Of a DNA stretch of 28,476 bases, positions 1 to 28,476 are shown in pieces. The notes under the pieces are model-generated. The model was not told the DNA's origin. It worked only from the letters and a program-made list of their open reading frames with translations, and searched no databases. Location: assembly GCA_947626095.1 (NCBI GenBank), contig CANQQV010000018.1:1-28476 (forward strand), written 5' to 3'. Positions within the stretch are counted from its first letter, which is position 1. Every line of letters begins with the position of its first letter. Position numbers and translations under genes: made by a program. This stretch comes from an uncultured Bacilli bacterium (lineage in GTDB: Bacteria > Bacillota_I > Bacilli_A > RF39 > UBA660).

Positions 1-38
1 TAAAGCAACCTTACAAATAAATTATATAATATATTTTT

Positions 39-74
39 TAAAAAGAAAAGAGCTATTGACTTTGTCAACGCTCT
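39..74 (-). terminator. Intrinsic terminator downstream of 104..1534
   Basis: Minus-strand hairpin AGAGCGTTGAC-AAA-GTCAATAGCTCT (49-74, imperfect) followed by TTTCTTTTT. Confidence 0.75.
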
Positions 75-103
75 GAACTATTTAAATATTTATTTAAATA
101 GTT

Positions 104-1534
104 TTATTCTTCTTCTAAATCTACAGCTTTAACCTGTAATAAGTACACATCTTTATTATTTTTAATATAGAAATAACACTTTTCCCCTTTTACTACTTCA
201 CAATATATGATAGGTAATTCCAAATTATCATATATATCTAATAACTCATCAAAATTTTTAATTTTTATAACATCATATTTTTTTAAATCAATAACTGTTG
301 TACTTTCAGCTATCACTTTATCATATTTATTTAACAATTTACTTACATATTTATCATATACACTTTTCTTATCTTTTAATAAAATAATTAAATTATAAAT
401 CTTTAATGCAAAATAAATAGCTAAAACCCCAAATATACCAGCAATACAAATTATATCTCTTTTTGTATTTATAAAACCAATTCTATCTATCTGTCCTTTT
501 TTAGCTAAATCATTAGCTGTTATCTTAGCTAAAACCATATCTGAAGATAAAGGAATTAAAACACCTACTCTATCTGTTTCATTTAAAACATAATTTCTTT
601 CTTTCTTATCATTTTCTTTAAATACTTCTAAATAAATATTTAAGTAATTCTTAGTTTCTTCACCTAATTGGCTACTATAACTATAAGCAATACTTTGATA
701 ATATCCATAATCTATATCTTTAATTGTTTCATTTATTACAATATTATTATCATTATTTATCTTTAATCCTTGTTTACTAGCTAAAATAAAGCGATCAGAA
801 TATAATTCTTTTTCTTCTTTTATATCTTTAATAACAATCTCTGCAACAACATTATATTTAAAGTTAATATTAGTTTTTCTATTTATTAGAAAGTCATATT
901 CAAAATTAACATCTATTTTATCTAATAAATCAGTAAAATAAGCATCTCTACTATCTTCTAACTCTTTTCTATCCATCATAGTATTATCTTTTAAATATAA
1001 TTTATAATTAACATATCCATTATTATCATAACTTATCTCTTGATTATCTTCATAAGTTAAAAATGAATAATATAATATGCCAACTATTACTAACGATAAA
1101 ACCATTAATATTAATAGTACAATAATTCTTGATTCAAAACTAAAATAATGTTTTTTCCCAATATCAATCATTATTCTTTTATTAGTATCCACTGGTTCCT
1201 CTTTCTCCATTTTTTCATAAGAAACTATATTATCTAAATCAAGAATATTAACTTTAGTATCATCTAAATTATTATATTTTGTTTTTTCCTCTGCATCGTC
1301 AATAGCATTATAAGAATCTGTTCTTCTAATTGTCGTTGTATCTTCAATTTTCTCATCTTCTATTACCATTTCTCTTTTAGAAAAATCTTCTGTAAAAGGA
1401 TTTATTCCATCAAATAAATCCGGACTTGTACTTACATCCTGTTTTTCCTTTTTATTATTGTAATACTTTTTATAATTATTTGTTCTTTGTTTTCTTTTAT
1501 TTAGTGATCTTCTTTGCTTTTCCAACTCTATCAC
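104..1534 (-). CDS. DUF5305-like membrane protein with long charged N-terminal extension
   Basis: 476-aa ORF, GTG start after AAAAGG; two TM segments (IIVLLILMVLSLVIVGILYY; IICIAGIFGVLAIYFAL) flank a beta-rich domain; C-terminal KLLNKYDKVI..IKNFDELLDIYDNLELPIIY resembles DUF5305. Confidence 0.65.
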   Translation of the reverse strand: MIELEKQRRSLNKRKQRTNNYKKYYNNKKEKQDVSTSPDLFDGINPFTEDFSKREMVIEDEKIEDTTTIRRTDSYNAIDDAEEKTKYNNLDDTKVNILDLDNIVSYEKMEKEEPVDTNKRIMIDIGKKHYFSFESRIIVLLILMVLSLVIVGILYYSFLTYEDNQEISYDNNGYVNYKLYLKDNTMMDRKELEDSRDAYFTDLLDKIDVNFEYDFLINRKTNINFKYNVVAEIVIKDIKEEKELYSDRFILASKQGLKINNDNNIVINETIKDIDYGYYQSIAYSYSSQLGEETKNYLNIYLEVFKENDKKERNYVLNETDRVGVLIPLSSDMVLAKITANDLAKKGQIDRIGFINTKRDIICIAGIFGVLAIYFALKIYNLIILLKDKKSVYDKYVSKLLNKYDKVIAESTTVIDLKKYDVIKIKNFDELLDIYDNLELPIIYCEVVKGEKCYFYIKNNKDVYLLQVKAVDLEEE

Positions 1535-1551
1535 CCTTTTATTCTTCTATA

Positions 1552-1580
1552 ATTATACCCAAAACCCGTATTCTTTTCAA
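1552..1580 (-). promoter_or_regulatory. Sigma-A promoter
   Basis: TTGAAA (1575-1580) - 17 nt - TATAAT (1552-1557) on the minus strand, just upstream of the 1534 start. Confidence 0.7.
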
Positions 1581-1591
1581 CAATCTACCAT

Positions 1592-1624
1592 AAAAAAAGG
1601 ATTATTCTATATAAGAAAATCCTT
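1592..1624 (-). terminator. Intrinsic terminator overlapping the stop of 1602..2840
   Basis: AAGGATT-A-TTCT/AGAA-AATCCTT bulged stem (1597-1624) with adjacent A-tract (U-tract on minus). Confidence 0.65.
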
Positions 1625-2840
1625 CTCTCGTTAAATAGTTTTCTATATCTGATAACTTAGAATAATTACTTCCAACAAAGCTTAAATTTGTTTCTGTGAA
1701 AATAATCTTCATATTAGCATTATCAAATGTATAATTAACTTCACCAGCAAATGTTTGTTGATCTTTTTCATATTTATTTTTATCTTGATATTTATGTTCT
1801 ATTACATGTGTTCCATTAATTAATATCGAATCTCTTTGATTCTTTAAGAATCTTAAATCATATGTTTCAAGTACTTCATATCCTAATGAATTATCATACA
1901 TAACTTCTTTGCGATATGTTCTTAAATTACCTTCAATTTCAATAATTAAACTAGCCTGCTTAGTTGTTCTATTATTAAACGCATCACTAGCTACTATATA
2001 CACTACATATGATCCTGGAGATGTATACTTAGTTGTTGTTGCACTATCCTGAAAAGAATAATTACATCCGCTAGGATCACTACAGCTTTCTACAAATGAT
2101 GCTGCTGAATAGCTAGATCCATCAGGAATAATTAACTCTCTAACTTCCAATTTAGGTGCTGTTGTATCTTGAATAACAATTCTTCCTTTTTTTTCTATTT
2201 TATTATAAGTAACCGTAAACTCATATGTTCCAGGTACTGACTCATTAACTTGTGATAAGTCTAAAGCATATTTTAATTCATCAACATCTTTACCAATTCC
2301 TGGTGTAACATATGCTGAAGTTCTAATTGGCAATTTATCTCCTAATTCAATTGTTAAATTAATTGGTTCGAAATCTTCTGCAGTCTTATGATTAAATATA
2401 TAATATCCAAATCCTGCTAAAGCAATAATTATAATAAGTGCAGCTAAAGCTGTACTATTTTGAATCTTTTGGGCAGTAATACTTGTTTTTTTCTTCTTCT
2501 TTTTACCTATAGATTTTCTTTTCTGAGCTTCTATTTTTCTTTGCTCTATATCAATCTGTTCTGGCATAACAGCTTCATTATTGACATTTGTTACACCTTC
2601 ACTATTTATTGTTCCAAGTAAAACAGCTCCATCACCTTTTAATTCATCATCTCTACTAATTAATTCTAATGAATTAGCATTATTACTTTCTTCTTCAAAT
2701 TTAGGAATTATAGCTGACAAATCTCTTTTCTTTTCTGTTTCTTCTTCTATTTCTTCAATTACTGGAGCTATTGTTGTGGATTCGCTATTAACTTCTGCTG
2801 CATTTGTTTTATTATTTATATTCTTATTTTTTTCATCCAT
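1602..2840 (-). CDS. Single-pass membrane protein with tandem Ig-like (HYR/DUF5011-like) extracellular domains
   Basis: 412 aa; GAGGAG RBS; acidic N-terminus, poly-Lys, TM (ALAALIIIIALAGFGYYIF), then two Ig-like repeats (LTIELG..PGTYEFTVTY..IVIQDTTAPKL; PGSYVVYIVASDAFNN). Confidence 0.7.
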   Translation of the reverse strand: MDEKNKNINNKTNAAEVNSESTTIAPVIEEIEEETEKKRDLSAIIPKFEEESNNANSLELISRDDELKGDGAVLLGTINSEGVTNVNNEAVMPEQIDIEQRKIEAQKRKSIGKKKKKKTSITAQKIQNSTALAALIIIIALAGFGYYIFNHKTAEDFEPINLTIELGDKLPIRTSAYVTPGIGKDVDELKYALDLSQVNESVPGTYEFTVTYNKIEKKGRIVIQDTTAPKLEVRELIIPDGSSYSAASFVESCSDPSGCNYSFQDSATTTKYTSPGSYVVYIVASDAFNNRTTKQASLIIEIEGNLRTYRKEVMYDNSLGYEVLETYDLRFLKNQRDSILINGTHVIEHKYQDKNKYEKDQQTFAGEVNYTFDNANMKIIFTETNLSFVGSNYSKLSDIENYLTREGFSYIE

Positions 2841-2906
2841 TACAAAAACTCCTCTCTTTATTCTTACCTATTATAAATATACACTTTTTTTCATTTTTTT
2901 TCAATA

Positions 2907-2932
2907 TAAAAGCACCTTTAAACAGGTGCTTT
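2907..2932 (-). terminator. Intrinsic terminator after the 1010-aa gene
   Basis: AAAGCACCT-TTAAAC-AGGTGCTTT perfect 9-bp inverted repeat (2909-2932), 3 nt past the stop. Confidence 0.75.
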
Positions 2933-2935
2933 AAC

Positions 2936-5900
2936 TTATCTTGCTCTTCCTTTACCACTATCTGGTAAATTTGCTAAATCATATTCATATAAGACGCCAT
3001 CATCATTACGAATTTCTATCTTATAATCATCTGGATCTATTTCTTCTTTAGTTTTAAATGCTAATTCAGATTCTACCAAAGTATCATCATCAGCAATTCC
3101 TAATTGTGCCGTCTTTCTAACACGATAATTCTTCTTGTTAACTAATGCCAAACGAGCTTTTACTTCTTGTAACTTCTTAGCTAAATCTCTACTATATTTT
3201 ATCTTAATACCATTCTTAATTACAGATAATGTTAAGGTATCAACATCTGTAAGAATTTCACTATGTTTTCTATTTACCTTAGAAAGTTTCTTTGGATTAA
3301 AACTCATTTGTTTATTAGTTACAACAACTTCACCCTCTGATTGCTCAGTAGTTTTTTCTTTATCACTACTCTTACTTTCAGTTTCTTCAGGAACAGGTTC
3401 TTGTGATTTACTCTTCTGTAGTTGAGCTCTTAAGTTCTTTTTAAATTCACGACGTTTTTCTAACATCTCAACAATATTTATATCAGCTTTTTCACATTCA
3501 TTAATTAAGAAACGTCCAACAACTGAATTTTGACAATCAATAAATTCTAATAATAAACCTATTTGTGCTGTTATTTCTTCAGTTTTTACTGAGCTATCTC
3601 TTTTTTCTAATAACTCACTAATCTTCGCTTCTGCTTCAACAATCAATGAATCATGTTTTTCAACAAATAATTGATAGTTAACAGGGAATTTAATTTTTTC
3701 AAACTTCATATTTTTGATAGTTTGATTAGAGAACAACAACTTTTTATATTTATTAGTATACTCTGCTCTCTTTGTTGATAATTCTGTTTTTAATGATAGA
3801 ATCTCAAAGTCTAAATCCTTAGCCAATTTTTCTAACTGAATACTATTTCTAATGAAATCTTCAGTTAAACGTACTTGATCAGCAAATGGATATGATCTAC
3901 TATTAATATCATTCAAATTCTGAATTTTCAAATTAATAATATTCATTAACTCTATATAAGATTGTTCATCTCTAATACGTTCTTCTTCACTTCCAACTGG
4001 AGTAGGTTCACTAGTAGTTGGATTAGGTTGCTCAGAACCATTATTTCCAGGAACTGGATTAACTGGTGGTTCCTCTTTTTTAGGAGGAGCTGGTGGTTCT
4101 TCACTCTTACGAGCATTCTTAGCTTTTAATGCTTCATTAGTTAATACTTCCATTGCAAATGGTTGTAATAAAGGACAATTATAATCAAAAGCTATCTTCT
4201 CAGACAATTCATCATATATCATCTTAACGCCATATTCTTTACATTCATCACCATTAACATAAGTTAAAAGGTTAGAAATCAATTGGCGAACTTCATTATA
4301 TTTAGCATCAGCTTCTGGAGTACCAAATTCTAATTTTTTTAATTCAGTTATACCATTTCTAATATAAGTAAACTTAGGAGCTAAATCATTTTGAACAAAT
4401 TTAACAACAGCTAAATCTTTCTTATTATATTTACGTTCTAATTCGGAAGATACCTCTAAAGTCTTACGATTAATAAAATCAACGGCTTTATCTGAATCGA
4501 TTCCCAATTCTTCTAATTTTACTTTATATTCCTGACCTTTAGCTTTAATAAGTTCATCAATTTGACTTAAATCAAATTTTTCCATCTTACTAATAAGCTC
4601 TAGACCAACAGTCATATTATCACTATAAATTATTTTAATATCTCTAGCATAATCAGCTAAAACATCATTAATTTCGTTTGCCATATAATCTTGATATTTA
4701 TTTACATCAAATACTGGCTTAGAATAATTAATACCTAGCTCCGGTATCTTAATACTAAAATTATACTTATCATCAAAATTAACAGTAGCACCATGGGCGA
4801 TTAAAACAGGATTTCTCGCCATATCAGCAACAACAGCTTCTACATTAAATAAAGATCTTTTAAATTCATCATTGCTAAAATCTATATTATATAAAGGATC
4901 AATTGCATAATGAATAGCTGCAATTACACCTCTATCTCCAACTAAAGCTTTAACTAAATCATTAGAAACATTAGGGAAATATCCACCTTCTTTTTTAACA
5001 ATATCTTGAGCAATTGTATATTTTTCATCTTCACTTAAAGATGGATAACTTGCAACAATATTTCTTAATTTTTCATTAACTTCTCGTAAATCATCATTTA
5101 TTGTAAAATCAAGTAATTTTAGTTTACTCATTAATTTAGATTGTGAACTAATTAATAACTCTCTTACGTCATTACTTAATTTTACTTTATCATCTTCTTT
5201 GGCTTTACGATTAGATGAAATTTGTTTATCTACTTCAGCTTTAATAGGTTCAAAACTAAGTGGATTTTCCATTAAGTTAGGTAAAAGTTCAATTAAGCCA
5301 TTCAAACTATCAAGTTTAGCTTTTATAAAGTTTTTCTTATTATCTGGAGCTGTAACTAATTCCTTTTGTAAACGGTCTACTTCAATCGCAATTAATTCAT
5401 ATCTACTTCTAATTTCTTCTTTGGTACAAATAGCCACATGATCATAAGTATAAGGACCATAGTTATCGTTATATTCTTTTATTCTAAGTGTTAAATCAGT
5501 TTGTTTTCTAACAAAATCATTCAAACCTTTAATTGCATCATTAGTAAATATATCAATATCAGAAGCTTCTTTAGTAATAACATTTTTAAATTTATCTATA
5601 CTAACTAATTCTCTAGCAGGGCCAACTAAAGCTTTTAATTCTTCAATTATCTTTTCTATTTGTACTGCTAAAGCTTCAGCTTTTTTCTCTTTTTGAACTT
5701 CTACAATAAGTTTTTTAAATCTTTCAACAAAAACACGATATTTTTCATCAAATAATGCATATCTTTCAAAAGCCACAGTCGTAGATTCTAAAGCATTAGA
5801 TTCCATTAAGCCTTCTATTAAAGCTTTAATTTTATCATCATCATCAAGCTTAGAAATATCAATTTTTTCACGAAAATTTAATTTTCTTTTACCCTTTTTC

Positions 5901-5968
5901 ATTGAATCTTTCACCTCTGAGCCTACACCACTAACTACGGCTTCCTTTCTACGAAATCTATCAAACAT
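2936..5968 (-). CDS. Large hypothetical helical/coiled-coil protein with Pro-rich linker
   Basis: 1010-aa ORF with AAAGGGGA RBS; K/E-rich helical composition; PPAPPKKEEPPVNPVPG linker; no TM or signal peptide; ends SGKGRAR. Confidence 0.8.
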   Translation of the reverse strand: MFDRFRRKEAVVSGVGSEVKDSMKKGKRKLNFREKIDISKLDDDDKIKALIEGLMESNALESTTVAFERYALFDEKYRVFVERFKKLIVEVQKEKKAEALAVQIEKIIEELKALVGPARELVSIDKFKNVITKEASDIDIFTNDAIKGLNDFVRKQTDLTLRIKEYNDNYGPYTYDHVAICTKEEIRSRYELIAIEVDRLQKELVTAPDNKKNFIKAKLDSLNGLIELLPNLMENPLSFEPIKAEVDKQISSNRKAKEDDKVKLSNDVRELLISSQSKLMSKLKLLDFTINDDLREVNEKLRNIVASYPSLSEDEKYTIAQDIVKKEGGYFPNVSNDLVKALVGDRGVIAAIHYAIDPLYNIDFSNDEFKRSLFNVEAVVADMARNPVLIAHGATVNFDDKYNFSIKIPELGINYSKPVFDVNKYQDYMANEINDVLADYARDIKIIYSDNMTVGLELISKMEKFDLSQIDELIKAKGQEYKVKLEELGIDSDKAVDFINRKTLEVSSELERKYNKKDLAVVKFVQNDLAPKFTYIRNGITELKKLEFGTPEADAKYNEVRQLISNLLTYVNGDECKEYGVKMIYDELSEKIAFDYNCPLLQPFAMEVLTNEALKAKNARKSEEPPAPPKKEEPPVNPVPGNNGSEQPNPTTSEPTPVGSEEERIRDEQSYIELMNIINLKIQNLNDINSRSYPFADQVRLTEDFIRNSIQLEKLAKDLDFEILSLKTELSTKRAEYTNKYKKLLFSNQTIKNMKFEKIKFPVNYQLFVEKHDSLIVEAEAKISELLEKRDSSVKTEEITAQIGLLLEFIDCQNSVVGRFLINECEKADINIVEMLEKRREFKKNLRAQLQKSKSQEPVPEETESKSSDKEKTTEQSEGEVVVTNKQMSFNPKKLSKVNRKHSEILTDVDTLTLSVIKNGIKIKYSRDLAKKLQEVKARLALVNKKNYRVRKTAQLGIADDDTLVESELAFKTKEEIDPDDYKIEIRNDDGVLYEYDLANLPDSGKGRAR

Positions 5969-5985
5969 ATAACTTACATCCCCCT

Positions 5986-6237
5986 TTATGCTACAAGACT
6001 TTTAATAAAGTTAGATATTTTCTCTTTATCAATTGGATTATTTATATCAATAAGTTGATCATATCCTTCTTGATCCTTAGTAACATATGAAGCTAATATA
6101 TCAAATGTCCCATTTTTATTATCAAGTGAATAAACAGCATATTCCTTACCATCAATTTCTACAACAGATAGAATCTCAGCATCCATTATTTCTCCTGTCT
6201 CTACTTCGACTTGAAACTTTTGACCTTTTCCTTCCAT
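5986..6237 (-). CDS. DUF1292 family protein
   Basis: 83-aa acidic ORF; GGAGGGGA RBS; E.EILSVVEIDGKEYAVYS..L.DI...E.EKI pattern typical of DUF1292. Confidence 0.75.
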   Translation of the reverse strand: MEGKGQKFQVEVETGEIMDAEILSVVEIDGKEYAVYSLDNKNGTFDILASYVTKDQEGYDQLIDINNPIDKEKISNFIKSLVA

Positions 6238-6272
6238 GAGTAATCCCCTCCGTTTTCTTTATATCTCTTTTA

Positions 6273-6282
6273 ATTATAACAT
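6273..6282 (-). promoter_or_regulatory. Extended -10 promoter for DUF1292 and the 1010-aa gene
   Basis: ATGTTATAAT (TG-n-TATAAT) on the minus strand. Confidence 0.6.
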
Positions 6283-6294
6283 AAATATTTATAA

Positions 6295-6876
6295 TTATCT
6301 ATCATCTTTATTATAAACTATTCTAATTTTTGCTAAATGACTATATTTTAAAACTTGTTCCTTTAAATCATCCTGTTCAAACAAGTATAATTCGCCAAAT
6401 TCCCATACACTAAACGAAGCAATAAATGATATAATTTCTCTCATAAAACTAAAGAAATTATAGTTCATATTCAACGCCAACAAAGCAAAGCCAATAATTC
6501 CCATTATTAAAAAGAAAAAACTTTTTCTTCTTAATGCTTTAAGTTCCATTTCTTTATTTATCTTCATTAAACTAAAATGATTTTTTAATAACTTTCTAAG
6601 TAATATTCTTTCTTCAGAACTAATCTTCTTGCTATGAATCTCTAATACAAGTGGATAATCTAGAGGTATATAAGAAGCATAATTTTCTATAAAAGACAAA
6701 AAATCATCTTTTAAAATAGGATTAACACTTAAAGAATAAGTAGATATAATGCTCTTAAAATCATCTAATTTCAAATCAATATAAGCTTCATCATCATTTA
6801 ATTTTAATTCATTAACTTTCTTAAAATTTTCAAACTTCGCTTTTTGATATCTCTTTAACTTATCTTTTGAAGACAT
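6295..6876 (-). CDS. Hypothetical membrane protein (two C-terminal TM helices)
   Basis: 193-aa ORF; AGGTGGA RBS; TMs FFFLIMGIIGFALLAL and IISFIASFSVW. Confidence 0.75.
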   Translation of the reverse strand: MSSKDKLKRYQKAKFENFKKVNELKLNDDEAYIDLKLDDFKSIISTYSLSVNPILKDDFLSFIENYASYIPLDYPLVLEIHSKKISSEERILLRKLLKNHFSLMKINKEMELKALRRKSFFFLIMGIIGFALLALNMNYNFFSFMREIISFIASFSVWEFGELYLFEQDDLKEQVLKYSHLAKIRIVYNKDDR

Positions 6877-6890
6877 AATCCACCTACTAT

Positions 6891-7163
6891 CTATTTATTA
6901 GTATTTTGATAATAATTAGTTTCTGCTAACTGCTCTGCTAAATAACCAAGATCGCTATCTTCATCATAATCTTCTTGTTCAATCATATAAAGTAATTCTG
7001 ACATACTACCACATTTACTTGGATCAATATTATATCTTTCTAAAGTACTAACTTGATTATCTGTAAGTAATAAACCATTATTTCTTACCTTTAAAAAATT
7101 ACGATCAGGATCCTTAAGTCCTACTAATTCTTCAATTTCATCATTAGTTAATTCATGAGCCAT
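6891..7163 (-). CDS. Hypothetical acidic protein
   Basis: 90-aa ORF starting 3 nt after the upstream stop, with AAAGGAG RBS inside the MazG-like gene end. Confidence 0.75.
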   Translation of the reverse strand: MAHELTNDEIEELVGLKDPDRNFLKVRNNGLLLTDNQVSTLERYNIDPSKCGSMSELLYMIEQEDYDEDSDLGYLAEQLAETNYYQNTNK

Positions 7164-7166
7164 AAT

Positions 7167-7472
7167 CTATTCTCCTTTTTTTACTAAAACACCTTTATCA
7201 TTTTTCACATAAACTCTTTTATTATTCTTATCTATTTTCTTTAAAACAGCTTCTTCTAAATTAATATGTAATATTTCAGCTAATCCCATCGTAAAAATCA
7301 TAATATCAGCTAATTCTTCATTCAAATCTTCTTTTCTTTTACGATAAGCATCAAAAGCTTCAGCTACTTCCCCATACAAATAACAAAACTCTTGATTAAC
7401 ATCGGTTACATTAAACCCTTTATTAAGTTTATTTTGATATACTTCTTTTTGTTTAGCTACTAAATCTATCAT
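7167..7472 (-). CDS. MazG-like nucleotide pyrophosphohydrolase (all-alpha NTP-PPase)
   Basis: 101 aa; GEVAE (ExxE) and EELAD (ExxD) metal-binding motifs; KIDKNNKR C-terminal motif; GAGGAG RBS. Confidence 0.85.
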   Translation of the reverse strand: MIDLVAKQKEVYQNKLNKGFNVTDVNQEFCYLYGEVAEAFDAYRKRKEDLNEELADIMIFTMGLAEILHINLEEAVLKKIDKNNKRVYVKNDKGVLVKKGE

Positions 7473-7542
7473 GTCAAAAACTCCTCTTTTACCTTTTATA
7501 CCATTCTAACTAAGTATACCATACAATATTAAATATTTATGT

Positions 7543-7567
7543 AAAAAAGCAAGTATTTTACTTGCTT
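7543..7567 (-). terminator. Intrinsic terminator after the YnbB-family gene
   Basis: AAGCAAGTA-TTT-TACTTGCTT (7547-7567) plus A-tract. Confidence 0.75.
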
Positions 7568-7572
7568 CTTGA

Positions 7573-8817
7573 CTATTTTTTAAGTCCTTCTATCGCTCTA
7601 GCTACTCCCAAGCGTCCATATTCATAAGTAAGACCACCTTGTTGATAAGCAATATAAGGTTCTCTAATCGGTCCATCACAACTAAGTTCAATAGATGATC
7701 CTTGCGTAAATGCCCCTGCCGCCATAATAACTTGATCCTCATAACCAGGCATATCCCAAGGCATCGGTACAGCCTTAGAATCAATTGGTGAACCCATTTG
7801 AATACCTTGAACATACTTAATTAATTTATCTTTATCATTAAATATTATATTTTGTACGATATCTGCTCTATCTTCATCATACTTAGGTTCTACATTATAT
7901 CCTAAATCTTCTAAACATTTACTTGCTAAAATAGCTGTTTTTAAACTACTAGCTACTACTGAAGGAGCCATAAATAACCCTTGTAATAAACTCTTATTAA
8001 TACCCAAAGTAGGTCCTACTTCTCTACCTTCTCCTGGACAAGTAAGTCTTTCACCCGCTAAATCAACTAAGTCTTTTTTACCAGCTATATAAGCCCCATT
8101 AGGAGCAATTCCTCCCCCTAAGTTTTTAATTAAAGATCCAACCATTACATCAGCTCCAACTGTTAAAGGCGTTTTACTTTCCACAAACTCACAATAACAA
8201 TTATCAACCATTATAATAACATCTTTATCTATTTCACGAATAACCTTAATAACTTTTTCTAACTTATCGATAGTTAAACTTTTTCTCGTTGAATAGCCTT
8301 TACTTCTTTGAATCTCTATTAATTTAACTTTATTCTTCTTTAAATAAGCTTTAATCTTTTCATAATCAAAATCATCATCTACTAAATCAATCTGTTCATA
8401 TTTAACCCCAAAAGAAGCTAAACTACTATTATTTGGTACAATACCTATTACTTCATGTAACGTATCATAAGGTAAACCAGATATTGATAACATAACATCA
8501 TTAGGACGAAGATAAGCAAATAAAGCAACCGTTAAAGCATGAGTCCCCGAAATAAATTGACTTCTAACTATGGCATCTTCTCCATCTAAGACATAAGCAA
8601 AAATCTTTTCAATATTATCTCTTCCTAAGTCATTATAACCATAACCAGTCGTACTATTAAAATAACTTTCTGATACTTCATACTTTTGAAAACCAGCTAA
8701 TACTTTCATTGAATTATCTTTAGCTTGTCTATCTATTTTACCAAATATATCTTTTAACTTACTTTCTTCCTCTTCAATAAAATCTAAAGTTTCTTTACTT
8801 ATATTTAATTCATCCAT
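7573..8817 (-). CDS. YnbB / methionine gamma-lyase-like PLP-dependent enzyme
   Basis: TGYGYNDLGRD, SGTHAL, PYDTL, IQRSKGY, VDNCY, GSLIKNLGG (PLP Lys) and IMAAGAFTQGSSIELSCDGP motifs. Start placed at ATG 8817 (GGAGG 9 nt upstream; TAATG overlap with the SDR stop); the ORF track gives 8823. Confidence 0.88.
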   Translation of the reverse strand: MDELNISKETLDFIEEEESKLKDIFGKIDRQAKDNSMKVLAGFQKYEVSESYFNSTTGYGYNDLGRDNIEKIFAYVLDGEDAIVRSQFISGTHALTVALFAYLRPNDVMLSISGLPYDTLHEVIGIVPNNSSLASFGVKYEQIDLVDDDFDYEKIKAYLKKNKVKLIEIQRSKGYSTRKSLTIDKLEKVIKVIREIDKDVIIMVDNCYCEFVESKTPLTVGADVMVGSLIKNLGGGIAPNGAYIAGKKDLVDLAGERLTCPGEGREVGPTLGINKSLLQGLFMAPSVVASSLKTAILASKCLEDLGYNVEPKYDEDRADIVQNIIFNDKDKLIKYVQGIQMGSPIDSKAVPMPWDMPGYEDQVIMAAGAFTQGSSIELSCDGPIREPYIAYQQGGLTYEYGRLGVARAIEGLKK

Positions 8818-9563
8818 TAACATCTACCTCCATCAATCTTTATAATCGCATCATTTACATACGTAGCTTCTACCCCAATATAATAAATAAATTCAGCAAC
8901 TTCATTAGGTTCTGCAAATCTCCCAAGTAATATATGTTTACATTCATCATTTATATAATCTTCCCCTAATTCTTTATTCATCTCTGTATTCACCCAACCT
9001 GGTGCTATACTATTAACTCTTATATTAGGCGCATATAAATTAGCAAAATTATGCGTTAAAGAAATAACGCCGGCTTTAGATGCATCATAATCCATACTAT
9101 AGGCATAATAAGAATCTATGCCATTAGTTGAAGATATATTAACTATTGACCCATATCCTTGTTTATTCATTACTTCTCCAACATACTTACACATTAAAAA
9201 ACAACCAATTAAATTAACATCAATAATCTTTCTAAAATTATCAACTGTCTTATCTTCTAACGTCGTATCAATAGCAATTCCCGCATTATTAACTAAGACA
9301 TCAATATGACCTAATTCCCTTTTTGTTACTTCAACTAACTTCTTAACTTCTTCTTCCTTACTTACATCAGCTTTAACAACTAAAGCCTTAACCCCATACT
9401 TAGCTTCTATCCTACTCTTTAAATCTAAAGCTTCATTCTCACTATTTAAATAATTAATTACCACATTATAATTATTCTTTGCAAATACTTCTATCGTAGC
9501 TGCGCCAATTCCTCTACTACTACCCGTTACTAAAGCAACCTTTTTACCATAACTATCACTCAT
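8817..9563 (-). CDS. Short-chain dehydrogenase/reductase (FabG-like)
   Basis: TGSSRGIG, NNAG, catalytic S..YDASK, IRVNSIAPG and DGG motifs. Confidence 0.9.
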   Translation of the reverse strand: MSDSYGKKVALVTGSSRGIGAATIEVFAKNNYNVVINYLNSENEALDLKSRIEAKYGVKALVVKADVSKEEEVKKLVEVTKRELGHIDVLVNNAGIAIDTTLEDKTVDNFRKIIDVNLIGCFLMCKYVGEVMNKQGYGSIVNISSTNGIDSYYAYSMDYDASKAGVISLTHNFANLYAPNIRVNSIAPGWVNTEMNKELGEDYINDECKHILLGRFAEPNEVAEFIYYIGVEATYVNDAIIKIDGGRC

Positions 9564-9588
9564 ATTTATCCCCGTTTCTTTATCGAAT

Positions 9589-9625
9589 TTATTATAACAT
9601 AATAGCCTATTTAATGTTATAATAA
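9589..9625. promoter_or_regulatory. Back-to-back divergent extended -10 promoters forming a 12-bp inverted repeat
   Basis: TTATTATAACAT (9589-9600) / ATGTTATAATAA (9614-9625); each arm contains TGTTATAAT pointing outward. Confidence 0.7.
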
Positions 9626-9640
9626 TTGCAGGTGATTGGA

Positions 9641-9856
9641 TTGGAAAGACTCACTGGTCCTCTACAAAGACAAGAATTTTATAACATGGGTAGAGAATTC
9701 GCTTACGAAGGCTTAGAAAAAGAATACTTTAAATCATCTACTCCTGAAGAATTAGAAGCATTTGAAGCCGGCTATAACGCTGCTTTAGTTACTATAAGTG
9801 AACAACAAGAAAAAAAGGAACAACAAGAGCAAACTGGACCTAAGATGGGAAAATAA
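9641..9856 (+). CDS. Small acidic hypothetical protein (possible Rmf/CrpP-like helical hairpin)
   Basis: Own extended -10 (9615-9623), AGGTGA RBS (9630-9635), in-frame TTG at 9641 and own terminator; the ORF track starts at 9626. Confidence 0.75.
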   Translation: MERLTGPLQRQEFYNMGREFAYEGLEKEYFKSSTPEELEAFEAGYNAALVTISEQQEKKEQQEQTGPKMGK

Positions 9857-9883
9857 ACTTAAAACAAGTAAGTTTATTTTTTT
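9850..9883 (+). terminator. Terminator of the plus-strand gene
   Basis: AAAATAAACTTA/TAAGTTTATTTT inverted repeat (9850-9880) running into a T-tract; AT-rich stem. Confidence 0.6.
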
Positions 9884-9888
9884 GTCAC

Positions 9889-9918
9889 AAAAAAGATATT
9901 AGCTTTTAACTAATATCT
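9889..9918 (-). terminator. Terminator of the helicase gene
   Basis: AGATATTAG-N7-CTAATATCT (9894-9918) plus A-tract. Confidence 0.65.
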
Positions 9919-9966
9919 AACTTCTGAATTATTTTATAAATAATATTTACACCTTACCGAGTAATA

Positions 9967-11604
9967 TCAATCATTTATTGTTTTAACATCTTTTTTATCC
10001 TTTATTATTTCTTTGACAAATACTGATTGATTTTTTGTAGGACTTATAATATATGTAATTGTTTTTGTTCTCGTTAAAGCTACATAAAATAATCTTCTTT
10101 CTTCTTCATACTTATAATAATCTTTCTGTTTATTAACATATTTTAATAATTTCTCTTGTTTAATTTTCGTCGGCATTCCTATTAACGAATCTTCAATATT
10201 AATAAGTATCACTACTTCACTTTCTAATCCCTTCGATTTATGCATCGTTAAATATCTAAATTTAATATTTTTATACGTATACATATCATTATCATTCTTA
10301 AATTCTTTATCTATATATTTATTAATATCTTTATTATTTCTTCCTAATACCATTATCTCTTCTACTTTATTACTATTAATTAATTCTAATAACTCTTTTA
10401 ATGCTTTAACTCTATTATCACTAAATAATATCTTAACAGGATATTCTAAATGTTTATGTGATACTAAGTTCTTTTTCTGTTGTGCTTTATTCTTCATAAT
10501 AAACTTTCCTGCTACGTTAATTAGTTCTTGGGGATTACGATAAGTATTAACTATTTGAAATATTTTGGCATAAGGAAGTAACTTCGTAAAATTTAAAAAT
10601 AAATGTAACGTACACCCTGTAAAACGATATATCGATTGAAAGTCATCTCCTACTGCCAAAAATTTAGCATTAGTTAAACGAATAATCTCTTTTATTAAAT
10701 TAAACTTTGTCATTGAAGTATCTTGATACTCATCAACTATTACATACTTCCACTTCGTTTTTAATCCATTTTCTTTTAAACACTCTAAACTTTTATTAAT
10801 CATATCATTAAAGTCTATCGCTTGTTCTTTACTTAATTCATCTTCATACAATAAATAAATATTTATAATAAATAACAATATATTTTTATTTACTCTATAT
10901 TCCTTATAATTAATTGTAAATCTTATCTTTTTAAGTATTTCTTTAAAATAACTAAGATCATAGTTATTAGCTTTAAATAACGATATAAAAGTCTGGATTA
11001 ATCTCTTTAAGTTATTTAACTCTTTATCTTTATAATCCTTACCTAGTATTATCTTCAAACTATTCATATATTTTTTATTATTGGGCATAATACTATCAAA
11101 GAACTTATTAATAGTTTCTTCTAAAAAATTATCAGGAGCGATTATAAATGACTTATTGTTTTGTTTTAATATTTCTAATGCTAGTTTATGAAATGTGTAT
11201 ATATCTATCTTAAAATTATAATTCTTCGCAATATTATTTTTTAAATTAATTGTTGCATCATTTGTAAATGATATACATAAAATATCTTTCGGATCTATAT
11301 GACAACAATTAACTAAATAAACTATCTTCCCAATTATTGTTAAGCTTTTCCCACTCCCTGCTCCCGCTACAACTAATGTTGCCTTTTCATTACTTAAAAC
11401 AACTTTACTTTGGTAATCATCTAGTGGATACCCATTAATATTATCCAGTAATGTTACTTCTTTTCTTTTTCTTATAAAATATTCTTGATTGTGCATATCT
11501 ACTACTTTATCAATATCTTTTATTTTATATTTCTTTCTTAATATCTCCTTTTCTTCTAAATTAATATATTCTTTTTGTTTTATTTCCTCATTAATATAAA
11601 TCAC
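9967..11604 (-). CDS. UvrD/Rep-family SF1 DNA helicase (helicase IV-like)
   Basis: AGAGSGKS (Walker A), SFTN, TFH, DEYQD, GDDFQSIYRF, TYRNP, TMHKSKGLE and EERRLFYVALTR motifs. Confidence 0.9.
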   Translation of the reverse strand: MIYINEEIKQKEYINLEEKEILRKKYKIKDIDKVVDMHNQEYFIRKRKEVTLLDNINGYPLDDYQSKVVLSNEKATLVVAGAGSGKSLTIIGKIVYLVNCCHIDPKDILCISFTNDATINLKNNIAKNYNFKIDIYTFHKLALEILKQNNKSFIIAPDNFLEETINKFFDSIMPNNKKYMNSLKIILGKDYKDKELNNLKRLIQTFISLFKANNYDLSYFKEILKKIRFTINYKEYRVNKNILLFIINIYLLYEDELSKEQAIDFNDMINKSLECLKENGLKTKWKYVIVDEYQDTSMTKFNLIKEIIRLTNAKFLAVGDDFQSIYRFTGCTLHLFLNFTKLLPYAKIFQIVNTYRNPQELINVAGKFIMKNKAQQKKNLVSHKHLEYPVKILFSDNRVKALKELLELINSNKVEEIMVLGRNNKDINKYIDKEFKNDNDMYTYKNIKFRYLTMHKSKGLESEVVILINIEDSLIGMPTKIKQEKLLKYVNKQKDYYKYEEERRLFYVALTRTKTITYIISPTKNQSVFVKEIIKDKKDVKTIND

Positions 11605-11654
11605 CCTCTATTATATTTATTATTGATAGATTCGTGATTTCCTTTTTTTATCAC

Positions 11655-11682
11655 AAAAAAAACTTCAGTATAAACTGAAGTT
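11655..11682 (-). terminator. Intrinsic terminator
   Basis: AACTTCAGT-ATAA-ACTGAAGTT (11661-11682) plus A-tract. Confidence 0.8.
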
Positions 11683-12109
11683 AATTCTCTTGATCTTTAA
11701 AGATTGAGTCACTAATTATCTTATAATACTCTTTCTTTTCCTTTGACATCATAGCTCTTTCTCTTAAACTGCCATCTATTCCTAAATCACTCATTAAAGA
11801 TATTTTATCTTGACGACCTAATAAACTTAAGAACTTATCTACTTCTCCTTTTTCATAAGCAGCCAAAAATTTTTCTTTTCTTTCTTCATTTAAAATCTTA
11901 TTCGCATTATTAATTCTAATTGCTATTTCATCATAATCATTTTCTAAAGCTAATAAGTAAAGGCCTATTCTAACTGATTCATTTAATAATGCTAATTCCT
12001 TACATATTTGTTCAACATCATAATTCATATAAACAATTTCTTTTAAAGTTTCGTTCATAATCGTAATTATTTCTTTTTTATATAGTTTACTAGTAATCGT
12101 CTTCGCCAT
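11681..12109 (-). CDS. Hypothetical helical protein
   Basis: Monocistronic with TG-A-TATAAT (12134-12142), GAGGGA RBS before ATG 12109 (track start 12121) and its own terminator. Confidence 0.75.
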   Translation of the reverse strand: MAKTITSKLYKKEIITIMNETLKEIVYMNYDVEQICKELALLNESVRIGLYLLALENDYDEIAIRINNANKILNEERKEKFLAAYEKGEVDKFLSLLGRQDKISLMSDLGIDGSLRERAMMSKEKKEYYKIISDSIFKDQEN

Positions 12110-12156
12110 AGTATCCCTCATATTCTACTTTTTATTATATCATATTTTATTTATCT

Positions 12157-12182
12157 AAAAAAGACAGTTTAAGCTGTCTTTT
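12157..12182 (-). terminator. Terminator overlapping the ABC gene stop
   Basis: AAAAGACAG-TTTAAG-CTGTCTTTT (12159-12182). Confidence 0.75.
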
Positions 12183-14274
12183 CAAATTGACTATTATATA
12201 GTTTCTCATAGAAACCACCTTGAGCCATTAATTCATCATGTGTACCTTGTTCAATGATATTACCTTCATTCATAACTAAGATTAAATCAGCATTCTTAAT
12301 TGTTGATAAACGATGCGCAATAATAAATGAAGTTCTGCCCTCTGTAAGTTTATCCATTGCTTTTTGCACCAATTCTTCTGTACGTGTATCTACATTACTC
12401 GTAGCTTCATCTAAGATTAAGAATGGCGCATCTTCTATCATACCACGAGCAATCGTCAGTAATTGTTTTTGTCCTTGACTAACTGAAGTATCATCAGTAA
12501 TAACTGAATCTAAACCACCTGATAAAGTTTTAATAAAATGATCAATACCTACTGTTCTACAAGCTTTCCAGATATCTTCATCTGTCACATCTTTTTTATT
12601 AAATTTAATATTGTCACGAATTGTTCCATCAAATAACCATGTATCTTGTAATACCATAACAAATAAATCATGAATATTTTCTCTCGTTAAATTCTTCGTT
12701 GAAACGCCATCAATTAAGATATCCCCATCATTAATATCATAGAATTTCATTAAAAGATTAACCATTGTTGTTTTACCGGCTCCAGTAGGTCCTACTATCG
12801 CTATTTTTTGACCTGGTTTAGCTAATGCACTAAAGTTTTTAATTATTGTACGTCCCGCATCATAACCAAATCTAACGTTTTTAAATTCAATTTCCCCTTT
12901 TACTTTTGATTTATCTAAGTGTTGAATCTTTTCATTTTCTAAAGGCATTTCTTTTTCATCTAAGAATTCAAATACTCTTTCAGAAGCTGCTGCTGTAGAT
13001 TGTAATGTTGTCATTGCTTGAGCAATTTGCGATAATGGATTAGTAAATAATCTAACATAAATCATAAATGCGACAATAACCCCAAATGAGATAACATCAT
13101 TCATTGTAAGTAATGCTCCTACTACACAAACTGCTACATAACTTAAATTACCGACAAAGCCCATTATAGGTTGCATAACTCCTGATAAGAATTGACTCTT
13201 ACGATTACAATCATATAATTTATTATTTAATTTTTTAAATTCGGTAACAGCTTCTTTATCCCCATTATAAGCTTTAACGACATTATGACCAGAATATATT
13301 TCTTCAATATAACCATTTAAATTACCTAATTCAACTTGTCTTTGATTAAAGTATTTTTGTGACTTACCTAAGATTAAGAACATTAAAGCAAAACCAATAA
13401 GACTTGCTAAAATAGCCGTTATAGCCATTGTCCAATTAGTCACAAACATCATAATTATTGAACCAACAAACAAAGTAATACTAGCTACTAACATCGCTAA
13501 ACTTTGATTCATATTCATTCCAATCATATCAACATCATTAGTAACACGTGATAAGACATCACCAGCTTCATGTTGATCAAAATACTTTAATGGTAATTTA
13601 TTAATCTTGGTACTAATACTACTTCTTAATTTTTTCGCAAAATTATTTGATATTGTTGCCATTGAATAATGTTGTATGTAACTAAATATTGCACTAATAA
13701 TATAGAAAGAAGCTAAAACAATCGCAATACGATATACTTCATCCATATTCATTTTTGGTTTAACTAAGTCATAAATTGAACTTGGTAATTCATCCATTTT
13801 AGCTAATAATTCTTCACTAGTTGATTCTGGATCAACACTACTCATTAGTTCTAAGAACTTAATTTGATCATCTTTATTAATTGTTACATCATCTACTTTA
13901 ATATCAGCTAATGAGTTTAAAATACCACTACTTATTAAAGCCTTTATATCTGGTGTTGCTTGGGTATTTTGCATTTCACTACTATCAGTAACACTATACT
14001 GAGCTAATACACTTTGAACATTACTACTAATCGCTGTACTTACTTCTTCTAACTTTTCTGTATTAGGTACTAGACCTTCCCCAATTGTATCAGCAAAATC
14101 TGATAATTTATTAGGAGCTATTATCGCTAGAATAGCACTAGCCATTGCTAAGATTAAAGCAACAATTAATAAATAACGCCAATTATTTAAACTTAAGAAT
14201 AATCTTTTCATCGTGCCAAAGAAATCTTTTGATTTCTCATTAACACGATTCATTGGTCCACGTGGTCTAGGCAT
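12169..14274 (-). CDS. Heterodimeric ABC exporter subunit B (TMD-NBD, TM288-like)
   Basis: Six-TM domain; GPTGAGKT; degenerate signature VSQGQ; canonical LDEAT and AHR; 8-nt overlap with the partner gene. Confidence 0.92.
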   Translation of the reverse strand: MPRPRGPMNRVNEKSKDFFGTMKRLFLSLNNWRYLLIVALILAMASAILAIIAPNKLSDFADTIGEGLVPNTEKLEEVSTAISSNVQSVLAQYSVTDSSEMQNTQATPDIKALISSGILNSLADIKVDDVTINKDDQIKFLELMSSVDPESTSEELLAKMDELPSSIYDLVKPKMNMDEVYRIAIVLASFYIISAIFSYIQHYSMATISNNFAKKLRSSISTKINKLPLKYFDQHEAGDVLSRVTNDVDMIGMNMNQSLAMLVASITLFVGSIIMMFVTNWTMAITAILASLIGFALMFLILGKSQKYFNQRQVELGNLNGYIEEIYSGHNVVKAYNGDKEAVTEFKKLNNKLYDCNRKSQFLSGVMQPIMGFVGNLSYVAVCVVGALLTMNDVISFGVIVAFMIYVRLFTNPLSQIAQAMTTLQSTAAASERVFEFLDEKEMPLENEKIQHLDKSKVKGEIEFKNVRFGYDAGRTIIKNFSALAKPGQKIAIVGPTGAGKTTMVNLLMKFYDINDGDILIDGVSTKNLTRENIHDLFVMVLQDTWLFDGTIRDNIKFNKKDVTDEDIWKACRTVGIDHFIKTLSGGLDSVITDDTSVSQGQKQLLTIARGMIEDAPFLILDEATSNVDTRTEELVQKAMDKLTEGRTSFIIAHRLSTIKNADLILVMNEGNIIEQGTHDELMAQGGFYEKLYNSQFEKTA

Positions 14275-16027
14275 TGTCTAACTCCTCCTTTGAAAGTTGT
14301 GATAAAGCTATTTCTTTATACACTTCACAATTTTTTAGTAATTCTTTATGGGTACCAATGCCAACACATTCTCCTTTATCTAAAACGATTATCTTATCAG
14401 CATTCATAATCGTACCTATTCTCTGTGCCACAATTAAACTAGTAGCATCTTTTGTATATTTCTTTAATTCTTTTCTTAAAACTGCATCAGTCTTATAATC
14501 TAAAGCTGAGAATGAATCATCAAATATATATATTTCTGGATCACGGGCTATCGCTCTCGCAATCGCTAGTCTTTGTTTTTGACCACCAGAAACATTAGTA
14601 CCTCCACGCGCAATATGTGATTCATACTTATCTTCCATCTTCATCACAAATTCAGTCCCTTGTGCTACATCAATCGCTTTTTTAATTTTATCTAAAGATG
14701 GTTTTTTACGTCCATTATCACCATATCCAACATTATCAGCTACCGTTCCTGTAAACATAACTGCTCTTTGTGGTACATAACCAATCTTATTATGTAATAC
14801 CTCTTGTTTATATTCTTTAACATTTATACCATCTACTAATACTTCGCCATCAGTAGCATCATAAAATCTTGGTACTAAATTAATTAAGGTTGATTTACCA
14901 CTACCAGTTGATCCGATAAAAGCAATTGTTTCCCCTTTATTAGCTTTAAATGAAATATCTTTAAGTAAGTATTCATCAGCATCTGGATATTTAAATGATA
15001 CATTTCTAAATTCAACTGTACCTTTTTCTTTAGTCTCCTCATCAAACTTACCATCTGTAATATCAATTGGTTCTTCTAATACTTCATTAATACGATTAGC
15101 TGATACTTGAGCTCTAGGTACCATCATAAAGATCATCGCAAGCATTAAAAATGACATAATAACTTGCATTCCATAACTAGAAAATACTACCATATTACTA
15201 AATAAATTAACTTTTTCAACCATTCCCGCTTTAACAATCATTAAAGCTCCAATAAAGTATATACCTAAAGTTAAGAAATGCATAACAAAGTTCATCATTG
15301 GGTTCATAATGGCAAAACATCTTTGATTAAATAATTGGGTATTAGTTAAATCACTATTAACTTCTTCAAATCTCTTAGTTTGGAATTCTTCAGCGTTAAA
15401 CGCTCTTATAACCCTAATACCTGTTAAATTTTCTCTTGTTACCCCATTAACACGATCGATTAATTTTTGCACTTTAGCAAAACGTGGTAAAACAATTATC
15501 ATTAACGCAATAACTGTTGATAATAAAATAACTACTCCAGCTGCTGTTAACATACTCCACTCTATACTCTTATCAATTATCTTCATAACCGCCCATACGG
15601 CCATAATAGGTGCTTTAATCATCATTTGTAAACCCATACTAATTAACATTTCAATCTGCGTAACATCATTAGTTGTTCTTGTAATTAAACTACTAGTTGA
15701 AAACTTCTTAATCTCTGCCATACCAAAGTCTTCAACTTTATTAAATATTTTATTACGTAGTGTTCTTGAAAAACTAGCGGATAGTTTAGAAGCTAAATAA
15801 CCAACACCAATCGCTGATGCTAAACTACCTAAAGCACAAAGTAACATATAACTACCTTGTTCTAATATCTCACTCATTTTACTACCATCAGTTTGAATAA
15901 GTCTTGTTATCGCACTCATATAATCTGGTAGTTTTAATTCAATCCATACTTGGAAAACAATCATAACTAAACAAATAAAAATAATTAAAATATCTTTTTT
16001 ATTAAAATTCTTAAATAACTTTATCAT
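14267..16027 (-). CDS. Heterodimeric ABC exporter subunit A (TMD-NBD, TM287-like)
   Basis: GSTGSGKS; VSGGQKQR; degenerate Walker B FDDSF and switch AQR. Confidence 0.92.
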   Translation of the reverse strand: MIKLFKNFNKKDILIIFICLVMIVFQVWIELKLPDYMSAITRLIQTDGSKMSEILEQGSYMLLCALGSLASAIGVGYLASKLSASFSRTLRNKIFNKVEDFGMAEIKKFSTSSLITRTTNDVTQIEMLISMGLQMMIKAPIMAVWAVMKIIDKSIEWSMLTAAGVVILLSTVIALMIIVLPRFAKVQKLIDRVNGVTRENLTGIRVIRAFNAEEFQTKRFEEVNSDLTNTQLFNQRCFAIMNPMMNFVMHFLTLGIYFIGALMIVKAGMVEKVNLFSNMVVFSSYGMQVIMSFLMLAMIFMMVPRAQVSANRINEVLEEPIDITDGKFDEETKEKGTVEFRNVSFKYPDADEYLLKDISFKANKGETIAFIGSTGSGKSTLINLVPRFYDATDGEVLVDGINVKEYKQEVLHNKIGYVPQRAVMFTGTVADNVGYGDNGRKKPSLDKIKKAIDVAQGTEFVMKMEDKYESHIARGGTNVSGGQKQRLAIARAIARDPEIYIFDDSFSALDYKTDAVLRKELKKYTKDATSLIVAQRIGTIMNADKIIVLDKGECVGIGTHKELLKNCEVYKEIALSQLSKEELDNA

Positions 16028-16028
16028 C

Positions 16029-16469
16029 TTAAATCCTTTCTAAGTTTTTTGTAATCTTATTACAAACATCACTAAATATAATATATTCATCTTGTCTAAT
16101 ATTTTCACCTAATAATTTATTAATCTCTATCATATCATCTTTTAATTTAGTAGCTATTTCAATAGAATAATCAGTTAAAACTATTACTTTACGTCTTGAA
16201 TCAGTACTTGAATCCTCTCTTCTTATCAGTTTATTTTTCTCCATATTATTTAAAATAGTCGATAAGGTTGATTTCTTACAAGCTATCATCTGTTCAATAT
16301 CTTTTTGACATATTTCTTCTTGATGATCATAAATAAACATAATAATTCGTCCCTGTACTGGTGTAACTCCTAAATTTAACTTTTTATAACGAGCTCCTAA
16401 AGCCCTTAATAAATTAAGATTTAATGTTTTTATTTTTAACGTTAATAAATTATCCTGCAATACAATCAC
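16029..16469 (-). CDS. MarR family transcriptional regulator
   Basis: GVTPVQGRII, QKDIEQ..KSTLSTILNNMEKNKLIRR, DSRRKVIVLT wHTH pattern; ends 1 nt upstream of the ABC start. Confidence 0.9.
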   Translation of the reverse strand: MIVLQDNLLTLKIKTLNLNLLRALGARYKKLNLGVTPVQGRIIMFIYDHQEEICQKDIEQMIACKKSTLSTILNNMEKNKLIRREDSSTDSRRKVIVLTDYSIEIATKLKDDMIEINKLLGENIRQDEYIIFSDVCNKITKNLERI

Positions 16470-16473
16470 CTCT

Positions 16474-16495
16474 AATAGTTCTATTGCGAACTATT
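16474..16495. promoter_or_regulatory. Probable MarR operator palindrome
   Basis: AATAGTTC-TATTGC-GAACTATT perfect 8-bp arms, between the -10 box and the marR start. Confidence 0.75.
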
Positions 16496-16497
16496 TA

Positions 16498-16526
16498 ATT
16501 ATAGTACTCTTATATTACATATGCAA
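16498..16526 (-). promoter_or_regulatory. Sigma-A promoter of the marR-ABC operon
   Basis: TTGCAT (16521-16526) - 17 nt - TATAAT (16498-16503). Confidence 0.7.
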
Positions 16527-16529
16527 TAG

Positions 16530-16553
16530 AAAAAGAGTAAATTATTTACTCTT
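16530..16553 (-). terminator. Intrinsic terminator after S66 paralog 2
   Basis: AAGAGTAAA-TTA-TTTACTCTT (16533-16553) plus A-tract. Confidence 0.7.
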
Positions 16554-16563
16554 CACAAAACTT

Positions 16564-17535
16564 TCATTTTAGGTATTCTAAACTACCTTCTTCTTTATTA
16601 CTTATAACTCTTACTTTAAACCCATTTATCATGGTAAATGAAGGCTTTACATGCCCAACGTCAAAATTATATATAACTTTAATATCCGGCATCGCCTTAC
16701 TAATTAATTCTTCATAACTCATATCAACAAAGGTATTTGGAAAACACACTTTACCAATTAAAATCGCTTTCGTCTTTTTAAACCATCCCGCATTTTTAAA
16801 TTGTAATAAAGTATTATAAACTCCTTCACTACTCATATTAAAAATATCAAAATACCATATAATACCTTCATTACCATATTTATCTATAAAATCTTTAGTT
16901 TTATCAAACTTAGTTCCAATTATATCTTTTAGTACTTCGATACAACCACCTATTAAAACACCCCTTTCATCTACATCACCATTTATATTTAACCAAGTAT
17001 TTTCTTTTGTAAGTTCATCACTAAAATGTTCATCTTCCGTATAAGGATATTTATTTTGTTTAACTAAATCACCTTTTAATATTTTAAAATAGTTTAAATA
17101 TGATTCATGTAAAGGTGTTATATTAAAACCTGACATATTACAAGGTGAATAAATCGTAGCTATATCATAATTAGTCGTCATTATATAAAGTAAACTAGTT
17201 GGATCACTACTGCCAGCTAACCACTTAGGATGACTCTTTAAGATATTAAAATCTACTTTATCTAACATATCATATAAAAAATCTCCCCCACTAGCAATAG
17301 CTACCATATCTACTTCATCATCTAAAAATAGACTTTCTAGTTCTCTAGCTCTAGTTAACGCCTCACTACTTACTACACCACTAGTTCTTACATTATTTGT
17401 TTCTTTTATTCTAAACTTATTATTTTTAACATTATTAATACTCACTTCATACTTTTCTATTTTATCTAAAACTCCCGCACTACAAGCCGTAATTCCTATA
17501 ACATCATTATCTTTTAAATACTTAGGAATAATCAT
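16564..17535 (-). CDS. S66 family peptidase (LD-carboxypeptidase/MccF family), paralog 2
   Basis: PKYL..DVIGITACS, SGGD, GSSD (nucleophile Ser), IGGC and DVGH motifs; start at ATG 17535 after GAAGGTGA (track 17595). Confidence 0.88.
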   Translation of the reverse strand: MIIPKYLKDNDVIGITACSAGVLDKIEKYEVSINNVKNNKFRIKETNNVRTSGVVSSEALTRARELESLFLDDEVDMVAIASGGDFLYDMLDKVDFNILKSHPKWLAGSSDPTSLLYIMTTNYDIATIYSPCNMSGFNITPLHESYLNYFKILKGDLVKQNKYPYTEDEHFSDELTKENTWLNINGDVDERGVLIGGCIEVLKDIIGTKFDKTKDFIDKYGNEGIIWYFDIFNMSSEGVYNTLLQFKNAGWFKKTKAILIGKVCFPNTFVDMSYEELISKAMPDIKVIYNFDVGHVKPSFTMINGFKVRVISNKEEGSLEYLK

Positions 17536-17572
17536 TATATCACCTTCATCTTTAACCCAAAAAGTACAATCC

Positions 17573-17914
17573 TTATTGTACTTTATACCTGTCATTTACA
17601 TCATCATTATCAGTATATTCTGAAGCCTTAACATACTTAGGAATAGGTATTCCCTTTCTTGTAAATAGATTTATCCCATAGAAAAGTACAATCACTAAAT
17701 CTGTAAAAAAGATTAATAAAAACATAAAATTAATTCTAAATGATCTAATTAAAAATAACATAATAAAAGCACTAAAGATAAATCCCCCAATACATTTCCC
17801 TTTAGCTGGTTTTTGATAAATTCTTTTATAAGCATTATACTTACTCTTTTCATTAGCTACCGCATAACCTTCCAAAAACTTATCAATTATATTCTTATCT
17901 TTCTTATCCTTCAT
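17573..17914 (-). CDS. Hypothetical two-TM membrane protein
   Basis: Hydrophobic hairpin; ATG 17914 preceded by GGTGGT (track start 17941). Confidence 0.65.
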   Translation of the reverse strand: MKDKKDKNIIDKFLEGYAVANEKSKYNAYKRIYQKPAKGKCIGGFIFSAFIMLFLIRSFRINFMFLLIFFTDLVIVLFYGINLFTRKGIPIPKYVKASEYTDNDDVNDRYKVQ

Positions 17915-17962
17915 AAGAACCACCACACAAATATCATACAATAAAAAAAGATAAAAAACAAT

Positions 17963-18373
17963 TTATCTTCTCTTCGTAAAATACTTAATTAAAATCGTAT
18001 TTATCACACTTTGTAATATAATCGTTAAACCAAATAGTAAAGCTCCTATTATTTCATCAAATACTAAACATATAACAAGCATAAATATCATAATATATGT
18101 CATAAAAATAATTGTTAAAACATCAGCTTTACCTTCAATTATTAAATTCAAATTATTCTCTTTTATTTCATTATCTCGATATAAGACAACTATTGCTATC
18201 ATAAACATAACAAAACCAATTAAAAATAAAATAGAACCTAATACTTTTAAACTATTTAAATTAAAATAAACTGATGAACCAAATAAAAGAAGTAGACCAC
18301 CTAAATAAAGAACTAAACCAATAACAAATAAAATGATCGTTAATGTTTTTGTTTTCTTCTTTTTATTAGTCAT
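17963..18373 (-). CDS. Four-TM membrane protein (possibly DUF2178/DUF6442-like)
   Basis: 136 aa; four hydrophobic segments; cytoplasmic loop N..I..KA. Confidence 0.7.
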   Translation of the reverse strand: MTNKKKKTKTLTIILFVIGLVLYLGGLLLLFGSSVYFNLNSLKVLGSILFLIGFVMFMIAIVVLYRDNEIKENNLNLIIEGKADVLTIIFMTYIMIFMLVICLVFDEIIGALLFGLTIILQSVINTILIKYFTKRR

Positions 18374-18392
18374 ACTTCTCTTCCGTTCTATC

Positions 18393-19091
18393 TTATTCTA
18401 AACTATTTTTATATACATTAATAACTGGTCTTACCAACAAATTAGTATCTTCTACTAAACTAACTAATTTATTAGTATCATATGTTGAAGTAAGTCGATA
18501 ATACTTTAAATGTAATGTATATTCATCATATAAAGGATCTTCTATTTCTTCTACGTCATTATATACATCTGTAAATTCTTTATTTTTTGTTTCTATCATT
18601 GTTGCAAACGAAGCATTAGGTAAGCACAAATATTGTGGACAGTCACTTAGATTATACTCATCATTTTCTTCGTTATAAATAACTTCTACAAAGTTATTTA
18701 TATCTTTCATATTCAATAAACGTACTTTATATCCTTCTACTTCAACAAAGTTATCGCTACCTAGATTATTAAGATAATCATTTTCTAAATATTTGTTAAG
18801 TAAACTTTCATCATATGGATCATTAAAAACATTTTCTATTCCATCATCCGCCAAATAAAGCAAATCAGCACTTAATAAAGTAACATAATCAGTTTTCTTA
18901 TCCGAATCATATAATACATACCATTCCTGATCTTTAAACGTAATTACTTCGCCAACTTTATATTCTTTATATGTTTCAGGTTTAAATATCTTTTTTATAT
19001 CCGTATCTTTATTATTAACAAACCAAATACCAAATATTAAACCTATTAATAAAACTATAACCGTCATAATTATTATGATTTTCTTCTTCAT
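18393..19091 (-). CDS. Membrane-anchored protein with DUF6273-like domain
   Basis: MKKKIII N-terminal anchor (ATG 19091 after GGGGGA; track 19124); YKVGEVITF..EWYVL..VTLLS..SLLNKYL..VRLL..VRPVI pattern. Confidence 0.65.
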   Translation of the reverse strand: MKKKIIIIMTVIVLLIGLIFGIWFVNNKDTDIKKIFKPETYKEYKVGEVITFKDQEWYVLYDSDKKTDYVTLLSADLLYLADDGIENVFNDPYDESLLNKYLENDYLNNLGSDNFVEVEGYKVRLLNMKDINNFVEVIYNEENDEYNLSDCPQYLCLPNASFATMIETKNKEFTDVYNDVEEIEDPLYDEYTLHLKYYRLTSTYDTNKLVSLVEDTNLLVRPVINVYKNSLE

Positions 19092-19104
19092 ATATCCCCC
19101 ATAA

Positions 19105-20262
19105 CTAGTATTCTTTACGTTCAATTATCTCCTTAAACGTATCATCTATTGTACGCATTTTATTATGTAATAAGTTAGCCAATTGTTCTAAATCAATATT
19201 CTTCATATTAGTAAGTACTATCTTATACTCATCATTAGATACTACTAGCTTAACTACACTACCAGCACTATTTATTGTTCTAACAACTTTCTTAATATCT
19301 TTTAAATTTACTTCTTGTGATTTCTTACCCATTTCTTCATATATTAAAGATGTTCCTGAAATATAGAAATAATTAGGTATTATTCTTTTTTGAACAACCT
19401 TAGTATCTGGTTTTTCCTCTTCTTTAACTTCTTTTATAACTTCTTTTAATACTTCTTTTATAACATTCTTAATATCATCATCAGTTGAATCATTATTAAT
19501 ATTTTGTGAAACTGTTTTTCTCACCTTTTCTGTTACTTCATCTAATGATTTCATTGAACTAGCTTCAACTAAAGATGAATCTTTCTTTTGCCCAGCTGGT
19601 TTTTCTTCTACTTTAGTTGATAATTTATCTGGTGTTACTACTGAACTTTCTTTAGAAACATTTTGTTCTTTAGCCGGTACTGCAGCTTTAGGTAATTCAG
19701 TAACAGGTTTAACTGGTACTTCTTTTTTAACAACTGGAATTTCAGCTTCTAATTGTAAATTAGACTTTGGTATTTCTTTAAGTGGTTCCTCAGGTTCTTC
19801 TACAACTTTTGGTGCTACTTGAACCTTTGGCTTAACTTCTTTTGGTTCTTCTTTAACTGATTCTCCTTCTTTTTTATTTTTTCTAAATAAATCATAAACC
19901 CCTAAACCACAAAGAACCAAACCTATTATTGGACATATAAATATTATTTTACTAGTCTTATAAGTTTGAACAGAAGTCACACTATTTTCATGATAATAAA
20001 TAATTATTTTATCATTTTTATTAATTTCATCTTTATAACGGAAATTATATTCATATTTTTCCCCGTTAGCTACATAAACAACAGATATATTATTTTTACC
20101 TGTTCCTTCATTATCTTTTTTAACTTCTACAACTGTAGCTTCCGTTTTAATTAAATCTTTCTCGTTAACTACAATATATACACAAATTATTAATGACAAA
20201 GCAAGTAATATTCCTACTACTAAAAATAAAACGCTTCTTATATTAATATCACGATCAGTCAT
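19105..20262 (-). CDS. Membrane protein: DUF3592-like N-terminus, P/E/K-rich linker, PH-like C-terminal domain
   Basis: TM - TEATVVEV..VVYVANGEKY..IIIYY - TM; long low-complexity linker; beta-rich C-terminus ending in a helix. Confidence 0.65.
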   Translation of the reverse strand: MTDRDINIRSVLFLVVGILLALSLIICVYIVVNEKDLIKTEATVVEVKKDNEGTGKNNISVVYVANGEKYEYNFRYKDEINKNDKIIIYYHENSVTSVQTYKTSKIIFICPIIGLVLCGLGVYDLFRKNKKEGESVKEEPKEVKPKVQVAPKVVEEPEEPLKEIPKSNLQLEAEIPVVKKEVPVKPVTELPKAAVPAKEQNVSKESSVVTPDKLSTKVEEKPAGQKKDSSLVEASSMKSLDEVTEKVRKTVSQNINNDSTDDDIKNVIKEVLKEVIKEVKEEEKPDTKVVQKRIIPNYFYISGTSLIYEEMGKKSQEVNLKDIKKVVRTINSAGSVVKLVVSNDEYKIVLTNMKNIDLEQLANLLHNKMRTIDDTFKEIIERKEY

Positions 20263-20289
20263 AATAACACCTCTTATTATTCCATTTTG

Positions 20290-20299
20290 ATTATAACAT
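20290..20299 (-). promoter_or_regulatory. Extended -10 promoter
   Basis: ATGTTATAAT on the minus strand upstream of the 20262 start. Confidence 0.6.
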
Positions 20300-20310
20300 A
20301 AACTATTTAT

Positions 20311-20337
20311 AAAAAAAAGTAGCTTTTAATAAGCTAC
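20311..20337 (-). terminator. Terminator overlapping the stop of 20326..21174
   Basis: GTAGCTT-TTAAT-AAGCTAC (20319-20337) plus A8 tract. Confidence 0.75.
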
Positions 20338-21174
20338 CATTGATTGTATTACATAATTATTTTCTACTATTTTATATGTAATTTTAACATGATAAATTAC
20401 TAATTCTGCTGGATATGAGACTTTTTCACTATCTAGATATGGATATATTTTAGCTTCTTCTAAATCATCTTCTACATCCTCATAAATGACATCTATTACT
20501 AACTCATATACATCATTAGTCTTTGTTATAGAACTAGCTTTAAATGCCGTTGGTATTTCAGACATACCTGAAGCCATAGTACCATATAATATATTATTTT
20601 TTACTGCATCTTTGTCATAACCTAAAACACTATAATCTACAGTACCAACTAAATCACTACCAAACATCTTTTTATAAAATTCTTTAAAGAAATTTAACTC
20701 AACACCAGCTGATCCACTAACTTCTTCACCATCTGGTGAAGCATCCATCATAATCTTATCGCTATTGCCTGATTTAAATATATAGTACCAAGCTAATTTA
20801 AGTTTTGTCTTATTATCAAGTAATTCTACTTTATTTCTTCTGCTAGTTCCAATAATTGTTTCATCATCATTCATCCCAGTTGTTTGAAATGCCAACATAA
20901 AAGTATCTAATCCCTCGTTAGCTTTAACTTTATCAAAACTAACCACTTCTGGTTTTTCTACTGGTTCTTCAGGTTCTGACTCAACTACTGGCTCTTTTTC
21001 TTCTTGCTTCTCACTTTGTTTCTCTGCTTGCTTTTCCTCTTGTATATCTTTATTCGCATTTCTTACTCCAAGATAAAAACTAAAAGCACAAGATACAACA
21101 AGAAGAATAATTACTAATACTATAGATAAATTCTTTTTCTTTTTTGAGTTTTCCATATTTTCGGTATTTTCCAT
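20326..21174 (-). CDS. Membrane-anchored exported hypothetical protein
   Basis: 282 aa; KKKK then TM, E/K/Q/P linker, globular domain; GAAGGTGG RBS; TG-C-TATAAT at 21198-21206. Confidence 0.8.
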   Translation of the reverse strand: MENTENMENSKKKKNLSIVLVIILLVVSCAFSFYLGVRNANKDIQEEKQAEKQSEKQEEKEPVVESEPEEPVEKPEVVSFDKVKANEGLDTFMLAFQTTGMNDDETIIGTSRRNKVELLDNKTKLKLAWYYIFKSGNSDKIMMDASPDGEEVSGSAGVELNFFKEFYKKMFGSDLVGTVDYSVLGYDKDAVKNNILYGTMASGMSEIPTAFKASSITKTNDVYELVIDVIYEDVEDDLEEAKIYPYLDSEKVSYPAELVIYHVKITYKIVENNYVIQSMVAY

Positions 21175-21217
21175 ATAACCACCTTCATACTATAAAAATT
21201 ATAGCATACACTCATAA

Positions 21218-21243
21218 TAAAAACACCTAGATATTAGGTGTTT
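21218..21243 (-). terminator. Terminator ending the aspS-orf233 operon
   Basis: AAACACCTA-GATAT-TAGGTGTTT (21221-21243) spanning the TAG stop, plus A-tract. Confidence 0.75.
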
Positions 21244-21928
21244 GACATTTCCTTTTATATTGTAAATGAGCATTATAATACATCTCATTATAATAGATAC
21301 GTTCATTATCTGCATCATAAAATTCCGTAAATCTACTATCCGCGAAATACTCTTCAAAACTTTTCTCCATCTTCGAAGCATCAAAAACACGAAGTTTTTC
21401 TGGTACCATATAATGAGCATCAAAAAAACGTAATGCTTCTCTAAGCTCCTCTATCGTTTTATAATCATCATAACTAGGGTGTTTTATATTAGGAATAAAA
21501 TCTGGATTAGGAATTAATTTATAACATCCACATTCATAGTTTAAAAAGTCTTCTTTAGTCATATAACCATCTTTTTGAACGTCTTGATAAGAAAACATTT
21601 CAATCAAAGGTTGAAAAGCTGAAAAGATATCAGCCCCAGGTTCAGGTTTTACTGGTACCCTAATACCAACTCCACCCCAAGTATATCCAAAATTTTCTGG
21701 ATTACTTTTACATAACTCTTCAAATAATTTTTGATTACTTTCATCTAACTTAGAAATAGTTATCCATGAATTATCATTATCATAATTATTGCACATAACC
21801 GTAAAAATATTTTTACTCCACAATAGTTTACACGCTTCCAAATTTTCAGGAATTATAAATTCTTCTGGATTAGCATAAACGAAATTCATATCAACTGCAC
21901 TATATTGGTAAGCGCGTTCACTTAGCAT
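21227..21928 (-). CDS. Hypothetical cytoplasmic protein co-transcribed with aspS
   Basis: 233-aa ORF; ATG 2 nt after the aspS stop; AAAGGGGG RBS within the last codons of aspS. Confidence 0.8.
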   Translation of the reverse strand: MLSERAYQYSAVDMNFVYANPEEFIIPENLEACKLLWSKNIFTVMCNNYDNDNSWITISKLDESNQKLFEELCKSNPENFGYTWGGVGIRVPVKPEPGADIFSAFQPLIEMFSYQDVQKDGYMTKEDFLNYECGCYKLIPNPDFIPNIKHPSYDDYKTIEELREALRFFDAHYMVPEKLRVFDASKMEKSFEEYFADSRFTEFYDADNERIYYNEMYYNAHLQYKRKCQTPNI

Positions 21929-21930
21929 TT

Positions 21931-23673
21931 TTATTTTTCCCCCTTTAAAGACAATCCTAATTCATCTAATTGTTCTTTAATAACATTACTTGGTGCTTCA
22001 CACATTAAATCAGTAGCTGATGCTGTTTTAGGGAATGCTATAACATCACGAATATTTTCTGTACCTGCAAGTAACATTGTAAGACGATCTAACCCTAAAG
22101 CAAAACCACCATGTGGCGGACAACCATATTTTAAAGCATCAACAAAGAAACCAAATTTTTCTTTAATATCTTCATCAGTTAACTCTAACGCTTTAAACAT
22201 AATTTCTTGAACTTTTTCATCATGAATACGAATTGATCCTCCACCAGCTTCATAACCATTTATAACAATGTCATAAGCTTTACTGTAACAATGAGCTTTA
22301 TCAGTTAATAATTTATCAACATCTTCATCTTTAGGTGCTGTAAATGGGTGATGACAAGCCATATAACGTCCTTCCTCTTCACTCCACTCAAAGCTAGGGA
22401 AATCAACAACCCATAATAACTTATAATCATCTTTCTTAATTAAATCTAAATCACGAGCTAACTTACATCTTAAAGCTCCTAATGAAGTTTTAACTACATT
22501 ATAAACTCCACTAATAATTAATACTAAATCATTACTTTCAACTTTTAATTTTTCTTTAACATCATTTACTTCTTTTTCACTTAATACTTTAACAACTGAA
22601 CCAGTTACTTCATCTTGATACTTTAAGTAAGCTAAACCACTAGCTTTATATGTCTTAACATAATCAGTTAGTTTATCTAAGTCTTTTCTTGAATATTTAT
22701 CTGCCGCATTCTTAACAACTATGGCATTAATAACACCATTATCAGCGATAACATTTTTAAAAACTGTAAATTCCGTATTTTTAAAACAATCTGTTATATC
22801 ATTAATTTCCATTCCAAATCTTAAATCTGGTTTATCAGACCCATAATTAGCTATTGCATCATCATATTTCATACGCATTAAAGGTAATTTAATATCAATC
22901 CCTCTTACTTCTTTAAAGATACTAGCTACTAAGTTTTCGCCTAACCACATTACATCGTCTTCATTTACAAATGACATTTCTACATCTATTTGTGTAAATT
23001 CTGGTTGACGATCAGCTCTTAAATCTTCATCTCTAAAACATTTAGCAATTTGAAAATATCTTTCAAAACCAGAAACCATTAATAATTGTTTAAAGATTTG
23101 TGGTGATTGTGGTAAAGCATAGAATTTACCTTTATTAACACGACTTGGTACTAAATAATCTCTAGCTCCTTCAGGAGTAGATTTACAAAGAATTGGTGTT
23201 TCAACTTCTAAGAAATCTAAGTTATTTAAGAACTTTCTTGTTGCAAATGTAATATTATTTCTTAAAACAAAATTATTCTTTAATGATTCTCTTCTTAAGT
23301 CTAGATAACGATATTTTAATCTCGTATCTTCCAAAGCATTCGTATCATCAGAAATAGCAAAAGGAATCTCTTTAGAAGTGTTAATAAGTTCTAAGTTATC
23401 AACCTCTACTTCTATCTCTCCAGTTGCTAAAGCACTATTCTTGCTTTCTCTTTCAACTATTTTACCTGTTACTTTAATAACATATTCACTCTTTAAAGAA
23501 TTAGCTAGTTCATAGCACTTATTTTCTGGCCTTACAACAACTTGCATAATTCCCATTCTATTTCTTAAATCAATAAATATTAAACCACCTAAGTTTCTTA
23601 CTTTAGAAACCCATCCATATAAAGTAACTTCTTCACCAACATTTTTAATATTATAATTTTTGTATTTTTCCAT
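21931..23673 (-). CDS. aspS: Aspartate--tRNA ligase (bacterial type with GAD domain, likely discriminating)
   Basis: GGLIFIDLR OB-fold, RLKYRYLDLRR, TPEGARDYLVPSR, ALPQSPQIFKQLLM, FRDEDLRADRQPEFTQID, YGSDKPDLR, HHPFT, PPHGGFALGLDRL and IRDVIAFPKT motifs. Confidence 0.98.
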   Translation of the reverse strand: MEKYKNYNIKNVGEEVTLYGWVSKVRNLGGLIFIDLRNRMGIMQVVVRPENKCYELANSLKSEYVIKVTGKIVERESKNSALATGEIEVEVDNLELINTSKEIPFAISDDTNALEDTRLKYRYLDLRRESLKNNFVLRNNITFATRKFLNNLDFLEVETPILCKSTPEGARDYLVPSRVNKGKFYALPQSPQIFKQLLMVSGFERYFQIAKCFRDEDLRADRQPEFTQIDVEMSFVNEDDVMWLGENLVASIFKEVRGIDIKLPLMRMKYDDAIANYGSDKPDLRFGMEINDITDCFKNTEFTVFKNVIADNGVINAIVVKNAADKYSRKDLDKLTDYVKTYKASGLAYLKYQDEVTGSVVKVLSEKEVNDVKEKLKVESNDLVLIISGVYNVVKTSLGALRCKLARDLDLIKKDDYKLLWVVDFPSFEWSEEEGRYMACHHPFTAPKDEDVDKLLTDKAHCYSKAYDIVINGYEAGGGSIRIHDEKVQEIMFKALELTDEDIKEKFGFFVDALKYGCPPHGGFALGLDRLTMLLAGTENIRDVIAFPKTASATDLMCEAPSNVIKEQLDELGLSLKGEK

Positions 23674-23691
23674 AACTCTTCACCTTTCTAA

Positions 23692-23911
23692 ATAAAAAAC
23701 AGTTAATCATCCATAAGGGACGAATAACTGTTAAATCCGCGGTACCACCCAATTTATTATGTTAAACATAATCTCTTTTTTGATAACGGAAAATATTTCC
23801 GGACATATAGTCAACTCCTGAGTGTCTTCTTATTTAAAATAATCTTAGTTTCCACCAACCACTAAGTCTCTATAATATTTTTAAATAATACTCTTCTCAA
23901 TCAACATTTAT
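23692..23911 (-). ncRNA. T-box riboswitch leader with Asp (GAC) specifier
   Basis: Minus strand: AGAGA box, GGTGGAAA distal loop, specifier loop AGAA-GAC-ACTC (GAC = 23824-23826), CCGTTATC, T-box AATTGGGTGGTACCGCG (23738-23754), antiterminator CGTCCC, terminator stem 23698-23732 plus U-tract. Confidence 0.93.
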
Positions 23912-23917
23912 AACGCT

Positions 23918-23946
23918 ATTTTAAAACTAAATATCTTTATTGTCAA
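23918..23946 (-). promoter_or_regulatory. Sigma-A promoter of T-box-aspS
   Basis: TTGACA (23941-23946) - 17 nt - TAAAAT (23918-23923). Confidence 0.8.
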
Positions 23947-23950
23947 TTTA

Positions 23951-24982
23951 TTAAATACATGGAGATTCACTTAAATATATCTTTTTATTAGTATAATCTA
24001 CTTTTATCTCTGATCCTAAAGGTATAATTCCTACTGGATCTGAATGACCAATATTAACATTATATAAAACCGGTAAGTCTTCTCGATTAAATTCCTTCAA
24101 AACTTTTTTATAAACTTCTTTATATTCTTCATAATATTGTTCATCTTGTGGTTTACCAACTATAATACCTTTAACTACATCAAAGATTCCTAAAGCTCCT
24201 AAATTTCTTAAATAAAAAGTTACATATTCCGGACTAGGTTTATCTTCACTCGTTTCTAACAATAATATTTTATCTCGCCATTCCTCTTTACTTGGCCATA
24301 CTTCCGTTCCCACAACCATGGGAAAAACATCTAAACAACCACCTAAAACTTCACCGGTTACAACACCTTGTCCTTGTAATACTTCATATCCATGTTCTTC
24401 TGGTCTTGTCTTTTTTTCGATCTTAATATTTTCTTCTTTCCATTCTACGAAGTCATTACACCATACTTCACTTGATTCAATTTCATAGTCCTTACAATCT
24501 TTAAATAAAATATTTTGCACAGCCTTCTTCGTATAATCAAACATTTTAACATATTCGCCAAATTCACACATTATTGAAGGCCCATAAAAAGATACTAATC
24601 CGGCTTTATACATCATTAAATGATTTACTGTTGTATCAGAATATCCCATAAATATTTTCGGATTATTTTTTATTACTTCATAATCAATATATGGTAATAA
24701 TCTAACGGTATCATCTCCGCCAATAGCACAGAAAATACCTTTTATTGATTCATCCTTAAAAGCATCCATTAAATCTTTAGCTCTAGCTTCTGGATGTTCA
24801 TATACAAACTCACTACCCTTTAAAGCATTCGGCATTGCGACAACTTCTAAACCAAATTCTTTTTCTAATCTTTCCTTAGCAATATAATATTTATGAATAA
24901 AATTATCATCACCAAGCATTCCACTAGACAAACTAACAATCGCAATTTTATCTCCTTTTTGTAATCTTTTAGGTTTAATCAT
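23951..24982 (-). CDS. S66 family peptidase, MccF-like (microcin C7 immunity/LD-carboxypeptidase family)
   Basis: IGGDD, NPKIFMGYSDTT (Ser115), FYGP, LLETSE (Glu243), GH (His313); loop W174-CNDFVE-W181. Confidence 0.92.
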   Translation of the reverse strand: MIKPKRLQKGDKIAIVSLSSGMLGDDNFIHKYYIAKERLEKEFGLEVVAMPNALKGSEFVYEHPEARAKDLMDAFKDESIKGIFCAIGGDDTVRLLPYIDYEVIKNNPKIFMGYSDTTVNHLMMYKAGLVSFYGPSIMCEFGEYVKMFDYTKKAVQNILFKDCKDYEIESSEVWCNDFVEWKEENIKIEKKTRPEEHGYEVLQGQGVVTGEVLGGCLDVFPMVVGTEVWPSKEEWRDKILLLETSEDKPSPEYVTFYLRNLGALGIFDVVKGIIVGKPQDEQYYEEYKEVYKKVLKEFNREDLPVLYNVNIGHSDPVGIIPLGSEIKVDYTNKKIYLSESPCI

Positions 24983-25012
24983 CTATTACACCATCCTTAT
25001 CTTAAAAATAAT

Positions 25013-26440
25013 CTAAAAATCAATTATTCTACTATCAACTATATCAGAATAAACAGATACTAAATATTTCATATCTTCTGCATTAAAGGCCGTACATCCA
25101 TGTGTTGATGGACTTCCATTTCCTCCACCAACATGAAATGGATTACTTCCTCTTCCGCCACCACCATTATTCTTATAGATAACGTCAACTCCTAAACCTT
25201 CATTAACTCTTCTACCAACCGTATAACTATTAATATGAACTTTAGTCCCTGCATTATCACCATTATGTAGAAAATCACCTGTATTAACAGGAAATACTTT
25301 ATATAAACGCCAATTACCTTTAGAACCAGTAAACATATATTCCGTCTGTGAACCATGACTAGTCCAAAAAAGATATTTAGTTTTACTATCAAAGCCATTA
25401 GAATTTACAAAATCTTCAACATATTCTTTACCATACATACTTGAAATAGCATAAGAAACAGGTGTTACACTATTATTATTTATTTGAATATAATCATTAC
25501 CAACTTTAATTGTATCACCATATGGATAACCTTTAATACTACTTTTAGCTACTCCATTATATACACCCTGTGTTCCAGCATTTAAAGTTACACTATTACC
25601 GGTTATTAAACTATTACCCGTAACTTTAGATAATACTTTAACATTAGTATAAATAGTTTGAACTACTGTAACATTAACTGATGCTTTCTTAGAAGGATCA
25701 TCTTTAGAAGTAATAATAATATTCGTAATTCCCCCAAAATGTGGTTTAATAACTCCATCCTTAGTCACTGTAACAATTCCTTTATTACTACTTTCAAAAT
25801 TATAATCATTAGGATTTAAAGCATTACCTCTATTATCAACCAAAGATATACTAGCTTTATTAAATGAAGTGTAATTGGCCAAAGCTAGACGTTGTTTAGT
25901 AACCTTAAACTCATTATTAACAATTAATTCTGGTTCTGCAACTTGTCCGAAAGTAGTATCACCACCTTCTACTTCTTCACTATTATTCTCCTCACGATTA
26001 CCCTGAATAACCTCATTAACACTATCTTCTTTTTCTTTTCTCTTTTCTAAAGCTTCTTGCATTTTCTGACGTTCTTTTTCTTTTTCAGCTTCCAACTTCT
26101 GTTTTTGTAATTCCGTCAATTCTTTTATTCGCTCTAATGATATATTATTTGCACATACTTTCAAAGGATTTTCACTATTTGTTATTATTGAAGTAAAAAC
26201 ATAATTAATAATTACTGGAATCAGAAAAACAATAATCGCCGCTACCGTTCTCTTACCAATCATTGATATTGAACCACTTACATTCTCTTTTTTCGGATTC
26301 ATAACTATTTTAAATAAATCTACTATAACTAAAATAATTAAAATAATAGGTACCAAGGTAAAAACAATTTGCAACGCATACTTCATAATTAACAAAACAC
26401 TTAAAATATGCGGTTCCTCACATATTGTTATTCCATCCAT
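25013..26440 (-). CDS. Pilin-like two-TM / coiled-coil / Ig-like (Big_2) / L,D-transpeptidase-like fusion protein
   Basis: Cys-flanked two-TM N-terminus; FESSNKGIVTVTKDGVI..GITNIIITS (Big_2-like); SKTKYLFWT..QTEYMFTGSKGNWRLYKVFPVNTG and FH...STHGC (YkuD-like). Confidence 0.72.
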   Translation of the reverse strand: MDGITICEEPHILSVLLIMKYALQIVFTLVPIILIILVIVDLFKIVMNPKKENVSGSISMIGKRTVAAIIVFLIPVIINYVFTSIITNSENPLKVCANNISLERIKELTELQKQKLEAEKEKERQKMQEALEKRKEKEDSVNEVIQGNREENNSEEVEGGDTTFGQVAEPELIVNNEFKVTKQRLALANYTSFNKASISLVDNRGNALNPNDYNFESSNKGIVTVTKDGVIKPHFGGITNIIITSKDDPSKKASVNVTVVQTIYTNVKVLSKVTGNSLITGNSVTLNAGTQGVYNGVAKSSIKGYPYGDTIKVGNDYIQINNNSVTPVSYAISSMYGKEYVEDFVNSNGFDSKTKYLFWTSHGSQTEYMFTGSKGNWRLYKVFPVNTGDFLHNGDNAGTKVHINSYTVGRRVNEGLGVDVIYKNNGGGGRGSNPFHVGGGNGSPSTHGCTAFNAEDMKYLVSVYSDIVDSRIIDF

Positions 26441-26456
26441 AATCTCACCTACTATC

Positions 26457-27296
26457 TTAAACTTTTTTTATACTATAAAAATAATATTTATTATCTGACG
26501 CTTTTCTTAAAGTAACAATATAATCTATATAAAAATTATAACAATCTTTAGCTATATTATCACCATTTAAACAAGTACTTGAAACATTCTTCTTTATTAG
26601 TTGTTTTTTATTTTTATTACTATAAGCATTATAAGTTATCTTAACATAATCATTCGCTCCATATTGTTCTTCAACTAATTCTTCAATAAACGCCACTTTT
26701 AAATTAATTTCAATTTCTTTATTACTTTTTACATCATAATCATCTATAACTGTTTTATAATACCCAACATCATCATTACTAAATAAACCACAACTATCTG
26801 GCAATTTAGAATCTATAACATAATTACTATTACTCTTAGTTATTTTACGGTTACAACCATAAGACATTTCTATAATATCCATTTTAAAATCTGGGCCAAA
26901 TAAATTTTTTGCTAATTCATCTACAACATTTTGGTTTATCGTAACTTTAAAAGAATCAGTATTTTTATCATAATTTTTTTCACTATAAAAATCTTCGTGT
27001 GTCGCAATATAATTATCTACTACTAAAGTGGTTAAAAACTCTGACGACAAGGAATCTACATTATAATCTTTATCATAAATATATCCCATATATTTCCCAC
27101 TACTACTTAGATTTTGCATATAAAAAACATTCCATGTATGTTCATTTACCACTACAATATCATACAATTCATCTTTATCTAAAGAATTACTAGGAGCAAT
27201 TAATAACTTAATTAAATAAAAAATAATTATTATTAAAACAATAGCAATAATAATAAATATTATCTTAGTTGATTTATTTAATTTTTCTGTTTTCAT
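26457..27296 (-). CDS. Membrane-anchored exported hypothetical protein
   Basis: N-terminal TM (IIFIIIAIVLIIIIFYLI), four Cys in the exported domain; start ambiguous (27305/27302/27296; AAAGGG spacing favours 27296). Confidence 0.78.
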   Translation of the reverse strand: MKTEKLNKSTKIIFIIIAIVLIIIIFYLIKLLIAPSNSLDKDELYDIVVVNEHTWNVFYMQNLSSSGKYMGYIYDKDYNVDSLSSEFLTTLVVDNYIATHEDFYSEKNYDKNTDSFKVTINQNVVDELAKNLFGPDFKMDIIEMSYGCNRKITKSNSNYVIDSKLPDSCGLFSNDDVGYYKTVIDDYDVKSNKEIEINLKVAFIEELVEEQYGANDYVKITYNAYSNKNKKQLIKKNVSSTCLNGDNIAKDCYNFYIDYIVTLRKASDNKYYFYSIKKV

Positions 27297-27341
27297 TCTC
27301 ATCAACCCTTTTTAATAATATTAAAGAAATATATTTAACTA

Positions 27342-27370
27342 ATTATACTAAAAAATAGAACTATATTCAA
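27342..27370 (-). promoter_or_regulatory. Sigma-A promoter of the three-gene operon 27296-23951
   Basis: TTGAAT (27365-27370) - 17 nt - TATAAT (27342-27347). Confidence 0.7.
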
Positions 27371-27417
27371 TGAAGATAAAACAATTATTCCAAAACTTGT
27401 TTTATCTTTATAACAGC

Positions 27418-27443
27418 AAAAAAGAAGCTTATTACTAAACTTC
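27418..27443 (-). terminator. Terminator after the methyltransferase gene
   Basis: Minus RNA GAAGUUUA-GUAA-UAAGCUUC (one G-U pair, GNRA loop) followed by U6. Confidence 0.75.
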
Positions 27444-27445
27444 AT

Positions 27446-28246
27446 TTATTTTTCTAAAACAGCTAAAATATGCCCACTATATCCTATTAAATCTTCTCTT
27501 TCACATACTGACAAATGATATTTAATATACATTTCATATTCTTCATCTGTCATATTATTAATAACATCTTTCATAAGTCTGCCAACTCCATCAGTAGCTA
27601 CATAACAAACATTTTTAACGTTAAACTTACTAACCAAATTTTTAACCTCATCAAAATATCTCATATTAAATATTAAATCTTCCGAATTATTAGGTTTAAA
27701 ATCTAACGTAACTTGTTTATTATCACCATAATTATCATAAATATTTTTATCTTGAAATCCCCAAGTTAGCATTGTTAAATCAAACAATATAAAAGCTACT
27801 AGTATTTTACCACCTGGCTTTGTAACTCTTATAGCTTCTTCCATCGCTTTATCTTCTTCATTTTTTTTAAACAAATGATATAAAGGTCCTAAAACTAACG
27901 TTATATCAAACGTATTATCTTCATACATCGATAAATCTAAAGCATTACCTTGTATTGCCTTTATCTTCATATTATCTTTTATTTTACTTTTCATCACATC
28001 AAGATTCGCTTCAACTAACTCTAATGCATCAACCTGATATCCTTTATTAGCATAATACAATGAATATATTCCTGTACCAGTTCCTACTTCTAATATTCTA
28101 GAACCGGCTTTTAAATATCTATCAATATACTTAGTTGTTGTCACAAATTCAATATGATGCATCTTATCTCGAATTAATCTTTCTTCTTCAGCTGATCCAT
28201 CACTATAAAAACTATTTAATATACTATCTATATTTCTATCTGCCAT
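27446..28246 (-). CDS. Class I SAM-dependent methyltransferase
   Basis: ILEVGTGTG motif I, DALE, GNALDLS..DNTFDITLVLGPLYHL and RVTKPGG; GGAGAG RBS; TG-A-TATAAT at 28303-28311. Confidence 0.9.
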   Translation of the reverse strand: MADRNIDSILNSFYSDGSAEEERLIRDKMHHIEFVTTTKYIDRYLKAGSRILEVGTGTGIYSLYYANKGYQVDALELVEANLDVMKSKIKDNMKIKAIQGNALDLSMYEDNTFDITLVLGPLYHLFKKNEEDKAMEEAIRVTKPGGKILVAFILFDLTMLTWGFQDKNIYDNYGDNKQVTLDFKPNNSEDLIFNMRYFDEVKNLVSKFNVKNVCYVATDGVGRLMKDVINNMTDEEYEMYIKYHLSVCEREDLIGYSGHILAVLEK

Positions 28247-28367
28247 ACCTAAAACTCTCCTAAACTACAATCATTTTTTTCTAGTATTTATTCTCTATCC
28301 AAATTATATCATATTTTTTTAATCCATTTACTTCATTAACACCATATTATTTATATTTAAAAACCAT

Positions 28368-28400
28368 AAAAAACAAAAATGCTAGGTCTTTCGACCTAGC
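28368..28400 (-). terminator. Strong intrinsic terminator of a transcript entering from the right edge
   Basis: Minus RNA GCUAGGUC-GAAA-GACCUAGC (28381-28400) followed by AUUUUUGUUUUUU. Confidence 0.85.
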
Positions 28401-28476
28401 TTCAGGGGGCGGTTAGTATTCACGCACTTTTAAGTTTATTTGAATACTTTTACCTTTATTTTAAATCTTTTAAAAT

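Follow-up and report, generated by a model that had tools for sequence, protein, structure and literature searches.

A stand-alone MccF-like S66 peptidase gene inserted at an ancestral T-box-aspS promoter in an uncultured Bacilli bacterium, with an adjacency to aspS that is most likely incidental

It has been suggested that stand-alone homologs of MccF form a reservoir of resistance against aminoacyl-adenylate (Trojan-horse) antibiotics. In E. coli, the peptidase MccF, which confers self-immunity to microcin C7 (PDB 3tla-3tlz), is encoded in the mcc biosynthetic cluster; passages of PMC3817062 describe it as cleaving aspartyl and glutamyl adenylates, and its W186 stacks on the adenine according to a figure legend (PMC8323819, Fig. 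7). B. anthracis, a non-producer, carries an MccF (PDB 3gjz, and 5k99 with McC) as a stand-alone gene on its chromosome, together with a further solved member of the S66/MccF family, BA3275 (PDB 5f1y, 5f5x, 5f9m and 5jyb), which was crystallised with bound AMP (title of 5f5x). A literature search under variant spellings of the name retrieved no paper on the substrate of BA3275, which thus provides a guide to fold and nucleotide binding, not to function. The same two-domain S66 fold and Ser-His-Glu triad are found in the muramoyltetrapeptide LD-carboxypeptidase LdcA (PDB 5z01, 1zrs and 6uuk). An MccF-like gene close to the gene of a targeted aminoacyl-tRNA synthetase (aaRS) is known, by annotation, from the agrocin 84 cluster of the producer plasmid pAgK84, where agnC5 lies ~4 kb from agnB2, an extra, agrocin-resistant copy of LeuRS, the aaRS targeted by this aminoacyl-adenylate-mimic antibiotic, alongside the biosynthetic genes.

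In this work we describe a locus of an uncultured Bacilli bacterium (GCA_947626095.1, contig CANQQV010000018.1) in which an S66 peptidase gene directly precedes a T-box-regulated aspS; the window is the whole 28,476-nucleotide stretch that was analysed. The S66 gene (23951..24982, minus strand) encodes a protein of 343 aa that passes the Pfam cut-offs for both Peptidase_S66 (PF02016; 120.1 bits against 25) and Peptidase_S66C (PF17676; 96.4 against 23.7). The codon of its catalytic Ser115 (24638..24640, minus strand), within the motif GYSDTT, aligns with S116 of BA3275 and S118 of E. coli MccF, and S115, E243 and H313 together align with S116, E243 and H313 of BA3275, the residues replaced by alanine in PDB 5jyb (title 'S116A, E243A, H313A'). 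The triad that the S66 family requires is thereby present in the alignment and is also conserved among orthologs (Ser115 in 80, Glu243 in 79 and His313 in all of 81). A loop, W174-CNDFVE-W181 (24440..24463, minus strand), is the counterpart of the adenine-binding loop of MccF in ungapped BLASTP and MAFFT alignments: the segment EVW-CNDFVE-W181-KEE occupies the same position as EKW-SDESIN-W in the MccF encoded on the E. coli mcc plasmid. The corresponding loop of B. anthracis MccF reads W-SDEFIN and contains the W180 named in the title of PDB 3sr3. At the level of sequence, W181 equates with the adenine-stacking W186 of E. coli MccF, and it is retained in 80 of the 81 orthologs (W174 in 78).

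Both sequence and fold place this protein in the MccF clade. In a PDB sequence search it matched BA3275 with an E-value of 1.2e-112, B. anthracis MccF with 6.4e-42 and E. coli MccF with 1e-34, compared with 7.7e-12 to 3e-4 for entries of the LdcA type, and the LdcA equivalog model NF008424 (NCBIfam) scored 50.3 bits where 378 are needed. The AF2 model (pLDDT 94.8) matches BA3275 with a Z of 53.8 (rmsd 1.2 A over 342 residues, 50% identity) and the MccFs with Z of 43-44 (41-54 for the clade with BA3275 included), namely 43.2-43.6 for E. coli MccF (328-330 residues, 29% identity, with the GYSDTT serine motif and the W-x6-W loop in common) and 43.7-43.8 for B. anthracis MccF (31-33% identity); the LdcA-type enzymes of E. 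coli and P. aeruginosa reach only 31.5-33.5 over 273-289 residues. Because E-values and structural Z scores favour the MccFs and NF008424 failed, assignment to the MccF clade rather than to the LdcA type is supported. A reading of the locus made from its sequence only had proposed this family, an intact Ser115/Glu243/His313 triad, and a loop with the spacing of the W-SDESIN-W motif of E. coli MccF, with W181 in the place of the adenine-stacking Trp; all of these claims are borne out by the comparisons above.

Within the clade, the protein falls in a BA3275-like subfamily that is distinct from both MccFs with substrate complexes. It shares with BA3275 the positions of the triad, both loop tryptophans and the motifs GGC-x-(D/E)-V and ETSED. 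Where E. coli and B. anthracis MccF have GGN-L-N220 (GGNLNT) and IEDSxK, it has GGC-L-D218 and ETSEDKP, with an insert of two residues after the catalytic Glu, in the region of MccF position 247. The motifs of the E. coli-type pocket specific for Asp and Glu (Asn220 and Lys247) are therefore lacking, and the position of Asn220 is instead occupied by Asp in 78 and by Glu in 2 of the 81 orthologs. According to its title, PDB entry 3tly carries mutations at N220 and K247 of E. coli MccF. No text on these residues was found among the literature matches listed. A 2012 PNAS study reportedly addressed the role of Asn220 and Lys247 in the specificity of MccF. With a conserved Asp at the Asn220 position in a distinct subfamily, a preference for aspartyl substrates or aspartyl adenylates is not implied, and the acidic residue 218 argues against an acidic side chain in the substrate.

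The S66 stop codon (TAA, 23953..23951) is followed by four nucleotides (TAAA) and then by the sigma-70-type promoter of the T-box-aspS unit (23918..23946, minus strand), in which TTGACA (23946..23941) and a TAAAAT ending at 23918 are separated by a 17-nt spacer. With 11/12 matches this is the top promoter-like site of the region in a scan that overall returned sites at the level of shuffled sequence (34 found, 35.2 expected), and 20 leaders from the genus share TTGAC and most of the -10 hexamer without variation. A terminator scan found no terminator-like site between the S66 stop and the T-box leader. The leader itself (23713..23913, minus strand) matches model positions 1-219 of RF00230 in Rfam with 125 bits (gathering score 93), and its specifier GAC (23826..23824), coding for Asp and followed by A, is invariant in 20/20 aligned genus leaders, which identifies an Asp-specific T-box. 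A putative T-box terminator hairpin with U-run (23694..23733, minus strand), recognised by eye at the 3' end of the Rfam match and just before the aspS ribosome-binding site, has few G-C pairs and was missed by the terminator scan. The downstream aspS (21931..23673, minus strand) encodes a bacterial-type AspRS of 580 aa with tRNA-synt_2, GAD and OB domains (Pfam) and 840.5 bits against NF001750 (cut-off 443). Its orthologs are 54-96% identical across the genus, and a T-box was found upstream of aspS in 20/20 genus loci tested. Judging from this conservation, promoter, Asp T-box and aspS form an ancestral unit that predates the arrival of the S66 gene. The genome also encodes a second AspRS. 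Contamination of the assembly was considered as its source and rejected, both copies being present in 21/27 genus genomes. As both copies are genus-wide and the T-box-regulated one is inherited vertically, the locus does not feature an extra, recently acquired aaRS copy of the agnB2 or mupirocin type.

Upstream of the S66 gene, the gene for a 475-aa protein of unknown family that is either membrane-bound or exported (up475; 25013..26440, minus strand) ends 30 nt before the S66 start, an interval that holds a ribosome-binding site; a promoter-like match nearby (25038..25010, 9/12) was not counted, since it lies inside conserved up475 coding sequence and the scan was at shuffle level. In a close relative without S66 (G010), the up475 stop is followed by 13 nt and then by TTGACA, whereas here the order is up475 stop, 30 nt, the S66 ORF, 4 nt and the same TTGACA. 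The S66 gene is accordingly an indel of ~1.06 kb, up475 abutting the same promoter in that relative. G+C content is no marker of the insertion (0.298 for S66, 0.291 for aspS and 0.297 for up475). In the nearest relative (G005), the gap between S66 and the promoter is 1 nt and the left flank differs, so that the tight right junction indicates that the pair stayed together through one rearrangement. A spacer of 1-4 nt leaves little room for a break. The junction of S66 and promoter also occurs in DNA contigs of public runs, which may include the source sample: one contig (X3, record 13) covers 23708-24148 without a difference, and another (X1, record 6) covers 23886-24341 and differs at 7 places. 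The only RNA run with part of the window (X7) contains short aspS pieces only, 90-99% alike, none of which bridges the S66-aspS junction.

Among other genomes of the genus the S66 gene occurs in 2/24 (E<=1e-20), at 90% and 49% identity, and only here and in the nearest relative does it precede aspS (2/23 genus loci). The same relative accounts for the one instance of aspS directly downstream among 80 ortholog loci from many taxa (62-90% identity; 68 with at least 1 kb of downstream sequence). The protein is ~80% identical to one named as from Clostridium butyricum, whereas AspRS identity falls to 54-57% within the genus, a discrepancy that points to horizontal acquisition; we infer that the S66 gene is of horizontal origin. 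Its orthologs are surrounded by heterogeneous accessory genes, including GNAT (17/78 loci), APH, NUDIX, HD, Ham1, isochorismatase, small kinases, one S51 peptidase and mobile or defence genes, while an aaRS is the immediate neighbor in 2/78 loci, roughly what chance would give. E. coli MccE had no BLASTP match at E<=1e-3 among 283 neighbor ORFs, so the GNAT enrichment is not readable as MccE/MccF pairing. At one ortholog locus (L086), aspS lies 2.9 kb upstream of the S66 gene and follows an unannotated 443-aa ORF that we take for hisS from its position; with three ORFs between S66 and aspS, this proximity was judged unrelated. Linkage to genes of the mccA/mccB type is absent: neither the window nor the genome contains a full relative of MccB, a genome-wide search with the E. 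coli protein yielding no more than a ThiF-like match over part of the query (E 3.3e-9, residues 136-221). These searches uphold the description of this bacterium as a non-producer in the sequence-only reading, and the analysis of the junction likewise confirms what it said of the 4-nt spacing, the missing terminator and the Asp specificity of the T-box.

We consider it most likely, with a probability of about 0.7, that the S66 gene is a stand-alone, MccF-like, nucleotide-binding and horizontally mobile accessory gene whose position next to aspS is incidental. It is predicted to encode a catalytically active peptidase with a Ser-His-Glu triad, from the MccF clade and BA3275-like subfamily, in which the Trp174/Trp181 loop most likely binds a nucleotide and the active site most likely hydrolyses the acyl-amide linkage in aminoacyl- or peptidyl-nucleotide compounds. 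Such an enzyme would have a stand-alone detoxifying or house-cleaning function. The gene appears to move horizontally among gut Firmicutes. Here it was inserted before this genome and its nearest relative diverged, between the upstream gene and the ancestral aspS promoter, and it brought neither a terminator nor a convincing promoter of its own. On this reading S66 and aspS are probably not coupled in function. As a counterpoint to chance, two sister genomes cannot distinguish it from selection.

The sequence-only reading had instead suggested that the locus may bring detoxification and up-regulation of the target together in a non-producer, while allowing for chance adjacency because MccF-like genes are widespread. 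As a functional unit, the pair would be a selected defence in two tiers, in which the MccF-like enzyme destroys microcin C-like aspartyl adenylates and the Asp T-box raises the level of their target. Several features are in keeping with such an arrangement, including the MccF-type fold and Trp loop, the cleavage of aspartyl and glutamyl adenylates ascribed to E. coli MccF in passages of PMC3817062, an Asp specifier through which inhibition of AspRS would raise uncharged tRNA-Asp and so open the T-box, the lack of a terminator between S66 and the aspS leader, a junction kept in both S66-aspS genomes, and the precedent of pAgK84. However, the adjacency is confined to 2/23 genus loci and 1/80 ortholog loci; that reading had itself tied its proposal to conservation of the pair in relatives, and S66-aspS is found only in two sister genomes. 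The T-box-aspS unit is older than the insertion, and the two genes have no common regulation, since the aspS promoter lies downstream of S66 and transcripts reading through would still meet the T-box terminator. The pocket differs from those of E. coli and B. anthracis MccF in D218 and the two-residue insert, the acidic residue disfavouring an acidic side chain, and a second AspRS is present in the genome. The pAgK84 parallel is also partial: agnC5 is 29% identical to the S66 protein, and the aaRS here is the copy found across the genus, inherited vertically and controlled by a T-box, without biosynthetic genes. A selected two-tier defence therefore seems to us unlikely, and its more specific form, in which the enzyme has been retained at the edge of the aspS promoter because the pair works together against an aspartyl-nucleotide inhibitor that gut competitors make, is distinctly improbable. 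If true, it would represent a minimal module for detoxifying an inhibitor and over-producing its target in a non-producer, with the bolder corollary that the BA3275-like subfamily, marked by a conserved acidic residue in the pocket, would recognise undescribed aminoacyl-nucleotide natural products.

Also rather unlikely is that the enzyme acts as an LD-carboxypeptidase on cell-wall tetrapeptides, in murein recycling or trimming. The Pfam S66 domains carry the name 'LD-carboxypeptidase', the genome makes peptidoglycan (7 Mur-ligase and 5 transpeptidase matches), and up475 shows a weak YkuD-like L,D-transpeptidase motif, restricted to its C-terminus and below the cut-off (E 0.12). Against these stand the failed LdcA equivalog and a sequence and structure much nearer the MccFs, with which ~40-50 more residues align than with LdcA; in the sequence alignments the conserved Trp loop falls in this extra segment. 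LdcA is not known to carry such a loop. In addition, BA3275, the closest relative of known structure, has AMP bound in one crystal structure, up475 is not linked to S66 in relatives, and S66 is absent from most of the genus. The insertion might, lastly, alter transcription, either because S66 transcripts that start upstream continue into the T-box leader and boost aspS expression or because they interfere with the aspS promoter, as could be imagined from the terminator-free 4 nt that separate the S66 stop from the -35 box and the mere 30 nt with a ribosome-binding site upstream of S66. Yet the aspS promoter is intact and near-consensus, and transcripts from upstream would still have to pass the T-box terminator; we regard such an effect as very improbable. 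The incidental insertion of a mobile MccF-like gene is hence the account that we favour.

This case shows that a suggestive neighbor, here the target gene of an antibiotic, can be an accident of insertion, and the adjacency to aspS should not be used as functional evidence for the S66 gene. While the practical value of the finding is modest, the BA3275-like subfamily, with its Trp loop and an acidic residue at the Asn220 position, would be a reasonable choice for a screen of substrate specificity. To the stand-alone MccF homologs it adds a well-conserved subfamily of the MccF clade that appears to move horizontally among gut Firmicutes.

The S66 peptidase gene (23951..24982, minus strand) encodes 343 residues with both S66 peptidase domains, and its stop codon (23953..23951, minus) lies 4 nt before the -35 box of a TTGACA-17-TAAAAT promoter (23946..23918, minus). 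With 11 of 12 matches this is the top promoter-like site of the region, in which such sites in total occur at the level of shuffled sequence (34 found versus 35.2 expected). There follow a full-length T-box leader (23713..23913, minus; 125 bits against a gathering score of 93), whose specifier loop reads GAA-GAC-A and thus gives GAC (Asp; 23826..23824, minus) as specifier codon, and aspS (21931..23673, minus; 840.5 bits with the equivalog model for bacterial AspRS, which has a cut-off of 443). The terminator scan gave no terminator-like site from the end of S66 to the start of the leader. The layout described by the sequence-only reading is confirmed in every detail. The S66/promoter junction is bridged by DNA contigs from two public sequencing runs that may include the source sample (X3 record 13, 23708-24148, 0 differences; X1 record 6, 23886-24341, 7 differences). 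Upstream of S66, a 475-residue ORF (25013-26440, minus) has no Pfam family; around an S-T-H-G-C motif its C-terminus matches YkuD (L,D-transpeptidase) weakly and below cut-off (E 0.12), and relatives have several paralogues that share its N-terminal 150-200 residues. A 233-residue ORF just 3' of aspS (21227-21928, minus) likewise belongs to no family; several relatives keep it in that position, with 42-66% identity.

Searches of PDB sequences placed the S66 protein closest to B. anthracis BA3275 (E 1.2e-112), followed by an MccF-like protein of S. pneumoniae (1.2e-69), B. anthracis MccF (6.4e-42), BA_5613 (1.8e-36) and E. coli MccF (1e-34). An AlphaFold2 model built from a 27-sequence alignment (pLDDT 94.8) matches the structure of BA3275 over 342 residues (Z 53.8, rmsd 1.2 Å) and those of the B. 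anthracis and E. coli MccFs over 327-330 residues (Z 43-44). As E. coli reference we used the MccF gene of a plasmid with a typical mcc cluster (ThiF-type adenylyltransferase, MFS transporter, methyltransferase, GNAT and a convergent S66 gene), to which the S66 protein is 29% identical by BLASTP. The loop E-V-W174-CNDFVE-W181 aligns without gaps on E-K-W-SDESIN-W of this reference, in agreement with MAFFT. The annotated reference is 5 residues shorter than the literature numbering (its Ser113 is S118), so that its W181 corresponds to W186, which the legend to Fig. 7 of a review (PMC8323819) describes as stacking on adenine. Loop Trp mutants are named in the titles of PDB entries 3tlz (W186F) and 3sr3 (W180A, B. 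anthracis MccF). S115, E243 and H313 coincide with the three mutated residues of BA3275 entry 5jyb and are conserved in 80, 79 and 81 of 81 orthologues, respectively, as are W174 (78/81) and W181 (80/81); entry 5f5x of BA3275 has AMP bound, by its title. The conserved triad and tryptophans, the MccF-like sequence and fold, and the AMP-bound homolog therefore identify the S66 protein as an intact MccF-clade member with a predicted nucleotide-binding loop. All four BA3275 chains (5f1y, 5f9m, 5f5x, 5jyb), including one titled 'native', carry Ala at the Ser115 position, and the deposited proteins thus appear to be S116A variants.

The substrate pocket sets this protein apart from the E. coli and B. 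anthracis MccFs solved with substrate complexes. Those two share the motifs GGNLNT and IEDS-x-K. In their place the S66 protein and BA3275 have GGC-(L/I)-(D/E)-V and a version longer by two residues, ETSED-(K/H)-P; the S66 protein falls outside the subfamily of those two MccFs. In work published in 2012, MccF Asn220 and Lys247 were reported to set the enzyme's preference for acidic side chains. They are the second Asn of GGNLNT and the Lys of IEDS-x-K, both mutated together with S118 in PDB 3tly (title). PMC3817062 describes effective cleavage by E. coli MccF only for aspartyl and glutamyl adenylates. The Asn220 position is Asp218 in the S66 protein; of 81 orthologues, 78 have Asp there and 2 have Glu. 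An acidic residue here would argue against substrates with an acidic side chain, and aspartyl-adenylate specificity, at a minimum, cannot be assumed.

Across the genus the aspS unit is conserved and its S66 neighbor is not. Window-type AspRS is present throughout (54-96% identity), and the T-box was found at all 20 loci scanned with Rfam (two of the 22 relatives' loci left out); 20 aligned leaders (L023 omitted) show no variation in TTGAC of the -35 box, in most of the -10 hexamer or in GAC-A. S66 matches occur in 2 of 24 other genomes at E<=1e-20 (the nearest relative, G005, 90% identity; G016, 49%), and among 23 genus loci of window-type aspS, each taken with ~1.5 kb of upstream sequence, the gene lies upstream of aspS only in the source genome and G005. 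In G010, whose AspRS is 93% identical, the same upstream gene stops 13 nt before the same TTGACA without S66; in the source genome the S66 ORF with a 30-nt leader fits exactly between that gene and TTGACA. G005 shares the right-hand junction, with 1 nt from S66 stop to TTGACA, but differs in its left flank. Five relatives (G023, G018, G004, G013, G006; loci L018, L020, L021, L022, L023) carry a further class II aaRS-like ORF, absent at this place in the source genome, directly 3' of aspS (32-36% identity to the N-terminal part of AspRS, 38-42% to a C-terminal piece), and through this position it may share the Asp T-box.

Beyond the genus, 80 loci with S66 orthologues (62-90% identity) were kept from 326 relatives, 68 with at least 1 kb of downstream sequence; record titles span many Firmicutes families and a few other phyla. 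Only L043, which corresponds to G005, has aspS directly downstream, and in one other, L086, aspS lies 2.9 kb upstream behind a 443-residue ORF (putative hisS, by position). Immediate neighbors (150 ORFs at 78 loci) are heterogeneous: GNAT acetyltransferases at 17 loci, where about 6 have a common synteny and so do not count as independent cases; aminoglycoside-type phosphotransferases, NUDIX, HD, Ham1, isochorismatase and small P-loop kinases; and relaxase, recombinase, transposase, restriction or defence genes. An aaRS adjoins S66 at 2 of the 78, roughly chance level by our estimate given ~20 aaRS genes per genome. One of the 78 loci alone has an S51-family peptidase immediately 3' of S66 (L070:7052-7822); S51 is the family to which MccG, an McC immunity enzyme, belongs. 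The S66 protein is ~80% identical to one named by its source as Clostridium butyricum, while AspRS drops to 54% within the genus. Orthologues at 63-76% identity on MAG contigs titled Muribaculaceae, Bacteroides or Gastranaerophilaceae (L057, L062, L083, L088, L112) reflect either cross-phylum transfer or mis-binned contigs.

A further AspRS of the genome, 42% identical, is encoded on a separate contig (C12:2245-6874, L002) as part of an asnS-aspS2-gatC-gatA operon. The window copy carries the Asp T-box, and the two possibly divide labor as discriminating and non-discriminating enzymes. Of 27 genomes of the genus, 21 have both bacterial-type copies, which rules out the window copy as a recently acquired resistant duplicate. 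A second S66 paralogue in the window (16564..17595, minus; 27% identical), which has lost the second loop Trp through a loop deletion, sits immediately 5' of a MarR regulator (16029..16469, minus) and of two ABC exporter genes (14267..16027 and 12169..14274, minus); together (12169-17595) these could be a separate detoxification/export unit.

A murein LD-carboxypeptidase role for the S66 protein would suit a genome that encodes peptidoglycan synthesis (7 Mur-ligase and 5 transpeptidase matches), but it is unlikely: LdcA-type enzymes match far more weakly in sequence (E 7.7e-12 and 3e-4), the S66 protein scores just 50.3 bits with the LdcA equivalog model, whose cut-off is 378, and the E. coli and P. 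aeruginosa LdcA-type structures reach only Z 31.5-33.5 over 273-289 residues. The proposed MccF-type rather than LdcA-type identity is thereby supported, for an uncharacterised subfamily with a differing pocket. The sequence-only reading had further proposed a coupled aspartyl-adenylate resistance locus in a non-producer. The latter was borne out, since the whole-genome search for MccB gave nothing more than a partial ThiF-like match. On pAgK84 an MccF-like gene does lie close to a target aaRS gene (agnC5, ~4 kb from agnB2, encoding an agrocin-resistant LeuRS), although that is a producer plasmid. The coupling itself did not hold up and appears improbable, because the adjacency is conserved neither in the genus (2 of 23 loci) nor beyond it (1 of 80), an outcome that the sequence-only reading had itself named as refuting. 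The genome has 14 T-box matches, 8 above cut-off, so that a T-box on an aaRS gene is routine in it. That the insertion acts purely through transcription seems very remote. We favor, at a probability of roughly 0.7, a predicted stand-alone aminoacyl-nucleotide hydrolase inserted beside aspS incidentally. Taken together, the non-conserved adjacency, heterogeneous neighbors and high identity to the Clostridium protein indicate that S66 is an accessory ORF that travels horizontally and, in one small lineage, came to lie at the 5' boundary of an aspS unit that is ancestral and has its own regulation.

Follow-up and report, generated by a model that had tools for sequence, protein, structure and literature searches.

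The window, meaning the whole stretch of 28,476 nucleotides that was analysed, carries on its reverse strand an open reading frame (25013-26440) that was translated into a protein of 475 aa, the target, in which a membrane hairpin, a coiled coil, a linker, an Ig domain, an SH3b-like domain and a YkuD-fold enzyme domain follow one another. Directly upstream on the same strand lies the partner gene (26457-27305), encoding a 282-aa single-pass membrane protein with a four-cysteine ectodomain; its stop codon is located 16 nt before the target ATG, and this gap holds, just before the ATG, the Shine-Dalgarno sequence AGGTGA (26445-26450, reverse strand). The promoter/terminator scan gives no terminator-like site between the two genes, its sole terminator-like site falling inside the target gene, and its promoter-like sites (26 versus 23.5 expected) are not informative. 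Since only 9 codons separate the target ATG from the upstream in-frame stop, with no alternative upstream start, the target has no hidden signal peptide. The other neighbours are housekeeping genes (AspRS, S66 carboxypeptidase, methyltransferase), the AspRS gene being near the target gene also in the related locus L008, and type IV secretion system (T4SS) genes are absent from the target's contig, the VirB4 matches of the genome being located on contigs C7 and C1.

Scanned as a whole against Pfam, NCBIfam and PHROGs, the target had no significant match, the highest-ranking ones being HL_N-beta (E 0.0016), phrog_3793 (E 5.8e-4) and the Mbov_0395 pilin-like family (E 0.87). Eight relatives were found, which together with the target form an alignment of nine sequences; a locus search with the single target protein returned no relative and one with a closer alignment (A4) returned two loci. 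The orthologues in loci L008 and L009 share 77% and 49% identity with the target, respectively. The DNA runs containing the target sequence are gut metagenomes from two studies, with no RNA run listed.

The N-terminal module (residues 1-97; 26150-26440, reverse strand) is a two-helix membrane hairpin bracketed by Cys7 and Cys96, and the first-pass annotation had seen it as standing in place of a signal peptide. This reading is borne out by the AF2 helices (residues 10-47 and 51-85, pLDDT about 70-79), by the conservation of both cysteines and by the lack of an upstream start; in fact, C7, P31, F72, P75 and C96 are unchanged in all nine aligned sequences. In a wider set of 105 module proteins, most of which begin the module at residues 1-8, both cysteines are present in 103. 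The two C30 paralogues are devoid of both at once. The mean net charge in this set is +1.75 for the inter-helix loop and -0.95 for the N-tail, values that fit the positive-inside rule and are therefore counted in favour of cargo export; they point to a topology with the N-terminus outside, the loop inside and the C-terminus outside, in which Cys7 and Cys96 would be joined by a disulfide bond. The hairpin is followed by a long E/K-rich helix (residues 100-151; 25988-26143, reverse strand), correctly recognized at first sight as a coiled-coil stalk and modelled by AF2 as a single helix from 102 to 151, and by an acidic linker (residues 152-183; 25892-25987, reverse strand) of low confidence (pLDDT <50 over 142-182) and of variable length in the nine-sequence alignment. 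Many library matches cover the module together with the stalk (profile positions 1 to about 160).

The resemblance of the N-terminus to pilins, proposed at first reading, is sustained by profile comparison, according to which the hairpin appears to be a divergent relative of the Pfam family PF18895 (T4SS_pilin). The profile built on the first 100 columns of the orthologue alignment reaches two paralogues encoded in the host genome, L006:14850-15233 (E 1.3e-15) and L001:12461-13348 (E 3.9e-13), both of which score 28.1 bits on PF18895 and thus pass its gathering score of 26.6, and a PF18895 match at E<1e-3 occurs in 19 of the 105 module proteins. The target itself stays below the 26.6-bit gathering score, with no T4SS_pilin match at E<=1, and its N-terminal module alone gives no T4SS_pilin match in NCBIfam and PHROGs. 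Weak matches link the module to pilin-like families of Mycoplasma ICEs, and its profile finds among PDB sequences only membrane-protein noise (rhodopsin, E 0.03) and no solved pilin. A phage origin, or a holin/SAR-type anchor, was also considered and rejected: the viral-contig scan contained no relative among 67 pattern matches and PHROGs gave just four single weak matches among 10 modules.

According to the available text of a December 2025 T4SS review and of a 2025 genomic survey (PMC12102498, PMC12857230), Gram-positive T4SSs lack VirB2-type pilins in all lineages except Patescibacteria, and pilus formation by PF18895 proteins is unproven (PMC12857230). As far as these texts describe the PF18895 pilins of the Patescibacteria arrays (PMC12102498, PMC12857230), the module shares with them a hairpin of two hydrophobic helices around a short, positively charged loop, the several divergent copies per genome and the paralogues beside VirB6/VirB3-like/VirB4 genes. 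Unlike PF18895 pilins, the target has no leader peptide, reaches 475 aa, carries enzyme domains, is encoded away from the T4SS locus and falls under the Pfam threshold; it has no stand-alone small-pilin form and no cleaved leader peptide. The host, unlike Patescibacteria, belongs to a Bacillota-type small-genome gut lineage.

The cargo behind the stalk begins with an Ig domain (residues 184-258; 25667-25891, reverse strand), whose attribution to the Big_2-like type in the first-pass annotation agrees with beta strands over 184-259, with matches of the family profile to the Ig domains of Nup210 (E 7e-12), intimin (E 1.9e-6) and bglH (E 5.8e-7), and with a precomputed PF02368 match on the relative P0008. 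It is followed by an SH3b-like beta barrel (residues 259-330; 25451-25666, reverse strand), which was revealed by a structure search of the model (model residues 5-76) with modest Z scores against the NlpC/P60 protein 3h41 (6.2), LytB (6.0) and the phage endolysin 4krt (5.0). This domain had been missed at first reading, and it is, together with the partner gene and the cassette-like distribution described below, a feature beyond those noted then.

The C-terminal domain (residues 335-475; 25016-25438, reverse strand) adopts in the model a YkuD fold with a His/Cys pair, as had been suspected. In the full-length AF2 model, based on nine sequences, residues 392-449 had pLDDT <50; this model was replaced by one of residues 255-475 based on a 31-row alignment of the C-terminal half, with pLDDT 91.9 and pTM 0.88. 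In a structure search of 48,161 chains the top 20 matches are all of the YkuD family (Z 6.3-13.9), in particular 4xxt (Z 13.9, rmsd 2.2 over 120 residues), Mycobacterium smegmatis Ldt (Z 13.1) and LdtMt2 (Z 12.2), and further Csd6 (Z 10.5) and Pgp2 (Z 10.0). The eight Foldseek matches at E<=1e-3 (best E 1.3e-6) are likewise all chains of YkuD-family entries, and the domain profile matches the PDB sequences 4xxt (E 2.2e-7) and 4lpq (E 1.2e-4). Against the YkuD family PF03734 the target scores 11 bits (E 0.54), over profile positions 95-135 only and under the cut-off of 23.4 bits.

Canonical YkuD enzymes have about 16-21 residues between His and Cys and carry Arg or Asn two residues past the catalytic Cys. 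The motif of the target, H436-x9-T446-H447-G448-C449-T-A (residues 436-451; 25088-25135, reverse strand), was read correctly from the start, including the missing Asn: H436, P444, G448, C449 and a TGD motif are unchanged in 31 of 31 sequences (about 27-87% identity), H447 is found in 26 of them, and the THGC of the target aligns with the SHGC of 4xxt. The His-to-Cys gap, 12 residues in the target, reaches up to 22 in distant members, and the short spacer is a deletion of the subfamily. At the second position after the Cys, Arg is present in 19 of the 31 sequences, Asn in two and Ala in four, including Ala451 of the target, most relatives reading SHGCTR; judged from the alignment, the presence of Ala451 in place of Arg may alter the activity of the target. 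Compared with the YkuD superfamily (4XXT of Clostridium acetobutylicum, LdtMt2, Bacillus subtilis YkuD and the L,D-carboxypeptidases Csd6, Pgp2 and Bd1075), the target has in common the fold (Z 9.9-13.9), the (S/T)HGC motif, the invariant upstream His and the SH3b/Ig accessory domains of an exported protein, and differs in its 12-residue gap, in the Ala instead of Arg/Asn past Cys+1 and in its 11-bit Pfam score. These differences, namely the Ala at C+2, the shortened loop and the score below the YkuD threshold, together with the presence of Ig and SH3b-like binding domains, could also suit a catalytically weak or dead wall-binding module in a protein acting as an adhesin or anchor. We regard this as very improbable, because the complete conservation of His436, Cys449, Gly448, Pro444 and TGD in the 31 sequences is hard to explain without catalysis and because the partner, predicted to sit over exactly this site, would make most sense for an active enzyme. 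As to the type of activity, the modelled fold is compatible with both a transpeptidase and a hydrolase and would not distinguish between them.

The same Ig/SH3b/YkuD cargo lies behind ordinary signal peptides or anchors in seven relatives (P0026, P0032, P0041, P0059, P0066, P0088 and P0098), which indicates that the target cargo is exported too. It is highly probable that the target is an exported YkuD-fold enzyme tethered by the hairpin of a reused pilin-family module.

The partner directly adjoins the target-type gene in all four genomes with the cargo (the window, L008, L009 and L015), preceding it in the window, L008 and L009, and in G007 fusion and partner genes alternate. It belongs to no Pfam family, its matches in the Atlas are only unnamed Bacillota clusters, and its family is not homologous, by HMM comparison, to the membrane proteins of the T4SS loci L012-L014. 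The predicted complex of target and partner scores 0.70 (runs 0.72, 0.01 and 0.70), the best of three controls giving 0.00; among reference cases, 116 of 157 solved complexes and two of 215 mismatched pairs attain the mark used for this score, a calibration that is only rough here because our own alignments were used and that of the partner has six rows. At least 1% of contacts are shared between the runs, and the partner pLDDT is 77 or higher. On the target side the predicted interface comprises residues 436-439 and 445-449, over H436 and C449, and on the partner side its most conserved stretches, 97-109 and 168-178. Based on this model, inhibition of the enzyme by the partner is rather probable.

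The distribution of the pair is accessory and patchy: with the queries used, the cargo was found in two of 151 genomes of the order, and the partner family in six, with strong matches only in G000 and G007, one of E 1.3e-8 in G015 and three at about 1e-4. In particular, G007 contains two tandem fusion-partner pairs that share 350 of their first 360 nt, after which the identity falls to 23/60 and 16/60, as expected by chance; the N-terminal 120 aa, comprising the module, are 97% identical, while the cargo retains 103 of 302 identical residues (34%) and the partners 141 of 249. Such a nearly identical module with diverged cargo and partner suggests diversifying exchange, and G007 holds, in these two pairs, a constant N-terminal region joined to a variable C-terminal enzyme in the manner of a cassette. 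The partner gene and this patchy, cassette-like distribution are the strongest new hints of an action on foreign walls.

The use of the N-terminal module elsewhere in the genome, which the first-pass annotation had proposed, is evident. The module profile recovers 10 ORFs of the host genome at E 1e-13 to 1e-38, the next match being at E 0.45; besides stand-alone pilins, they include fusions to CHAP (in two ORFs), VanY, GDSL, a C39-like domain and one cargo of unknown kind, so that six kinds of cargo are counted in this genome. The fused module genes are seven and spread over the genome, and for three of them (C13 and both C3 genes) an exported neighbour is absent. Among the 105 module proteins the cargo includes CHAP (8), ELLD (7), C39_2 (7), NlpC/P60 (6), GDSL (6), M23 (4) and VanY (4), so that the NlpC/P60 and M23 types anticipated for an export tag are both represented. 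Within the order, 146 of the 151 sampled genomes contain the module, and outside the order one weak match (E 6.3e-6) was obtained in 118 genomes, a sample mostly of one class.

This repertoire also fits an ordinary remodelling of the self wall, in which this lineage would use the hairpin simply to anchor its autolysins and cross-linking enzymes in the membrane, with no involvement of the T4SS, and the partner would be a housekeeping regulator. CHAP, NlpC/P60, VanY, GDSL, M23 and YkuD are typical of autolysins, the host makes peptidoglycan (five PBP and seven Mur ligase matches), the target and several paralogues are located among housekeeping genes, as the AspRS gene near the target in both the window and L008 illustrates, and a module found in nearly every genome of the order suits a core function. 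However, a cargo with its partner in just two of 151 genomes cannot be a core enzyme, a canonical YkuD gene is also encoded in the genome, and the tandem cassettes of G007, with their diverged cargo and partners on a 97% identical module, speak against such a role, as do the fused genes within the T4SS loci of relatives and the absence of VirB4 from four of the five genomes without the module. We consider this explanation credible but unlikely.

The search for VirB4-like genes, recommended at first reading along with that for mur/PBP genes, was positive in both respects. The host genome has a VirB4/VirD4/VirB6 locus, and VirB4 is found in 143 of the 151 genomes of the order with 64-82% identity, so that this T4SS looks chromosomal and vertically inherited. 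A conjugative element at the C7 locus was considered and found unsupported, Mob_Pre and Rep_trans giving no match in a genome 91% complete; a single weak relaxase match (PF03432, 19.7 bits, under the cut-off) lies beside the second VirB4 on C1, and no relaxase domain was detected among the 15 scanned ORFs of L006.

Several observations suggest a link between the module and this system. Stand-alone module genes adjoin VirB6, TcpE-like and VirB4 genes in the genome's own locus, and at least 36 of the 150 other genomes have one no more than 10 kb from VirB4 (among the 150 of 583 matches listed); in G137, module fusions to C39_2 and GDSL are encoded within the T4SS locus, and in G108 an Amidase_3 protein with a C-terminal module adjoins VirB6. 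The lipoproteins paired with two C30 fusions are paralogues of the lipoprotein of the T4SS locus (E 1e-10 to 1e-28). Module and VirB4 occur together in 142 of the 151 genomes and are both absent from four, the module alone occurring in four and VirB4 alone in one, a table that counts related genomes and in which, as stand-alone pilins lie beside VirB4, one missing contig could remove both. The target is not beside VirB4/VirB6-type genes, unlike the stand-alone paralogues and the fused relatives of G137.

These data also bear on a VirB1-like helper function, in which the pilin module would recruit the enzyme to the T4SS or pilus and open the producer's own wall locally. Wall hydrolases anchored in the membrane by their N-terminus are required at the T4SS loci of monoderms, as indicated in the available text of PMC12102498, the module-enzyme fusions within the T4SS loci of relatives agree with this need, and a partner capping the active site until the machine is assembled would be in keeping with it. 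However, an 826-aa SpoIID+NlpC/P60 hydrolase is already encoded in the T4SS locus of this genome, one machine should hardly need seven fused enzymes, and the YkuD cargo is rare in an order where the T4SS is nearly universal; moreover, the position of the target outside the T4SS operon and its YkuD-like cargo are unlike those of a VirB1-like wall hydrolase. Hence, this role appears improbable.

In the mechanism that we propose, the target would be an extracytoplasmic enzyme acting on peptidoglycan stem peptides through a YkuD fold with a Cys449/His436 active site, either as an L,D-transpeptidase or as an L,D-carboxy/endopeptidase. The VirB2-like two-helix hairpin, replacing a signal peptide, would insert and hold it in the membrane, with the N-tail and the C-terminal side outward, a Cys7-Cys96 disulfide and the positive loop inward, and the stalk, Ig and SH3b-like domains would keep the enzyme off the membrane and against the wall. 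The membrane-anchored partner, encoded by the upstream gene of the operon, is predicted to bind over the active site and would keep the enzyme inert toward the producer. The target would be one member of a modular set, in which wall enzymes of exchangeable kind carry this module and which would be tied to the T4SS, itself chromosomal, inherited vertically and equipped with stand-alone pilins from the module's family. Our preferred view is that the enzyme-partner pair acts as an effector-immunity-like cassette directed at non-self walls, or on the own wall only where the T4SS or pilus crosses it. While the domain architecture, fold, His/Cys pair, module reuse, gene adjacency and distribution are observed, the conjectural parts of this scheme are the topology, the disulfide, the inhibition by the partner, the T4SS link and the nature of the target wall, and the hairpin may serve as an export tag, with display on a filament and action on neighbouring cells, as first suggested; taken as a whole, with the T4SS link and the action on non-self walls, the explanation has slightly less than an even chance of being right.

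Membrane-anchored peptidoglycan hydrolases of monoderm T4SSs are known in PrgK (pCF10) and TraG (pIP501), as described in the available text of PMC12102498. The target resembles them in that wall-active domains follow a membrane anchor at the N-terminus and, if the tie suggested above holds, in a functional association with a Gram-positive-type T4SS. PrgK and TraG have a single anchor helix and glycosidase/CHAP domains, each with a single gene in its transfer operon, whereas the set described here has a pilin-family hairpin, YkuD-like cargo in the target, seven fused genes dispersed through the genome and a cognate partner gene. Polymorphic toxins (e.g., LXG/T7SS) are built from a trafficking region that stays constant at the N-terminus and an enzyme that varies at the C-terminus, with an immunity gene alongside. 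The likeness to them lies in G007, where a constant N-terminal 120 aa precedes diverged cargo, each with its own partner, and in the many cargo types carried by the module; unlike in those toxins, the constant part is a pilin-family membrane hairpin and not a soluble secretion domain, and the system is known here from genes and models. In Tlde1/Tldi1 of the Salmonella T6SS, to the extent covered by the available text (PMC9638812, PMC13478106), a patchily distributed YkuD-fold peptidoglycan enzyme adjoins a protein that neutralizes it, as is predicted for the partner, but the secretion system is another and the host is diderm. Structurally, the target is closer to housekeeping Ldts than to Tlde1a (Z 6.3). 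The literature search found no description of pilin-enzyme fusions, some of which could be listed in supplements such as Table S3 of PMC12102498.

A broader reading, which we hold to be speculative and doubtful, is that of a core and apparently non-conjugative T4SS with VirB2-like pilins, in which the hairpin is the trafficking or display domain of polymorphic, interchangeable wall-enzyme effectors of a new class that have their own membrane or lipoprotein immunity partners and act on or near the pilus by cutting or rewiring the walls of other bacteria. If it were true, the system would be comparable to that of epibiotic Patescibacteria, with their essential T4SS and pilin arrays, and the uncultured gut hosts would live in physical, wall-breaching contact with other cells.

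The pilin family, found in 146 of the 151 sampled genomes, and a strongly conserved chromosomal T4SS thus appear in a second monoderm lineage, abundant in the gut of animals and uncultured, where the pilin hairpin forms the N-terminal part of exchangeable cell-wall enzymes; for one of these enzymes at least, a partner is predicted to block the active site. Enzyme residues 184-475 and partner residues 45-282 offer a concrete and testable pair. If these enzymes act on the own wall, they would represent a new way of anchoring and regulating autolysins; if they act on foreign walls, Gram-positive-type bacteria would have a novel means of attacking other bacteria or attaching to them, which may give a clue to why these organisms resist cultivation.

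The window has a G+C content of about 27% and its large ORFs all lie on the minus strand, including that at 25013–26440 (−), whose 475-aa translation gave no significant match in direct scans of Pfam, NCBIfam, and PHROGs. Its ATG is closely preceded by AGGTGA and comes 16 nt after the stop of the gene before it. A word-based search recovered 8 relatives with identity down to 30%, in whose alignment C7, P31, F72, P75, C96, H436, G439, G448, C449, and T450 are invariant. An S66 LD-carboxypeptidase gene (23951–24982, −), whose product contains two S66 domains (E 7.6e-35 and 2.3e-27), is located 30 nt downstream on the same strand; the orthologue locus L008 has no such gene at that position and carries a 582-aa ORF instead.

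The family profile matches the ErfK/YkuD-type domain of PDB 4xxt (E 2.4e-6; E 2.2e-7 with 31 sequences), 4lpq (E 1.2e-4), and L,D-transpeptidase 2 (E 0.031), and the profile alignment superposes the SHGC of the family on the SHGC of the matched YkuD-type structures, while the stretch before residue 259 is matched by Big_2-type Ig domains. An initial AF2 model of the whole protein resolved the active-site region poorly; residues 255–475, modelled from a 31-row alignment, reached a pLDDT of 91.9 and a pTM of 0.88. With this model, all 8 Foldseek matches at E ≤ 1e-3 are chains from YkuD-family entries, and YkuD-family chains fill the best 20 rows of a structural search of 48,161 representative chains; the Z-scores are 13.9 for 4xxt, 13.1 for the M. 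smegmatis Ldt, 12.2 for LdtMt2, 10.5 for Csd6, 10.0 for Pgp2, 9.9 for Bd1075, 7.5 for DpaA, and 6.3 for Tlde1a. The SH3b resemblance of residues 259–330 is modest (Z 5–6.2). Y330, N346, S352, W359, G388, D389, H436, P444, G448, and C449 are invariant in all 31 family members; between His and Cys the target has a spacer of 12 residues, against as many as 22 in distant members, and position 451, Arg in 19 of the 31, is Ala in the target. Despite a sub-threshold score of 11 bits on the YkuD Pfam model, the predicted structure has the YkuD fold with the His/Cys pair, as the first-pass annotation had proposed. Since this fold is about equally similar to transpeptidases and L,D-carboxypeptidases, the type of reaction is not assignable.

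The same annotation had regarded the Cys-bracketed N-terminal hairpin as a pilin-like, reusable module, and both suggestions are upheld. A profile built on columns 1–100 of the orthologue alignment and run over the 8476 six-frame ORFs (each at least 40 aa) of the source genome, G000, retrieved 10 ORFs with E-values between 1e-38 and 1e-13, the next match being at E 0.45. In addition to the target on contig C18, with its Ig, SH3b-like, and YkuD-like cargo, they comprise fusions to Peptidase_C39_2 (C3_106813), CHAP (C3_110460, 36.6 bits, above the cut-off; C9, weak), GDSL (C13), VanY (C30_4200), and an unknown domain (C30_5874), together with stand-alone modules of ~130–150 aa on C4 (one) and C7 (two). 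Against the PF18895 T4SS_pilin model, with its cut-off of 26.6 bits, two of the 10 score 28.1 and another three match weakly; the target hairpin itself falls below the cut-off of this model, and its homology to accepted PF18895 members follows from the paralogues above the cut-off that its profile finds.

Exhaustive searching of the library with the profile of the whole family yielded 11,495 matches at E ≤ 1e-3, of which 2,570 have E ≤ 1e-10; proteins with Big_2 repeats are among the matches, and for many proteins of 130–560 aa the match is confined to profile positions 1 to ~160. The target and 104 proteins of this last kind were scanned against Pfam, and the 105 sequences contain T4SS_pilin (19), CHAP (8), ELLD (7), Peptidase_C39_2 (7), NlpC/P60 (6), GDSL (6), M23 (4), VanY (4), esterase-type families (3), Big_2 (2), and glucosaminidase (1). 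The module begins 5–8 residues from the N-terminus in most of them, the bracketing cysteines are complete in 103 of the 105, and the net charge is positive for the inter-helix loop and negative for the N-tail. The pairing of the cysteines, these charges, the joint absence of both cysteines in the two C30 paralogues, and the presence of target-type cargo behind ordinary signal peptides in 7 relatives support, without proving, that both termini of the module face outwards and the loop inwards, that a disulfide forms on the outside, and that the cargo is exported.

Other contexts of the module were also observed. On the 8128-nt contig C30 (L005), both fusions are followed after 12 nt by a lipoprotein gene, the two lipoproteins being paralogous to each other (E ~1e-53), and inspection by eye indicated transposase-like ORFs at 203–1350 and a small SleB/CwlJ-like ORF at 7597–8025. 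At L003:8099–10708 (G000:C4:86098–88707), a stand-alone module protein that has a classical signal peptide precedes a 684-aa protein, N-terminally similar, by eye, to the C39 peptidase domain of bacteriocin ABC exporters. A 423-aa open frame at G072:C1:22021–23124 includes two module matches, 840 nt apart, and may encode a single protein with a pair of pilin hairpins.

VirB4-like genes, whose presence in the genome the first-pass annotation had left to be checked, were found. A Gram-positive-type T4SS locus on contig C7 (L006, G000:C7:14000–33999, at ~2724–15224 of the locus) encodes a polytopic VirB6-like protein of 945 aa, a TcpE-like protein, a VirB4-like ATPase, an 826-aa SpoIID+NlpC/P60 protein, a lipoprotein, and a VirD4 coupling protein, with the two stand-alone pilin genes directly upstream of the VirB6-like gene and the rest of the locus; no relaxase was found there. 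The lipoprotein of this locus is paralogous to those encoded behind the two C30 fusions. Among 151 genomes sampled from the order (0.6–1.6 Mb each), the module is present in 146, with 1–16 matches per genome, and VirB4 in 143, mostly as a single copy with 64–82% identity, so the T4SS looks vertically inherited rather than a mobile element, and that of L006 looks like a core chromosomal system. Both occur in 142 genomes, the module only in 4, VirB4 only in 1, and neither in 4 (G069, G092, G106, and G143), counts whose weight is limited by the relatedness of the genomes and by gaps in the assemblies. In the 150 of 583 module matches that were listed, at least 36 other genomes have a module no more than 10 kb from VirB4, and 54 of the 140 listed matches outside G000 are in open frames of at least 250 aa. 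Sampling of 118 genomes outside the order gave one weak match. A second, divergent VirB4 (G000:C1:143786–147823; 32% identity, 786-aa frame), with a weak relaxase-like match 2 kb downstream, probably marks an integrated conjugative element separate from the core T4SS.

Five such T4SS loci of relatives (L010–L014) reveal a second architecture of the pilin module, in which a signal peptide and a large ectodomain precede a C-terminal module; up to four such genes stand in a row beside VirB6 (e.g., L010:11226–16437), one ectodomain containing Amidase_3 and the others having no family match. The T4SS locus of G137 contains a module+C39_2 and a module+GDSL gene. The VirB6-like N-terminus weakly matches the module profile (L010:8841–11210, E 5e-6; L014:8989–11238, E 5e-5). 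Arrays of small genes starting MREAxGG or MKEATGE, which are prepilin-like N-termini, lie upstream of the T4SS pilins (L011:1601–3840, L010:18041–19043, and L013:3060–3719), and L006:17766–18038 has a weak Archaeal type IV Pilin_N match (E 0.0025).

Just upstream of the target, and likewise directly upstream of its orthologues in L008 and L009, a gene (26457–27305, −) encodes a 282-aa partner without a Pfam family match, a protein with a single membrane helix whose ectodomain has 4 conserved Cys. With the queries used, the target cargo was found in 2 of the 151 genomes and the partner family in 6, strongly in G000 and G007 and weakly in the rest; the sole other matching ORF of G000 is weak (C16:28708–29685, −; E 1.8e-4). 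In G007 two fusion–partner pairs follow each other, each with the fusion gene first, and successive genes are 10, 7, and 38 nt apart; the two fusions are identical at 350 of their first 360 nt and then at chance level, and the copies share 103/302 identities in cargo and 141/249 in partner. Directly upstream of these cassettes, L015:6068–6808 encodes a 246-aa membrane-anchored protein that by eye resembles DNA/RNA non-specific endonuclease. Complex prediction with target residues 255–475 and partner residues 45–282 scored 0.70 (runs 0.72, 0.01, and 0.70; contact agreement at least 1%, partner pLDDT at least 77), the best of 3 controls scoring 0.00; of 157 solved complexes 116 attain the score mark, as do 2 of 215 mismatched pairs, a calibration that applies only roughly because alignments made for this analysis were used. 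The confident interface involves target residues 436–439 and 445–449 (His436, His447, and Cys449) and partner stretches 97–109 and 168–178, which hold the invariant D97, I100, F106, L168, D170, C172, and G173; as model confidence, the score supports binding, with the predicted interface over the active site.

According to passages of PMC12102498 and PMC12857230, Gram-positive T4SSs are without VirB2, Patescibacteria being the exception, and no description of pilin–enzyme fusions was found in the literature listings and passages covered. New aspects appear to be the host lineage, a module that is N-terminal and lacks a leader peptide, cargo of YkuD type, a partner predicted to cover the active site, and conservation of the T4SS across the order.

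It is well supported that the target is an exported, hairpin-tethered predicted enzyme of YkuD fold with a dedicated neighbour gene, that many wall enzymes share its hairpin as a reused module of the pilin family, and that pilins of the same family belong to a core T4SS of the lineage. A serious rival is a role on the producer's own wall with the partner as regulator, in agreement with the housekeeping genes that surround the target and with the 3 of 7 fused paralogues that have no exported neighbour. An effector–immunity-like role is nevertheless preferred for the enzyme–partner pair, given its patchy distribution, the constant head and variable cargo of the tandem cassettes, and a partner predicted to cap the active site; in such a role the partner would inhibit the enzyme, the set of module-fused enzymes would work with the T4SS, and the wall attacked would not be the producer's own.
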